DNA of 64,000 nucleotides from a virus, in the IMG/VR virus record IMGVR_UViG_3300036770_006954, positions 32,001 to 96,000 of that record. One strand, given 5' to 3'. The notes under the pieces were generated by a model. That model did not search any database. It was not told the origin of the DNA and saw nothing but the letters and a program-made list of their open reading frames with translations. Shown here piece after piece: positions 1 to 64,000 of this stretch. Positions within the stretch are counted from its first letter, which is position 1; each line of letters opens with the position of its first letter. A program made the position numbers and the translations under genes.

Positions 1-89
1 CAAACTTGTTTAGTACCATCACCATTATCCGTTTGTGAGATTCTGGTTTGCTTACCCAAATACTGGTTCAACATTGAATTAATATTCAT
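1..89 (-). CDS. Hypothetical protein, 3'-truncated by the window edge (MNINSMLNQYLGKQTRISQTDNGDGTKQV...)
   Basis: ATG at 89-87, frame open to the window edge, TATTTATT motif 13 nt upstream; not in the ORF track. Confidence 0.6.
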   Translation of the reverse strand, partial: MNINSMLNQYLGKQTRISQTDNGDGTKQV

Positions 90-135
90 AATTCTTTTTC
101 TTAATAAATATACAACCAAAAAGAATAATCACTTT

Positions 136-3100
136 TTAGGTACAAGTGGGGGTAACCGTGTTAATTACATTTATATTGTTTGGTGCAGGTGTTGGTGTTA
201 TAGTCGGTGTAAATACCTGAATCGTAGTTGTCAGCCCAAGTTGTCTCGCTAAATTGACTGCAGTAATCAAATTGAGTTGAAGTGTGGTATTTTGAGTTTG
301 TGATGTCCCCCTTGGATATGGCCAATTCTGTAAGAAGTATGCCTCAATACTCTTTTGTCTTATTTCACCCAATGAGTTTGTTACCCTATCTCTCACGAAA
401 TTAATGTAACCAAGAGCAGAATCAAACACTGCGAACGGCATTGAAACTTCGGTGGTATTCTCTGTCTTCATTCTTCTACAAGTATAGGTTCTTAAGAAGT
501 ATCTATCAGCAGTTGCTCCGTAATCGTAGTTCAGAGTAATCTTACCATAGTTGTTATTTGAAGATACAAACTTACTATCAACACCTGTTGAAGCATAGGA
601 CAAAACGAATATCACAAATTTAATATCCTCATCGTCGGTTGATTGATTCAATAATGAAACAAACCCTGCGGTGTTCAGTGAGGTATTTACACCCGCAACT
701 GATTCATAACCCAAAGTATTCAAGTATGGTTCCTCAAGAACTTTAGACATACAAGAGTTTTGAGTATCACCACTTGTACGAGTGTCAGTTGATAAGTTTG
801 CATTGTTACCTTGAGTTGTGGTTGTCGTTGTTCCTCTTGAGACATCTTTTTGTTGTTTAACACTCTTAAGAAGTTTCGTAACCAAATTTTTGTTAATACT
901 CTGCAGATATCCGTCAAGGACCGGCAATGTAAAAATACTTTGTCTAACACCATTAAACTTTGTTTGGAATGTACCAGGAGCTATGGTGTGTTGGACATCG
1001 GTTATCATATAAGAACCATTGAACAATGGGACATGTCTTAGGTTAAAGTACATGGTCGGTTGAATAAGCGCATTACCAAAAGAGATAACTTCACACTCAT
1101 AACTCATATTCTTGTATATGTTATACAACGATACATTTTGAGTTGCCGTGGTTCTACCCGCAGCACTTGCCGACATTAAATTAATTTGTTGGATTGATTC
1201 AGAAGTCGCTTTACCACCATTTTGAGAAATACTGAATGAATAAAATACATTTTGATTTCTTGTACCAATATCAACATTGAATCCCACAACTCTGTTAGAT
1301 AATGCCCAGTCAGTTTTGTTTGTTTGGTCCTCAATCAATGGATTCAACTGAGATTCTCTTAAGTCAAATGCATCACTTCGGAACATGTAGTTTTTGTTCT
1401 CACTTTGCATGTCCAAGTAAGTTGAAGGTCTTTCCGTATAAAAACAAACCAATTTTGGTCCCGAGTTTCTGTAATCCACGTTCAAGAAAGTACCCCACAT
1501 ACTATTGGCGAAATCACGACCTGGTTCTATGTTTGGTTGTGCCGCAGCTGAAACATCTTGTACGTTGTAAAAATTAACATAAGCAGGCATTGGCATAACC
1601 GAAAAATGGTTTTCAGTGAGTATACCACTAATAAACACAAAGACACTCATGTTGTAGTTCAAGTTGTCTGCGTTTACTAATTTTTGTAAATTGAAAATAT
1701 CCAAGATAATCTTATCCCCCACATTTCGTGATGCTCTGTCTAAGAATAAAATGTCCTCGAACAAAGTTTGATTTGTATAATCTGAACCCGCAATCCATTT
1801 ATCATTGAGGGCTTTGAATGTCTCGTACAATTCGACCTTACTTTGTTTTGAATCAAACTTAGATTGAATTGTTCTTTCAGGAAGTTCAGTAATATTTGGT
1901 AATTCTCTTCTAATGAGAGTTAGGGTATTATTCAGAGCGGTATTTTGAAAATTCAAATTGACCGATAAATAATTTTGAACTGATTGAGCAAAACTTATAC
2001 TGGTGATTGTGGGGTCATCAAGTTTTTGTGTTGCATACATCTTAATAAGAGGAGCCAAGAACTCAACATTTTGTTGAGTAAATGCAATGTCGTTATCCAC
2101 AAAGAAGTCGGTAATGAACGACCCCCCATTAGTATATTGTAACTCAGGAATTTGTGAGAATCCAACATTTTCCCTCAAAGCTAACCATGCTGCTGGGTTA
2201 TCAATCTGTGACTGAATTAATGTAGTTGTACCCCCTGCAGTGGGTAAAGACCCGTCAACATAAGGTTCAAACGGAATTGGGTCAACGACAATGTTATTTC
2301 CCGTAATATAAGTTAAGTAAGAATCGGTTTCCCTTCTTTTGTATTGTGTCGGGTTACCAAGTCTAAGTGCCACATCATACTCCATAAGGTTTTGAATCTC
2401 ACTCATAGACTTAGAGAACTGGTCGTCGATGACTTGTTTGAACAAATCTTCCTGAGACGCAAATGTCGCAGGTAAAGGAACACTCATCAATTCTCTGTAG
2501 AGAAGTTGGAAGTTTCTGTAGGACTCGTTTGTTGAGTTTCCTTGAGGACTTATCCCTCTTGTTGATGCGGTTGTTTCATCAATAATAAAATCCCCATCAC
2601 CCACCTGTGGGTCAAAGTTAAGAACTGACTGAGAGAATTTAAGATATTCTCTTTCAAACAAGTCAAGTACTTGTTTCTCAAATGTTCCAAGTAAGTCATC
2701 TACTTTTGAGTAGTTGTCCGTAACTAACGTACTTGTTGTGTTATTGATTAACCTAAACGGAGCAACATCACCTATTTGTGGAATGAGGTTCATATACGCA
2801 TCGTAGTCAGGTCTTTGGATATCTGTTAGGTCAAGATATCCGTAGTTTGGCATCTTCCAAAAGGTTCGTACCGAACCATTATAAAGAGAAGGATTGTTAA
2901 TTAAGTCTTCAGTTAATACCCCAGCTTGGTTAAATGCAACCTCACGGAATTGGTTTTGATTGGTACCAAATGAAGGAAGGACATAATAATTCGTTCTCGG
3001 AGTAGACGGGGGGGTATTACAAACTAACTGAGTTGGGTTAGAAGGTTCTACCGTATCGGGGATAATTGAACTGTAGGTGTTTAGATTTACAACCCTATCT

Positions 3101-6100
3101 AATCCTGTTGTATCTACTGTTGAAACAAATATATTTGACTCAGATAGATTCTGAACTTTGAATCCTTGAGCTAATGATTGGTTAATTTCACTATCAGTGT
3201 AGTTGGTCCAAAGGTCTACTCCGTTTAAGAAGTAGTTAAAGTCGTTGATAGTTTTTGGGTAGAAACCGATTTGAAGTTCATCATACTGTGTCGTTCCATC
3301 AAAATCAGTCTCTTGAAGGGTAATTGTACCCACTCCGTTAAGGGTGTAACTTGTACCTGTTGAACCACTAACGGGGTCGTAGTTGTTGATGTAATCGAAG
3401 TCAGTCCAAATGGGACTTAATATATCTTGACCTGTTTGAATAAACTCTTTGTATCTGTGCCAAATTGAACCATACTTTAAAATCCACACATATGGAAGTC
3501 GGTGTACTGCACCGAACTTCTTCATACTCGCAAAGATAAAGTCGAGTGGGATTGCCGAATCCAAAGTCTTGTACCTTTCCTTAAGAGTTGCTAATGGCAG
3601 TGAGTTCAAGAAAAGATATGCGGCTTGTTTGTAAGGGGCACTTACATTGTTTTTTTGGTTTTGTACCCCATACTGAATCGCATTGATAAAATATGGTGTG
3701 TTCAACATCGAGGTGGTTGTACGACCAATTGTTCCTAATTGGTTTGGAACAAACCCTTCGGTTGGTAAAAGTTCGGATGCAGTTCTACCCAAGAAAAACT
3801 CCGCCAACCCGTCTCTTAAATCGGGTGATTGAACTTCCAAGTAAGAGAAAGTTGTTACTGGTCTAACAGAAGTCTTGTCCAACGCATCTTCGAAGTTGGT
3901 AATCAAGTTTTTGGGACCATACACCTTATAGGTTCTTGTGGTGTTAAATACACGATTATAGTCACCTGTGAACAAGTAGTTGTTCAGGTAGGTTGCGTTC
4001 CACAGAGCGTCTGTAAATGGGTATGTGTCAGTGATTTGAGGTAGATTGGTGTTTGTAGTTGAAAGAAGTTGTTCTAGATACTGAATCTGTGGTAATGAGA
4101 AGTTCTGAGTTTGAACCGAAGTTGACAAACTATTCATCGACAGAATTGATGAACTATTGTTTATTTCATCCCTCAAGTATCCTGTAATGTAATAATCACG
4201 AACAAAGTTGTTCCAATCTCTACCAGTACCATCATTGGATATGGTGGATAAAAATTCAACATAGTTGTTGGCAGTAAGTGGGAAGTTTTTTAACTTCAAA
4301 ATGATATACGGAGCACTAATTCCCAAACTTGAAACGATATTGTTGGATTCAACTTTTGAAACAAGTTCTGACACACCAGTCTCCAATGGTGTTCCAACCA
4401 CCCTTCCCAATCCTGTATATCTTGGGTATATGAAACTTCTTTCATAAATCTCATAGAAGAATCTCACCTCTTCTTTATTGAGGTACGCCAAGTTCACATA
4501 AGGGAACTCAAGAGCGTTGATATTCAATATTGAGGTTACTTGTCCACTGTTCTCTTGTGTGGGTTGACTTATTGATGGCTGAAATTTTTGAGCCACACCC
4601 TTGAGGTATTCTTCAACAAATTCAACTTCAGGCCATTTGTCATACAGGTACCCTTTTGTAAGATTAACAATCGCAGGGTCACCAGGATAAGCTAATTCGT
4701 ATCTGTTTTTTTGTGGGTCAAAGTTTCCTGTAGTACTTGTGTTGGTGATGTTGTTTTCAATAAAAACTTGTGGCCATGGGTAGACAGGTTCTTCGGAACT
4801 ACGAGCCGCATCCGATGCGTTTGCTGCATACTGAACATTTCTTACCGTATCAGAGTTAGGAACTGTAGTTGAATTATTGAACACCACACTTTTTCTAACT
4901 GGGTCAGTTCTTACATCCCAAGCAGTTCTGTGTACTTCATCCATCAATCGGATAAACGCTTCGGTAGATGCGAACATAACGGCCATAACGTTTCTTACGG
5001 TGGGTACAAAACCAAGTCCACTGGTTGATGCTATAGTTTCAGCCAACTTTGCACTAATTTCAGTTTCCAAATTGGACACCTTTTTGTCCAAATCAGCCTG
5101 CATTGTTCTTATCAAAGTGTCAAATCTACCAGGACCTTCAAAAATAAAAAAAGGTTTTTTGACTTCTTTAATCCCTTGAGGAGTCATCTCAATTGTGACA
5201 TTAAACTGATTTTTGAGAAGTTGTACAAAAAAATCTGCAGTTTGTCCTGAAGTCGGATTGACAATTCCTGTTTGTTGTCTGAGTGTTCTAATTACATCTA
5301 CCTGACTTGGGTCAATAGTTGCTATAAAAGTTTTTTGAGTAATAGAATTGTCAATTTTTAAATTCTTTACCCCCCTTGTTTCCCCAAATGTTCTGTTCTC
5401 ATTTAATCTCAAGTTGAAAGAATCTACCTCAGCTTTTAGCTCCGTTAAGGCCTGTTCTCTTTCTTGCGGACCCAATTCCGTCTTAAATCCAAACACAATT
5501 GTTTCATCTTTAAGAATATATGCGTTTGGATTGATATATTTGGTGAACCAAGAATTTTTATCTCCCCGTACTTTTTTGAAATATTCATCCAAATACTTAC
5601 CATATGATGTGGCATCAGTTAATGGTTGTAAGTCTGCTTTGCCTTTGAATTCATTTAATAAATCTTGTTCAAGATGTTGAAGTTTGTATGCCATTTCAGC
5701 AACGGTAATTTCAGGGAAATCCAAAGGAATTAATCCTTTAGCCTTGTATTCCCCATACATCTCTTTAATTTTTTGAGTTCCCCTCTCTGAGATTGTTTCG
5801 ATACTTGTTTGAGTGCTTGATATTGTTGAATCTCCAACCAAACCACCTTCATATGAATTCTGATTGATAACACTTGTATCCTGAAGACTCACATCACTTT
5901 GAGTTATGTTGAAAGTCTTACTGTACATGTGAGGAGTCGCAATCAAATGTCCTAAGGAAATTTCGTTGAGGATATTGTATTTGTATCCGTAAAACTGACA
6001 GGTGATTTGGTAGTTACCACTAAAGGTGTTGAATCTCGCATCAAACTTGTGAAGATTCAATTGATATCTAATGGCTTGTCCGTACCATCCCTTCATTGTA

Positions 6101-6705
6101 AGGTAAAAGGGGGGATATGGTAAATTGAAAAAGGCGGCATAAGGGGACTGGTCACCTGATTCAAACAATGCTTTACCTTGTACATCCTCAAGTTCAATGG
6201 TTACTTCAGGAATGAATGACATTGTAGTCCTAACTTGAATACTTGTGATACCAAGTAACCCTGGGTCAATTACCCTACCTCTATTGTCTGTCGCGGTAAA
6301 TTGTTTGTAAAATTTTTGACCATTTTGGTCGTTACTAACTACCGTTTCATATCGTTGTAATCTTGCCTTACCTTGATTTGAATTTTGTCCCGTCAGGTCA
6401 TCATAATAACCTGTGTTGAGAAATTCATCATCGTTTGGTTTTAGGAAATTAATCGAAGCAATTGAAATTGTTCTTAAGTTATCCTGAGGGGTTCCTCCAA
6501 TGGCAAGTTTCGTTCTTGGAAGAACTGAAGCTTCCAAGTTTGCATACATAACCAAATTTTCGTGGTCAACAACTCTTTCTTCGATGATGTTTTTTCCACC
6601 GTTACCGATTCTTGAAGTCTTATTCGGGTCTACTAAAATTATGTTATTGTAGTCCGCTTCAACAAAAATGTTTCCCGAGTTGTCACCGAATACATTACCT
6701 GCCAT
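136..6705 (-). CDS. Very large baseplate hub-like structural protein (gp27/late-control-D-like elements) with a degenerate glucosaminidase-like C-terminus
   Basis: 2189 aa ORF in the tail module. 'ITSIQVRT..FIPEVTIELEDVQG' near the N-terminus and 'YECEVISFGNALIQPTMYFNL..FNGSYMITDVQHTI..FQTKFNGVR' are typical of hub proteins. Confidence 0.65.
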   Translation of the reverse strand: MAGNVFGDNSGNIFVEADYNNIILVDPNKTSRIGNGGKNIIEERVVDHENLVMYANLEASVLPRTKLAIGGTPQDNLRTISIASINFLKPNDDEFLNTGYYDDLTGQNSNQGKARLQRYETVVSNDQNGQKFYKQFTATDNRGRVIDPGLLGITSIQVRTTMSFIPEVTIELEDVQGKALFESGDQSPYAAFFNLPYPPFYLTMKGWYGQAIRYQLNLHKFDARFNTFSGNYQITCQFYGYKYNILNEISLGHLIATPHMYSKTFNITQSDVSLQDTSVINQNSYEGGLVGDSTISSTQTSIETISERGTQKIKEMYGEYKAKGLIPLDFPEITVAEMAYKLQHLEQDLLNEFKGKADLQPLTDATSYGKYLDEYFKKVRGDKNSWFTKYINPNAYILKDETIVFGFKTELGPQEREQALTELKAEVDSFNLRLNENRTFGETRGVKNLKIDNSITQKTFIATIDPSQVDVIRTLRQQTGIVNPTSGQTADFFVQLLKNQFNVTIEMTPQGIKEVKKPFFIFEGPGRFDTLIRTMQADLDKKVSNLETEISAKLAETIASTSGLGFVPTVRNVMAVMFASTEAFIRLMDEVHRTAWDVRTDPVRKSVVFNNSTTVPNSDTVRNVQYAANASDAARSSEEPVYPWPQVFIENNITNTSTTGNFDPQKNRYELAYPGDPAIVNLTKGYLYDKWPEVEFVEEYLKGVAQKFQPSISQPTQENSGQVTSILNINALEFPYVNLAYLNKEEVRFFYEIYERSFIYPRYTGLGRVVGTPLETGVSELVSKVESNNIVSSLGISAPYIILKLKNFPLTANNYVEFLSTISNDGTGRDWNNFVRDYYITGYLRDEINNSSSILSMNSLSTSVQTQNFSLPQIQYLEQLLSTTNTNLPQITDTYPFTDALWNATYLNNYLFTGDYNRVFNTTRTYKVYGPKNLITNFEDALDKTSVRPVTTFSYLEVQSPDLRDGLAEFFLGRTASELLPTEGFVPNQLGTIGRTTTSMLNTPYFINAIQYGVQNQKNNVSAPYKQAAYLFLNSLPLATLKERYKTLDSAIPLDFIFASMKKFGAVHRLPYVWILKYGSIWHRYKEFIQTGQDILSPIWTDFDYINNYDPVSGSTGTSYTLNGVGTITLQETDFDGTTQYDELQIGFYPKTINDFNYFLNGVDLWTNYTDSEINQSLAQGFKVQNLSESNIFVSTVDTTGLDRVVNLNTYSSIIPDTVEPSNPTQLVCNTPPSTPRTNYYVLPSFGTNQNQFREVAFNQAGVLTEDLINNPSLYNGSVRTFWKMPNYGYLDLTDIQRPDYDAYMNLIPQIGDVAPFRLINNTTSTLVTDNYSKVDDLLGTFEKQVLDLFEREYLKFSQSVLNFDPQVGDGDFIIDETTASTRGISPQGNSTNESYRNFQLLYRELMSVPLPATFASQEDLFKQVIDDQFSKSMSEIQNLMEYDVALRLGNPTQYKRRETDSYLTYITGNNIVVDPIPFEPYVDGSLPTAGGTTTLIQSQIDNPAAWLALRENVGFSQIPELQYTNGGSFITDFFVDNDIAFTQQNVEFLAPLIKMYATQKLDDPTITSISFAQSVQNYLSVNLNFQNTALNNTLTLIRRELPNITELPERTIQSKFDSKQSKVELYETFKALNDKWIAGSDYTNQTLFEDILFLDRASRNVGDKIILDIFNLQKLVNADNLNYNMSVFVFISGILTENHFSVMPMPAYVNFYNVQDVSAAAQPNIEPGRDFANSMWGTFLNVDYRNSGPKLVCFYTERPSTYLDMQSENKNYMFRSDAFDLRESQLNPLIEDQTNKTDWALSNRVVGFNVDIGTRNQNVFYSFSISQNGGKATSESIQQINLMSASAAGRTTATQNVSLYNIYKNMSYECEVISFGNALIQPTMYFNLRHVPLFNGSYMITDVQHTIAPGTFQTKFNGVRQSIFTLPVLDGYLQSINKNLVTKLLKSVKQQKDVSRGTTTTTTQGNNANLSTDTRTSGDTQNSCMSKVLEEPYLNTLGYESVAGVNTSLNTAGFVSLLNQSTDDEDIKFVIFVLSYASTGVDSKFVSSNNNYGKITLNYDYGATADRYFLRTYTCRRMKTENTTEVSMPFAVFDSALGYINFVRDRVTNSLGEIRQKSIEAYFLQNWPYPRGTSQTQNTTLQLNLITAVNLARQLGLTTTIQVFTPTITPTPAPNNINVINTVTPTCT

Positions 6706-7018
6706 AATAATAGAAATAGTTGTCCACCGCTAATTTGTAGTCCTGTAGAGAAGTTATCAAAGGATATGGAATATTCAAGACAGCACCGTCGTAGATGTTA
6801 TTTTCCAATCCACCAAACTCAGGATTAGCCTGAAGAATCAACCAAGAAAAAAATGGTGTTCCATAATATTCTTGAGATACGGTGTCCAATCTACTTCTTC
6901 CTACTTTGTAAACAAAAATTTTGTCTGAAGGTTTTGGGGCAAGTGGAACAAACGGAACAACACTGGTTTGTCCGTTTATTTCAAAAGGGGTGTATCGATT
7001 ATAATAATTAAATGCCAT
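6695..7018 (-). CDS. LysM-like baseplate protein (T4 gp53/P2 gpX-like)
   Basis: Probable start MAFNYY at 7018 (TAATG overlap with the upstream stop). 'RLDTVSQEYYGTPFFSWLILQANP..IYDGAVLNIP' is the LysM/gpX pattern. Confidence 0.75.
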   Translation of the reverse strand: MAFNYYNRYTPFEINGQTSVVPFVPLAPKPSDKIFVYKVGRSRLDTVSQEYYGTPFFSWLILQANPEFGGLENNIYDGAVLNIPYPLITSLQDYKLAVDNYFYYYGR

Positions 7019-10000
7019 TATAATAATTGTGCCTTTCCGATTATAACATTTGCACCAACCGAAGTGGTCCAAGATGTTGTATTGGAGTCAATGTTATTTT
7101 TGTTACCTAAGTTTTTAATTAATTGTACTTGTTCTGCGGTTGGTTGTAAAATGGTTTCGTAGGTAAAGACTCTTTCTTTGTTTAGGTTGAATGGGTTGAA
7201 ATTCAAATAATCTCTAAGAGCATTTGTTTGAAAATCAGTCAAGAATGTATTTGTCGCTGCGTTTTCTGATAGGTAGGCAGGTCTTGCGACTCCCTTCCAA
7301 TAGTTATCGAATGATTGTTCCACTTGAACAAAAGTGACATTACCCAATACTCCTTGGTTATCTCTTAAATTACCAATAATAGCTTCCTTGAAAGTATTGT
7401 ATCGATTCTCATCCAATATTTGTTGTGACAAAATGAAGTATTGTCTTCTATTTGCCTCACTATCCCAAAAGGTATCATCCGTAAATGGCTCAAAAACTTG
7501 TGATTTAACAGCATCTTGGTCAGGAAGGTCTGTTACGGTATATCCCGAATAAACTTTACCACTCACATTAGCGGTGTACAGACTCTCAATTACATTATTG
7601 AATTCTGTGAGTGCCGAAGCCACCACTCCAATATCTTGAATAAGTTCTTCAAGAGTATTTGTCACACCTGCAGAGGACGCTGATATTGCCGATGTTCCTG
7701 AGATGTTCAACACAACAGCATTACCATTCGTGGTTTGGAATCCATCCATACCTAAGGTCGGGTCACTATCGTAGTACGGAATCACATTTGCCCGAGAAAG
7801 TGTTTGAATATAAGATGTTTGAGTATCAACTAAGTTTTGAAGAATTGTTGTTGCCCCATTTTGGAATTCACCTCTAAAGTTAGCAACATAATCTTTGTAA
7901 TTATTTTTGATAGCTCTTATCGTTTTATTCGAGAATATTCTAACATCATCAACCAAGTATTTTATAAATCCATCTTGGTCGTTAGTAATATCAGTGGTAA
8001 ATGATTGGAAAACACTATTCACATCACTTTCGAATTTTGATGGTTTACCAAACAATGGTACATTGTATCCAACACCAGTTACTAACATTTCACCATCAGT
8101 ATATCTTCTTGAGAAACTAAATTGTTGTCTAACAGCATTGTTGTATTGTAAATTCAAATCCCTAATCTTGTTATTAACTGTTGCAAAATAGTTTTGTGTC
8201 TGACCAACTAAAGAAGCCATAAATTCTTGGTATGCAATCGTACCAATATCCCCATTAGCAGTGTTTGTCGTAGTTAAAACACGACCAATCGTTTCTAAAT
8301 TGCTCTTTGGTTGTGTAGATTGAACTTGATTTAACGTTGGTGGTGGTACCTTAAGATTAAGTTGTTGAATGAATTCTTGGTCGAGTACCTTGTAACTATC
8401 GTCCGTAGCGTCCGCTCTATCGTCATATATTTCAGTATTCGCATAGAAATTGAACGACAATGCATTCTGTAGTTTGTCTACGGACTCTTTCAAACCTTGA
8501 CCCCCAACAAATTGGAATGAAAGTGTTACATTTGCAATCATCGGTTGTACACCAATTCCTTCAGGATTCAAATCCAAATCCTCATATGTAATTGATAGGT
8601 TTTCGGGTATAATCTTGGAGTGGAAGAAGTCACCAACCCTTAATACTAATACTGGTGGAGCACCAAAAGCTGTGTTTACGGCATTGTTATACTGAAGACT
8701 GGTTCCTCCTTGTTTGTCAGTTTTTACAGTTGGAATTGTGTCTCCAGGTCTCATACACTGTTGAAGGAATGTCAATCTTGAATTGAGACCTTCAGGTGTT
8801 ATAGAGTGGAATGCAGGATGAAAGAACTTTAGTTTTTCTTTCAAACTGTCATAGACCATTGGCGTTTGTTCTTTGATTACTTCAAAATAATCACACTCAG
8901 ATAATAAACTACGAAGAACTCTTTTTGTAATATTGTCTCTAAAAACAGTTTCTTCAACTACCTGTGTCACGGGTGGTTTCGGTCTCCTTTGTTCAATGAT
9001 TTGTTCATCATAAAATGGAATTTCTTCAGGAACATCAATGTCAGTAGTAGGTGGAACTTGTTTAAACTCAATGTTTGTAATTGCCGTTCTACGACAAGCC
9101 ATCGCATTGACACTATAAACTTGTGATGTTCTTGAAAGAGAATCTTGGTTCGTACAATCAAATAAACCATAGGCTCTGTTATCAAGTCCAATTGGTATTA
9201 CATTTTTAGCTAATTCTCCCTCTGTAATTTGAGTGATAGTCAATCTTTTAGGGTTACTTTCCATAAACGTTTTTAATTGACCAATACTTTCAATATATTT
9301 AATTGCGGAAACCATTCTTCTTTGTGAAAGAAGTTCGTTGTATGGCACTGTTTGAGGATTAGAGGCACTACTCTCTAAAACTAAATGACATGTTGCAGTC
9401 TCATCGTTTTCTAAATCCTTACTAAGTTGGATTAACATTTCCTCAATTGCACTTTTGTTTCCTTCCACAACTTGAGTAAAAAATTCTGAAACCTGAAATT
9501 GTTCATTTATTTTTGAACTCTCAACTGCATATTTTTGTTTGTTTGCTGGACTTGTGTAAGTATTATAATAAACCTCATAATTCTGTACTTCAACATTCGG
9601 TTTAGGAATGTCATTTTCGAAATACAATCCATAGTTTTGAAGTTTCAAATAATCAAATCCTGATGTGGTGAAACTTGATTGAGAACCTGATGGCGTATAC
9701 CCCCCTCCAGCAGTTCCACCGGCACTAGTATCAAATCCCCCACTTTGAACTGTTCTCACATAGTATTCCACATCCTCACCTGAAACATTTTTTGTTTCCA
9801 ATCTTTGTTGAATTTCAAAAATGTCGTTAGGATTTACCGTGTAATACTTTCTTGCAAGTTCATACAAATCATATTTTCTACAACCAGCGAAGAATGAATC
9901 CAAAATTTCATCAGCTCTTTGACTCAAATTTGTATCATTCAAAACCCTATTAACCAACATATTCATTACAGAGGGGTGGTCAACAACAATTTTCCATTGT

Positions 10001-12075
10001 AGGGAACCAGACCTTGAACTATTTGCATAGGTAAACACTGGCTCGGGTCTCCCAATAAAATCAGTTTGTTTGAAACTTGCTCTTGTTGATTCATTAAAGG
10101 TTAAACCGTAAGGAGGAAACCACATAACTCGTCCACCATTTGGTCCTCTCTCACAAACAGGTAAATCAGAATATGTTAAACCAGGTCTGTTAGATGTTCT
10201 CCAAGCAAGGTTTTCCAATGAGAACATGTACTTTTTAGCATATCCATTAGGTCCACCGATAATATTGGTTGAATCTTGTCCACCTTCTCTTTTGTTTGGT
10301 GCAATGTTTAAGTTGTAGGTCTTATCAAAAATAGAGTAAGAGAATCTTCTACCTTCAGTGGTTATACCATCTTGTTTTTGTAAATCATTGTACTGAAGGT
10401 ACGGAGTATCTTTTTGGAATATTCTACAATATTCTGCACCTACTTCAGCGCCGATAGCACCAATATATCTTTTTACTCTCGAACCTTTTGTAATTTCTTT
10501 ATATCCGTCGTTGAATACTTTGGATACTTGGTCTATGGCATTTCCGGCGTGTTGAAGTCTTCTACCTCCTCTTGGCTGCGAATCAATGATTCTTTGGGTG
10601 TCATCCATAATCGAACCCTGTCTGAATTCAAATTCAGTTGACTCTGTGGGTTGATATGCTGACGGTCTAAAGTCTGGGTCTTCAGCAATTATTTCACCAC
10701 CATTACCAACAAACTTTCCAGCATTTCCCTTGAATTTTGGTGATACCCAAGTAAACCCACCAACAATGTCACCACCACTACTATATGTTGGTCCATTTGC
10801 GCCTAAGTTTAGAGATTGACCTGGTCCCTCATAGAGTTGGGCCAGTTCCTGTGGACCATAAACTGGAGACTGAATTTCTCTACCGAAACGGTCAACAGGA
10901 ATATCACCTGAGGGTGAAAATATTTGAGCAGGTTCAGATTTTACACTACCGATGTAGTATTCACCATTGTTTGTATTTCTACCTTGAAGCGCCCCCGCAA
11001 CTCTATCAAAAATAGGTCTATCATAACCAGGCTTGTAAAGATTGTAATCTAAGTTCTTAAATAATTGTGACCTTTGACCACCACCAGTGTTTTCCAAAAA
11101 TAATTGGGAACCTCTAAGGTTTGATTGAGAATTTAATCTCGCAAAAAATCTTCCAAGACCAGCAGCCGCATTTGCCCCCAAAAACGCACTTGCTAATTGT
11201 TGTCCTGTCGTCGGGATACCACTATTAATTTGAGGGTCAAAATACTGACCCGGTATAACAGAGAACGGTGCATAAGAACCTGAAATTCTATTCAAAAGAC
11301 CTGCCGCCGCACCGGCAACTGTTGACCCCTCAGTGATTGTCCAATTCGGTTCCAATAAAGGAACCCTACCATTAATAAACCCTAAGATATCTTCCCCCCC
11401 GTTTACATTAAGGAAGTTAGCCCTTCCTAAAGTATTCCTTCTTATTTGACGACCAATATTGTATTCTATTTGTCTTCTTAGGTTTGTCGCTGCTAATTTT
11501 GCCAAAAAAGAGTCACTCGAAAGAAGTCCATTAGAACCCTGTGGGTCAGGGTTGAGCATAATCCCTATTGTAGAATATGAGGACGGATTGAAGTTAGGAT
11601 ATGGTTGTGCGTTTGTTGAACGTCCATTGTTTTGAGTCAATATCTCTAATGAACCAAAAAACTGAGCTGAGTCCAATAGTTGGTCCGTACTTGCATAAGC
11701 ATTTAGTGGTTTCCACGCAGGAGCCACTCCAGGGAATCCTATCTGAGCAGCACTGAATCCCTCATCAATAATGTTCGCATCTTGATATCCATATTCACCC
11801 TCATTACTTCGGGTGTTTTGGAGAATGTTGACATCTCTTACTTGTTTGTATCCTCCGTCTGAACCATATTGGTTTAAAGGGTATAGGAGGTTGGCTAATA
11901 CGGGAGTATCAATTAAAGTATCATCAGTATCAACCGGTGATAAATCTCGTTGAATAGTTTCGTAGTTATAGGGGGGGTTAGGAAATTTGGGAGACTTCTG
12001 ATAAGGTTTTAAATTCCTTACCACGAGTTTCTTCCTAAAAACCTCTGAACTTGGAAAATCAAGTGGACTACCCAT
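7018..12075 (-). CDS. Large baseplate/tube-initiator protein (gp48/gpU-like segments) with an inserted OmpA-C-like domain
   Basis: 1685 aa. Tube-initiator-like segments 'FPPYGLTFNES..DFIGRPEPVFTYANSSRSGSLQWKIVVD' and 'PPVLVLRVGDFF..PMIANVTLSF' flank the OmpA-like 'ESSAS..YNELLSQRRMVSAIKYI'. Lies just downstream of the tape measure. Confidence 0.65.
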   Translation of the reverse strand: MGSPLDFPSSEVFRKKLVVRNLKPYQKSPKFPNPPYNYETIQRDLSPVDTDDTLIDTPVLANLLYPLNQYGSDGGYKQVRDVNILQNTRSNEGEYGYQDANIIDEGFSAAQIGFPGVAPAWKPLNAYASTDQLLDSAQFFGSLEILTQNNGRSTNAQPYPNFNPSSYSTIGIMLNPDPQGSNGLLSSDSFLAKLAATNLRRQIEYNIGRQIRRNTLGRANFLNVNGGEDILGFINGRVPLLEPNWTITEGSTVAGAAAGLLNRISGSYAPFSVIPGQYFDPQINSGIPTTGQQLASAFLGANAAAGLGRFFARLNSQSNLRGSQLFLENTGGGQRSQLFKNLDYNLYKPGYDRPIFDRVAGALQGRNTNNGEYYIGSVKSEPAQIFSPSGDIPVDRFGREIQSPVYGPQELAQLYEGPGQSLNLGANGPTYSSGGDIVGGFTWVSPKFKGNAGKFVGNGGEIIAEDPDFRPSAYQPTESTEFEFRQGSIMDDTQRIIDSQPRGGRRLQHAGNAIDQVSKVFNDGYKEITKGSRVKRYIGAIGAEVGAEYCRIFQKDTPYLQYNDLQKQDGITTEGRRFSYSIFDKTYNLNIAPNKREGGQDSTNIIGGPNGYAKKYMFSLENLAWRTSNRPGLTYSDLPVCERGPNGGRVMWFPPYGLTFNESTRASFKQTDFIGRPEPVFTYANSSRSGSLQWKIVVDHPSVMNMLVNRVLNDTNLSQRADEILDSFFAGCRKYDLYELARKYYTVNPNDIFEIQQRLETKNVSGEDVEYYVRTVQSGGFDTSAGGTAGGGYTPSGSQSSFTTSGFDYLKLQNYGLYFENDIPKPNVEVQNYEVYYNTYTSPANKQKYAVESSKINEQFQVSEFFTQVVEGNKSAIEEMLIQLSKDLENDETATCHLVLESSASNPQTVPYNELLSQRRMVSAIKYIESIGQLKTFMESNPKRLTITQITEGELAKNVIPIGLDNRAYGLFDCTNQDSLSRTSQVYSVNAMACRRTAITNIEFKQVPPTTDIDVPEEIPFYDEQIIEQRRPKPPVTQVVEETVFRDNITKRVLRSLLSECDYFEVIKEQTPMVYDSLKEKLKFFHPAFHSITPEGLNSRLTFLQQCMRPGDTIPTVKTDKQGGTSLQYNNAVNTAFGAPPVLVLRVGDFFHSKIIPENLSITYEDLDLNPEGIGVQPMIANVTLSFQFVGGQGLKESVDKLQNALSFNFYANTEIYDDRADATDDSYKVLDQEFIQQLNLKVPPPTLNQVQSTQPKSNLETIGRVLTTTNTANGDIGTIAYQEFMASLVGQTQNYFATVNNKIRDLNLQYNNAVRQQFSFSRRYTDGEMLVTGVGYNVPLFGKPSKFESDVNSVFQSFTTDITNDQDGFIKYLVDDVRIFSNKTIRAIKNNYKDYVANFRGEFQNGATTILQNLVDTQTSYIQTLSRANVIPYYDSDPTLGMDGFQTTNGNAVVLNISGTSAISASSAGVTNTLEELIQDIGVVASALTEFNNVIESLYTANVSGKVYSGYTVTDLPDQDAVKSQVFEPFTDDTFWDSEANRRQYFILSQQILDENRYNTFKEAIIGNLRDNQGVLGNVTFVQVEQSFDNYWKGVARPAYLSENAATNTFLTDFQTNALRDYLNFNPFNLNKERVFTYETILQPTAEQVQLIKNLGNKNNIDSNTTSWTTSVGANVIIGKAQLL

Positions 12076-12088
12076 TTACTCTTTTATT

Positions 12089-12096
12089 TATAAATA
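12089..12096 (-). promoter_or_regulatory. Putative phage late-promoter motif TATTTATA (representative copy)
   Basis: One of about 16 TATTTAT(A/C/T) copies found upstream of start codons; see findings. Confidence 0.65.
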
Positions 12097-12105
12097 GGTT
12101 TTTAA

Positions 12106-13836
12106 TTATTTTTTTGTCAATTCTTTAATTGCCGCTTCGGTCTTAACCTTAACAATCTTATAGATATTGTCCCTAACTTCGGGACTATTGAATATATTAA
12201 AGATTTGTTGGTCAGTTAGATTGTTCGGTGCGTTGACATCTATAGTAAAATTACCATCAACATTGACATTTCCAGTAATTGTTTCTGTTGTTGTTGAGGT
12301 TTGTCTTTGGTATTGTTCCCAATTCTGATATCTTGTGTCTGTCTGTTCTCCTATTCTTGAGATATTTTGAGCAGCTTCTCTTTGAGCACTACCTTCACTA
12401 TATCTCGCAAGAAAGGTTTGATATCTTTGAGCTAAGTCCAAACTTATTGTTTGTTCTTCTGCAGCTGTTTTCATTGTCGATAAGACATCTTCTACCGAAC
12501 CCTCACCTTTAAGTAAGTTCATGATTGAGGTTCCAACAATATCTCCGAAGTTTTGAAATTCTCTTCGAAACTCTTCACCAGTTGGTAATGCACCAGGACT
12601 AAACGCAGCATCCGCAATTCTTCCTTCCTCGGTTCTGACATACTCTATGGCTCGTTGTAACCCTTCTTGACCAGCTAATGCATAACTCAATCTCATGGGG
12701 AGTGCCGCGATATCTCGCGCCATAATATCACTTGTTGATAATTGACTTCGAGCAATATCCTCCATTGTCTTAGGTCTATCCTCACCCTGTTTTTTGATAA
12801 GTTCAAACTGAGCTTGTGATAGTTTGTCTAAACTTTCCGTTTGAAGTTTTCCTGTCTCGTCTCTGAATTGAACTTCATACTTTCCACCTTCACCCATTTT
12901 AGCCATGTTGGCAACCAACATTTTATCTTCATCACTACCTCTAATGTCAAAAGATATTTCACCTAATCGTCTATCTAAATCCGCAGCAGCTAATGCAGTC
13001 TTTGAAAATTGTTCAAAGGACATTCCCGCAGTTTCGGCAAGTTCCTTCATCAACCTTACTCCACCAGGATTAATTCTAAAATTACCAGCCTTCTCATCGA
13101 AGTAGGTAAATTGTTTGGTCATCTCAATTAGTGAATCCTGTAAACCTTTTGGGTCATTGATAGATTTATCCATTAAAATGAACGGGTCTACTAAATCACC
13201 TGTCGCAACTCCCAATCTTTGGAAAGCAGCTGCCATTTGTATTGCACCTTCAGGATTTAGAACTTTTTCCGCAAAATCCGATGTGACCTGCATGTCAAAT
13301 CGAAGCATCGAAGCTTGAGCTGCCATTTTGGTAAATCCCACAACACCATCTTGGAAGTTGAATCGATTCATCAAATCAACTTTGGTGAGGACATCTCCCA
13401 TAATTTGAACTGCATTCAAACCTAATGATTGTACATAACCAACAGATTCTTCAACACCCTCAGCAATATTTGAGAGTTCAATACCAACAATACCAAACTG
13501 TTCAACTAAAAATTTTACTTCTTGACCAAGAAATTCCGATGTCGCGAAAATTTCTTGTAGAGATTCTTGAGATGCAACAACATTTCTTCGTGCACCTTCA
13601 CCAATTTCTGCAATAGTTTTACTCAGTTCTGCTGCAGACCCTCCAAGTCTAACAAAATCCGCAACACCATCAGATACCGCAGTTGAAAACTCTAAAAATC
13701 TTTCTCGTGATTCACCGAAAGACCTGTTAATACTGGTGACACCATCTTGTATTCTACCGATATTACCAGCCAAATCAGCAGACTCACCAATTAATGACTT
13801 TAAATTACCCAAAAACCCTAAATCTTCATCTGCCAT
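12106..13836 (-). CDS. Tail tape measure protein
   Basis: 576 aa, predicted helical and A/E/Q-rich, placed after tube and chaperone genes; length similar to T4 gp29. Confidence 0.7.
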   Translation of the reverse strand: MADEDLGFLGNLKSLIGESADLAGNIGRIQDGVTSINRSFGESRERFLEFSTAVSDGVADFVRLGGSAAELSKTIAEIGEGARRNVVASQESLQEIFATSEFLGQEVKFLVEQFGIVGIELSNIAEGVEESVGYVQSLGLNAVQIMGDVLTKVDLMNRFNFQDGVVGFTKMAAQASMLRFDMQVTSDFAEKVLNPEGAIQMAAAFQRLGVATGDLVDPFILMDKSINDPKGLQDSLIEMTKQFTYFDEKAGNFRINPGGVRLMKELAETAGMSFEQFSKTALAAADLDRRLGEISFDIRGSDEDKMLVANMAKMGEGGKYEVQFRDETGKLQTESLDKLSQAQFELIKKQGEDRPKTMEDIARSQLSTSDIMARDIAALPMRLSYALAGQEGLQRAIEYVRTEEGRIADAAFSPGALPTGEEFRREFQNFGDIVGTSIMNLLKGEGSVEDVLSTMKTAAEEQTISLDLAQRYQTFLARYSEGSAQREAAQNISRIGEQTDTRYQNWEQYQRQTSTTTETITGNVNVDGNFTIDVNAPNNLTDQQIFNIFNSPEVRDNIYKIVKVKTEAAIKELTKK

Positions 13837-13868
13837 TATGGACTTTTATATTATAAATAGGGTTTTTG

Positions 13869-14027
13869 TTATTTTTTTTGGTTATCTTCAACCCACTTAT
13901 CCAACAGATACTTCCGTATAAAAATCGGCATACTCATAAAATCTGAGTAGGGTATAGAAAATATTTTAGACAAATAGTAAAACTCGTCTATTTGGTTTTT
14001 TCTATAATCAGAAGAAAGGACGAAAAA
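13869..14027 (-). CDS. Probable frameshift extension of the tail assembly chaperone (gpGT/gp51-like C-terminus)
   Basis: The +1 frame after TTTTTTC (14028-14022) reads VLSSDYRKNQIDEFYYLSKIFSIPYSDFMSMPIFIRKYLLDKWVEDNQKK*, fills the gap to the tape measure and has no upstream ATG. Confidence 0.65.
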   Translation of the reverse strand, partial: FFVLSSDYRKNQIDEFYYLSKIFSIPYSDFMSMPIFIRKYLLDKWVEDNQKK

Positions 14028-14751
14028 AGTCAACCCCGAAGCCAATGTTCACCATTAGCTTTTCTCCTGACGGGGCAATAATCACCCGATTCATATCTAA
14101 TCGAGGCACGTTTTCATTCATGAATTTTTTTATGTACTTTGAATCCGCAAACGGCATGGATTCCGCAAACTTTTGGATTTCTACTTTGTCTTGAGTACCA
14201 TCAACCTCCACAATTTCTCTTTGTAGTCTCCAAGTTCTAATTGGAGCAACTCTCCCTTGAGGATAGGTTTCAGATAAATTATTAATTTCTGTAACTTCAC
14301 CGAAATTGAGTGGTTTCAACTTAACTGTTTTTTCGGACATCGGTAGTTTTGTTGTAAAACTTCCGTCTTCATTTGGTTCATTACCACTAATGATGTTAAG
14401 TTCGTCAAGTCTTTCATTCGCAACAAACTTTCTGTTTGTTTTGGGGTCAGTTAAATTCAATTCGATATTTGGACCAAATGCAGTGTTTCTTAAAAAAATT
14501 AAAATCGCTTCAATATCACTTTCGAGTAAGTCTTCAGGTCTCACACCTGGCTCATAAATTTTGGCTCGTAGAAGATTTGTGGTCATATCTTTACCACCCG
14601 CAATCAAAATATTTTCATCACTTGCAGTCAAGTAACCAACCTTCAAAGATGATTTTTTATTCTTATAAAACATTCCCTTTGAGGGAAGGGGTACTACATC
14701 GTGTGGTAGTGTAAACTGTTGTTGTCCGTAATTAATCGTTTCTTGGTCCAT
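14008..14751 (-). CDS. Tail/baseplate assembly chaperone (T4 gp26-like)
   Basis: 'VVPLPSKG..LKVGYLTASDENIL', 'DIEAILIFLRNTAFG' and a C-terminal 'GVDFF'; located between tube and tape measure. Confidence 0.7.
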   Translation of the reverse strand: MDQETINYGQQQFTLPHDVVPLPSKGMFYKNKKSSLKVGYLTASDENILIAGGKDMTTNLLRAKIYEPGVRPEDLLESDIEAILIFLRNTAFGPNIELNLTDPKTNRKFVANERLDELNIISGNEPNEDGSFTTKLPMSEKTVKLKPLNFGEVTEINNLSETYPQGRVAPIRTWRLQREIVEVDGTQDKVEIQKFAESMPFADSKYIKKFMNENVPRLDMNRVIIAPSGEKLMVNIGFGVDFFRPFF

Positions 14752-14754
14752 ATA

Positions 14755-14786
14755 AAAGAAAAACCGTAGAGTTTAGCTCTACGGTT
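14755..14786 (-). terminator. Rho-independent terminator after the tail tube gene
   Basis: Minus strand AACCGTAGAG-CTAAA-CTCTACGGTT followed by TTTCTTTT. Confidence 0.7.
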
Positions 14787-14822
14787 AAATATAAAAGTTA
14801 ATAAAAGTAAATAAATACAATA

Positions 14823-15311
14823 TTAGTAAATCAATACACAACGGTCCATCCTCAAAGTGGCACTGATTGTTGCCAATCCATCTTGAGAGTAGTTTAAGGT
14901 ATTAAAGTTCACATCTGTAAGGAATGTACCATAGAGAATCCATTTCTCCACAACAACACCTGTTGGGTCTAACATCTCTAAGTCAATGTCTTTTTTGTAT
15001 CCTGCTGCGTATCCCATACGACCAGTTACTGATTCAGCGTGAAGACGTACCCATTCCATAAGAGCCTGTGCCGCTGAAGGACCAATAGGGTCACGGAATG
15101 TTACGGGAATAGTTTGCCAGTTAAATCTTCCCGCAACGAAGGTTGAGGTATTCAAGAACTGAATTTCTGTTGGGTTAATCGTAATGTGTGGTCGAGCAGT
15201 TGATTCTACAAACCACTCATTAATACCCAAAGATGATGGAAACCTTAATATAAACCTGTTTTGTCTTTTTGGTTCATAAGGAATCGGCATTTTCATTAAT
15301 AAATCCGCCAT
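14823..15311 (-). CDS. Tail tube protein (T4 gp19-like)
   Basis: 'YEPKRQNRF', 'W..I.VTFRDPI', 'YKKDIDLEMLDPTGVVVEKWILYGTF'; downstream of the sheath. Confidence 0.85.
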   Translation of the reverse strand: MADLLMKMPIPYEPKRQNRFILRFPSSLGINEWFVESTARPHITINPTEIQFLNTSTFVAGRFNWQTIPVTFRDPIGPSAAQALMEWVRLHAESVTGRMGYAAGYKKDIDLEMLDPTGVVVEKWILYGTFLTDVNFNTLNYSQDGLATISATLRMDRCVLIY

Positions 15312-15420
15312 GGTAATATCTTAATTTTTACTTTTATCTTTTATTATAAATATACCAATGGGCATATTTTTTCTATTGACTTTTTTTTGCGGAAATTTAT
15401 TCTCAACTAGAGTTCCAGTA

Positions 15421-16242
15421 CTAGTATTCTTTTTTTATTCCTCCTTTAGTTGAATATGTTTTTACCGGTTCTTTAATTGATTTAAAATAATCTTTAATCT
15501 TTTCTACATTCCTTTCATCATCATCTGAAAATCCTATAGTTGGCTTGCCTGGTACGAATTTATTTGCTATGTCTTTTTTTAGAAATGCTGTTTTATGTAA
15601 CAGCGCTGCCATAGATTTAACATAATTTACAAAATCTGCCATTGCGCGTACTTTAGCTTCTTCAGGAGAAGATGCACCATCTTCATTTCCAAAACTTACA
15701 GGGTTGTAACGATTTAATTCTAAATAAGACTTAATCATTTCTTCATCGGTCATTTTTTCTTCGTCCACAAAGTCCCGATATTTTTTTAGATTTTTTACTA
15801 ATTCTTTTTTGGAAATACCCCCAAAATCTGTATTGATGTAATTAAAAATAGCTTCTTTGATTGTATTTGGATTATGACCTCGAGCGGTTATAATCGCAAA
15901 GATTGAACCATTATTGATTGATTCTTTGAAATCATTCCATGCTGGTCCAACTTTAGCCTGTAAGGTATCTTTCAAAAATTGTTTGTCACCATGAACCCCA
16001 AAAAATCGGAATGGGTCATCCGAGTAATCAACAATTTTATGACCTAAGTAATTAAAAGTTTGTTTCCCGATTTTGTCTCTGTGAGTTGCAAAATCCTCAG
16101 TTGACATTTCCACTTCTTCATCCTTATCATTTAACAGAATGATTTTGGTTGGCATGTGAACAATGTTATCATCCCAATCAAACGCGTAGTACTTGAGGTC
16201 TGGCGTTCCACTTTTGAAAGTGTCCTTAATTTTAGTTTTCAT
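15421..16242 (-). CDS. HAD-superfamily phosphatase-like protein
   Basis: Motif I 'AFDWDDNI', motif II 'IITARGH', conserved Lys 'EEAK', motif IV 'GFSDDD'. Confidence 0.65.
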   Translation of the reverse strand: MKTKIKDTFKSGTPDLKYYAFDWDDNIVHMPTKIILLNDKDEEVEMSTEDFATHRDKIGKQTFNYLGHKIVDYSDDPFRFFGVHGDKQFLKDTLQAKVGPAWNDFKESINNGSIFAIITARGHNPNTIKEAIFNYINTDFGGISKKELVKNLKKYRDFVDEEKMTDEEMIKSYLELNRYNPVSFGNEDGASSPEEAKVRAMADFVNYVKSMAALLHKTAFLKKDIANKFVPGKPTIGFSDDDERNVEKIKDYFKSIKEPVKTYSTKGGIKKEY

Positions 16243-16254
16243 TTTCGATTAGGC

Positions 16255-16285
16255 AAAAAAAGGGTGGGAATTTGTTTTCCCACCC
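16255..16285 (-). terminator. Rho-independent terminator after the sheath gene
   Basis: Minus strand GGGTGGGAA-AACAAA-TTCCCACCC followed by TTTTTTT, just after the sheath stop codon. Confidence 0.85.
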
Positions 16286-16293
16286 CAAAGATA

Positions 16294-19200
16294 TTAAATA
16301 TTTTCGAAAGAAGCTCCAGTCGGAGTAATTAAAAACTCAATATCAATAAATTCAAGTGCTTTAGTTGGTTTCAAGTAAATCTTTCCTGTCAAAGTGTTTC
16401 TATCCAAATCTTCAGGTGTAGACGCTACTGTAACTCTAAAGTCGTATAAACCACGGTCTCTTCTGATTGCATCCAAGATTGGGTTTACCGAATCCAAGAA
16501 TTGTTGTCTTACAATTTCATCGTTTTGTTCAAACAACAATCTTACCGCAACCGCAGATATCAATTTACGAGCCTGAAGTAATAAACGTCTTACATTCAAT
16601 CTGTTTAGTGCTGTATCTCTAATTTGTAGAGTTTTGTTACCCCAAATTACTGTACCAACATCGGAGAAAGTTGCAATTGGATTCAACCTTCCTTGATAAA
16701 GGGTGTCCCTATCTTCTTGAGTAAGTTTTAATCTCGCCTTCACTGAGTTCACAAGACCTCTTGTGTAACCTGCGGATGCGAACCAAGGGAATGAAATATT
16801 ATCGGTTAACGCTAAGTTTCTACAAACCTGACCTGTTGGTGGTATGTAAATCTGAGTGTTGTTTACAGTATCTCTTTCCAAAATCCATGGGTAATAAGAT
16901 GCGGTGTATGATGAATCTATACCTGTTTGGTCAAGGTTATCTACAGCTTCTTGTGGGTAAATAATTTCAAATTGTGAAGTACCATCATTTGTATACATAT
17001 TGTAGTCTGGTGTGGTCACAATGTATACCGAGTCAGCTCTCTCATTTTCAATCATACCAATTGCTAATTCACAAAGATTTGAATTATTAACATAATCAAT
17101 CCCAGGAGTTGCAAACACATTTATATTTGTTGATTCAGGATTAGCAAACGATAATTGACCCAACAAATATGCGTAGTAATCAGTGTTTGCAAAATCTTGA
17201 GTGTTGTCACCAACAACTATTCGTTTGAAAGTACCATCACCCGATGCGGTTGGATAACGTTGCGTCGGGGTTGCTCCTTGCAAATATCCTGATGCTCCTA
17301 AAGCAAACCTATCTTGGTTTGTTCTGAATTCTCTGTAGATGTCCCATCCATCGAAACCACCTTGGAATACACAAGTAAACTTTCTTGAATACAAGAAATA
17401 ATATGGATTTTCTTGATTTGTAGGTTCGTCATCAAAAGTTGCAACACCACAAACAAAAGCTGGTGTTCCACTTGTAACTTGGGAATTAGTAATTTGGATA
17501 ATTGTTGCACCAGAGTCCATGTGGAAACCTTTGGTTTGATAATTCCAAGGTTCGGAAGTTGTTGCCAAATCCCAACCTACAATAGGATTTTTCTTACCCT
17601 TGTATTGTAATAAATCGGTATCCACACCAAATTGAGAAGAGATGCCCAAATAAGTTCTCCTTACAATATCACCTGATGAAGAAACAATGTTGCTTCCACC
17701 AGCACTTGTGCCAAATGGTGGGTCAAAAATTGTTTCACCCGGGAAAAAATATTTGTTTTTAATAATTGGGAAAGGTGATGGATTACTTGCACTTTCGTAA
17801 ATTCTTTGTTCTAAACCAAAGAAACCACATGGAAGCGCGTCTATTGGATACTCGTCAGAGAGTTCAACCATTATGTAAGCCGAATTCAAAGGATATTCAC
17901 CATCTAAAGAGCCAATTTTTTTAGCAACAAAACTATTTGAACTTGGGTCCATCGTACAGTTAGTGAATTTTTCATAGACTACAGGATTAGCATCTGTGTC
18001 AAAAAAGTCTCTAACTTGAACGTCAAAAGTTAAATTATTAAACGAAATATTTGCTATAGAAATCTTCACCTCAGTGTTAGCTGTGTTACCATCACTTATA
18101 GTGTGGAACCTAAATAATTCAAAAACTTGGTTACCACGAAGTTCGGAAACGAACCAAGGAGTTTTTGGGGTTTGGTATTGTTCTAAGTTCCAAGCAATAC
18201 TAGTGGTTGAAGATTTGTCACGAGCTTCAGGTAATGCAATCATATCACATTTTACACCACGAACGTATCCTTTGTTATACCCATAATTTAGTAACCCCAA
18301 ATAAGACTCCTCCACAAAGATTGGAACATCTTGTCTTGGTTTAGAAAAATTGGTTATCCCCAAAACTTTGGTGATGTAATTTGCACTTGTTGAATCAAAA
18401 GATGCATCAAAAGCAAAAGTTTTACCCTCGAAAGTAACACCACTTAGTTGGAATGTAGCAAAAGGACTTGAAGAAACACCCGAATAAGCTCCATCACACA
18501 CGAGTTGTAAATCGGTTAAACCTGTAACTTGGTATTGTGGTCCGTGGTCATTAGCATCATAAATAGAAATACCTCTAGAACGAATTGTAGCTAAAATCAA
18601 ATTATTCCAATCTGAATAAGCACTTCCCGAATAAGTAAATAATTGTCCTGTTAAAGTACCTGAGAAAAATCCTGACGCACCCGTCACAAAATTAGTAACA
18701 GTATTGTACCAAGAGTAACCCGTATAAATGTTGCCTGAGGTAACATCAAAAGTTGCATAATACCAAGGGTCGTTACTACCTGAAGTTAAGTCCGCAAAAT
18801 CAACATTAACATTATCTACACCAAAAACGTTATCAAAAAGAGGATACGTCGTGTTAAGACTTGTATATGTGGAATTAGGAATGGACCCATAAACATTTAC
18901 TGTCGAAGCTGAAACAGAGGTGTTAGCGGAAATACTAAGCATAAACTGAAATAAATCGCTCGAGTAATTGGATGTTGACCCATCGATAAGCGAATATTGT
19001 GTATTCAAGTTGTTACTTATCAATGCAGGTAAAGCACTTGTAAATCCTATAGTGGTACCACTTGTATTACCAGTAAAGGTTGCCGAAAATGAAACAGTTG
19101 ATGCAGTTGTATTAATACCAACAGAACAACCTGCCACGTTAGCAATTGCTTGGATATTCCAAGACGGACCCGCATCGTAACCTGACAATCCCAAAATTCT

Positions 19201-19500
19201 AGTAACAAATAATTGATTGGATTGTTGAAGGTAAGCTTTAGCGATATAAGCGGCTTCGTATTTAGGGATTTGTGTGTTGATAAATTTTGTTGGAACAGTT
19301 CCACCAAAAAAAGTTTGGAATTCGTCAAAATTTGTTATAAAAATTGGTTCGAATGCCGGTCCCTTTAGAGTCTCACCTACCAAACCCAAAGTGGTTACAC
19401 CCACACTTTGTGCAACAAATGATAAGTCCGTTTCAGAAGTATAAACTCCTGGTGATACGAAAACTTTTTGATTTGCTTGTGATGTTAATTGAAAAAACAT
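16294..19500 (-). CDS. Contractile tail sheath protein
   Basis: 'VSPGVYTSETDLS', 'PWFASAGYTRG', 'RDTLYQGRLNPI', 'WGNKTLQ..ALNRLNVRRLL', 'LKPTKALEFIDIEF'. Confidence 0.95.
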   Translation of the reverse strand: MFFQLTSQANQKVFVSPGVYTSETDLSFVAQSVGVTTLGLVGETLKGPAFEPIFITNFDEFQTFFGGTVPTKFINTQIPKYEAAYIAKAYLQQSNQLFVTRILGLSGYDAGPSWNIQAIANVAGCSVGINTTASTVSFSATFTGNTSGTTIGFTSALPALISNNLNTQYSLIDGSTSNYSSDLFQFMLSISANTSVSASTVNVYGSIPNSTYTSLNTTYPLFDNVFGVDNVNVDFADLTSGSNDPWYYATFDVTSGNIYTGYSWYNTVTNFVTGASGFFSGTLTGQLFTYSGSAYSDWNNLILATIRSRGISIYDANDHGPQYQVTGLTDLQLVCDGAYSGVSSSPFATFQLSGVTFEGKTFAFDASFDSTSANYITKVLGITNFSKPRQDVPIFVEESYLGLLNYGYNKGYVRGVKCDMIALPEARDKSSTTSIAWNLEQYQTPKTPWFVSELRGNQVFELFRFHTISDGNTANTEVKISIANISFNNLTFDVQVRDFFDTDANPVVYEKFTNCTMDPSSNSFVAKKIGSLDGEYPLNSAYIMVELSDEYPIDALPCGFFGLEQRIYESASNPSPFPIIKNKYFFPGETIFDPPFGTSAGGSNIVSSSGDIVRRTYLGISSQFGVDTDLLQYKGKKNPIVGWDLATTSEPWNYQTKGFHMDSGATIIQITNSQVTSGTPAFVCGVATFDDEPTNQENPYYFLYSRKFTCVFQGGFDGWDIYREFRTNQDRFALGASGYLQGATPTQRYPTASGDGTFKRIVVGDNTQDFANTDYYAYLLGQLSFANPESTNINVFATPGIDYVNNSNLCELAIGMIENERADSVYIVTTPDYNMYTNDGTSQFEIIYPQEAVDNLDQTGIDSSYTASYYPWILERDTVNNTQIYIPPTGQVCRNLALTDNISFPWFASAGYTRGLVNSVKARLKLTQEDRDTLYQGRLNPIATFSDVGTVIWGNKTLQIRDTALNRLNVRRLLLQARKLISAVAVRLLFEQNDEIVRQQFLDSVNPILDAIRRDRGLYDFRVTVASTPEDLDRNTLTGKIYLKPTKALEFIDIEFLITPTGASFENI

Positions 19501-19621
19501 GTTTTAATTTTTCTTATTCGGTTTTATTTTATTAGATAAATATTTGATTTGAAACGAAAAAACTTGACTTTTAAATATGTATTATTAAAGGGTATGTTTT
19601 TTTTCTACCTTTTTTCTTCCT

Positions 19622-19786
19622 ATGAAAAAAGAAGTCAAACAAATAAAGAATCTAAAGATTTCTCAAACAACGCATGAAGTTCTAAAAACTTATTGCGATA
19701 AAAATGGTTTTAAGATGTATCGTTTTTTAGAAAAACTTATTTTGGATACCTGTAAAGAACAAAAAGATATCTACGGAGAAAATTAA
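19622..19786 (+). CDS. Small ribbon-helix-helix DNA-binding protein (54 aa)
   Basis: MKKEVKQIKNLKISQTTHEVLKTYCDKNGFKMYRFLEKLILDTCKEQKDIYGEN: alternating beta strand, helix, Gly turn, helix. Divergent from the sheath; below the ORF-track size cutoff. Confidence 0.7.
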   Translation: MKKEVKQIKNLKISQTTHEVLKTYCDKNGFKMYRFLEKLILDTCKEQKDIYGEN

Positions 19787-20847
19787 ACCAATGTCGATTG
19801 AAACTCGATAAAGGCTTCTTCACTTGCAGTTTGTTTTACAATCTCAACCCTGAATATATCCCCAGTGTTGAGTTGGATTTGGTTTAAATTATCTCCATAA
19901 AAGTCTTCGTTGATAAAAATTGAATAACCAAATACATTTGAACTATTCACAAAAGATAGGTTCACTCGATAGTCCACTTGGTCATCAACTAAAGTACTAT
20001 TCTCCGCGGTGAAAAATAATTTATAAGTAAATTCATCAGGATTGGGGGGGATAATTTGTGTTCTTTTTCCCTTAGGCACTTGAGTATCTACTTCGAAAAG
20101 TTGAACTACACGAGAAATTGCGGGTTTAACCTCAAATTCTTCCTCGTCTATCAAGTAACCCAACATGGTAAAATCGTAACTTTGAATGTAGTAATTTCTT
20201 CTGTCAACATCGATTACTGATTCGTCTGAAATATTATTCATTATTATGGGAACATACTGACCCTTGATAAAAGTGTATGCTTGACGAGAAGAAAAAGTTT
20301 GAAGAACATTTTTGTTGAATGTATTCAATTCCCTCATCCTGTTACAAATAATTTTCACACTGTAATTTATATCTACTGGTACTGGTTGGGGTATAGTATA
20401 AACATCATAACCTTTTTGGTTACCATTCCATGTTGGAACTGTGGCATAATAGAATTGTTTTCTAACAGGAATCGTATATTGAGTCGATGGATTGGTTCCG
20501 TATTTCACCTCAGGTTGTCTTACAAGAGTAATAAAGGGGAGTTGTACGTTAAAATCATTGTCTTTGAAGTTCCAAGTTTCTGTAAACTGTGACCATCTTT
20601 GATTTGTTATAATTTTGTCAATAACATTGATGTCTTTACCGGATACAGTTGTCTTTAATTCATTTTTGACAAATTCTAACATCCCCCCATCCAAATCGGC
20701 ATGAAGAACACTCTGAGGAAGGTAAGTTCCATCTTCATTAATGAATTGTAAAAGTTGTTCTCTTCTGGCTGACAAAGTCTTTGGTGGGACCAAGTCAATA
20801 TCCATTTTAATTTGTTTCTTGAAAATAGGGTTTTTTGGAAGTGCCAT
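19783..20847 (-). CDS. Tail terminator/sheath stabiliser (T4 gp15-like)
   Basis: 'PQPVPVDINYSVKIICNRMRELNTFNKNVLQTF' and 'YDFTMLGYL' resemble gp15; located next to the sheath. Confidence 0.65.
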   Translation of the reverse strand: MALPKNPIFKKQIKMDIDLVPPKTLSARREQLLQFINEDGTYLPQSVLHADLDGGMLEFVKNELKTTVSGKDINVIDKIITNQRWSQFTETWNFKDNDFNVQLPFITLVRQPEVKYGTNPSTQYTIPVRKQFYYATVPTWNGNQKGYDVYTIPQPVPVDINYSVKIICNRMRELNTFNKNVLQTFSSRQAYTFIKGQYVPIIMNNISDESVIDVDRRNYYIQSYDFTMLGYLIDEEEFEVKPAISRVVQLFEVDTQVPKGKRTQIIPPNPDEFTYKLFFTAENSTLVDDQVDYRVNLSFVNSSNVFGYSIFINEDFYGDNLNQIQLNTGDIFRVEIVKQTASEEAFIEFQSTLV

Positions 20848-21362
20848 TATGTACCGTAAAATTCATTTTGACTTGTTGGTGTTGCAATGATTGTTCTATA
20901 GAACGGTTTGTAACCACCATAAGTATGTTTATTATCAGACACGACACGACCATCGTCAGATACGGTGTAGTATCTAACTTTATCTTCAGACTCGTAATAT
21001 CCAAGGTAATCACCCATTTGAATATCGACACCCAATTCTTCCAAGTAGGCACGGTAAACAGAGAATCTCATATTACCAGGTTCATTCTGTTCAACACGAG
21101 ATGTACCGAGTCTCTGAGCAGTGGGGGATAAGATTTGAACATAACCCTTTAGTTCAACAGGAGCAAGGAACTGAATTCCACCCTCTGGTGATTCACCATA
21201 AACATCATCAATTCGAGTACGGTATCTATCGATACGATACAATACCACTGTGAAGTTCATATCACCTTCTAACCATTCTTGACCCATGGAAATATCAAGG
21301 CTGTAATCTTCTCCACCGAAGAATTTACCTAAGCGCGTAATTGGAACTAATTTCTCTGCCAT
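20847..21362 (-). CDS. Neck/head-closure protein (T4 gp14-like)
   Basis: 'VVLYRID....DDVYGES', 'LEELGVDIQMGDYL'; translationally coupled to the gp15-like gene. Confidence 0.6.
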   Translation of the reverse strand: MAEKLVPITRLGKFFGGEDYSLDISMGQEWLEGDMNFTVVLYRIDRYRTRIDDVYGESPEGGIQFLAPVELKGYVQILSPTAQRLGTSRVEQNEPGNMRFSVYRAYLEELGVDIQMGDYLGYYESEDKVRYYTVSDDGRVVSDNKHTYGGYKPFYRTIIATPTSQNEFYGT

Positions 21363-21413
21363 AGTAGATATATTGATAAATACCTCTTTTTAATTTATAT
21401 TCTAAATAAAAAT

Positions 21414-21809
21414 ATGGAACTCATCTTACCAACTAAGATTTCGGTCAAACCAAGTGATATACATGGATTGGGAGTTTTTGCCACCCAAAAAATTTCAAAA
21501 GGTGAAGTTATTGAAGAAACTGCTCTTTTGGAACTCCCAATTCAAAAAGGAGAAAGAAGTACTCTTCTTATGAATCACCGTTATGTTTGGCCAAAAGGGG
21601 CTGAGTGGTATTGTCATGTGGTTGCCTTAGGTTGTGGTTCGTTATACAATCATTCTAATACACCTAATGCTGATTGGAATAATAATCTTGAAAATAATTC
21701 ATTTTTATTTACCGCGCTTGAAGACATAGAACCTGGTGAAGAAATTTTCGTTTATTATGGAGATGAAACATTTTGGGCAGATGGGAGGTCAAATATTGAA
21801 ATTAAATAA
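21414..21809 (+). CDS. SET-domain protein-lysine methyltransferase
   Basis: 'SDIHGLGVFA..I.KGEVIEE', 'GSLYNHSNTPNA', 'ALEDIEPGEEIFVYYG'. Confidence 0.9.
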   Translation: MELILPTKISVKPSDIHGLGVFATQKISKGEVIEETALLELPIQKGERSTLLMNHRYVWPKGAEWYCHVVALGCGSLYNHSNTPNADWNNNLENNSFLFTALEDIEPGEEIFVYYGDETFWADGRSNIEIK

Positions 21810-23563
21810 TGCCGATTGGAACAACAATAGAATCCAAAGCCATCTCAATTTTAGAGAACTACTCGGGGGCTAACAATTATATCTTGGGATTAAAAGTCAA
21901 ACTTGACAAAAACTCCAAGTTTTATCCTACGCGTAGTCAATCGGAATACATCATTAATAATCACTCCAAGACCCCCCTTGTTGCAAAAAAGTGGGTGGTC
22001 TTGGATTCTTATTTCGCAAATAAAATTGCAGATGAAAGATTTATGATGACAATTCCCGAGAGGATTTGGATTGAAAAATTGTTGGCAGAAAAAGACAAAG
22101 CCTATCACATTTGGGGAAAGTTTTCTGAAGGAGACCAACTTACCGACATGTGGATTCCTAAAGTAGCAATTATAAAAGACAATAAAGTTGAAATCTCTGA
22201 GGTGGATTACTCCAAGTATTCACACCGTCCACCCCTTGAACACCAAAAGGTTGCTATCGAAGAACTTTTAAAAAACAAGAAGTATATTTTGGCGGATGAC
22301 ATGGGATTGGGAAAGACCACCTCAACGATTATCGCCTCATTAGAAACGGGGACAAAAAAGATTTTGATTATTTGTCCAGCATCACTAAAGATTAACTGGC
22401 AAAGAGAATATCAACTTTACTCGGAAAAGACCAGCTTTGTTTGTGAGGGTAAGAATTATTCGGAAGACGCTGAAATTGTGATAATGAATTATGACATAAT
22501 CAAAAATTTCCACGATTCAAAAGACAGAAAGAATTCAATTATTCTGAACTCAAAGTTTGATTTGGTTATTATTGATGAGGCCCACTACATCCAAAATGTT
22601 CAAGCTCAAAGAACCAAATTAATCAATGACTTGGTAAGGGATATCGACCGTTTGTGGTTGTTAACGGGAACACCTATGACCTCTCGTCCTATTAACTACT
22701 TCAATCTTTTGTCGTTGGTGGATTCACCCGTTGCTAAGAATTGGATGGCGTATGTTGTTAGGTACTGTTCAGGTTATCAGTTCAAAGTTGGTCCAAGAAA
22801 AGTTTGGAATGTAATGGGTGCATCCAACTTGGAAGAACTAAGGGACCGAACTTCAACAACAGTTCTTAGAAGATTGAAAGAGGATGTTTTAGATTTACCC
22901 GAAAAAATTATCACTCCTGTCTACCTTCGTCTCCGTTCAAAACTTTATGAAGAGGTAATGGGTGATTATTACAATTGGTATGAAAAAAATCCTGAGGAAA
23001 GTAAAAACCTCTCGATTCAGTTCACTAAACTAACTCAGGTAAGACAAGTGATTGCTGAGGAAAAAACTCAACATACAATCGAACTCGCAGAAAACATTGT
23101 CGAGCAAGGAAAAAAAGTTATCATTTTTTGTAATTTCACTAAATCACTTGAAACCATCGTCAATCACTTTGGTAAAAGTGCTGTGAGGTTAGATGGGTCG
23201 ATGAGTAAAATTCAAAGACAAGATGCGGTTGACAGGTTTCAAGAGGATGATAAAGTAAAAGTATTTGTGGGGAACATCAAAGCTGCGGGTGTCGGGATTA
23301 CCCTAACCGCAGCAGAAGCGGTCATTATGAATGACCTTTCATTCCTTCCTTCAGACCACAGTCAATCTGAAGATAGGGCATACAGATACGGACAAAAAAA
23401 TAATGTTTTGGTGTACTACCCTATTTTCGAAAACACAATCGAGGGTATCATTTACGACATATTAAACACCAAAAAAAGAATAATAGCCACAGTTATGGGT
23501 GATACCCCTGATGAGACAAATATTGTTGAAGAAATTCTAAAGAGTATAAATCAGAGGAGATAA
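21809..23563 (+). CDS. SNF2-family (SMARCAL1/HARP-like) helicase/translocase
   Basis: 'LADDMGLGKT', 'IIDEAH', 'LTGTP', 'LRRLKEDVL', 'AAGVGITLT', 'QSEDRAYRYGQ'. Confidence 0.92.
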   Translation: MPIGTTIESKAISILENYSGANNYILGLKVKLDKNSKFYPTRSQSEYIINNHSKTPLVAKKWVVLDSYFANKIADERFMMTIPERIWIEKLLAEKDKAYHIWGKFSEGDQLTDMWIPKVAIIKDNKVEISEVDYSKYSHRPPLEHQKVAIEELLKNKKYILADDMGLGKTTSTIIASLETGTKKILIICPASLKINWQREYQLYSEKTSFVCEGKNYSEDAEIVIMNYDIIKNFHDSKDRKNSIILNSKFDLVIIDEAHYIQNVQAQRTKLINDLVRDIDRLWLLTGTPMTSRPINYFNLLSLVDSPVAKNWMAYVVRYCSGYQFKVGPRKVWNVMGASNLEELRDRTSTTVLRRLKEDVLDLPEKIITPVYLRLRSKLYEEVMGDYYNWYEKNPEESKNLSIQFTKLTQVRQVIAEEKTQHTIELAENIVEQGKKVIIFCNFTKSLETIVNHFGKSAVRLDGSMSKIQRQDAVDRFQEDDKVKVFVGNIKAAGVGITLTAAEAVIMNDLSFLPSDHSQSEDRAYRYGQKNNVLVYYPIFENTIEGIIYDILNTKKRIIATVMGDTPDETNIVEEILKSINQRR

Positions 23564-23603
23564 TCAGTAAATGTCTATTATTTATAGAGAAATAATATAG
23601 ACC

Positions 23604-25130
23604 ATGCAACATATACAAGAATCAGTAGAGAAGATAGAAAAACAAATTCTTCACGAACAAAAAAGAGAACAAGCCAAAGAACTTTTACAAGAGGGAAAAA
23701 AAATCGGAATAGAAAAATTACCCTACAGTTACTCAGCGGTAAAAAGATTTATCGACTCCGAAACAATGAATGTCCACTACAACAAACACTACAAAGGTTA
23801 CGTGGATAAACTCAACAACTTGTTATCAAAAAGAAAAGGTGACCATGACCTTGAAAAAATAATCAGAAGTATTTCAAAGTATCCCAAAGGAGTAAGAGAT
23901 AACGCAGGTGGTGCATTTAACCACGCACTTTTTTGGAATATGTTATCTCCCCAACCACAAAGAATTGGTAAGGAGTTACTTACAAAAATCAAAAAAGATT
24001 TCGGAACATTCGAGAAATTTAAAAAACAATTCGAAGAAGTTGCCAAACAAAGATTCGGTTCAGGATGGGTGTGGTTAATCCTCACCAACAAAGGAACCCT
24101 TAAGATTATGTCAACCCCCAATCAAGATAATCCATTGATGAATGTCATTGAAGGCGGCGGATATCCACTTTTAGGCTTAGATTTGTGGGAGCATGCATAC
24201 TACCTCAAATACAAAAACAAAAGAGATGAGTACATTAAGAACTTTTGGACTGTGGTCAATTGGGACTTTGTGGAAGATATGTATACACTCAAAACACAAA
24301 CCAAGTTATTGGAGTCACAAGAAATGGGTAAGATACTAATGGAAACAAAATCAGAATCGTGTACAAGGGGTGAAGTAGAGTTCTACCGAGTGTTATTCAA
24401 CAATAACCTCAGAGCAAGAGATATCTACAAGAACACCATTAATGATGTTCTTAGAAAGTTATTTTCAGAGAAGTACCACAACAAAAGAGAAAATGGTGAA
24501 ATACCTGGCGTTTACGATTTAGAAAAACCTGGTCGAAGTGTCATTAACTATATGAATACAAATTACTCAGTTTTTTGTATAATGGTCAGAGACCTGAACA
24601 GGGTAATTACCAAGTCACTCAAGGAAAAGGCGGTAACTTTTGATGGCAAAACCCCTGCGGAACAAATCTCAGAGATGAAGAGACTTTGTAACTACATTGA
24701 ACAATTTAGTCCGAGAATTTTCGACCCGAACAGTCAGACATTCCATTCAATTATGAATACCCTTAAGGAGAAAGACAATGTCGGTACTCGTAGAGAAAAT
24801 ATGGCACAGGTTCGTTTACAGGAAAGTATTCCCAACGCCAAGGTAATCGTAACTGCAGGTGCTGGTAAAACCAAAGATGCAATCAAAAAAATTGACATGG
24901 AAATTGTTGTTGAAAACTCAAAACTTACGGCACAGGTAAAAGGATACGATGAAATTTTGGAACAAGATGGTCGTTTGGTTGTGACTAAGACTGGTGAGGT
25001 TGCAAAATACAATGTCGATTGGATGGTATTTGTTAAGGGTAAAAAAGTGGTTGTTTTCGAAAACAAAGGTGAAATTGTTATGGGTAACTATGTTTTCGCC
25101 AAAAACCAAATGATATACGATTTGAGATAA
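23604..25130 (+). CDS. sodA: Mn/Fe superoxide dismutase fused to a C-terminal PD-(D/E)XK-like domain
   Basis: 'HYNKHY', 'NAGGAFNHALFW', 'FGSGWVWL', 'NQDNP', 'DLWEHAYY' with all four metal ligands; GG and NQD suggest Mn type. About 280 extra C-terminal residues include E..KIDME..AQVK. Confidence 0.85.
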   Translation: MQHIQESVEKIEKQILHEQKREQAKELLQEGKKIGIEKLPYSYSAVKRFIDSETMNVHYNKHYKGYVDKLNNLLSKRKGDHDLEKIIRSISKYPKGVRDNAGGAFNHALFWNMLSPQPQRIGKELLTKIKKDFGTFEKFKKQFEEVAKQRFGSGWVWLILTNKGTLKIMSTPNQDNPLMNVIEGGGYPLLGLDLWEHAYYLKYKNKRDEYIKNFWTVVNWDFVEDMYTLKTQTKLLESQEMGKILMETKSESCTRGEVEFYRVLFNNNLRARDIYKNTINDVLRKLFSEKYHNKRENGEIPGVYDLEKPGRSVINYMNTNYSVFCIMVRDLNRVITKSLKEKAVTFDGKTPAEQISEMKRLCNYIEQFSPRIFDPNSQTFHSIMNTLKEKDNVGTRRENMAQVRLQESIPNAKVIVTAGAGKTKDAIKKIDMEIVVENSKLTAQVKGYDEILEQDGRLVVTKTGEVAKYNVDWMVFVKGKKVVVFENKGEIVMGNYVFAKNQMIYDLR

Positions 25131-25147
25131 TCGCGGTATTTATAGGT

Positions 25148-26266
25148 ATGGCTGTATTACCTGAACCCGAAAGAAGTAGAATCTATACACGACTTCGTCA
25201 CCAACTTGGTGCACCATTAAGAGCTGTAGAACTCGAAGATGAAATGTTGGACTCCTTGATGGAATTATCCATTCAAGACTACGAGCAATACACTTTAGAT
25301 TGGCTTATTGAATCTAACTGGGTTAACTTGGTCAACCTCAATATGAACGAGAAATCCGTTGCAAGAGCTTTAGTCACTCGTACTTTTAATTTAGAAGACC
25401 AATTCACATACGCATATTCTAAGATTGTAGGTTTACAAACAACCGGTCCCTATGTTTTGAAAAAGGATTACTTTGTGTTAAGTGCCAACACACAATCTTA
25501 TGAAATTCCTGCAGGACGAGAAATCAATGAACTTTTGTGGTTTTCAAACCAACCATTTCAAAACCTGGCCCTTTGGGGTACAACTGACTATGGATTCGGT
25601 GGTTTAGGGTTGGGTGCTAACCAAGCGGGATATGCACAAATTGGGACCGCAGGGTCTTACTTTATGTTAAGTGGATTTGATTACCTACTCCGTTATCAAG
25701 AAGCAAACATTCTAAACAGAATCTTGGGTGGCGCATTAACTTATAAAATTACAGGTCTTCCTGATGGTAAACGACTGGTAACTCTTTATAATGCACCGGG
25801 TTCAAACTTCTCATGGAGTAATTACTCGGAGTATACAGGTAAAGCGGTTTGGTATTGGTATTATGATGTCGATGGTGACAGCCGTGCTCAATGTATCAAG
25901 GATAATCCTGATATCATCAAGTTACCTTCAGATGTACCTATTGAAGAACTTTCTTGGGAAGATTTGAATGTACCTGCACAACAATGGGTTAGAAAATGGT
26001 TTACCGCTTACGCCAAAGAAACACTAGCCCGAGTAAGGGGTAAATTCTCAGGGAATTTAAAGACTCCAGACTCAGAGCTCCAAATGGATTACCAATCTTT
26101 ATCTACAGAATCTAAAGATGAAAAATCCAAGTTAGAGGAAGAATTGAAGTTAAGATTGGAAAGACTTCGTCCTGAAAAACAAATGGAAAAAGAAGCATTG
26201 TTGGCAGAAAATCTAAACAAACAGATGAAGTTTAGAGCAATGCCAAGACAAATCTATGTAGTTTAA
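25148..26266 (+). CDS. Neck/head-tail adaptor (T4 gp13-like)
   Basis: 'RHQLGAPLRAVELEDEMLD..IQDY' and 'WVRKWFTAYAKETLARVRGKF' match the gp13 termini. Confidence 0.8.
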   Translation: MAVLPEPERSRIYTRLRHQLGAPLRAVELEDEMLDSLMELSIQDYEQYTLDWLIESNWVNLVNLNMNEKSVARALVTRTFNLEDQFTYAYSKIVGLQTTGPYVLKKDYFVLSANTQSYEIPAGREINELLWFSNQPFQNLALWGTTDYGFGGLGLGANQAGYAQIGTAGSYFMLSGFDYLLRYQEANILNRILGGALTYKITGLPDGKRLVTLYNAPGSNFSWSNYSEYTGKAVWYWYYDVDGDSRAQCIKDNPDIIKLPSDVPIEELSWEDLNVPAQQWVRKWFTAYAKETLARVRGKFSGNLKTPDSELQMDYQSLSTESKDEKSKLEEELKLRLERLRPEKQMEKEALLAENLNKQMKFRAMPRQIYVV

Positions 26267-26267
26267 T

Positions 26268-26645
26268 ATGGAACATCAAGAAAGACTGAAATCTATTTTT
26301 GAATTTTACCTCAAAACAATGGAGAAAAATTTTCAAATAGTTAATACTAAATTGAAATTACATCTTGACACCAAAAATAATTTGTCAAGCTACACATTTA
26401 TAATTGAGGTAATACAAGAATTTGATGGTATCGATTTTCAAGAAATGGCGACTAATCTGAATCAAACCGAAGGAAAATTACAAGAAATATTTAGTAGGAA
26501 TATTATAAACAAAAATTTCAAAATTTCGAATCCTGAGAGTTACCCTAATCTTTGGGTAGGGGTACTCCTTTATAAATTATTCGCAAGTCACGAACAATTT
26601 CAAATGGAAAGTGAATGGGAAATTTATGTAGAATTAAATGATTAA
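26268..26645 (+). CDS. Hypothetical protein
   Basis: 125 aa ORF tightly packed after the gp13-like gene. Confidence 0.55.
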   Translation: MEHQERLKSIFEFYLKTMEKNFQIVNTKLKLHLDTKNNLSSYTFIIEVIQEFDGIDFQEMATNLNQTEGKLQEIFSRNIINKNFKISNPESYPNLWVGVLLYKLFASHEQFQMESEWEIYVELND

Positions 26646-26652
26646 GTAAGTT

Positions 26653-26988
26653 ATGTCAGTAATTAAAAATACCCCCTCACAAAGAGTTATTAATGGTAAA
26701 ATGATAACCACATCTGAAACCGCTGTAGTTTCTGAGCCGTTTTACGAAACACATGGAGAAGCATGTATTGTTATCCGTGGAGTACCTCAAGCAAAAGTTC
26801 GTTTGGATAGTATATCTACCGACCATACAGTGGTCAAAGCAATGACAAAAGTCCTAATCGTTCCTGATATAGGGAGAATTGACGAGGACTATGATGAAAT
26901 CTTGATTGACAGAGGAGCTTGTGTGGAATTTAGATTCTGTGCCGGTGTTTGGTACATCATATCCTCTGACGGACTCAAGCAGTCATAA
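26653..26988 (+). CDS. Hypothetical beta-rich protein, possibly structural
   Basis: 111 aa; ends 'GACVEFRFCAGVWYIISSDG'. Confidence 0.55.
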   Translation: MSVIKNTPSQRVINGKMITTSETAVVSEPFYETHGEACIVIRGVPQAKVRLDSISTDHTVVKAMTKVLIVPDIGRIDEDYDEILIDRGACVEFRFCAGVWYIISSDGLKQS

Positions 26989-27262
26989 GTTCGAATTCAC
27001 CCAAATTTTTTACATTAATTTGTCGGATGGTCCCATCACCACTCAAAATTGGTGTCAAAGCACCTACTTTGGCTAAGTAATCCATGTAGTAAAACATGAA
27101 ATTTGGTAACACCAAATCAGGTCGAGTAATTGTAACACCGATGTGGTCCGGAGAGAATACACGAGTAGTGGTACCCACAGTTTTAGAGTTACCTTTTCTA
27201 ATAATCCAAAAGTCTGCTTCGGGATTATTTACCTTGAAGTCAAGAAATGTTTTCAGTTTCAT
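26975..27262 (-). CDS. Small protein resembling part of a type I R-M HsdS target-recognition domain
   Basis: Probable start MKLKTF at 27262; 'DFWIIRKG..VG', 'LVLPNFMFYYM', 'G.IRQINVKNLGEFEL'. Confidence 0.45.
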   Translation of the reverse strand: MKLKTFLDFKVNNPEADFWIIRKGNSKTVGTTTRVFSPDHIGVTITRPDLVLPNFMFYYMDYLAKVGALTPILSGDGTIRQINVKNLGEFELMTA

Positions 27263-30041
27263 AGTTGTAAATGTACTGCTCCCAACCCTCTTCAGCCAAA
27301 TCATACATGTAATTTTCTGAAAGACCTCGTTTTTCCCAATATCTTACCTCACCATCAGACAAAGTCATTACCTCATCCAATTCGTCTTGGTCACCTGGAC
27401 CCATCGGATATCCGTTGATTAACTCACATTGTGTGTTGGTGAAAATACCCATCTCTTCGGGGTTATTTACAATCAACCCATTTCTTACCTCATCTTTAAA
27501 ACAAACCAATAGAGGTTCGATTCTCTTGTTAAATGTTGTAACCGCCCGTGCCACATTATAGTCCCCTGTCATCTCAGGATTATTCTCGAGGTCATCAGGA
27601 TTGAGGATGTAACAATTGAGTTTGATGTACGATACAACATCTTGTAGGACTTCACCTGTTTTTTCAAAATGTCGTTTCTTTTGAAGTTCTGAGTATTTCT
27701 TAGCGGGAACTTTCTGAACATCTCCATGTGAAGCTTTCTCACCATTGTTAACATACATAATCATGTCCCCTAAGTTTACATTCATCTTATGGTGAATGGC
27801 GAGTTCCATGTGTGCTTGACGAGACATCAAAGACCCTGCTTTGGTGGTCTGAGTACAACGAACCTTGTAATCCTCAAGGGTCTGTTTCACCTTTGCTTTC
27901 TGAGCAATCTGTGAAAGAGGAATCTGTTGGTTGTAAATCTTTTCCAAGTATTCGTAGTAGTAATCAACGAACTCCTTACCCTTACCCTCCAACAACATCT
28001 TAATACCCTTATCCAAGAATTTTTCGATGTAACCTGGTAGTTTCTTACTCTTAATAGAATTACCTGTGAGTTTAATCTTACCCTTGTAATCCATAACCGC
28101 ATAGTTCTTACGAGCAAGGTTTATACACGATGGCCATACCCCATCAGTATCCAAAGCCATTTCCCCCCTCATAAAGATGTCATTGTATTCGGCAACATCA
28201 GCTTCAGGACCTTCATAGACTTTTCCTAATTTAACTTTCCAGTTCAGTCCACGACCAACATAAGTTCGAGACTTTGCCTCCTCAGGAAGAGAAAAGTTAA
28301 CACCGTCAGTATCCATTACAAGGGGGGTATAACCACGGGACATGAAGAACTTAATCATCTGACGCAGGTACTGACGACCCGTACAGGTAATTTGTTCACC
28401 CATATACATGTCTCCCCATGCAAACACCTGTGGAGCAGAAAGAGCACCGAACATGGAGTTAATAAAGATTTTAATGGGAAGTTGTTTGTTTCCGTATGAC
28501 TCAGATTTCTTTCGGTCAATCTCGTAGTATTCTTCAGCAAGTTGTTTGTATTTGATACGAGTATCACGGAAATACTTCAACATCCCTTTCATTGCACCTG
28601 TGACATCACACTGAGGAAAAACATCGTGTACGAGTTGAATAGAAGGATACAGAGAAGAGAAGTCAAGTTTGAGGACATCCTTTGAGTATCCAACCTTTAG
28701 AAGTCGTGAGAGACCTCCTACGAAGTCTGTCTTACCTTGTTTAGCTGGGATTGCAAGATTGTTTTTGTAACTCCACGCAAGCATCAACATTTTCCACAGA
28801 GTTGCCGTACCCATGGTCGAAACTCTTTCATATGTGGTGGGAATCATCGCAGCAAGAAGAAAAGAACCCTGATTGAATTCCTTATCAACTTTCAAAGTTT
28901 CTTCCAAGTCATCTTGAAGGTATCTTTCTACAATATCAGCACCGTTAGTTAACAAATAGGTGTCAGGGAATTTTTTATCCAAATCCACAAAATCACCCTT
29001 TTTACGATACTCACCATTTTTAAGGTTTAACCAATAGTCTTGTTTTTCGGTATACATTTTACCGATACTATCGTGATTGATATACACTCGGTCAGGCTCC
29101 TTAGCGTTGATAAACTCAGAGATATACTTAAGACCAGCACTCTTAATTGAAGAGTTAATTGCTTGGGCTCGTCTTACAGCATGGATAATGTCAATTACAT
29201 TATACCCCCAAATAGAAGTCTGCATAAAGTCCTCAATCTCGTTCGCCAACTTCAACATATTCTTTTTCTGAGAAATTGAATGTTGAGGGTGAAGGGACTT
29301 ACAAACCTTTCTTATATCAATCCCCAAAATACGAGACCTTTCAAACAACCAATACCAGTCAAAGTTTGCTGAGTTATATCCCCCAATGATACTTGGTTTT
29401 AATTCGTTGATAATATTGAAAAACTCAACAATACCCTTAACCTCATCCTCTTCATTAATACACTCAATAATCTTATTGAATCCTTTATTGGTACGAATAC
29501 CAATCATGAAGATTCTTCCGTCCTTGGGTTCGAGTGAGGTGGTCTCCAAGTCATACACCAAACGAGTTACATCATCATAGTCTTCGTAACCTTTGAAAAG
29601 TCGTTTTTCTTTTGAGATAAAGTATTGCTCAACGGGGGGGAGAATAAGAATTTTATCACGGAACTTATCACTCCATGGGTCAGCACCACCCTCTCGGAAA
29701 AATTGAATGAGATGACGATATCCCTTAAGTGACTTAACCATAAAGGTTAATCCTTTTTCCATACGAGGGTCACCGTGAGTCTGAAGTTTTTCGATAACGA
29801 TACCATGTTTGGTCATCGCTTCCTTCTGTAAACCTTTTGAGTTTTGATAAAAGCCCATATTATGAAGGTCACCAACCCAACAAAATGGGATAAATGTATC
29901 CTTACGAATTTCTTTCCCCTTGCCAGGTATTTCCTTGATTTTATAAATGGAGTCGGATGCGTAGTCAAATTCACACGCTACGATAAATTCTTCAGGGTCA
30001 TTACCCTCCAAGAATGACTTGATAACTTCTTCGTCAATCAT
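27240..30041 (-). CDS. polB: DNA polymerase, family B
   Basis: Exonuclease motifs 'YDLETT', 'GYNSANFD', 'YLQDD'; polymerase motifs 'LDFSSLYPS', 'KIFINSMFG', 'MDTDGV'. Confidence 0.95.
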   Translation of the reverse strand: MIDEEVIKSFLEGNDPEEFIVACEFDYASDSIYKIKEIPGKGKEIRKDTFIPFCWVGDLHNMGFYQNSKGLQKEAMTKHGIVIEKLQTHGDPRMEKGLTFMVKSLKGYRHLIQFFREGGADPWSDKFRDKILILPPVEQYFISKEKRLFKGYEDYDDVTRLVYDLETTSLEPKDGRIFMIGIRTNKGFNKIIECINEEDEVKGIVEFFNIINELKPSIIGGYNSANFDWYWLFERSRILGIDIRKVCKSLHPQHSISQKKNMLKLANEIEDFMQTSIWGYNVIDIIHAVRRAQAINSSIKSAGLKYISEFINAKEPDRVYINHDSIGKMYTEKQDYWLNLKNGEYRKKGDFVDLDKKFPDTYLLTNGADIVERYLQDDLEETLKVDKEFNQGSFLLAAMIPTTYERVSTMGTATLWKMLMLAWSYKNNLAIPAKQGKTDFVGGLSRLLKVGYSKDVLKLDFSSLYPSIQLVHDVFPQCDVTGAMKGMLKYFRDTRIKYKQLAEEYYEIDRKKSESYGNKQLPIKIFINSMFGALSAPQVFAWGDMYMGEQITCTGRQYLRQMIKFFMSRGYTPLVMDTDGVNFSLPEEAKSRTYVGRGLNWKVKLGKVYEGPEADVAEYNDIFMRGEMALDTDGVWPSCINLARKNYAVMDYKGKIKLTGNSIKSKKLPGYIEKFLDKGIKMLLEGKGKEFVDYYYEYLEKIYNQQIPLSQIAQKAKVKQTLEDYKVRCTQTTKAGSLMSRQAHMELAIHHKMNVNLGDMIMYVNNGEKASHGDVQKVPAKKYSELQKKRHFEKTGEVLQDVVSYIKLNCYILNPDDLENNPEMTGDYNVARAVTTFNKRIEPLLVCFKDEVRNGLIVNNPEEMGIFTNTQCELINGYPMGPGDQDELDEVMTLSDGEVRYWEKRGLSENYMYDLAEEGWEQYIYNYETENIS

Positions 30042-30057
30042 ATTTTAAATTTTTACC

Positions 30058-30102
30058 GAGTGACACATTATCTTCCACAACTAAGTGGAGTTTGTCTTAC
30101 TC
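30058..30102 (-). promoter_or_regulatory. Structured 5' leader of the DNA polymerase mRNA (candidate translational operator)
   Basis: Nested stems GAGT/ACTC, GACA/TGTC and TCCAC/GTGGA (loop TTAGTT), ending 16 nt before the ATG. Confidence 0.5.
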
Positions 30103-30109
30103 ATTCATT

Positions 30110-30142
30110 GATAAATATAAAAGACCCGAAGTGGGTTGTCAA
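30110..30142 (-). promoter_or_regulatory. Sigma70-like promoter (TTGACA-N17-TATATT) overlapping a TATTTATC motif, upstream of polB
   Basis: Minus strand TTGACA acccacttcgggtcttt TATATT tatc. Confidence 0.6.
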
Positions 30143-30143
30143 A

Positions 30144-30542
30144 CTAGCAACACGCTTGTTCAGAAATAAAACTATCTTCAATATTGATATAGAGCTCCTC
30201 ACGGATAGGGACAATCAAACTTCCTTGTTGTGTGCCAAGTAGTCCACTGTTCTTAATCAAAAATTGTCCTTGATATCTTCCAGGAGTATCAGTTTGTCTT
30301 GAGGTGAATTGATAATAGATATAATACTCGGTAGGCGCTCCTGGTTCACTTGGTATTAAACTCACAATAGAACATGGGGCACCCACAATTTTTGGAATTC
30401 CTGTTTTTACATCGACCATTGAAAAGAATATGGTGGCGAGTTCTAATAACTCCATTGTATCACCATAAGTGCTTCTACCATCTTGAACAACCTGCATCTT
30501 AAGTACAGGAAGAGTTGCGTTTTTCCTAATAAAGAATTCCAT
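30144..30542 (-). CDS. BppU-N-like Ig-fold structural protein
   Basis: 'FFIRKNATLP.L', 'YYQFTSRQTDTPGRYQGQFLI', 'PIREELYINI'; TATTTATC motif upstream. Confidence 0.55.
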   Translation of the reverse strand: MEFFIRKNATLPVLKMQVVQDGRSTYGDTMELLELATIFFSMVDVKTGIPKIVGAPCSIVSLIPSEPGAPTEYYIYYQFTSRQTDTPGRYQGQFLIKNSGLLGTQQGSLIVPIREELYINIEDSFISEQACC

Positions 30543-30560
30543 ACAAAGATAAATACTTTG

Positions 30561-32231
30561 TTAGGACTCTTTTCTTAACTTCCCATCGTAGAATTCAAAT
30601 CTGTCGTGTTCAGTAGGTGTTGCAAACAACAATGCGGGTTTGATGTTTCCCTTTTTCGTTTCTTGATAGATGTGACTCATCCAAGTTTGTTCGAAAGGTC
30701 TATCCCACTTTGTGGTTAGGAACATTTTTTCATTACCATACTTCGTCACCACTTGTGGCCAGTTACAATAATACACCTCACCAATACCATACGCCAATTT
30801 TTTATATGAACGAACTTCGTTGAATTTGGTTCTTGGGGCGTTAGGGTCCAATCCTTGAACGGGTAAAGTTGGTTTTTCGGGCCAGTACTCTTCTCGGATA
30901 TGTTGAGGAACATTATACCAAGACCATTGTGTCCCATTATCACCATAAAACTCAGTAAAATTAAGTTTCAAGAAGTCCAAAGAATCTTTCTTTGCAATTT
31001 GAATAGATTTGTTGTATAGGTCAGGAATTTTTCTTATAAAACCATTTTTACAAGTTTCGTCTGCACCACCGTAAAAGAACATATCATCTTCAAAAAACCA
31101 ATAAAAGTCAAATTTGTTTTCTTGGGAATGTTCTGCAATCCATTGTCTTCCACCACAAATTCCTAAGTTGTCTTTTTTAATATGTTCGAATCCAAATTCA
31201 TCACACAACTCTCTATATCTTTCAGTTGTAGTTAAATCTGATGAATTATCTAACAAAAACTTTTTTGGTTTATCCAAAAAGTTTCTATCATACATTTCCA
31301 TTGATTTGATGAGGGTCTCAAACTGATTGGGGCTATTGAATGTGATTACATATAGTGCAGAGTTATCAATATTCAAATCAGAATAAACAATTTTACCCTG
31401 TGTATTTTTAACTTTATGTGTGTCGTTTTTGACATCTTCGCAAAATTTACCAATAAGACCATTGGACTCAATTTCATAGTAATCGAAAATATCGGGGTGA
31501 CGGTAAAGAAGAATACTAAATAAAGATTCTTCAGTACCCATCAGACCATCTGATAAAGTTTGATTCATTAGGTTGTAATAAAGTCCATTAACATCAGAAA
31601 TGGTGTCTTTACTACCACCGAAGATTCCACCACGACAAACCAATTTCACATGATTTCCCGCGTAATTGTTAATTTTAGGGTAAGTAAAACCATGAATTTC
31701 TCTTTCAGCGGCGTAAGGAAATGCAATGAAACCGAACTTAGAAAAAAGGTTATGAAACTTGTGGTGAATTTTATCGTGAGTAAAATAACCAGGATGAACC
31801 GTATTGGTTATGCCAGCATCAATCCAAAACATATGTGTCGATTCAAAAGAGTCAAAAATTCTCGCATCGTTAAGTAAAAACATTTTGGACATAACCAAAG
31901 GGTTATACATCTCCAAACGAGCCTGAGTTGATTCAGGTAACCAACCCGATTGATTAAACCATTCAGGATTTGTTCTAATTTTTTGAATCTTGTCGTGAAA
32001 ATCATTTTTGAACCAAGATTGGTCCCTAACGATAAATTGAGTATTTTCACGAGCTCTTCTTTCCCAAACAAAACCTTCGAGTTCCTTTTCCCCAAAAATT
32101 ATTAAGTTAGCATCGATTCGAAGTAGTTGTTCAAATTTATCTAAATAGTGTTGAAAAGAACGGGACCAACCCTCTTGAAGTTCATCTCGTTTAATATTCC
32201 ATAAACCTGTGACAAATGTAATATTATTCAT
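30561..32231 (-). CDS. Bifunctional HtrL/YibB-like + GT-A-fold glycosyltransferase
   Basis: N-terminal half 'ITFVTGLWNI..Y..KF', 'SKMFLL', 'FWIDAG', 'GGIFGG', 'GTEESL'; C-terminal half 'DNLGICGGRQ', 'FFEDDMFF'. Probable start MNNITF at 32231. Confidence 0.7.
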   Translation of the reverse strand: MNNITFVTGLWNIKRDELQEGWSRSFQHYLDKFEQLLRIDANLIIFGEKELEGFVWERRARENTQFIVRDQSWFKNDFHDKIQKIRTNPEWFNQSGWLPESTQARLEMYNPLVMSKMFLLNDARIFDSFESTHMFWIDAGITNTVHPGYFTHDKIHHKFHNLFSKFGFIAFPYAAEREIHGFTYPKINNYAGNHVKLVCRGGIFGGSKDTISDVNGLYYNLMNQTLSDGLMGTEESLFSILLYRHPDIFDYYEIESNGLIGKFCEDVKNDTHKVKNTQGKIVYSDLNIDNSALYVITFNSPNQFETLIKSMEMYDRNFLDKPKKFLLDNSSDLTTTERYRELCDEFGFEHIKKDNLGICGGRQWIAEHSQENKFDFYWFFEDDMFFYGGADETCKNGFIRKIPDLYNKSIQIAKKDSLDFLKLNFTEFYGDNGTQWSWYNVPQHIREEYWPEKPTLPVQGLDPNAPRTKFNEVRSYKKLAYGIGEVYYCNWPQVVTKYGNEKMFLTTKWDRPFEQTWMSHIYQETKKGNIKPALLFATPTEHDRFEFYDGKLRKES

Positions 32232-33105
32232 ATATGTTGTTAAATTCTTCAAATATTTTATAGAAACTTCTGTTTATAACAAAAAAATCCTCTTGTAATC
32301 CCTTGATTCCTGAATCAGGAGACCACCAAACATCAAAAAATTTTTTATTGACTAATTCAGGATGGTTAAATGAAATTAATGTCATAATCAATTCTTCATA
32401 TGGATGTTGATTATCTTCATCCATAATTCGTGTTAGGTAGTTGTCAAATAAATCGACCATTTGTCTCCATTTATCTCTGCGTCCACCGAACAATCCTCCA
32501 ACAACATGTAAAGACCTATCATAATTGATATACCACTTTGGATTCACAGTTCCCGACCAATAATTTCTTTCATTGTCCTTGGCAATCATAAAAAATTTAT
32601 CGCCAGTAAATTCAATTAAATTTTTCAACATTTCATTATTGAATTGATTACATTCGTAATACCTTTGTTCAATATGTTTTGAGGTCAGGTACTTATTTGG
32701 AAACAAACCAACGTGTGACAATCCCGCGTCAATCCAATAATAATAATCATAAGACCCGTCTTCATAATCAAACCATTCGAATTTGGCGTATTGAATTTCT
32801 AAACATCTATCACCCCTTTTGATTTCATCAACTTGTTTAATTGAATTTAATCTTTCAGAGTGTCTTGTTTTGGTTATATCGAAAACTCTGATTTCTAATT
32901 TTTCTTTAGAAATTTGATGTTGATTGTAAAAAAAGTTGATAAGAGAATCATATTCTCTTTCTGAAGTGTAACATAAAAAGTCGGCTTCAGTCATTTTTAA
33001 CAACGACAATAGACTCCATCTATAGTGTCCGTTTCTACCTGGTCTTCCTCCCAAGTCAGTACCATTTAGGTCACTGTAGATACATGTAATAAACTTAGTT
33101 TTCAT
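32224..33105 (-). CDS. HtrL/YibB-like putative glycosyltransferase
   Basis: 'YAKF', 'YYWIDAGL', 'VGGLFGG', 'YEELIM'; paralogous to the N-terminal half of the next gene. Confidence 0.65.
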   Translation of the reverse strand: MKTKFITCIYSDLNGTDLGGRPGRNGHYRWSLLSLLKMTEADFLCYTSEREYDSLINFFYNQHQISKEKLEIRVFDITKTRHSERLNSIKQVDEIKRGDRCLEIQYAKFEWFDYEDGSYDYYYWIDAGLSHVGLFPNKYLTSKHIEQRYYECNQFNNEMLKNLIEFTGDKFFMIAKDNERNYWSGTVNPKWYINYDRSLHVVGGLFGGRRDKWRQMVDLFDNYLTRIMDEDNQHPYEELIMTLISFNHPELVNKKFFDVWWSPDSGIKGLQEDFFVINRSFYKIFEEFNNIYE

Positions 33106-33830
33106 ATAGAAATTTCTGTGAAAATTTTATCCTGTTTAGTTTTAATATTTTGTGTAAGGTTCAGATACTCGGAAGGAATTTTGACTGGTGAATATTGGTT
33201 CCAATTATATGTTTGTGTATAAAAATTATTATAAACCCCATGTGACACATCTGACCAGTCACTAATTTGTGGTGCAATTGGTATTACGGGAGAATAACTT
33301 TGTTTTTTACTCATAATGAATTGATAAATAAAATCATCAATCGCATAATAACCCAAATTTTCTTTAGGTTCTAATTTCAAGACTTCATCGTAAACACTAT
33401 GGTGATAAATAATCATATTTGTTGCGAAGATACCTCTGTGGTGCTCCAATTTTGGTGGAAAATTTGTCAAATCCAATAAAGTTGAATATTGTTCACTTCT
33501 ATTAACAGGTCGATTTAGTGTTGGTGATAAATTAAATATACCGTAATCAATACCTTCAGTTTCGGTAGTAATTTTTTCAATAAGAGACTTGGCGTAGGGC
33601 ATAATTGAACAATCATCTTCAATCACCATTACCTCATCTAAACCTTTTTTAATTGCACTCTTTATTATCTCAATATGAGATAAAGAACAACCACCGTGGT
33701 CATTAGTATCTACAGCACTAAATCTTTCAAAGTCCCAACCAATATAATCCATTTCAAAATGAATGGATTGCATTCTGTCATGTCTTCTATCTAAATTGAC
33801 AACATACTTGTAAATTTTATTAATATCCAT
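33102..33830 (-). CDS. GT25-family glycosyltransferase (beta-galactosyltransferase-like)
   Basis: 'VVNLDRRHDR', 'FERFSAVD', 'GCSLSH', 'VIEDD', 'AIDDF'. Confidence 0.85.
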   Translation of the reverse strand: MDINKIYKYVVNLDRRHDRMQSIHFEMDYIGWDFERFSAVDTNDHGGCSLSHIEIIKSAIKKGLDEVMVIEDDCSIMPYAKSLIEKITTETEGIDYGIFNLSPTLNRPVNRSEQYSTLLDLTNFPPKLEHHRGIFATNMIIYHHSVYDEVLKLEPKENLGYYAIDDFIYQFIMSKKQSYSPVIPIAPQISDWSDVSHGVYNNFYTQTYNWNQYSPVKIPSEYLNLTQNIKTKQDKIFTEISI

Positions 33831-35077
33831 TACAAGTTTCCTGTTAGACGGTCACACCAACCTTTTGACTCAGAGTGTGGCCATACAACCCAATAAGCCG
33901 GTTTTTGTGTTGTTTGGAACTCTCTCCAAATTTTACAATATTTGTCGGGGTCATTCATCATCCTCGAGATTTCAGCTTTGTCGGCATCCTTCCTAAATAA
34001 TGTCGAATCATCAGAACCATGGAATGCTACAACCCAAAAATCATAATCTTTTTCGGGTACACTAGCATAACCCACATCAATACAATGCTTGAACACTTGT
34101 GCAAAATCTTTTTTCCATTCTTCCTCGTTCTCGTAATTGTATGGGTTTGGGGGGTAATGTTTATCAATGGTATATTGTTGGACTGCTCTTTTCTCGAACA
34201 AAATCCCCGCATACTTTTCATAATCTCTCAGAGTCCTTTCAGTACCAAAACCATAAAGTCCATCATGACCTTCTTGAATTTCACCATCCATACCAAATAA
34301 TTTTCTGTTGGTAAGGTGAGACTTGTTGTTTTTATCGACCCATTGCTTGTCGTCATCCCATTGCTTGGTTCTACCCTTACGAGTGTATTCGTGCCAAATA
34401 AGAACCTTATGAGGGTGAAACAAATCATAACCCCAAGTGTATGCCCTTGCAGCAATCGAAATTTCCTCGCCATGAAAGTAATACTCAGGATTGTGTTGAA
34501 CCTCAGTTGAAAATTGTCCAAGAGTAAATGCATAGTGTGCTGAATAAAATCTTGCGGGAACGGGTTCTTTCATATCCCTCCAACCTGGAATTGTTTCAGG
34601 AAGGAAAAACACAGCGCCCTCAGGGATGAATCGGTCAAAAACCATTCTCCAAGGTTCTTGAACTCTTCCTGATGGGTCATTATCAGGGTCAAATGATGAA
34701 ACATATCCTGTTAGTAGGGGCTTTTTATGACCTTTTTTTTGAAGTTGTTTAACCATCTTTATCATTTCATCATCCCAATTTGGTGCAAACCTCATATGTG
34801 AATCAATTTGAAGTGTGTACTCTTCACCCTCATAAAGTTGTTGTGTTAGATTTCTCGCCCAACAAACTCCTTTCGAGTCTTCATATGGAATATTTAAAAT
34901 ACGAAAACGCTTATCGTTTTCATATTCAGTCAAATCATCAAACTTGTCGTCAGTATGAAATTGTCTTGAGATTGCAATTCTTAAATTTTTAGGTCTTTTA
35001 GCGTTCGCTATCATATCCCTCAAAGTGTGGATAAGTTGTGGGTCTCTATAAGAGGCAATTTGAACAAATATTTTCAT
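33830..35077 (-). CDS. GT60-family polypeptide alpha-GlcNAc-transferase (Skp1 Gnt1/Gnt2/TcOGNT-like)
   Basis: 'IFVQIASYRDP', 'GVCWAR', 'LQIDSHMRF..NWD', 'YFHGEEISIAARAYTWGYDLFHP...WHEY'. Confidence 0.85.
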   Translation of the reverse strand: MKIFVQIASYRDPQLIHTLRDMIANAKRPKNLRIAISRQFHTDDKFDDLTEYENDKRFRILNIPYEDSKGVCWARNLTQQLYEGEEYTLQIDSHMRFAPNWDDEMIKMVKQLQKKGHKKPLLTGYVSSFDPDNDPSGRVQEPWRMVFDRFIPEGAVFFLPETIPGWRDMKEPVPARFYSAHYAFTLGQFSTEVQHNPEYYFHGEEISIAARAYTWGYDLFHPHKVLIWHEYTRKGRTKQWDDDKQWVDKNNKSHLTNRKLFGMDGEIQEGHDGLYGFGTERTLRDYEKYAGILFEKRAVQQYTIDKHYPPNPYNYENEEEWKKDFAQVFKHCIDVGYASVPEKDYDFWVVAFHGSDDSTLFRKDADKAEISRMMNDPDKYCKIWREFQTTQKPAYWVVWPHSESKGWCDRLTGNL

Positions 35078-35138
35078 TAACTAAATTTTTACAAAAAAAA
35101 TAAGTATAATGAAAATAAAATGAATATTCCTTTTAAAC

Positions 35139-35164
35139 AAAAAACCCCTCACAAAGGAGGGGTT
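35139..35164 (-). terminator. Rho-independent terminator after the mucin-like gene block
   Basis: Minus strand AACCCCTC-CTTTGT-GAGGGGTT followed by TTTT. Confidence 0.75.
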
Positions 35165-35167
35165 ATT

Positions 35168-36187
35168 TTAACAAGGTGTTTCGTTATTTATGAATCCGTT
35201 TCCATTTATCACCTCGAACGCAGATGTTCCATCTGACCAATAACCATCATTTACAGGTGTAGTCAACGAGGTATCTAAGAATAAAAATTCACCTGTTGTT
35301 GGCCCTTGTGGTTGTGAGCTACTTGAGTAAACATTAAATGTTGTAACACTTGTACAAGCATCAATTGCTGTTGCCCCTGAGGTTAATAGATACGACCAAT
35401 AAGATATTGTTGGTGTTGGTGTCATACTTGTTGTAGGTGTATTCGTCGGAGTTTCTGTTGGCGTTGAAGTAATGGACGCAGTCAAACTAACGGTCGGCGT
35501 ATTAGTTGGTGTTTCTGTATTAGTTGGTGTGTTTGTTGGAGTTTGTGTCAAGGTTGGACAAACTGAAATAAATAAGAAATTCCCTGAAGAATCAACTTCA
35601 ATAACAATACCATTGAAATTATAGAAACCTGTCATATTGATTGTTGCTGGTCCTGCAGGAACGTTCGAGAGTAAAGATACATCCCCCCAAACAGAGTCGT
35701 TACCATATACCGTAATTGGTCCATTGATATTACCACACGCATCTAATAAAGTTGAACCGCTATAAACACTGAATGGAGTCAATGCTGGCGGAGTTACGCT
35801 AGGTGTGGGTGTGTTAGTTGGTGTTTCAGACGGCGTTTGGGTTGGGGTTTGTGTATTAGTCGTAGTGTTAGTTGGTGTGTTTGTTGGTGTCTCTGAAGGT
35901 GTTTGTGTTGGTGTATTTGTTGGTGTTTCTGAAGGTGTTTGTGTTGGGGTTGGCGTGTTTGTCGCACTTGGAGTTGGCGACATAGCAAACGGAAAGGAAC
36001 CAAAATCTGTAACAGTAATGATTGTTGGCATTGCTGTAGAATAGGTACCATCTATCAACCAAATATTGCAGGCATGTCCTGCGGGAAGTAAAACATCGTA
36101 TACCCACATTTGATTCGAACACTCTTGATATGAATAAACACCATTTGAAGATGTGTTATTAGTTAAAAGATATTTTCTACACGCCAT
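35168..36187 (-). CDS. Mucin-like Thr/Pro-repeat putative virion protein
   Basis: 339 aa; Cys-containing module plus two TPT/TETP tracts separating repeated 'SG(S/A)T..DAC' domains; TATTTATT motif upstream. Confidence 0.75.
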
Positions 36188-36243
36188 TTTTTCGTTTTTT
36201 TAATAAATATTATAATATTTCAAATTATTTCAAGTCTGACTTT

Positions 36244-39200
36244 TTAACTTGGTGTGACTGTCGGTGTGGGTGTTGGTGTCACTGAAGTTTCACTTGGTGT
36301 TGCTGTGGGAGTTGGCGTTGGAATAACAAGGTCATTTTCTACTTCAATACCAATGTATATTAATTCACCACTAACAAAGTTAGTAGATGCCGATTGAATT
36401 AATCCTATATTACCCGAAGGTGTTGCTCCCGAGACAGTTCCAAACACAAAACCGTTATCTGAACCATTTTCCCAATACTTCAACGAATTCGAATCACCAG
36501 AATAAATTACCGTTGTGCCCGATTGTGTCATTGTAAAGAAAATAGTGTTACCCGTAAACTCAGAAAAATAATCTAATCGGTCAACATCATCTGAATCAAA
36601 TGAGTTGAAATACACTCCACTATTAGGAGAATTCAATAAATTCGGGTCCGTGATACCATTATCAATTATTGTATTTCCAGAAGTTGGTAGTCCTGAAGGA
36701 GATGTAATAAAGTTATAAGGAGCCGAACTTTGAATCTGTACATCAACTAAAGTAGTCAAAGTAATAGGGTACGAACTTGTGAGAGTTACCGATTGGCTGA
36801 CACTCGAGTCTAACAGAATTGTTTGATTATTCAGAACTGTTACAGTACCAGGAGGGTCCTGAACTCTTAGTGACGCTAATAAAGGTGTACCATTACCTGA
36901 GGGGGTTGAAGACAATCCAAGAGTGATTGTGTAAATACCCGAACTAGGATTTGCAGTATTATCAGTGTCAGCAATGTATTGGTTTCCACCACCTGCCGCG
37001 GGACATGGCCAAGGATTTTGTGGACCTATAGGTAACGAATTCACGTAGAATGTCGGTCTAGGAATACTGTTTATAGTAACATCGGTTATACTGGTAAATT
37101 GACTACAGTTCGAGATGTATAATTCAATTGGTCCCGTTGTTTGAGTTGGCGTTTGAGTATGAGTTGGAGTATTTGTCGGTGTTTCAGTATTGGTAGGTGT
37201 TGGAGTCTGAGTTGGCGTTTCAGTATTTGTTGGTGTTGGCGTTTCAGTATTTGTTGGTGTTGGGGTTTCAGTAGGTGTTTCAGTTGGTGTATTTGTTGGG
37301 GTTTCAGTATTGGTTGGTGTTGGAGTTGGAGTTTCTGAAGTTTCAGTAGGAGTTGGTGTTGGAGTTTCAGTAGGTGTCTCTGTATTTGTTGGTGTTGGTG
37401 TTGGAGTTTCTGAAGTTTCAGTAGGTGTTGGAGTTGGTGTTGTAGGTGGTAAACAACAATCAGTATCATAAACAACACTGACAGGTGTTGAACCCGATAA
37501 TACAACCAACGAATCTTTTTCGAAACAAAACTCAAATCTGAATCTTACAGTATCAGGATATGTTGTAGCCGTCAGGGTTCGGTTGTAAGTGTAAAGTCCA
37601 TCGCAACTAGTCATTTGAACTATCGTGTCACCAGTTATTTCTACTGATACAAACTGATAACATTCGTCCAAAACACAAGTAGCTGTTGGAGTCGGTGTCA
37701 TTGTTTCCGTTGGTGTGGGTGTAGAAGTTGTCGAAGTTTCGGTTGGTGTCGGAGTTGGTGTCGGAGTTACTGAGGTCTCAGTAGGTGTTGGGGTCGGACC
37801 ACCACAACAATCAAGAGCAACATAATATGCATAAATTATCCCTCCACCACCATCCCAATAATTGATGAGAACTGGTGGTGTCGATAAACATACTAGTCGT
37901 CCACTATATCCTGAGATTTGAACGGTTTCGGTTCCACCACTACAGTAAGTGAATTCCCAAGTGGCACCTGAAGCAACACCTCCGAACACCTCATACTCCA
38001 AACAACCCGCACAAGGTTGAGTTAAAGTTGGTGTTGGAGTTGGTGTTTGTGAAGATGTAACACTTGGTGTTGGAGTTGGTGTTGGTGGTGGTGAACAAAG
38101 GGCGACTTCAGTAATTTCAATCCAATTATTGTAAATATTGATTGTTCCTTCACATAGGCAAGTGGTAAATACTTGATAAGCCTCAAGGGTGTAATCAATA
38201 ATATTACCATTACAATCAGTGGCAGTAAAGACCGCAGGAATCGGTTCCAAATTCCTGAAAGTATACTCAACACAATTACATGCCGTAGGTGTAATTGTTG
38301 GTGTTGGCGTGTTTGAGGAAGTATTTGTTGGTGTCGGAGTATTTGATGATGTTGCCGTTGGTGTTAAATTTGCAGTGACACTAACTGTCGGACTATTACT
38401 CGGTGTTGGAGTTATGAAAACATTTCTACATGGTCCTACTCTTAAAACGGTTATATCAGAACAACTTGATGTTGGTGGTACACAAGCACATACATTTACC
38501 GAATCGAATTGTGAGAAAACGCTCAATCCAAAATAAGAAGGCCCTTGGCTCACAAAATTTCCGTTACAATCAACCCAATTAACGTTTTCACCACATGGGG
38601 TCGCACCCGTGAAATAAAGTGTATAAGTTTGACAATCACAACCACTTGTAGTCGGTGTTGGGGTGTTAGTTGGAGTAACAGATGGTGTTACTGTGTTACT
38701 TGGTGTTTGTGTATTAGTTGGGGTTTGAGTGACAGTGGGAGTCTGTGTGACAGTTGGCGTGACTGAAGAAGTAGGTGTTGGGGTTGGTAAATTACATCCA
38801 GCACCCAAATTAGTTTGTGTTGTTAAACAACTTGTGATTACACAGTCCCCACATATACAAACATAAATTGTTGAACCCGATGTGAAAACATTATCAGTAT
38901 ACTGTGGGAAATCTGATGCCGATTTAGTAATTAGAGTTCCAAAACAATCGATGTAACTAATCGTGTTTGAACAATTCTCATTAAATGTAACTTCAATAGT
39001 TTTACACTCACAAGGTGTTTCTGTTGGCGTTTGAGTTGGGGTAGATGTCACTGTTTCTGTTGGGGTAACTGTTGGAGTTGCAGTCATAGATGCTGTAACA
39101 GAAGGTGTTGGAGAAACTGACACACCTTCACAACAGTTGTTATAGAAAGAAGAATTCAATATACGGTCACTGTTTGCGTCATAAATTGTGGTCCCTGAAA

Positions 39201-41178
39201 TACAATTACCTTCCAATGGACCTAAGGTGACTGTATATGGGTATACACCCGTTGGTGACTCCAATGGGAAGAATCTGTTCCATGGACCAAACGACGCACA
39301 ATAAGTCATAACTGCGGTTGTAGGTCCGAGGATAAGAATATCAACGTTATTCCAACAATTAGTCGTTGCGCAAGTTGGTGTTGGCGATACTTCAAAAGTA
39401 TTTGTTGGTGTTGATGTGTTAGTTGGTGTAACTGTAGGTGTAGGGGTAGGGCAAGGGTCATCAAAAGGCCATGCAGAACCACCACCTCTACAAGGAGTAG
39501 AATATGAATTAACAGTTACTGCAGGACCACCAACAGTGCCTGTCACAAAACAATAATCGTCAAGATTATAAGTACCAATTGGTAAACCATCCAAAGTGAC
39601 AACAGATTCATCACAACAAGTCAATCCTGTAATAAATGCTGTTGATGCGGTTACAGTTATATTAACAATCGACGCACATCTTCCTGGTGGTGTCGGTGTA
39701 GGGGTTGGAGTTTGAGTTGCTGAATTTGTTGGTGTCGGTGATGCAAAAAACTGAGGACAAACCACATTAATAGCATCCAAGAAATTTCCACCTGCTTGTG
39801 CAGATGTTGCGGAAAACAATAATTGATAATTTTGTTCTTGTGCAACAAAATTAATAGTGTTAAAAGTCCATTGTCGGGTTACGGCAGTGTATTCTGTTGG
39901 GAAATAGATAAGACCTGTAGTTTGTCCACTAACTGCGACAACTAATGTATTTAAAAAGTCTTGTCTACCCATATGGGCAAACTGAATTTGGTATTGAGTT
40001 CCAGGTGTGGCGTAAAAGGCTTGAAATAACGCTTGTGGTGAGGCTAAATCGGCATTTACTTCGGCAAAATAATTACCTTCGTAGGCAAAATAATTTTGGA
40101 AACCACTTGGCCAAATTTCGATACTTTGGTCGGCAGCGGTGGTTTCCCAAAAAGGAATACAAAATTCAGGATAGAACCTTGGTTGGTTCGTAGAAGGTAA
40201 GCAAAATGATGTGCTTGTATTGAAATCTTCAAATGAAGTGTTTCCCAATCTTCCACAAGCTAAAGTTGGTGTGGGAGTCGGAGTTGCTGTTGGTGTTTGA
40301 GTTACCGTTGCAACAAACTGACATTCAGGAGCAGATGAGGCTCCTCCTACATATGTTCCGGTATTTTTGATGTATGTGAGACCATAAGGGGCAATTGGAT
40401 TAAACAACCAAACATCACCATTAGCGTTTGTTATGTATAAATCGTTATCATTTATAAACATTCCTAATGCATAAGGAATAGATGGTTGAACTATAAACTC
40501 CAACACCATTGCACCGGTTGAGTAGTTATAACCTCTTATGTAACCATCAACGGTTGTTGCATATAAAATGTTATTAGTTGTTAGAATCAAATCTCCATAA
40601 ACAACCCCTATTATATTGAATTTTGGCGTTACAACACCCGTAGTTGTGGTAATATCAATTTCAATCACGGTTAAACCACTTGTTGAAATCAATTTTGTAT
40701 TCGAAATTGCGGTCATACCTGCACCAAGTTCTACACCTGTTACTGCGATATTTCGGTTGTATAAAATCGAAAAAGGGTTCAGAGTAATATTATATTCGTA
40801 AATTGCTCCTGTGGTGTAGTATGCAGAATAAGTCCAAAGTTTTGTTGTTGTATTGGCAATATCTACACCATTACCCAAAATAGGTCCACCTAAAAATACT
40901 GATAAAGGTGTAACGGTATTACTCGAAAACTCGTAAATTGCACCCGGTGCTAAGAAAACCACACAGTCATCTAAAGAAGGTGGAGTAGTTGTGAATGAAT
41001 AATTGTAGTCGTATAAGGGTGAATAGACATCATAATCCCCAAAATAATAGGGGTTTAGGTAATTGAATGGGATTGTTTGTTCACCAATATCAATAGTTCC
41101 ACCACTATATGGGTTAAAAGTTACATTAACCGTTTGTCCGCTAAGATTATCACTTAAAACTCGAATTCCGACTGCCAT
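36244..41178 (-). CDS. Large mucin-like fibre/decoration protein with about 7 Cys-rich modules, propeller-like and CBM-like domains and TP linkers
   Basis: 1644 aa, about 10 (TP)n/TETP tracts; TATTTATT motif upstream. Confidence 0.75.
37135..37450 (-). repeat. Low-complexity coding repeat ([10 protein letters not shown])n
   Basis: About 100 aa made almost only of T/P/E/N/S; GT-rich imperfect tandem repeat on the + strand. Confidence 0.85.
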
Positions 41179-41213
41179 AATAATAAATACTCAATACCTC
41201 CAATTAGTTTTTA

Positions 41214-41780
41214 TCAACACACACCTGTATTGATAATTAATGTTCCACTTATTTGTATTATTTTTACACCATCCGAAATTGTAAAGTTTGCCCCAATTGG
41301 TGGAATAGTTAATTCACGATTACCATAAACATGGTCACCGACAGTTAATTGTCTAAAAGGCTTGGTTGAATACACAGTAACATTTGAAGGAAACCCTCCG
41401 AATTGATTTATTTGTTGACAAACATCTTGAAAATAACCACCCGTTCTTAAATTTTGGATGAAGACTGCTGAGGGGGTAACGGAAGGTGTTACAGTATTTG
41501 TTGGTGTTGGTGTTTGAGTGGTTGGGGTTTGACTCAAACTTACTGTTGGTGTTACTGTTGGTGTGATTGTTGGTGTTGGTGTTGAGGAGGGACAAGGACC
41601 TAAATTAACTATATTCAAAGGTGCCCCATAAGATTCAACCGTGATTGATTCTGCACAAATACTTTCAGAAAATAATGGTGCAATTTGAGTAATATTTACA
41701 CTACCTGTACAACCAGTCCATTTATAAAATCCCTCTTGTACGGAGTTATAATTTGTTATTCTATAGTATAGACAAGACAT
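41214..41780 (-). CDS. Small Cys-module + TP-linker protein
   Basis: 188 aa, same architecture as 35168-36187. Confidence 0.7.
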   Translation of the reverse strand: MSCLYYRITNYNSVQEGFYKWTGCTGSVNITQIAPLFSESICAESITVESYGAPLNIVNLGPCPSSTPTPTITPTVTPTVSLSQTPTTQTPTPTNTVTPSVTPSAVFIQNLRTGGYFQDVCQQINQFGGFPSNVTVYSTKPFRQLTVGDHVYGNRELTIPPIGANFTISDGVKIIQISGTLIINTGVC

Positions 41781-41791
41781 TTTTCAATCAA

Positions 41792-42424
41792 TTAGAATGT
41801 CTTGTTTAAAACGAATAAATCACTGTAAATATAGTTCAATGGGTCGTCGCTACTAAATTGTACCGTAATGTCCAAAGTGTTTGAAATTGTTGTATCAAAG
41901 TCTGTATTATTCGTTGTTTGAAAGGCAGTTCCATATACTTGCCCGTTTCCTTTAACCACTTGAAAATTACCATGACTAGAAATTGACCCTACAGTAGGAC
42001 CACCAATATTACGAATTGTAAAAAAAACACTCATAAACCAATTATCGCCTGATGCCGCAGGGTCAAAAGATGCACTTGTTGCAAGTATAACAGAACCTGA
42101 CTTAAGTCTTATTGTAATATCATCATTAGTATTATTCAAAACACCACCCATAATGAGTTGAAAACTATCCCCAACTGAAAATCCATTTGCGGGTACACTC
42201 AATGTTCCAACCCCTTCACCAATTATTGTTGTTTCGGATGTTGTCCCACTTACAGTAACACTATTTCCTGTTTGAGAAAAAAGACCATAAACTTGAGGAT
42301 ATGGGTTCAGTGAACCTTGTTTTACTCTGTATGTTGTACCAGATTGTGCAACGGCAAATTCCGCATTGGGTGTTATTCCTGAAGATAATAACTCGGGAAG
42401 TTGAGAAATGGGTAAATTTGGCAT
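41792..42424 (-). CDS. Putative tail-fibre/virion protein
   Basis: N-terminal 'MPNLPISQLPEL' of the type seen in fibre proteins, beta-rich body, TATTTATA upstream. Confidence 0.55.
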   Translation of the reverse strand: MPNLPISQLPELLSSGITPNAEFAVAQSGTTYRVKQGSLNPYPQVYGLFSQTGNSVTVSGTTSETTIIGEGVGTLSVPANGFSVGDSFQLIMGGVLNNTNDDITIRLKSGSVILATSASFDPAASGDNWFMSVFFTIRNIGGPTVGSISSHGNFQVVKGNGQVYGTAFQTTNNTDFDTTISNTLDITVQFSSDDPLNYIYSDLFVLNKTF

Positions 42425-42444
42425 TTTATTTTATAAATATTTGT

Positions 42445-45400
42445 TTATACGAAGTATTTCAAAACTATTATACCAGAGCCACCGTTTCCTCCCGCTCTTA
42501 CTCCTCCACTTGGATGTGAACCACCTCCTCCACCATTACCTGTGTTAGATACCGCATTAGCCCCTGTTACAACAGTATTTCCTCTTGCACCTGCACCACC
42601 TTTACCGTATTCAATTGAAGAACCTGTAATTGAGGATGTAAGTCCTGTACCTCCCGCACCACCTGAACTTGGATTATTAGGGGAACCGGCGCCGTTAGAA
42701 CCATTAGCGGTTGAACCTCCTCCTCCACCTCCGCATCCACCAACTGCACTACCCCAGTTTCCACCACCACTACCTCCTGTTGCAGCACTTACATTTGAAA
42801 CCTGTGAAAGTCCGGCAACTCCGACACCTCCGGGAGCAAGTCTACTACCTCCACCAGCACCACCACCGAGTGCCGTTATAGTGTCAAAGACTGAATTCGA
42901 ACCATCGGTTCCGTTAGTATTAACACCTGGAGTTGCGGCGCCACCCGTTCCACCTGAACCAACGGTGACCGTATATGAATTACCTGGAATTACAGATAAA
43001 ATTCCTGTTAGAACCATACCACCACCTCCACCAGCACCACCACCAGTATCGTACCCGTTACCACCACCACCTCCACCTGCAACAACAAGATATTCAACTG
43101 ATGTTACACCTGCAGGTGCTATCCAAGAAGTCGTACCAACAGTTGTGAATGATTCAATTGTTGGTGAGGGTGTTGTACTTGGTGTGGGCGTATTAGTTGG
43201 GGTTGTGGTTTGTGTTGGAGTTGGTGTTGGTTGTATTGGCTCTATCAAAATACCATTGGGTTCCTCACTTTCCTGAAGAATCATAAATAAATTTTCCTGA
43301 AGTAAAAATCCTTCGTTCGGTAAAGTACTGGTTGGTGTAGGTGTAACGCTACCTGTTGGAGTCAAAGTATTTGTGGGTGTTGGAGTTGGAGTGTTAGTGG
43401 GGGTTTCTGTCGGAGTATTAGTCGGAGTTTCTGTTGGAGTGTTGGTGGGACTTTCTGTTGGAGTGTTAGTGGGGGTTTCACTTGGAGTGTTAGTTTGAGT
43501 TGGGGTATTTGTTGGGGTTTCAGTATTTGTTGGCGTAGGAGTGTTAGTTGGGGTTTCAGTATTTGTTTGCGTTGGGGTGTTAGTTGGGGTTTCAGTATTT
43601 GTTGGCGTAGGAGTGTTAGTTGGAGTATTTGTTGGTGTTGAGGTTGATGTGGTTGTATTAGTTGGGGTGTTAGTTGGTGTAGAGGTCGATGTTACAGTTG
43701 GTGTAGGAGTTGCCAATAACTCAAAAGTGTATCCTGTTGTGAATGTATAGTTGAATCTACTAGTCCCCGAATAGTTAGAAGTTATTGAGGTGTATTGTGC
43801 ATCTCTAGTTAGATTTCTGTAATTGAAATCTAAAGAAGAAAATTCATAACCCCTTGTCTGACCTGATGGAATTAGAATTGTAACATTTTCAGTGATTGGT
43901 TCACCAACGAATGTGTCGAGTTGTATTGTAAATGATATTGATAAATCTACATCAACTGGCAACTGACTTTGAGCAATATAATTTGACTGTACGGACCCTT
44001 GATAAAATTCAGAAAGTAAATCAATGTTGTTTCCCTCTAACTCCAAGTAAGTTAAATCATTGTTGGGGATGGGGATTGAAATAATGTCACCATCAGGTAT
44101 AACAAGATAAGCTAGCTCTTCGTCAGGAATAACAATGTATTCTAAATCATTTGATGGTACTATAATTACACAATCAGGACAATCGGGATTTAACAACCCA
44201 TATTTCGGTTTCAAAATCCTAAAATTATGTTTTACTTCAGAGGCATCCAAAGGTTCAACATACATTCTAAAGGCACTTACTTCACCAATAAAACTACCCG
44301 CAAAAATTTCTTCCAAAAATATGTTTGTCGTGAGACCCGAATATATTGTATTATCTAAGTCTTCAGTTGTTAAACACTCAGGGTCTTGTTGATAAATTAT
44401 ATCAGAAATCTCAGGAGGACACCCTCCTGAAAAAGTAAGATTATCTTTGAGTCCTTGTGTACCCCCACCAACTGATATATTGAATGGTACACCAACTTGA
44501 CGCTCTTTAAACGTGTTTAGTGGTCTTGGAATAATTTCTTCAAAGTCTTCACATACCATCAATAATTTACCATTTACAAAAATTTTGAGAGTACCAAGTC
44601 GGTATTCTCTCTCTTGTAACCATAAGTCATTGATATGGACTTGAGTTGTTTTCGCAGGGGTATATCCTGAATAACCTTCTTCGTGGGTTATTGGTGGCAT
44701 TACCAAACTAACACTATTATTCGCCGAGGTTGCGGTAAAAACATCTTGTTCAATAACCCCTAAACCTCCAAGATAAGATAAATCTTTACACTCAAAATAG
44801 GCATTTCGTTCGAATACGGCATCAATTTGCACCCAGTGTTCAAAATTAATATAAGGTGTAAACTTACAATCTTCAAAAATACCACGGGTAGAACACCATT
44901 CTACAGTGGTCACACCAGTTACAAAACTTGTTCCTGTAAGACAAGTACCTGATGGTATACAACTTCCTGTAATCAAATATTCCTTTACACAAACTCTCGG
45001 GTTACCAGTGTCACCACTAAATCTGATTGACATGGCATTGGATACACCATCGTATAAAGGGTCCAATTCTTTAATTGATGCTTCGGTGGTACAACTACAC
45101 GGGCATCCACAAGTGCAATTCGACGATGTCACACCTGAGGGTTGGTATACTGGAATGCAATCTGCACCTGTTCCTCCTGATACTGCACAAGCACAGGTGT
45201 GCATACAGGTCAAACCCGAGGTCACTCTTGTATAACCTGTGTCGGAGGATGGACTTCCATCGGCGTAGTGGTAAAATTTGTTTTCAGCTCTACTACCCAT
45301 GAAAAAGAATGTTCCTTTGTTCTCAGGATAACGGGCATTTAAACCAATATTTGTATTACCTGTGAACTGATATTTCAATAACATCTCCACAGTCCAACCT

Positions 45401-46026
45401 TGACTCATTCTTGTTGGAAAAACTTCATAATCATAACCTTGGAGTTTGTAAAAACCCTGATAAAAACCACCTTGTAGTTTCGCCACCGTTCCGATGTTTC
45501 CACCGACATTTACATAATCCAAATCGTAAGAGTAAGAATTGTCATTCCATAGACGATTTTGGGGTGTGGTGTTTCCACTAATCGGATGCATTTTAAACCT
45601 TCGGTCGTAAACATATCTGTTGAAAGTTTCGGCGGTTGTGGTATAAAGACCTGTGTATGCGGTCATGGTGATACCCGACATTTGGGTTGTTAATCCATTG
45701 TCAATACCCGTTAAACCCACATCACAAATTTCGGTGGTTACAGGACAGAAGTTTGGGTCAACATCTAAAGGGTTATAAAAGTTTTCTGAAACAACAGTGT
45801 CATAAAGAAATTGACCAACTAAAGGAGATATGGTTGTCCCTGTTGAATTAAAATCAAACTTAAATGGCATCCTATTACCATCATCTTCAGCAATTAATAA
45901 AGGTGAGAAAATAACCTCTTGATGGAAGTCTCGGGCGTCGTCTGCCAAACAGAAATCTGTAATTTCATTGACAGGTTTTAACCCAATCTTCCTGTAATTG
46001 TATTGATTGATATTTTGGTATGCCAT
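42445..46026 (-). CDS. Putative virion protein: LamG/ConA-like region, long TP tract, glycine-rich C-terminal domain
   Basis: '[22 protein letters not shown]' (LamG-like), about 130 aa TP tract, '[26 protein letters not shown]'. Confidence 0.7.
43511..43618 (+). repeat. Three 36-bp tandem repeats (units 1 and 3 identical)
   Basis: gttggggtttcagtatttgttggcgtaggagtgtta at 43511 and 43583, variant at 43547. Confidence 0.85.
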
Positions 46027-46035
46027 AAACTATAT

Positions 46036-46064
46036 GATAAATACCCTTCTTTTGAGTATTTATA
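46036..46064. promoter_or_regulatory. Back-to-back divergent TATTTAT motifs
   Basis: TATTTATC on minus (46043-46036) and TATTTATA on plus (46057-46064), each 9-11 nt before an ATG. Confidence 0.65.
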
Positions 46065-46075
46065 GTTAAAAAAGT

Positions 46076-46876
46076 ATGCTGAAATTAAACGAGGAATATT
46101 TCGGTTCAAATTATTACTTTCTCCTCCGTGAAAAGAAGGACAGCGGACACCTTTGGTTTTCCGTTGCAAATACAATAACGGAAGCAAGAAAAAAAGATGA
46201 GTATATTAAAGTACCAAAAGAGAAAATTGAAAAGCTCAAAAGTCATTTGAATAAACTGATTAAGAGTAAGACCAAGAAAAAACCAAACGAAATCAAAAGT
46301 GAAATTGAAGAGTTGGTAAACTCAGATGGGACTTTGTCAAATTCAAACGTTCCAATCTTAGACCCTCGGTTACACCCAAGAAAAACTATGGACCAAACTG
46401 TCCAAGCAACTACACAACCAGGTAATTACTTGGCTTGGTCTTACAGAGGTGGAAGAACATATTACTCAGAATCTGAAATGAAAGAAGAAGATATGTCAGC
46501 GGCTTTCGGTTATGAAGAAACAAAAGACATGACTCCTGAGGAAACTATTAAAACTCTTGAAAAAATGGGAGTTGAGAATCCTGTAGAAAGAGCAATTGAA
46601 TTCGGAAAGGACCCAAAAATTTCTCAAAAAAATAAAAAAAAGGGTAGTGATATGAAAATTCGTCTACAAGAAAAAGAAACCTTAAGACGAATTCAAAAAG
46701 AGCAAATGGCTAAAATAATTGAAGACATTTTGGTTAATAAGAAAAATAAAGAAGATATTGTTGGTAAAAAAAAGGGTAAAGAAGTTCTAACTAAAGCGGA
46801 AATTATGGATTTAATCAAGAAAAACGAACCCGTTGAAAATATCGATAAAGTTATAAAATCATCTCGTGAACAGTAG
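46076..46876 (+). CDS. Lys/Glu-rich hypothetical protein, possible internal head protein
   Basis: 266 aa; TATTTATA upstream; several L/I-x-E motifs. Confidence 0.6.
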   Translation: MLKLNEEYFGSNYYFLLREKKDSGHLWFSVANTITEARKKDEYIKVPKEKIEKLKSHLNKLIKSKTKKKPNEIKSEIEELVNSDGTLSNSNVPILDPRLHPRKTMDQTVQATTQPGNYLAWSYRGGRTYYSESEMKEEDMSAAFGYEETKDMTPEETIKTLEKMGVENPVERAIEFGKDPKISQKNKKKGSDMKIRLQEKETLRRIQKEQMAKIIEDILVNKKNKEDIVGKKKGKEVLTKAEIMDLIKKNEPVENIDKVIKSSREQ

Positions 46877-47354
46877 TCTTTACAATTCAAGTATCGGTGA
46901 GGTGTTGATTCCAAAAGAAATTAAACAACATCTTGTAAATTCTTTTGCCCAAGCACAAGGTGCCGATATAAATACGGAAGGATTCAGAAGGAACCAAGAA
47001 TTACAAGGTCAAGAAAAAATTACCTACAAACAACTCAAAAGAATTAAAAACTTTTTTGATAACTTTAAAGGTAAACCCACAGAATTACCCTTCATTTTAA
47101 ATGGTGGTGTACTTATGAAAAACTGGGTGAATAATACTTTATCAAGTATGAGAAACAACACACAAAATAATCAACAAGATACTACACCTGAAGATTCTAA
47201 GGTGAATTCAAGTGATTTGAAAAATAATGTGAAGGACTTGGTGAGACCATCCAAAGAACACAAAAGGACCGCACAGAAACATGCCACAGCAACTTATGAA
47301 CAAACAGTTGTTGAAAGTCTGAAAAGAATAAATGAATTAATCTCAAAAATCTAA
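46866..47354 (+). CDS. Hypothetical phage protein
   Basis: GTG start overlapping the upstream stop; 'GFRRNQEL..ITYKQLKRIKNFF..LNGG..W'. Confidence 0.55.
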   Translation: MNSSLYNSSIGEVLIPKEIKQHLVNSFAQAQGADINTEGFRRNQELQGQEKITYKQLKRIKNFFDNFKGKPTELPFILNGGVLMKNWVNNTLSSMRNNTQNNQQDTTPEDSKVNSSDLKNNVKDLVRPSKEHKRTAQKHATATYEQTVVESLKRINELISKI

Positions 47355-47662
47355 TGCCAGCTAATAACCCCAAGGTTTACGAACCTTTAGATTTAAATCA
47401 AACTGAACAAAACAATCTAACGGCAATTGCCGATTTGGAAAGAAAAAAATTAATCACTCGTAATGACTTTAAACAAGGTGCGGATGAATATGGTGTAACG
47501 AATTCACAGGCTCTTGCAGATGGTGATGATATGGGTAGAGGTACAGGTGTCTTCTTGGATGTGTACAATGACGCCGCAGGTACTAGTGTTGATGTATTTG
47601 AAAGAAAAGACGACATCAAAATCAACAAATACAATAGATTTAAAACATATCCTAACTTCTAA
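47354..47662 (+). CDS. Hypothetical protein
   Basis: 102 aa, TAATG-coupled on both sides. Confidence 0.6.
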   Translation: MPANNPKVYEPLDLNQTEQNNLTAIADLERKKLITRNDFKQGADEYGVTNSQALADGDDMGRGTGVFLDVYNDAAGTSVDVFERKDDIKINKYNRFKTYPNF

Positions 47663-48042
47663 TGAAACTAACTGAAGTCTTTAAATCTTTGATTACCGAA
47701 ATCGCTTCTGTAGATTCGGTAAGAAAATCTATTGAAGACAAACAAAAAATTATCATGTATTATGATGGTGATGAACCAGGTGGTAGGGGTTTAAGACTTA
47801 TTGAACCTGTTGCCCTTGGAAGAAGTAAAAGAGGTAATTTAGTTTTACGGGCTTGGGATGAGGAAGGTGCATCACACAGAGGATACTTAGGTACACGACC
47901 TATGCCGGGATGGAGATTATTCAAACTTGATAAAATATTGTCCTATAAACCGTCGGGTGAAAATTTTAATACACCAAGACCAAATTTTAACCCAACTGGT
48001 GACAAAGACATGACAAGTATTATTATTATAGCAAAATTCTAA
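47662..48042 (+). CDS. Stand-alone WYL-domain protein
   Basis: 'IIMYY.....R.IEPVALG.....LVLRAWD.....WRLFKLDKI'. Confidence 0.8.
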   Translation: MKLTEVFKSLITEIASVDSVRKSIEDKQKIIMYYDGDEPGGRGLRLIEPVALGRSKRGNLVLRAWDEEGASHRGYLGTRPMPGWRLFKLDKILSYKPSGENFNTPRPNFNPTGDKDMTSIIIIAKF

Positions 48043-48045
48043 CAA

Positions 48046-48630
48046 ATGGACTTAGAAAAAATTATGTTGTCAAAGGCTATCATGGATAGACATAGCCAAA
48101 TGGATTCGGGTAGTGCCCCTAAACCAAAATCGAATACGGTTTTGGAAAACTATGATGCTCCCCAAGCAAGATATAATATTCCACAAGAATTTATGGGTGA
48201 AGCACCACAAAGAATGCAAATGCCACAAGCACCATCAATTCCTGTAAGTCCATTCGCTAACAAACCATATCCTGTAGCTTCATCAGAAGCCATCAAAAAT
48301 TCAAAACTACCTGATGCAATTAAAAAATTAATGATTGAGCACCCTATCGAACAACCAACTTCAATGTCTGGTGGGGCAGTTTTATCCGATGAATTAGTGG
48401 AAAGAGCATCAAGACTTATGGGTAATAATAAAAAACCTGTAATGGAACAAGCAATACCACATCAGAATACAGGTGACCTGAGAACTATATTAAAAGAAGT
48501 TGTTCAAGAAGTCTTGGCTGAGAATGGATTGTTGATGGAAGGTGCTGAAAAATCAAATGAATCATTCAGATTTCAAGTTGGAAAACATCTTTTTGAAGGG
48601 AAACTTACGAAAATCAAAAAATTATCTTAG
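48046..48630 (+). CDS. Hypothetical protein, possible head/scaffold-associated
   Basis: 194 aa; 'LRTILKEVVQEVLAE..LLMEG'. Confidence 0.55.
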   Translation: MDLEKIMLSKAIMDRHSQMDSGSAPKPKSNTVLENYDAPQARYNIPQEFMGEAPQRMQMPQAPSIPVSPFANKPYPVASSEAIKNSKLPDAIKKLMIEHPIEQPTSMSGGAVLSDELVERASRLMGNNKKPVMEQAIPHQNTGDLRTILKEVVQEVLAENGLLMEGAEKSNESFRFQVGKHLFEGKLTKIKKLS

Positions 48631-48685
48631 GTACTTTTCATTTGTGAATTGATTTCTTATATTTTAGGGAACTAAAATAGAATTC

Positions 48686-49900
48686 ATGTCACAAATCAAT
48701 GTATTAGTAATACCATCTGACCGATTTGGTGTTGGAAAATTTAGGTCAATTGAACCTCATACTTTTCTTCAAAATAAATTCCCTCAAGACTTTCACATTG
48801 AAATAGATTTAAATCCTCCTATGGATGATTTGGACTTTTACAAAAAGTTTCAAATTGTTGTTTATCACAGAAGTATTACTAATGAATTCGAGAAGTCATA
48901 TGTACTTGTAGAAAATCTGAAGAAAATGGGTATTGTCACAGTGTGTGATATGGACGATTATTGGAATCCCACCAAGGACCACCCAATTCACGATATCATT
49001 ATTTACAATAAGATTAACGAAAAAATTGTTGCTAGTATCAAACAATCCGATTGGGTAACAACGACAACGCCATTGTTTGCGGATGAAATTAGGAAATACA
49101 ACAAAAATGTGTTTGTACTTCCTAACGCAATAAATCCTGATGAGGCACAATTCAAAGAACCAACAACAGAACATGAAAAACTTAGAGTAGGTTGGTTAGG
49201 TGGTTCATCTCATTTGTCAGACCTTCAACTTTTAGATTCTTCGTTTGCTAAGCTCAGTCAAAATTATAAAGATTTGCAATTTGTTATATGTGGTTTCGAC
49301 ACAAGAGGTACTATTACTGAGATAAATGCTCAGACAGGTGAGCACAAAAAACGACCAATTCGACCTGAGGAAACTGTTTGGGCACGCTACGAAGAAATCT
49401 TCACACAAAACTACAAGTATGTTAGTTCAGAGTATGAAAAGGTTTTGAAAAAATATGCTCGGGAAGAATATCCCGAATTTTCCAATGAGTCTTATCGTAG
49501 GGTGTGGACTCTTCCTGTGACATCTTATGCAAGAAATTACGCCAAACTTGATGTATCTTTGGCACCAATTAAAAACCACATGTTCAATCGAATGAAGTCA
49601 CAACTCAAAGTGATTGAGGCGGGATTTTACAAAAAGGCTGTGATTGCAACTGACTTAGGTCCATATACAATTGATTTGAAACATTGTCTTAAAAATGGCG
49701 AATTTACCGATGGTAATGCTCTTTTGGTCGATGAGAATAGAAATCATGGTGATTGGGCAAAGTTTATTATAAAACTTCAAAAAAATCCAAATCTTGTCAA
49801 AGACATGGGGGAACGATTGTATGAAACTGTATCAAAAAAGTATGACTTAAATATTGTTACTGTTGAAAGAGCGGATTTTTACAAAAGTCTAATTAAATAA
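48686..49900 (+). CDS. GT-B (GT4-like) glycosyltransferase
   Basis: 'CDMDDYW', 'VLPNAI', 'VGWLGGSSH..DL', 'LAPI..FNRMKSQLKVIEAG'. Confidence 0.8.
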   Translation: MSQINVLVIPSDRFGVGKFRSIEPHTFLQNKFPQDFHIEIDLNPPMDDLDFYKKFQIVVYHRSITNEFEKSYVLVENLKKMGIVTVCDMDDYWNPTKDHPIHDIIIYNKINEKIVASIKQSDWVTTTTPLFADEIRKYNKNVFVLPNAINPDEAQFKEPTTEHEKLRVGWLGGSSHLSDLQLLDSSFAKLSQNYKDLQFVICGFDTRGTITEINAQTGEHKKRPIRPEETVWARYEEIFTQNYKYVSSEYEKVLKKYAREEYPEFSNESYRRVWTLPVTSYARNYAKLDVSLAPIKNHMFNRMKSQLKVIEAGFYKKAVIATDLGPYTIDLKHCLKNGEFTDGNALLVDENRNHGDWAKFIIKLQKNPNLVKDMGERLYETVSKKYDLNIVTVERADFYKSLIK

Positions 49901-49910
49901 AAAAAAACAA

Positions 49911-50621
49911 ATGATTAAAACACCAATAAACAAAATTCTTTTTTTGGACATCGAAACCGTAGGTCTTGAAAAGAATTATGATGACTTACGAACCAACCAC
50001 CCGAGAATCGCAGACCAATTCGACAAATATTTTGATTGGTTTCTGAAAAGATTTCCCGAAGACAAGGAAATTAAGGAAGACCAAAAAAATATTGTTTTTG
50101 CAACTCGAGCGGCACTTGTCCCTGAATTTGCCAAAGTTGTTTGTGTTAGTGTTGCATTTGTGCTAAACAACGGGGAAGTAAAGAGACAGACCTTTTCAGG
50201 TGATGATGAAAACCAACTTCTACGAGATTGTCAAAATCTTTTGGATAGATGTGGAAAATTGGATTTTTGGTTATGTGGTCATAACCTCAAAAATTTTGAT
50301 ATTCCTATGCTCGCAAAAAGAATGTTGATTCAAAACATCCTTCCACCCTCCATTCTTCCTTCTTACGACACAAAACCTTGGGAGGTTAAAGCAATCGATA
50401 CAAAAGAGGTATGGCAGTTTGGTGCGTACACGGCAATCGGCTCGTTAGATTTACTATGCGCTTGTATGGATGTACCATCACCTAAAGAAGGTGAAGTTAC
50501 TGGTTCAAAAGTACATGATGCATATTGGAATAAAAACATGTTAAAAGAAATTGCCGAATACTGTGAACGAGATGTACAGGTATTGGTGGATGTAATTCAA
50601 AAATTAAAATCTTTGAAATGA
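49911..50621 (+). CDS. PolB-like DEDDy 3'-5' exonuclease
   Basis: 'FLDIETV', 'GHNLKNFDIP', 'YCERDV'. Confidence 0.85.
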   Translation: MIKTPINKILFLDIETVGLEKNYDDLRTNHPRIADQFDKYFDWFLKRFPEDKEIKEDQKNIVFATRAALVPEFAKVVCVSVAFVLNNGEVKRQTFSGDDENQLLRDCQNLLDRCGKLDFWLCGHNLKNFDIPMLAKRMLIQNILPPSILPSYDTKPWEVKAIDTKEVWQFGAYTAIGSLDLLCACMDVPSPKEGEVTGSKVHDAYWNKNMLKEIAEYCERDVQVLVDVIQKLKSLK

Positions 50622-51238
50622 ACGATAACCAAGATAATCTTGACGATTTAATCGACGCAGAATTGCAGAAGTTAATCGAAGAAGTCGAAAAATTAACTTT
50701 CAATCCTTCAAGTTCAGAAAGCGAGTCTGAAGATGAAAAAACTCTGAATAAAAGTTTATCAGAGTTGGATGATTTTATGGAGGAGGAATTTTTAAAAATT
50801 GAACTTCCTTTACACAAATTTCACCCTGATGCGATAGTACCTTCATATGCGTATAGTTTGGATTCGGGATTTGATTTATTCAGTACCGAGGAAGTATGTT
50901 TATTACCTTTTGGTAGGGCATTAGTACCAACAGGTTTGGCATTTGAAGTACCTGATGGTACAGAGCTTCAGATACGAAGTAAAAGTGGTCTTGCAATCAA
51001 TCAAGGTTTAATGGTCTTGAATAGTCCGGGAACTGTTGATTGTGGATACCTTGGCGAAATCAAGGTGATTGTTATGAACATGAACGATTATACGGTTACA
51101 ATTGAAAAAGGAACAAAAGTAGGTCAAGGAGTTTTGTGCCCCGTTTACAACGGTAAACGAGTTAAACTAATCGAAAAAGAAAGTTTAGGCACCTCGGACC
51201 GAGGAAATAAAGGATTTGGTAGTACAGGTTTGAAATGA
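50618..51238 (+). CDS. dut: dUTPase with an acidic N-terminal extension
   Basis: 'SGFDL', 'RSKSGLA', 'GTVDCGYLGEI', 'RGNKGFGSTG'. Confidence 0.93.
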   Translation: MNDNQDNLDDLIDAELQKLIEEVEKLTFNPSSSESESEDEKTLNKSLSELDDFMEEEFLKIELPLHKFHPDAIVPSYAYSLDSGFDLFSTEEVCLLPFGRALVPTGLAFEVPDGTELQIRSKSGLAINQGLMVLNSPGTVDCGYLGEIKVIVMNMNDYTVTIEKGTKVGQGVLCPVYNGKRVKLIEKESLGTSDRGNKGFGSTGLK

Positions 51239-52869
51239 TTACAGTTGGATATTCTACACGAAAACATAACCCCGAATTAATTGAATACTTCAAAAAATCC
51301 TCGGGGAATCCAAAATATGTCGAAGTTATTGAAAAAATTAATAACGGAGAAAAATCTTTATCTCAAGTTTATAATGAAATACTTGAAGAATCACAAAGTG
51401 ACATTGTAATTTTTTGTCATGATGACATTTATTTTGATACTAACGCTTGGTACTCGAAAGTTGTAAGAAATTTTGAAAAAAATGATTTCGGAATCATTGG
51501 TGTTGCAGGAACCGTCAATCTACCGAGTTCGGGTCTATGGTGGGAAAACCGAAGAAAAATGATTGGAATTGTAAATCATGAAAGTAATGGAAAAAAATGG
51601 GAGTCCAAATATTCTCAAAATTTTGGTAATGAAATTAGACAAGCGGCAATTGTGGATGGTTTATTTATTGCGGTTAGTAAAAAAAGAATTAAGAAAAAAT
51701 TTGTTGAGGAATTTGAAGGGTTTCACTTTTATGATTTACCGTTTTGTCTTGAAAATCATTTAGAGGGTGTAAAAATCGGTGTTTGTACAAACATTAGAAT
51801 TACTCACAAATCAGTTGGACAAACTAATGAACAGTGGGAAAAAAACAGACAAATATTTGAGAAAAAATATTCTGATAACCTACCAATCAAAATACCGTTT
51901 GCACCTGAAAGACAGATGAAAGTTTTAATTTCTTCTATGTTTTTCAGAACATTTACCGGCTCAGAAATTTATGTGTATGAATTAGCAAAATCTCTTCAAA
52001 AACAAAATTGTCAAGTCACGATACTATCACAAATAGGTGGTCCATTAACAGATTTGGCAAAAAAAGAGGGTATTAAATGTTTACCGTTTGAGGAAGCCCC
52101 TGGTTTTAAAATGGGTGATGGTAAGTGGATGGTAATGGGTCCCGATGGAAAACCTCAAGTTTCAAACCCAACGACACTATACAAAATTGCCGAAGTAGAT
52201 TTTGATATCATACATATTCAACATAAACCTGTTGCCGAGAGAATAATCAATCTATACCCTACGATTGATAAAATAGCAACGATTCACTCCGAGGTAATCG
52301 AACTTGAAGACCCTGTAATTCATGATTCTATAAAACATTATGTTGCAATCAGACCAGAAATCAAAGAACACCTTATAAATAAATTTGATATACCTGAAGA
52401 AAAAATCTCAGTAATTTATAATCCTGTCGACAAAAATAGATTTCCAACACTCACAAAAAACGAGAATGGTTACATTCTTTTTGTTGGAACGGTGGATTAC
52501 CTAAGAGAAATGGCAATTAAAGATGCTGGTGAATACGCGATTTCACTTGGAAAGGAATTGTGGTTAGTTGGAGAAGACAAATCAATTTATTTGAAAAGTT
52601 ATTTAAACAACCCAAGTATAAAACATTTTCCACCAACGTGGAACTTAAAGCCATTTATTGAAGGCGCGTATGAAACTGCTGGAATTCAATTGGGAAGAAC
52701 CACAATTGAAAGTTGGATGAGTGGTAAAGATAGTTGGATTTATAAGGTTAATGATAGTGGAGATATAATTTCGAAAGAAAAAACGTCACCACCCGATGAT
52801 ATTGAAAAGTTTTATTCCGATAATGTTGCAAAACAAGTTAAACAAGAATTTTTAAAAATATTATCATAA
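51235..52869 (+). CDS. Bifunctional GT2-like + GT4-like glycosyltransferase
   Basis: N-terminal half 'YN..L','FCHDDI','VDGLF','FHFYD'; C-terminal half 'TGSEIYVYELA','VIYNPVD','GRTTIE'. Confidence 0.8.
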   Translation: MITVGYSTRKHNPELIEYFKKSSGNPKYVEVIEKINNGEKSLSQVYNEILEESQSDIVIFCHDDIYFDTNAWYSKVVRNFEKNDFGIIGVAGTVNLPSSGLWWENRRKMIGIVNHESNGKKWESKYSQNFGNEIRQAAIVDGLFIAVSKKRIKKKFVEEFEGFHFYDLPFCLENHLEGVKIGVCTNIRITHKSVGQTNEQWEKNRQIFEKKYSDNLPIKIPFAPERQMKVLISSMFFRTFTGSEIYVYELAKSLQKQNCQVTILSQIGGPLTDLAKKEGIKCLPFEEAPGFKMGDGKWMVMGPDGKPQVSNPTTLYKIAEVDFDIIHIQHKPVAERIINLYPTIDKIATIHSEVIELEDPVIHDSIKHYVAIRPEIKEHLINKFDIPEEKISVIYNPVDKNRFPTLTKNENGYILFVGTVDYLREMAIKDAGEYAISLGKELWLVGEDKSIYLKSYLNNPSIKHFPPTWNLKPFIEGAYETAGIQLGRTTIESWMSGKDSWIYKVNDSGDIISKEKTSPPDDIEKFYSDNVAKQVKQEFLKILS

Positions 52870-53589
52870 ATGACTATTTTGACTACAGCATATAATTGTG
52901 AACCTTTTATTGAGAGGTGTCTGTATAGCATAATGTCACAGCAATTCAGAGATTTTACTTGTTATATTTTGGACGACATGTCAACTGATGGTACCACAAA
53001 AAAAGTCAAAGAAATAATCCAAAATGACTCGAGATTCGTTCTAATCGAAAATACAAAGAAATTATATCAACCAGGAAACTATGATTTAGTAATACGGTAC
53101 ATGAATTTATCTGATGATGAAATATGTGTAGAGGTCGATGGCGATGATTGGTTACCAAATTCTAAGGTATTTTCAAGGATTAATGAAATTTACAGTTCTG
53201 AAAATATTTGGATGACCAGCGGTTCATTCAATTATCATAATGGTAGACCTGGTTTTGCCAGTCCCCCCACTTCTGTAGAAAATTTAAGAAAACAAACATT
53301 CACATTGTCTCATCTTAGAACTTGGAAGTCTTGGTTATGGAAAAAAATTGATGAGAATGATTTAAAAAATGAAACTGGTGAGTATTGGTCAGTTGCCGGT
53401 GACTTGGCATTTATGTTCCCGATGTTGGAAATGTCAGGAATGGAACATTTCAAATTTATCTCCGAAATTTTGTACACATACAATGAATCGAACCCTTTAA
53501 ATGACCATAAAGTTAATATGTCAAATGTTAATAAAACAACTACATTAATAAGAAATAAATCTCCTTATACAAGAATTAAAAATGAATAA
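52870..53589 (+). CDS. GT2 glycosyltransferase
   Basis: 'AYNCEPFIERCL.S..Q', 'DDMSTDGT', 'VDGDD'. Confidence 0.88.
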   Translation: MTILTTAYNCEPFIERCLYSIMSQQFRDFTCYILDDMSTDGTTKKVKEIIQNDSRFVLIENTKKLYQPGNYDLVIRYMNLSDDEICVEVDGDDWLPNSKVFSRINEIYSSENIWMTSGSFNYHNGRPGFASPPTSVENLRKQTFTLSHLRTWKSWLWKKIDENDLKNETGEYWSVAGDLAFMFPMLEMSGMEHFKFISEILYTYNESNPLNDHKVNMSNVNKTTTLIRNKSPYTRIKNE

Positions 53590-54292
53590 TACCCCCAAAA
53601 TATCAGTTTGTATTCCAACTTATGAAGCTAATGGAAGAGGCGTAGAATTTCTAAGGAAGAATGTAGAATCTATTTTGGAACAAACTTATCAGAATATCGA
53701 AATTATTATTTCCGACCACTCCAAAACTGATAACATCCAACAATACATTGAATCTCTTAATAACGATAAAATTGTTTATCTTAGATATACTGAGAATATA
53801 GGATGGCCAGCACACAACACAAACAATGCAATAAAAAACTCATCAGGTGATTTTATTAAGTTGATGAACTTAGATGATTACATTGAAGGCTCGGATAGTA
53901 TTCAATTAATGGTTGATTTGTTAAATGAAGGTCACAAATGGGTTATTAGTGGTTGCAAACATTTAAACTACGGAACAGGAGAATGGTCAAACCCAATTAT
54001 ACCTCGAATTGAGAACGATGGTAGACACCTACTAAGGGGAATCAATTATGTTGGTTGTCCAAGTGTTGGATTAATACCCCGAGAAGAATATTTTGACCCA
54101 GAAGTAATCTATATGATAGATTGTGAATTATGGTACAGAATGTTTATTAAATATGATTATCCTGGTGTCTTGAAAGATTACAGAATTGTAATTGGAATCG
54201 GTGACCATACATTAACAAGTCAATGGGCATCAAAACATAGTGATTTACTCTGCAAAGATATTGAGTATTGTAATAAAAAATTTCTAATATGA
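53582..54292 (+). CDS. GT2 glycosyltransferase
   Basis: 'PKISVCIPTY', 'QTYQNIEIIISD', 'LMNLDD'. Confidence 0.88.
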   Translation: MNNTPKISVCIPTYEANGRGVEFLRKNVESILEQTYQNIEIIISDHSKTDNIQQYIESLNNDKIVYLRYTENIGWPAHNTNNAIKNSSGDFIKLMNLDDYIEGSDSIQLMVDLLNEGHKWVISGCKHLNYGTGEWSNPIIPRIENDGRHLLRGINYVGCPSVGLIPREEYFDPEVIYMIDCELWYRMFIKYDYPGVLKDYRIVIGIGDHTLTSQWASKHSDLLCKDIEYCNKKFLI

Positions 54293-55446
54293 AAAATATA
54301 CAACTTTTTGTTCCCAAGTTTAGGAAAGAAGAAATTCAAGAACATATTTCAGTTTGCTTAGATAGAGGATGGACTGGTTTGGGATTTAAGACCGTAGAAA
54401 TTGAAGAGAAATGGAAGGAGTATACCAACCTTCCATTTGCTCATTTTATAAATTCTAACACCTCAGGATTACACTTGGCGTTCAAGATTCTTAAAGATGC
54501 CAATAAGTGGAACGATGGTGATGAGATTATAACAAGTCCTCTGACATTCGTTTCCTCAAATCATGCAATCGTTTACGAAAATCTAAAACCAGTGTTTGCG
54601 GATGTTGATGAGTTTCTATGTTTGGACCCCAAATCAATAGAATCAAAAATAACCAAAAAAACCAAAGCAATTCTATTCATTGGAATTGGGGGGAATACAG
54701 GTCAATTAAATTCTGTAATAGAATTGGCTAAAAAACATAAATTGAAAGTAATCTTGGATGCTGCCCATATGGCAGGAACTTTTATTAAAAACCCCAATAC
54801 AGGTCAACCTGAACATGTTGGTCATAGAGCTGACGTAACCGTATTTAGTTTCCAAGCCGTTAAAAACTTACCAACGGCAGATTCAGGTATGATTTGTTTT
54901 GCAAATGAGGACTACGATACTTTAGTTAGAAAACTATCTTGGTTAGGTATTAATAAAGACACATACCAAAGAAGTAATGACAAAGGAAATTATAAGTGGG
55001 AATATGATTTAGTTGACGTTGGTTACAAATACCATGGAAACTCAATTATGGCATCAATGGCATTAGTTGGTTTAAAATATCTTGACGAAGATAATAACAG
55101 AAGAAGAGAAATCTGTGAAATTTATGAAAAAGAATTAACAAAACATGGAATTCAAACTATAAAAACTCATAAAGATTGTGTATTGTCATCAAGACATTTA
55201 TTTCAAATTGTTGTTAATCAAAGAAATAAATTTATGGAACTATTAAACTCGAATGGAATTTATCCTGGAGTTCACTATAGAGACAACACCAATTATAAAA
55301 TGTATAAACACGGATTTGGTACTTGTCCAAACTCTTTAACTATTTCTGAAAAATTAATAACACTACCATTACATATGAACTTAAATGACGATGATGTGAA
55401 ATATATCATAGAAAAAGTAATAGAAGTAAATAAAAATTTAAATTGA
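54289..55446 (+). CDS. DegT/DnrJ/EryC1/StrS sugar aminotransferase
   Basis: 'NSNTSGLHLA', 'LDAAH', 'FSFQAVKNL' with the PLP lysine present. Confidence 0.9.
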   Translation: MKNIQLFVPKFRKEEIQEHISVCLDRGWTGLGFKTVEIEEKWKEYTNLPFAHFINSNTSGLHLAFKILKDANKWNDGDEIITSPLTFVSSNHAIVYENLKPVFADVDEFLCLDPKSIESKITKKTKAILFIGIGGNTGQLNSVIELAKKHKLKVILDAAHMAGTFIKNPNTGQPEHVGHRADVTVFSFQAVKNLPTADSGMICFANEDYDTLVRKLSWLGINKDTYQRSNDKGNYKWEYDLVDVGYKYHGNSIMASMALVGLKYLDEDNNRRREICEIYEKELTKHGIQTIKTHKDCVLSSRHLFQIVVNQRNKFMELLNSNGIYPGVHYRDNTNYKMYKHGFGTCPNSLTISEKLITLPLHMNLNDDDVKYIIEKVIEVNKNLN

Positions 55447-55447
55447 T

Positions 55448-55882
55448 ATGTTAGTTATTCGTGATTTTGAAAGAAATGACTCTACAAGCGGGTTATTAAA
55501 AACACTTAAAGAAGTGTGGTCAGTTGATGAAATAAATGAATCAACATTAGATAAATGGTTTAAGAATGATAATCACATGGTAATTGCGGAGTTTAATGGT
55601 GAAATTGTTGGTTCAGCAACTTTACATTTACAACAAAAAATTATTCGTAATGGTGGTATTGCTGGATGTATTGAAGATGTTGTAGTTAGAGAGGATTATA
55701 GAGGAAATAACATTGGCACTCAATTAATACAAGAATTAATTAAAAAGGCTGAAAATTTTGGGTGTTATAAAATAATTTTATCTTGTTTTCCTGAAAGGAT
55801 TAATTTTTATAAAAAAAATGGATTTAATCAAGAGTCAATAACTATGAGATTCGATTTAAAAAAATTAGAAAAAAATGTATAA
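55448..55882 (+). CDS. GNAT acetyltransferase, GNA1 (glucosamine-6-P N-acetyltransferase)-like
   Basis: 'QKIIRNGG.AG.IEDVVV...YRG..IG..LI..L...A...GCYKIIL.C.....FYKKNGF'. Confidence 0.8.
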   Translation: MLVIRDFERNDSTSGLLKTLKEVWSVDEINESTLDKWFKNDNHMVIAEFNGEIVGSATLHLQQKIIRNGGIAGCIEDVVVREDYRGNNIGTQLIQELIKKAENFGCYKIILSCFPERINFYKKNGFNQESITMRFDLKKLEKNV

Positions 55883-56675
55883 CGTTGAAAAAATTTCAAA
55901 TTGGGACTTACGAGTTAATATAGAAACAAACAAACCCTGTGAATTGTATGTTGATAATTTTCCTAACACCCCAAAAAATTCTATTCGAGTTTTATGGTTA
56001 GTTGAACCTGATGAAGTAAGTAGAGTAAAAGAAGTTGTCTTTGGTAGATACAATGAGTTTGATTTAATTCTTACTTTTGATAAAGAAATTTTGGAACGGT
56101 GCCCAAACGCTCGCCTTCATACTTTTGGTATGACATGGATTTTGGATTATGATTCTTCTCAAGAAAAAGAATTTTGTGTTACTTCACTAATTGGTGGAAA
56201 ACAACTTTCTCCAAACCATCTTCTTCGCCAACAATTACCTCAGATTAAAAATAAAATTGAAAATGTAGATTTACACCTATTCGGAAGTATTAATAATCCT
56301 TTTTCGGGTGAGGGTGTTGATAGGAAAATGCAGGATAATGACAGAAAAAATGAACTTTTTTATTCTCAATATCACATTGCAATCGAAAATTTCTCAAAAG
56401 AAAATTTTTTCACCGAAAAATTGATGGATTGTTTTCAAACTAAAACAATTCCAATTTATGTTGGATGTCCTAATATCTCAGAATTTTTTGATACCCGAGG
56501 TATGTTCATTGTGAACTCTTTGGAAGAAATTACTGAAGTAATTAAAAATTTAACACCTGAAACTTATTCTAATATGTTGGAATATGTTGAAATAAATTAT
56601 GAATTAAGTAAACCTCATGCACATTTTAGGGAAAGACTAAAAAGTGTTGTGTCGAATTTTGTAAACTCCTTGTAA
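55875..56675 (+). CDS. GT10-like (alpha-1,3-fucosyltransferase-type) glycosyltransferase
   Basis: 'YHIAIEN....FFTEKL.DCF...TIPIY.G..NI' GT10 C-terminal signature. Confidence 0.75.
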   Translation: MYNVEKISNWDLRVNIETNKPCELYVDNFPNTPKNSIRVLWLVEPDEVSRVKEVVFGRYNEFDLILTFDKEILERCPNARLHTFGMTWILDYDSSQEKEFCVTSLIGGKQLSPNHLLRQQLPQIKNKIENVDLHLFGSINNPFSGEGVDRKMQDNDRKNELFYSQYHIAIENFSKENFFTEKLMDCFQTKTIPIYVGCPNISEFFDTRGMFIVNSLEEITEVIKNLTPETYSNMLEYVEINYELSKPHAHFRERLKSVVSNFVNSL

Positions 56676-56677
56676 CT

Positions 56678-57295
56678 ATGAATAACGAATTAGAATTAAA
56701 TCTCCAAAAAATTGTTGATGGTCATCATAAAGTGACTTATCGAGGTATAAAGATGATTAAAAATCCATTTGATTATCTACTTTATCAAATGATAATTAAT
56801 GAAGTTAAACCCGATTTAATTGTCGAAATCGGAACTAATCATGGTGGTGCTTCTTTATACATGGCTGACATGTTAGATTTGATTGGTAAGGGTGAAATCC
56901 ATACAATAGACATTACAGAATATCCTATGGATTCTCTAATTTTAGAAAACAAAAGGATTAAAAGATTCTTGGGTGGATATCAGTCATATGATTTAAAAAA
57001 TACTGAAGGTTTCGAAACAGTATTGGTTATTGATGATGGTTCACACACATATGAACATTCTTACGAAATTCTTCACAAATTTAAAAATGTTGTAACACTC
57101 AATAGTTATTTCATTATCGAAGATGGTGCATTAATTCATATTGGTTTAGGTAAAGATTATGGCGGTGGTCCTGTAAGGTCAATTGAACAATTTATGGGTG
57201 AAAATAATCAATATATCATAGACAGAAAATGGTGTGATTTTTTCGGTACCAATACAACTTTCAACACTAACGGATTTTTAAAAAGAATTAGTTAA
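56678..57295 (+). CDS. CmcI-family (rhamnosyl O-methyltransferase-like) SAM-dependent methyltransferase
   Basis: 'KNPFD..LYQ.II.EVKPDLIVEIGT..GG', 'VIDDGSH', 'IIEDG'. Confidence 0.82.
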   Translation: MNNELELNLQKIVDGHHKVTYRGIKMIKNPFDYLLYQMIINEVKPDLIVEIGTNHGGASLYMADMLDLIGKGEIHTIDITEYPMDSLILENKRIKRFLGGYQSYDLKNTEGFETVLVIDDGSHTYEHSYEILHKFKNVVTLNSYFIIEDGALIHIGLGKDYGGGPVRSIEQFMGENNQYIIDRKWCDFFGTNTTFNTNGFLKRIS

Positions 57296-58077
57296 TGAGC
57301 ATTATTTCAACAAAGTTGATGGGTGGGCTGGGTAATTATATGTTTCAAATTGCCGCCGCTTATGCAATTTCTTTAAGGGACAAAAAAAAAATTGTTTGTG
57401 AAACATATGATGTACAGTCACCTCAAAAACCAATACATCACTATAAAACGAATTTATTTAATAAAATAGAATTCACTGAAGAAAAAATTCCTCATATTCC
57501 TTTTGGAGAACCAAAATTTTCTTACACAGAAATCCCAACAATCAAAGAAAATCTGAGACTTTATGGATACTTCCAAAGTGAAAAATATTTCAAAAATTAT
57601 CGTGACAAAATTTTGGAGTTATTCGATTTAGATGAATCAATTAAAGGAAATGTCAAAACAAAATACAAAGAAGTTTTAAAAAAAAATCCGACATCAATTC
57701 ATGTAAGAAGGGGAGATTATGTTTGGTTGAGTGATTACCATGAAAATCAGAACTTACAATATTATGAAGAAGCTGTTCGAATTATTGGTGAAGAAAGTTA
57801 TTTTTTAATCTTTTCAGACGATATATCGTGGTGTCAAGAAAATTTGAATTTCATCAAAAACAAAACATTTGTAAGTGGTAATCAAGATTATGAAGACCTT
57901 TTTTTGATGACACAATGTGAGAATAATATTATTGCAAATTCAAGTTTCAGCTGGTGGGGAGCTTGGCTAAACAAAAATGAGGGTAAAAAAGTGATTGCAC
58001 CGAAAAAATGGTTCGGAAAATCAAATTCACATCTTGAGACAAAAGACTTATATTGTGAAAAATGGATGGTAATATGA
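57295..58077 (+). CDS. GT11 alpha-1,2-fucosyl/colitosyltransferase
   Basis: 'GGLGNYMFQ', 'GYFQSEKYF', 'SIHVRRGDY', 'IIANSSFSWWGAWL'. Confidence 0.92.
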   Translation: MSIISTKLMGGLGNYMFQIAAAYAISLRDKKKIVCETYDVQSPQKPIHHYKTNLFNKIEFTEEKIPHIPFGEPKFSYTEIPTIKENLRLYGYFQSEKYFKNYRDKILELFDLDESIKGNVKTKYKEVLKKNPTSIHVRRGDYVWLSDYHENQNLQYYEEAVRIIGEESYFLIFSDDISWCQENLNFIKNKTFVSGNQDYEDLFLMTQCENNIIANSSFSWWGAWLNKNEGKKVIAPKKWFGKSNSHLETKDLYCEKWMVI

Positions 58078-58997
58078 AGGTATTAGTTACAGGAAGCAAC
58101 GGATTAGTTGGGAATGCATTAAAAAAAATATTAGGTGATAACCATGTCTATCACACACGAGCTGATGTTGATTTGTTTGACACAAAAAAAACGAAAGAAT
58201 ATTTTGAGTATCATGTTAAGAATTCAGGTGTTGATACTGTAATTCACTGTGCAGCCAAAGTTGGTGGTGTTGGCGCAAACTCAAGTAACAATCATGGATT
58301 TTTTCTCGAGAATTATTTAATTAATAAAAATGTAATGCAGGCATGTTTTGAATTAGAAATGCCAAATTTTGTTAATTTGTTATCTACATGTGTTTTTCCC
58401 GATTCAAATATTGTTTATCCACTTACTTCTGACCAAATAGACAATGGTAGACCACATCCTTCCAACGAAGGGTATTCATACGCCAAAAGACTATCAGGAT
58501 ATGAAACCAAAATTTTTAGAAGTTTTTTGAGAAAAAATTGGATTTCAATTGTCCCTACAAATATCTACGGACCACATGATAATTTTAATTTAGACCATAG
58601 TCATATTATACCAGGTATGATACACCGAGCGTATTTGACCAAACAGAAAAACGAAAAAATGGTTATATGGGGTGATGGTTCACCCTTAAGACAATTTATT
58701 CATTCAGAAGACTTAGCTAAAAACATATTATGGGCACTTGAAAATTGGAACACAGAACATAATTTTCAGGCAATAAACGAGACTGAAGTTTCGGTAATGG
58801 AAGTTGCCAATATAATATGTAAAAAATTTGGAATTAAAGACAATGACTTAGTTTTTGATTCAACTAAACCTAAGGGACAATTTAGAAAACCTGCCAAAAC
58901 AGATATTCCCAAAAACTATGAATTTATCAAATTTGAAGATGGTATTAATTCAACGATTGAGTGGTTCATAGAAAATTATAAAAAAGTAAGAAAATGA
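58074..58997 (+). CDS. fcl: GDP-L-fucose synthase / GDP-colitose synthase (Fcl/ColC-like)
   Basis: 'VLVTGSNGLVG', 'AAKVGG', 'STCVFP', 'YSYAKR', 'PTNIYGPHDNF', 'WGDGSPLRQF'; start at the ATGA overlap (58074). Confidence 0.88.
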   Translation: MKVLVTGSNGLVGNALKKILGDNHVYHTRADVDLFDTKKTKEYFEYHVKNSGVDTVIHCAAKVGGVGANSSNNHGFFLENYLINKNVMQACFELEMPNFVNLLSTCVFPDSNIVYPLTSDQIDNGRPHPSNEGYSYAKRLSGYETKIFRSFLRKNWISIVPTNIYGPHDNFNLDHSHIIPGMIHRAYLTKQKNEKMVIWGDGSPLRQFIHSEDLAKNILWALENWNTEHNFQAINETEVSVMEVANIICKKFGIKDNDLVFDSTKPKGQFRKPAKTDIPKNYEFIKFEDGINSTIEWFIENYKKVRK

Positions 58998-60157
58998 AAA
59001 AAATAGAACTCGTACAAGACACAATTGATAACAAAGATATTGACAGTTTAATTGAATGGTTGTCTAGCTACCCTCGTCTGACTAAGGGACCAATGACATT
59101 GGAATTTGAATCGAAATGGTCAGAATGGATTGGTACCAAATATTCGATTTTTGTAAACTCAGGTTCATCAGCAAATTTATTAATGGTATTTGCTTTAAAA
59201 TATCTGAATCTTTTGAAGAATAATAAAGTTTGTGTACCATCACTTTCTTGGGCGACAGATTTGGCACCAATCTTACAATTTGATTTACAGCCATTATTGG
59301 TTGATTGTAACCTTGAAAATTTATCTGTGGACTTGAATCATTTAGAGGAAATTTTTAAAACAGAAAATCCGTCGGCACTAATATTAGTTTCAGTATTGGG
59401 TCTCTCTCCCGACATGAATAAAGTGGTGGAACTTTGTGAAAAATATGATGTAATACTTTTAGAGGATAACTGTGAATCACAAGGCACTGAATTTCAAAAT
59501 AGAAGGTTGGGAAATTTTGGATTAATGTCGTCTTTTTCAACTTATTTCGGACATACTATGAGTACGATTGAAGGTGGTGTTATTACTACCAATGATGAAA
59601 AGATATATCATACACTTTTACAGTTAAGGAGTCATGGATGGTCTAGAGACCTACCGTCAGATAAACAATTAGAATTAAAACAGGAATGGAATTGTGATGA
59701 TTTTAGCTCACTTTACACTTTTTTTATACCGGGATTTAATTTAAGAAGTACGGACTTACAAGCACAGATAGGGCTGAATCAATTGAAAAAAATTGATGGT
59801 TTGATTGAAAAAAGAAATCAAAATTTCAAACTATACTCTAAATTGTTGTCACCCAAAGTGTGGTTCCCAAAAGAAATTGAAGATACTTTTACCGCAAATT
59901 TCGCAATCCCTGTAATTACAAAAGATAAGGAAAGTAAGAGTTCTTTAATCAAAGAACTAGTGGAAAATGGTATTGCATGTAGACCACTTATTTCAGGTTC
60001 AATGGGTTCACAACCATTCTATAAAAAAATATACGGAGAACTTATCTTACCAAATTGTTCAATTATTGATGAAAGAGGGATATATGTTCCAAATCACCCT
60101 CAACTTGAAGAAAGTGATATTGAATTAATCTGTGATATTATTTTGAAACACGCGTAG
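58994..60157 (+). CDS. colD: GDP-4-keto-6-deoxymannose 3-dehydratase (ColD-like)
   Basis: 'VNSGSSANLL', 'EDNCES', 'SFSTYFGHTMSTIEGG' with His in place of the PLP lysine, 'LRSHGW'; lacks the E1 Fe-S Cys cluster. Confidence 0.8.
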   Translation: MKKIELVQDTIDNKDIDSLIEWLSSYPRLTKGPMTLEFESKWSEWIGTKYSIFVNSGSSANLLMVFALKYLNLLKNNKVCVPSLSWATDLAPILQFDLQPLLVDCNLENLSVDLNHLEEIFKTENPSALILVSVLGLSPDMNKVVELCEKYDVILLEDNCESQGTEFQNRRLGNFGLMSSFSTYFGHTMSTIEGGVITTNDEKIYHTLLQLRSHGWSRDLPSDKQLELKQEWNCDDFSSLYTFFIPGFNLRSTDLQAQIGLNQLKKIDGLIEKRNQNFKLYSKLLSPKVWFPKEIEDTFTANFAIPVITKDKESKSSLIKELVENGIACRPLISGSMGSQPFYKKIYGELILPNCSIIDERGIYVPNHPQLEESDIELICDIILKHA

Positions 60158-60163
60158 TAATTC

Positions 60164-61135
60164 ATGGAAAAAGTAGCACTTATCACAGGTATAAATGGTC
60201 AAGATGGTTCATATTTGGCAGAATTTTTATTGGAAAAAGGATATGAAGTACACGGAACTCTAAAAAGAAATTCTGTGAGTGAAAATCAAACCGCTCGACT
60301 CGATAATATTTTTCAAAAAATAACCCTTCATTATGCGGATTTAACAGACTTATCATCATTAATTTCCGTTATACAAAAAGTTCAACCTAATGAAATTTAT
60401 AATTTAGCTGCACAATCACATGTTAGAATTTCGTTCGACCAACCAATTTACACCGCACAAGTTACAGGTCTTGGTACTCTCAATTTGTTAGAGGCTGTCA
60501 GATTAATCGACCCCAAAATAAAAATATATCAAGCATCATCGTCAGAAATGTTTGGAAACTCAATTGATAAGGATGGGTACCAAAGAGAAACCACTCCGAT
60601 GACACCAGTATCACCATACGGTTGTGCCAAAGTTTTTTCTTATAATATTTGTAAAAATTATAGAAATTCTTACAACATGTTTATCTCTAATGGTATTTTA
60701 TTCAATCACGAATCACCAAGAAGAGGAACTAACTTTGTAACTAACAAGGTAGCTAAAGAGGCCGTAAAGATAAAGTATGGATTATCTACTGAGTTAAAAT
60801 TGGGTAATTTAGATGCTACACGAGATTGGGGACATGCAAAAGATTATGTCGAGGCGATGTGGTTGATTTTACAACAAGAAACTGCCGATGATTTTGTTTG
60901 TTCTACAGGTATATCTCATTCGGTAAAAGAATTATGTGAATATACGTTTAACAAACTTGGTCTTAACTATCAAGATTGGGTTAAATTAGATGAGAAGTTT
61001 TTAAGACCTGAAGAACTTCACGATTTAAAAGGGGATTCAACAAAATTGAGAACTATTACAGGTTGGGAACCAAGATACACATTTGAAAAAATGATTGATG
61101 AAATGATTGATTATTGGTTGGAATTTTACGAATAA
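60164..61135 (+). CDS. gmd: GDP-mannose 4,6-dehydratase
   Basis: 'ALITGINGQDGSYLAE', 'NLAAQSHV', 'SPYGCAK', 'FNHESPRRG', 'RDWGHAKDY'. Confidence 0.96.
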   Translation: MEKVALITGINGQDGSYLAEFLLEKGYEVHGTLKRNSVSENQTARLDNIFQKITLHYADLTDLSSLISVIQKVQPNEIYNLAAQSHVRISFDQPIYTAQVTGLGTLNLLEAVRLIDPKIKIYQASSSEMFGNSIDKDGYQRETTPMTPVSPYGCAKVFSYNICKNYRNSYNMFISNGILFNHESPRRGTNFVTNKVAKEAVKIKYGLSTELKLGNLDATRDWGHAKDYVEAMWLILQQETADDFVCSTGISHSVKELCEYTFNKLGLNYQDWVKLDEKFLRPEELHDLKGDSTKLRTITGWEPRYTFEKMIDEMIDYWLEFYE

Positions 61136-61141
61136 TTAGAA

Positions 61142-61585
61142 ATGGGGATTAGACATTACATTTCACATCGAGGTAATATAGACGGGAGAATAACCAACGC
61201 GGAAAACTCTCCTGAATATATTTTGACCGCATTATCTCGGGGATATGAGGTGGAAATTGATGTGTGGTTTGTTAATGATTTATTTTATTTAGGTCACGAC
61301 GAACCTCTTTATTTAGTAAGTGAGGAATTCTTGGAAAATGAAAAACTTTGGTGTCACGCCAAAAATGGAGAGTCATTTTACAAGATGTTATCTAACCCCA
61401 AAATCCACTGTTTTTGGCATCAAACCGATGACTACACTCTAACTTCAAAAGGTATTCCGTGGGTGTTTCCTGGTAAAAAGGTGTATGAAAATTCTATATG
61501 GGTTTTACCTGAGAAAACAATCTTCAAGAATATAATGATAAACTGTTTAGGGATTTGTTCTGATTACATATCAAAATATAAATGA
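61142..61585 (+). CDS. Short GDPD/PLC-like phosphodiesterase-fold protein
   Basis: 'ISHRGN', 'ENSP', 'VEIDVW', 'LGHD', 'GICSDY'. Confidence 0.7.
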   Translation: MGIRHYISHRGNIDGRITNAENSPEYILTALSRGYEVEIDVWFVNDLFYLGHDEPLYLVSEEFLENEKLWCHAKNGESFYKMLSNPKIHCFWHQTDDYTLTSKGIPWVFPGKKVYENSIWVLPEKTIFKNIMINCLGICSDYISKYK

Positions 61586-62946
61586 TAAAATTAGTTGTTT
61601 TCGATTTGGATGGTGTGTTAATTGAGGCCAAACAATTACATTACGAAGCTCTCAATGACGCACTAAATCTACACGCACCAAATTGTGTAATATCTTGGAA
61701 TGAGCACCTTTCCAAATATGATGGTCTTAAAACCAAACAAAAATTAGAAATGTTAACTAATGAAAAGGGGTTGGACCGTAATTTACACAATGTTGTTTGG
61801 GAAGAAAAACAACGAATCACCAATCAGAAACTAAAAGATATTACCCCTCATTCTAATTTGATAGACCTACTAAAAAGACTATCAGAGGATGGTTTTAAAA
61901 TTGCCTGTTGTAGTAATTCAATTAGAAAGACTGTTCTAACGGTTTTATCTAAGTTGGACATCATAGAATACTTCGACCAAATACTGTCCAATGAGGATGT
62001 AAAGAATAGTAAACCTCACCCCGAGATTTATTGGAAAGTCATATCTGAAATGGGGGTTATTGCAGAGGAGACTTTAATTGTTGAGGACTCACCTTATGGA
62101 CTCTTAGCTGCGGCAAGAACACACGCACCAATACTGAGGGTAAAATCCCCCAAAGAAGTTAATGTTGAAAACCTGTATAGAAAATTAAACGAATTAAATA
62201 ACAAGTTCAAAATGAAGAAACCCAAATGGACTGACGAGACTCTCAATGTATTAATACCCATGGCGGGTGCTGGTTCAAGATTTGAAAAAGCGGGATATAC
62301 ATTTCCTAAACCTCTTATCGATGTTGAAGGGGACCCTATGATTAAAGTCGTCACTGAAAATTTAAACATTAAAGCCAATTACATTTTTATCGTTCAAAAA
62401 TCACATAGAGAAAAATATAACTTGGATACTTTACTTGGTATGGTTTCACCTGGTTGTAAAATTGTTGAGGTTGAGGGTATTACCGAAGGTGCTGCAAGCA
62501 CTACACTTTTGGCTAAAGAATATATCAATAATGATAATCCATTAGTTATGGCAAACTCAGACCAATTTATCGAGTGGGACTCCAATGAATTCATGTATAA
62601 GATGTCGGAAACCGATTGTGATGGGGGAATTGTAACCTTTAAATCAACTCACCCTAAATGGTCATTTGCTAAAGTTAACGAAAATGGTTTGGTAACTGAG
62701 GTTGCCGAAAAGAATCCCATTTCGGACATTGCAACAGTGGGGGTCTATTATTGGAAAAAAGGTTCTGATTATGTTAAGTATGCCGAACAGATGATTGAAA
62801 AGAATCTTAGAGTTAATAATGAGTTTTATGTGTGTCCTGTGTTCAACGAGGCAATTCAAGATAACAAAGAAATCAGAACTTATGAAATCGTCAAAATGTG
62901 GGGATTAGGTACTCCTGAGGATTTAAATACCTATTTGAGACGATAA
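61582..62946 (+). CDS. HAD phosphatase fused to a sugar-phosphate nucleotidyltransferase
   Basis: 'FDLDGVL','SKPHPEIY','VEDSPYG' followed by 'IPMAGAGSRF..PKPLI','NSDQ','GLGTPEDL'. Confidence 0.85.
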   Translation: MIKLVVFDLDGVLIEAKQLHYEALNDALNLHAPNCVISWNEHLSKYDGLKTKQKLEMLTNEKGLDRNLHNVVWEEKQRITNQKLKDITPHSNLIDLLKRLSEDGFKIACCSNSIRKTVLTVLSKLDIIEYFDQILSNEDVKNSKPHPEIYWKVISEMGVIAEETLIVEDSPYGLLAAARTHAPILRVKSPKEVNVENLYRKLNELNNKFKMKKPKWTDETLNVLIPMAGAGSRFEKAGYTFPKPLIDVEGDPMIKVVTENLNIKANYIFIVQKSHREKYNLDTLLGMVSPGCKIVEVEGITEGAASTTLLAKEYINNDNPLVMANSDQFIEWDSNEFMYKMSETDCDGGIVTFKSTHPKWSFAKVNENGLVTEVAEKNPISDIATVGVYYWKKGSDYVKYAEQMIEKNLRVNNEFYVCPVFNEAIQDNKEIRTYEIVKMWGLGTPEDLNTYLRR

Positions 62947-62992
62947 AAGGTTTTTTTTCTTTATTTTACCACTATTTTGGTAAAAAAACATT

Positions 62993-63379
62993 ATGATTAC
63001 AACACCCATTAGCGTTGGTGAACTTTTGGACAAATTATCTATTTTGTCCATTAAAAAAAACCGACTGACAAATCCTGATAAACTATTTCAGGTTGAAAAA
63101 GAATTTTCTTACTTACATGAATTGTCTGAACCATTTTTGAGGGTTAAAGATTATTTTAATTTATATGATGATTTGGTTTTGGTTAATTCAAAATTATGGG
63201 ACATAGAGGATAAGATACGAGTTTGTGAAAAGAATAAAAAGTTTGATGATGAATTCATCGAATTAGCCAGGTCGGTCTATTATACTAATGATGACAGATT
63301 CGAACTGAAAAATAAAATTAATCTTCTTTCAAATTCAGAAATACAAGAACAAAAAAGTTACGAGGATTACAAAAATTAA
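62993..63379 (+). CDS. DUF6165-like protein
   Basis: 'PISVGELLDKLSILSIK','VN.KLWDIEDKIR','FIELARSVYYTND.R..LKNKIN'. Confidence 0.7.
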   Translation: MITTPISVGELLDKLSILSIKKNRLTNPDKLFQVEKEFSYLHELSEPFLRVKDYFNLYDDLVLVNSKLWDIEDKIRVCEKNKKFDDEFIELARSVYYTNDDRFELKNKINLLSNSEIQEQKSYEDYKN

Positions 63380-63382
63380 TAT

Positions 63383-64000
63383 ATGAGAAAAAAACCATCT
63401 CCAACACCATCTTATATGGTACAAGAAACCCCTAAATCCAAAAAGGAAATTATTGGCTCTATCTTAAAGAAAAAAACAAAAGAAAAGTTTTTGTCTGAAA
63501 GTCAGAAAGAATATTACAAAAAATTACATGATGCACAGATAACAATTTGTGCTGGTCCTGCTGGTGTTGGAAAAAGTTATATTGCCATGAAAGCGGCAAT
63601 TGATTTATTGGTAGACCCCTCCACCCCTTACGAGAAAATCATTATCGTTCGACCCGCAGTTGAGGCGGAAGAAAAACTTGGGTCACTACCAGGTAATGTA
63701 GAAGAAAAACTTGACCCATACATTTTCCCAACATATTACCTCCTCAATAAAATTATTGGTAAAGATGCTAGAGAAAAATTGAAGGAACTTGAAGTTATTG
63801 AAGTTTTTGCCCTTGCATATATGAGAGGAATGAACATTGACAATTCAATTTTAATTTTTGAAGAGGCCCAAAACTCTACTCCAAATCAAATGAAACTTCT
63901 TTTAACAAGAATCGGATTCAATTCGAAATTTTTTATTTCAGGGGACTTGGAGCAAACTGACCGATACAAAGACAAAACCCATTCAGGTCTTTATGATGCA
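63383..64000 (+). CDS. phoH: PhoH-family ATPase, 3'-truncated by the window edge
   Basis: Translated by hand: 'GPAGVGKS', 'RPAVEAEEKLGSLPG', 'LAYMRG', 'EEAQN', 'LTRIG', 'GDLEQTD'. Confidence 0.93.
   Translation, partial: MRKKPSPTPSYMVQETPKSKKEIIGSILKKKTKEKFLSESQKEYYKKLHDAQITICAGPAGVGKSYIAMKAAIDLLVDPSTPYEKIIIVRPAVEAEEKLGSLPGNVEEKLDPYIFPTYYLLNKIIGKDAREKLKELEVIEVFALAYMRGMNIDNSILIFEEAQNSTPNQMKLLLTRIGFNSKFFISGDLEQTDRYKDKTHSGLYDA

Follow-up and report, generated by a model that had tools for sequence, protein, structure and literature searches.

A phage GT60 glycosyltransferase encoded beside Thr/Pro-tract fibre-like proteins: a candidate system for glycosylation of the phage's own proteins

Does a phage that encodes a GT60 glycosyltransferase (GT) next to proteins with long Thr/Pro tracts glycosylate its own fibre-like proteins? 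The question is raised by a gene cassette in a 64,000-nt stretch of viral DNA (hereafter the window; positions 32,001-96,000 of IMG/VR record IMGVR_UViG_3300036770_006954), for which a preliminary description had proposed a GT60 enzyme lying next to its likely Thr/Pro substrates, with fibre stiffening, protease resistance or adhesion as possible roles of the glycans. The full viral record comprises 171.6 kb and is about 57% complete. Its source is a large freshwater myovirus with a genome of roughly 300 kb, and its host is probably a Saprospiraceae-like member of the Bacteroidota. A Thr/Pro (TP) tract was called wherever T and P together made up 60% or more of a 20-aa window, with a minimum of four of each residue. 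All nine ORFs of the cassette were found on the minus strand at the coordinates first given, and are given here with a terminator and a downstream ORF:

42445..46026, minus strand: P0009, 1193 aa, tail-fibre-like, with TP tracts (178 aa) spanning residues 769-904 and 925-966
41792..42424, minus strand: P0008, 210 aa, without TP tract, conserved companion of the fibre genes
41214..41780, minus strand: P0007, 188 aa, two small Cys-containing modules with a 48-aa TP tract between them; phrog_15511
36244..41178, minus strand: P0006, 1644 aa, some ten small modules, many of them Cys-rich, with ten TP tracts between them (432 aa)
35168..36187, minus strand: P0005, 339 aa, three TP tracts (133 aa), the final predicted structural gene before the GT operon
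35143..35164, minus strand: intrinsic terminator, AACCCCTC-CTTTGT-GAGGGGTT then TTTTG, located past the P0005 stop codon and ahead of the GT60 start
33830..35077, minus strand: P0001, 415 aa, soluble GT60/PF11397 protein, predicted initiating polypeptide HexNAc-transferase
33102..33830, minus strand: P0002, 242 aa, GT25 family, predicted extension enzyme
32224..33105, minus strand: P0003, 293 aa, single HtrL-like domain
30561..32252, minus strand: P0004, 563 aa, tandem two-GT-A protein (N-terminal HtrL_YibB, C-terminal GT-A), conserved partner of GT60
30144..30542, minus strand: 132-aa ORF downstream of the GT operon, with its own TATTTAT 13 nt upstream

The family assignment of the gene at 33830-35077 was borne out by an HMM search, in which P0001 scored 230.8 bits against PF11397 (GlcNAc; cut-off 21, E 4e-68) over two stretches, profile positions 2-44 and 95-351 of 352; it also matched phrog_24687 with 564 bits. 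DxH in place of DxD is a hallmark of GT27 and GT60 (PMC7185993), and is found in P0001 as D92-S93-H94 ('QIDSHMRF'). Residues D92, H94, E204, E205, R211 and H229 were invariant in 37 diverse homologues. The AF2 model (pLDDT 95.5) consists of a GT-A core and a beta-rich C-terminal domain of ~110 aa (residues 300-415). No match to the PDB was obtained at sequence level. In Foldseek searches of the PDB the best matches were nearly all GT27 polypeptide GalNAc-transferases, metazoan or apicomplexan (ppGalNAc-T4/T1/T2/T10/T12 and TgGalNAc-T3; E 8e-11 to 1e-8, probability 1.0, TM 0.45-0.53, sequence identity 9-16%), which are thus the nearest solved structures to the model and have the DxH motif in common with it. 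GT27 enzymes prime S/T/P-rich tandem repeats, and by analogy P0001 is predicted to do likewise. Unlike them, it lies outside the secretory pathway and lacks a lectin domain, the Pfam search having returned no further domain and hence no C-terminal ricin-type one. In these traits (PF11397, DxH, no ricin-type lectin domain) P0001 resembles the protist GT60 enzymes Gnt2/ModB of Dictyostelium and OGNT of Trypanosoma cruzi, whose putative acceptors are, as in the window, dense Thr/Pro mucin-like repeats (PMC7185993, PMC8724618). The protist enzymes, however, are luminal type-II membrane proteins of the Golgi and do not have the additional beta-rich domain, whereas P0001 is soluble and predicted to be cytoplasmic.

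None of the GTs has a TM segment or a signal peptide, and P0001 must therefore work in the bacterial cytoplasm. Inspection of the N-termini of the phage TP ORFs likewise revealed no TM segment or signal peptide. The canonical mucin-type pathway, with its secretory lumen and membrane-anchored transferases, was rejected because both the GTs and the TP proteins lack such signals; the chemistry of P0001 would be mucin-type-like, outside that pathway. Eukaryotic homologues, family membership and genomic context suggest that P0001 may be a retaining enzyme that adds GlcNAc from UDP-GlcNAc to polypeptide Thr (or Hyp). Literature searches found no biochemical evidence for this phage or for any prokaryotic PF11397 protein.

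Three GT genes follow P0001, and the order GT60 > GT25 > HtrL-like > HtrL+GT-A given in the preliminary description held throughout, on the evidence of PF11397, PF01755, an hhalign core match and HtrL_YibB, respectively. P0002, which is variable among phage relatives, scored 42.2 bits against PF01755 (GT25; cut-off 24), aligning with profile positions 68-135 of 199 only. P0003 had no Pfam match but has the HtrL-domain core GG(F/L)FGG...EE (hhalign 90%, E 1.4e-6), the match being to the core motif only; homologues are found in bacterial cassettes and, with 28% identity, in the Xanthomonas jumbo phage XacN1 (ORF332). Alignment of homologues places the true start of P0004 probably at the ATG at 32231 (residue 8). 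Its N-terminal half scored 56.4 bits against HtrL_YibB (PF09612; cut-off 24.1) and 66.4 against the NCBIfam equivalog TIGR02192, far under the cut-off of 264.9, and was therefore taken as an HtrL domain and not a YibB orthologue. This domain contains an invariant D145 in a conserved 'WIDAG' segment, without a clear DxD, and the C-terminal GT-A domain an invariant EDDM motif. The P0004 model (pLDDT 90) shows two Rossmann-like domains, and its structural matches were LH3, K4CP, LARGE1, Mimivirus R699, COLGALT1 and PmHS2, with Foldseek E values of ~1e-10 for LH3 and 2e-9 for K4CP and LARGE1, yet TM of 0.24-0.31 and high rmsd. LARGE1, K4CP and PmHS2, which are bifunctional glycan polymerases, and LH3 have tandem GT-A domains in one chain, each with a metal motif, an arrangement that P0004 may have as well.

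The genes at 35168, 36244, 41214 and 42445 do encode TP tracts, as had been claimed. Tracts in these four adjacent minus-strand proteins total 791 aa, with 311 T, 181 P and 59 S. This corresponds to 39% Thr and 23% Pro, the dense-repeat composition of mucin-type acceptors, against a background of 7.7% T and 4.7% P in ORFs of at least 150 aa. ETPT is among the commonest tract 4-mers, and the underlying DNA consists of degenerate tandem repeats with periods of 12-75 nt. The N-terminal ~770 aa of P0009 have no recognised fold; its C-terminus is a Gly_rich_2 domain (PF21722, 81.8 bits), and its PHROG matches are phrog_2295 and phrog_863 'tail fiber assembly'. Homologues of P0008 in related loci show 51-74% identity. 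As read from its sequence, the P0005-P0009 block is one of hypervariable tail-fibre-like proteins built of small modules joined by long Thr/Pro tracts, and upstream motif, PHROG names and gene position make the TP proteins candidate virion components. Outside the cassette, the 171.6-kb record contains four further TP-tract ORFs, three of them plausible genes, which brings the plausible TP-tract proteins of the phage to at least seven.

The upstream motif is TATTTAT, the putative late-promoter sequence. The two strands of the window together contain only 27 copies of it, and 13 of these sites lie at most 45 nt upstream of a gene start. The genes so preceded include those for tail tube and sheath, two large structural ORFs, and P0009, P0008, P0006 and P0005 (at 17, 15, 11 and 22 nt, respectively). 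Three of the four TP genes (P0005, P0006 and P0009) thus carry this structural-gene motif, in agreement with the preliminary description; in the scan of the window it was absent upstream of P0007, the GT operon and the sugar cluster described below. The claim of a tightly coupled operon directly downstream stood, with one correction. The four GT genes lie on the same strand directly downstream of the TP genes, and their junctions abut or overlap (33830; 33102-33105; 32224-32252), but a strong terminator (8-bp stem and T-run) splits them from the TP genes. The GT operon, which has the fibre genes on one side and DNA polymerase B on the other, probably forms a transcription unit of its own, and since the terminator intervenes and the operon lacks the late motif, co-expression of both gene sets is an assumption. 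No family match was obtained for the 132-aa ORF, whose participation in the glycosylation system is uncertain.

Conservation of the gene pair was assessed in 66 related IMG/VR loci, which by common descent are not 66 independent cases. A TP-tract ORF was found within 5 kb of GT60 in 65 of them, and in 53 the ORF directly upstream of GT60 has a TP tract, often without detectable similarity to the window proteins beyond the tract. No TP tract was present in the flanks of GT60 in two short distant phage contigs. Five of six near-complete, unrelated viral genomes with TP tracts lacked PF11397, so TP tracts alone do not imply GT60. Among cultured jumbo phages, three GT60-positive ones contain 13, 9 and 7 PTPTPTP sites (0 for a reversed-pattern control), compared with zero in 1.66 Mb from five GT60-negative ones. 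A P0004-like gene adjoins GT60 in XacN1, Xoo-sp13, RAS14 and one TARA contig. In XacN1, ORFs 330-334 include homologues of GT60 (ORF334; 47%), P0003 (28%) and P0004 (41%) in the same order as in the window, and adjoin a giant TP-linker protein downstream of baseplate wedge genes. Unlike the window, XacN1 has an extra carbamoyltransferase, a cassette convergent with the fibre gene instead of in tandem, and short TP linkers (25-35 aa) in place of long tracts. XacN1 virions contain Schiff-positive protein bands, stained as glycoprotein and reported without protein identities, and the XacN1 paper drew no connection of ORF334 to GT60 or TP tracts (PMC5852040).

The association extends to bacteria. 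Of 80 bacterial GT60 loci, 33 have a TP-tract ORF, which is never more than 5 kb away and in 13 of them no more than 500 bp; in the other 47 no TP tract was found within 10 kb. Tracts of at least 40 aa were present around GT60 in 11 of 33 cases versus 0 of 60 control regions from the same contigs (p = 3e-6), and stretches with at least 75% S/T/P across 40 aa in 25 of 80 GT60 loci versus 0 of 60 controls (p = 1.5e-7). Positive loci belonged to Gemmatimonadota, Acidobacteriota, Verrucomicrobiota, Actinomycetota and Bacteroidota, and to Alpha-, Beta-, Gamma- and Deltaproteobacteria. The bacterial TP neighbours are small proteins in which a twin-arginine-like signal precedes nearly pure TP repeats, and a P0004-like gene adjoins GT60 in 29 of the 80 loci. 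The closest bacterial copy is on a genuine Saprospiraceae chromosome (72% identity for GT60, 62% for P0004), next to a protein that has TP/SP repeats and a T9SS sorting domain. Since independent cassettes of GT60, P0004-like and TP-repeat genes exist in many bacterial phyla, these comparisons indicate that the phage acquired the cassette from its host clade or has it in common with that clade. The recurrence of GT60 next to Thr/Pro-repeat proteins across phyla also argues that GT60 acts on TP tracts, and on the genomic evidence we lean towards the phage enzyme and its partner GTs glycosylating the Thr/Pro tracts of the phage's own fibre-like proteins.

Were the TP tracts flexible unglycosylated linkers, their adjacency to the GTs would be inherited gene order and the acceptor would lie elsewhere. 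TP/PT linkers are indeed widespread, including in the five viral genomes without PF11397, many GT60 loci have no TP neighbour, and the terminator and different promoter class agree with this reading. It is nevertheless unlikely, given that the association in bacteria does not depend on phage gene order and holds against matched controls, that GT60-negative jumbo phages lack PTPTPTP-type tracts, and that TP tracts accompany the cassette both in the window phage and in XacN1, whose cassettes are 40-47% identical and whose structural backbones are at most 24% identical.

Further sugar-related genes are found in the window at some distance from the cassette:

48686..62946, plus strand: distal sugar cluster, all products soluble

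It encodes a GT4-like enzyme, a 3'-5' exonuclease, Dut, a GT2_5+GT4 fusion, two GT2, a DegT, a GNAT, a GT10-like enzyme, a CmcI-type O-methyltransferase, a GT11, an Fcl-like reductase, a second DegT, a GDP-mannose 4,6-dehydratase (GMD) and a HAD + nucleotidyltransferase fusion, and is a plausible source of GDP-6-deoxyhexose, amino-sugar donors and extension GTs. An Und-P-dependent surface polysaccharide pathway (Wzx/Wzy or ABC) was rejected, as the 171-kb record contains no membrane priming transferase, flippase/transporter or polymerase. The record has no real multi-TM ORF, such predictions being confined to antisense frames of TP tracts.

These absences bear on the proposal that the GTs are a host-derived auxiliary module acting on host molecules during infection and not on the virion, the target being a TP-repeat surface protein that the host itself exports, or a glycan of its envelope, and the effect a receptor change, superinfection exclusion or an altered surface. 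The chromosomal location of the nearest bacterial copy beside a host TP/SP-repeat protein fits this proposal, as do the position of the GT operon downstream of a terminator without the structural-gene motif and the annotation of GT25 and HtrL families mostly in LPS/LOS loci. We judge it rather improbable. The phage has its own TP-tract proteins, 53 of 66 loci keep a TP gene directly upstream of GT60 despite its varying sequence, the record yielded no lipid-carrier priming transferase, flippase, polymerase or TM-bearing GT, and XacN1 virions stain as glycoprotein.

A different acceptor was also considered. GT60 includes a Hyp-directed enzyme, Gnt1, which acts on Skp1, and a phage 2OG-Fe(II) oxygenase might hydroxylate tract Pro for GT60 to add GlcNAc to Hyp. 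The genome does contain two PF13640 oxygenases (genome coordinates 164948-165244, plus strand, and 161630-161893, minus strand), and Pro makes up almost a quarter of the tracts. The oxygenases, however, are about 100 kb from the cassette and weakly resemble YhhC- and YbiX-type enzymes, and no homologue turned up in any of the searched viral flanks or in 79 of the 80 flanks of bacterial cassettes, which renders this route very unlikely.

DNA glycosylation of the T4 or TET/TAGT type was rejected as well, no hydroxymethyl-pyrimidine-forming enzyme being detected in the record, whose partial completeness means that absence is no proof. Thymidylate synthase is represented solely by a canonical ThyA, which at 332 bits exceeds the equivalog cut-off, Dut is canonical, and Tet_JBP had no match in the record, in a search whose positive control likewise gave nothing. 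That the GT operon, perhaps with the distal cluster, glycosylates a hypermodified base against restriction might be read from its location next to DNA polymerase B, from weak matches of the P0004 C-terminal domain to TAGT (E 0.005, below cut-off) and phrog_842 (T4 beta-glucosyl-HMC alpha-glucosyltransferase) and from Dut and the exonuclease inside the sugar cluster, but is extremely unlikely in view of the canonical ThyA and Dut, the peptide-directed GT27-type fold of GT60 and the same cassette adjoining TP-repeat proteins on bacterial chromosomes.

Glycosylation of the phage's own TP tracts has parallels in known systems. In the serine-rich-repeat adhesins of Gram-positive bacteria (GtfA/GtfB), the repeats receive O-HexNAc in the cytoplasm, ahead of export, and several soluble GTs then lengthen the glycan. 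This would be a close analogy for the bacterial GT60 cassette with its Tat-like signals, from which it differs in its GT4 (GT-B fold) initiator, Ser-rich repeats and accessory Sec export. In the chlorovirus PBCV-1 (Vp54) and Mimivirus (fibrils), virus-encoded soluble GTs and nucleotide-sugar synthesis modify structural proteins in the cytoplasm, and the window phage has GMD and an Fcl-like enzyme, as PBCV-1 does. These viruses, however, infect eukaryotes, and their glycans are atypical N-linked ones (PBCV-1) or, in the case of fibrils, are primed without GT60. In mycobacteriophages, phage GTs encoded beside structural genes reportedly put O-linked glycans on virion proteins. These glycans are reported to decorate capsid and tail-tube subunits at C-terminal extensions and to be added by other GT families (Freeman et al. 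2023, cited in PMC12619734), whereas the window phage has GT60 as predicted initiator and, as candidate acceptors, TP linkers in the interior of fibre-like proteins.

The idea of a GT60 next to its likely Thr/Pro substrates is thus backed by family, fold, phage adjacency, bacterial association, the jumbo-phage contrast and XacN1 staining, and weakened by the terminator and the lack of the late motif before the operon. Family, fold and motif of GT60, the solubility of the GTs, the phage adjacency and the bacterial cassettes are what the analysis shows. The arrangement is a well-supported candidate system, in which GT60 would act in the cytoplasm on freshly synthesised virion proteins, putting HexNAc (by homology alpha-GlcNAc from UDP-GlcNAc) on Thr in their TP tracts. 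The tandem P0004, HtrL-like P0003 and GT25 P0002 would then lengthen the primer, and GTs and nucleotide-sugar enzymes from the 48.7-63 kb cluster may help. The outcome would be fibres with mucin-like linkers coated in glycan.

The source record is 171,629 bases long and about 57% complete (CheckV), and the GC content of the window is 30-43%. The phage is contractile-tailed and encodes, in addition to PhoH, the following proteins in the window:

14008-14751, baseplate hub
14823-15311, tail tube
16294-19500, tail sheath
27240-30041, family-B DNA polymerase

Every gene between 46026 and 30144 lies on the minus strand, in the order P0009, P0008, P0007, P0006, P0005 (four fibre-like proteins with Thr/Pro tracts, hereafter TP tracts, and the companion P0008), P0001 (GT60), P0002 (GT25), P0003 (HtrL-like), P0004 (tandem-GT) and a 132-aa ORF.

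The assignment of 33830-35077 to GT60, for which the preliminary description proposed a profile search, was borne out: P0001 matched PF11397 with 230.8 bits. Residues D92 and H94 were invariant when P0001 was aligned with 36 diverse representatives (35-51% identity) and are the DxH motif that sets GT27 and GT60 apart from other GT-A families (PMC7185993). The AlphaFold model of P0001 (pLDDT 95.5) found its best structural matches in human GalNAc-T4, T1, T2, T10 and T12 and in Toxoplasma GalNAc-T3 (E 8e-11 to 1e-8, probability 1.0). Searches of PDB sequences by phmmer gave no sequence-level match for P0001 and nothing useful for residues 1-770 of P0009. Pfam placed P0002 in GT25 and the N-terminal half of P0004 in HtrL_YibB, the HtrL core motif being common to P0003; no NCBIfam name was obtained for P0001, P0002 or P0003. 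The model of P0004 (pLDDT 90) comprises two tandem GT-A-like domains, with an EDDM motif invariant in the C-terminal one. Its top structural matches were two-GT-domain enzymes (LH3, chondroitin polymerase K4CP, LARGE1, Mimivirus R699, COLGALT1 and PmHS2) and, because TM scores were low (0.24-0.31), they are taken to show a common architecture and not family membership. The GTs of the operon are soluble, none of them containing a transmembrane segment.

TP tracts were defined as 20-aa windows with at least 60% T plus P and at least four of each. The four proteins described earlier as rich in Thr/Pro repeats do contain 16 such tracts, amounting to 791 aa (311 T, 181 P and 59 S) against a background composition of 7.7% T and 4.7% P, with TPTQ among the dominant units. 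Their coding DNA consists of degenerate tandem repeats. Further TP-tract ORFs, one with a 396-aa tract and another of 292 aa with a 164-aa tract, are found elsewhere in the full record:

G000:C1:1354-3726, minus strand, TP-tract ORF
G000:C1:4156-7179, minus strand, TP-tract ORF
G000:C1:120952-121830, minus strand, TP-tract ORF
G000:C1:136875-138866, plus strand, TP-tract ORF

The structural-gene motif noticed in the preliminary description is genuine. TATTTAT occurs 27 times in the 64 kb, 13 of them no more than 45 nt ahead of a start codon, and stands ahead of the tube, the sheath, two giant structural ORFs, P0005, P0006, P0008 and P0009; within the 64-kb window it was not found upstream of P0007, the GT operon or the sugar cluster. 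Examples on the minus strand, 11-42 nt upstream of structural genes, are at 12096, 13859, 36209, 41189, 42439 and 46043. By its placement TATTTAT looks like the late-promoter element of this phage; it corresponds to the T4 late box TATAAATA read backwards. Another copy lies 25 nt upstream of a gene (23604-25130, plus strand) for a 508-aa protein whose first 225 residues make up a complete Fe/Mn superoxide dismutase, followed by an unassigned C-terminal half. As for the GT operon, said to lie directly downstream of the TP genes, adjacency stood; however, an intrinsic terminator with an 8-bp stem intervenes between P0005 and the GT60 gene, making a shared transcript unlikely, and the operon and the fibre genes are probably not co-transcribed.

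Plain coincidence of the GT operon with neighbouring TP tracts is a serious alternative, on which the arrangement in relatives bears. When the region was compared by megablast with 50,697 phage records, no match appeared, and a GT60 homologue is present in only four of 50,697 deposited phages (Xanthomonas XacN1 and Xoo-sp13, Stenotrophomonas CM1 and RAS14). Among 66 IMG/VR loci whose upstream flank spans 1 kb or more, GT60 was found beside TP-repeat genes as anticipated, a TP-tract ORF lying directly upstream in 53 and within 5 kb in 65. BLAST showed no resemblance between many of these upstream ORFs and the proteins of the window, and therefore the tract is the conserved feature of otherwise hypervariable genes. 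In most related loci a P0004 homologue is located downstream of GT60, with 0-6 kb of variable genes between them. Near relatives of P0001 form more than 7,000 protein clusters (90% identity), and IMG/VR contains at least 370 loci, so this freshwater jumbo-phage group is abundant. Four core GT orthogroups characterise a separately described group of aquatic jumbo phages, the 'moraphages' of Bacteroidota (PMC12619734).

XacN1, Xoo-sp13 and RAS14 share the order GT60, carbamoyltransferase, P0003-like, P0004-like, with a small extra ORF ahead of the P0004-like gene in the first two; identities to the XacN1 proteins are 47% for GT60, 28% for the P0003-like and 41% for the P0004-like protein. In these three phages the operon converges with the gene for a giant protein (more than 3,000 aa) that carries TP linkers; in XacN1 this gene comes after baseplate wedge genes. 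TP linkers of XacN1 are assigned to ORF325 and ORFs 232-237. Since structural proteins of the two lineages are at most 24% identical, the GT cassette is horizontally mobile and the XacN1 group represents a largely independent case. The distant GT60 representative P0154 yielded only three weak related loci, and three contigs with distant GT60 genes (L090-L092), too short to be decisive, contained no clear TP tract. In the P0154-type phage lineage, two GT60 genes in tandem are accompanied by genes for a GT29 sialyltransferase-like protein, a CMP-sugar synthetase, methyltransferases and a TylF+HtrL fusion of 1,233 aa; the set is oriented divergently from large structural genes, among them one for a GP38-type adhesin.

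The strongest new evidence is the association in bacteria. A profile scan of species-representative genomes recovered at least 548 loci, the best 80 of which were examined. A TP-tract ORF was present within 10 kb of GT60 in 33 of these 80, in all 33 at less than 5 kb and in 13 at no more than 500 bp. As control, sixty 20-kb windows were drawn from 33 of these genomes, each on the same contig as the locus and at a distance of 40-60 kb from it. Tracts 40 aa or longer were present in 11 of 33 GT60 windows and in none of the 60 controls (Fisher p = 3e-6), and stretches with at least 75% S/T/P over 40 aa in 25 of 80 loci versus 0 of 60 controls (p = 1.5e-7). Positive loci came from Gemmatimonadota, Acidobacteriota, Verrucomicrobiota, Acidimicrobiia, Alpha-, Beta-, Gamma- and Deltaproteobacteria and Bacteroidota. 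Typical TP neighbours are 170-290 aa long and start with a twin-arginine-like signal (RRRLLQxLG, RRQFVxYL), the rest being nearly pure TPTQ, TPTE or TPTP repeats; in Gemmatimonas the repeats follow an apparent PqqD-like domain. A P0004-like gene adjoins GT60 in 29 of the best 80 loci.

One locus, L217, is genuinely chromosomal and comes from Saprospiraceae (UvrB, NIF3, NAD kinase, Omp85 and OmpA are present). Its cassette combines GT60 and a P0004-like gene, 72% and 62% identical to their phage counterparts, with a sulfotransferase gene and a TP/SP-repeat protein that bears a T9SS sorting domain. The locus points to the host clade and to cassette exchange between host and phage. Sulfotransferase genes inside GT60 cassettes, which suggest sulfated glycans in some lineages, were the following; PF13469 had no match in this phage record.

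L217:6349-8424, minus strand, Saprospiraceae
L090:3540-4151, plus strand, marine TARA contig

Other family members occur in different settings. In Gemmatimonadaceae (L227:8510-9235 and L229:9230-9955), just upstream of GT60, an apparent PqqD-like N-terminal domain, recognised by eye, is fused to a long TP/TPS repeat tail. A metagenomic contig of 62% GC (L092:1167-4860) carries GT60, a PqqD-family protein, ScmC (PF27840) and a second GT60; this locus looks like a RiPP-type one, and PF11397 enzymes may glycosylate peptides there. The family members P0131, P0132, P0134, P0141 and P0143 are giants of 1,600-2,461 aa with three or four PF11397 modules per chain.

The association was also approached from the tracts, using a DNA pattern coding for TPTxTPTxTPT in IMG/VR. 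Loci came from 47 searchable records, 11 of them with PF11397, and many matches are apparently fragments of this same lineage of about 300 kb, so this reverse test is lineage-confounded. Only one of six near-complete pattern-positive genomes contained PF11397; therefore TP tracts occur without GT60. The three GT60-positive cultured jumbo phages contained 13, 9 and 7 PTPTPTP-coding sites, with none for the reversed pattern, and no PTPTPTP-coding site was found in the GT60-negative Atu_ph07, SCTP-2, RSL1, phiKZ and phiCbK (1.66 Mb).

That the cassette acts on host surface molecules is likewise a serious alternative. On the side of the virion, at least two protein bands of XacN1 virions are Schiff-positive, and phage GTs were suggested as their makers (PMC5852040); the bands are given there without protein assignment, and the text makes no mention of the TP-bearing ORFs. 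The remaining candidates were rejected. An Und-P-dependent, lipid-linked polysaccharide pathway lacks membrane components in the 171-kb record, where multi-transmembrane ORFs were predicted only in antisense frames of TP tracts. Regarding a hydroxyproline-directed route, two PF13640 oxygenases lie about 100 kb away and are not in the cassette elsewhere, homologues being absent from all viral flanks searched and from 79 of 80 bacterial ones. DNA glycosylation was dismissed, ThyA and Dut being canonical; the C-terminal domain of P0004 matched TAGT and phrog_842 weakly, and Tet/JBP gave no match in the approximately 57% complete record, in a search whose positive control was likewise empty. One PF13640 2OG-Fe(II) oxygenase, weakly YhhC-like, is located directly upstream of a 351-aa canonical thymidylate synthase (G000:C1:164948-166404, plus strand), and the two are probably translationally coupled.

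The analysis establishes only family membership, fold, solubility and genomic association; for the proposed glycosylation of the phage's own fibres we infer the sugar, site, extension steps and biological role. GT60 would prime Thr residues in the TP linkers of the fibre-like proteins, in the cytoplasm, with a HexNAc as expected by homology; P0004 with its two GT domains, P0003 and GT25 would then lengthen the primer. GDP-6-deoxyhexose, amino-sugar donors and further GTs could be supplied by a cluster encoding these proteins:

48.7-63 kb, plus strand, GMD (408 bits), Fcl-like reductase, two DegT aminotransferases, GNAT, O-methyltransferase
48.7-63 kb, plus strand, GT11, GT10-like, GT2 and GT4 genes, HAD + nucleotidyltransferase fusion

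Amid these GT genes, 49911-51238 (plus strand) encodes a PolB-type 3'-5' exonuclease and a canonical dUTPase with a 60-aa N-terminal extension.

A bolder reading, which we regard as improbable, is that PF11397 and the tandem-GT-A enzyme constitute a mucin- or proteoglycan-like system of prokaryotes that has so far escaped notice and that jumbo phages of several lineages captured. Acting in the cytoplasm, GT60 would prime core proteins with TP repeats at Thr, P0004 would polymerise a repeating disaccharide and, because sulfotransferase genes occur in the Saprospiraceae and TARA cassettes, the chain would be sulfated or methylated in some lineages. The bacterial product would be exported via Tat and T9SS, and the phages would use the captured genes to cover their tail fibres with the glycan of the host surface.

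Glycosylation of virions by virus-encoded enzymes is known in chloroviruses, mimiviruses and mycobacteriophages. To our knowledge, GT60 has been characterised biochemically in protists only, where it primes Thr/Pro mucin repeats (PMC8724618). The family has many prokaryotic members (4,517 clusters at 50% identity), and our literature search found nothing on PF11397/GT60 in phages and no functional study in bacteria. A prokaryotic cassette of GT60, tandem-GT and TP-repeat protein is put forward as a testable prediction, directly accessible in the cultured phage XacN1 and in cultured cassette-carrying bacteria, of which Ralstonia sp. 25C (L263) and the Achromobacter, Cupriavidus and Paraburkholderia loci are examples with a TP neighbour. 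If the link between GT60 and TP repeats is true, a function would be assigned to the GT60 family, and its HtrL-domain partner would gain one as well. Mucin-type O-glycosylation, in a cytoplasmic form, would extend to bacteria and phages, and an abundant freshwater jumbo-phage lineage would make glycan-coated fibres. This would matter for the adsorption of phages and their resistance to proteases, for how they adhere to mucus or particles, and for how hosts and grazers recognise them.
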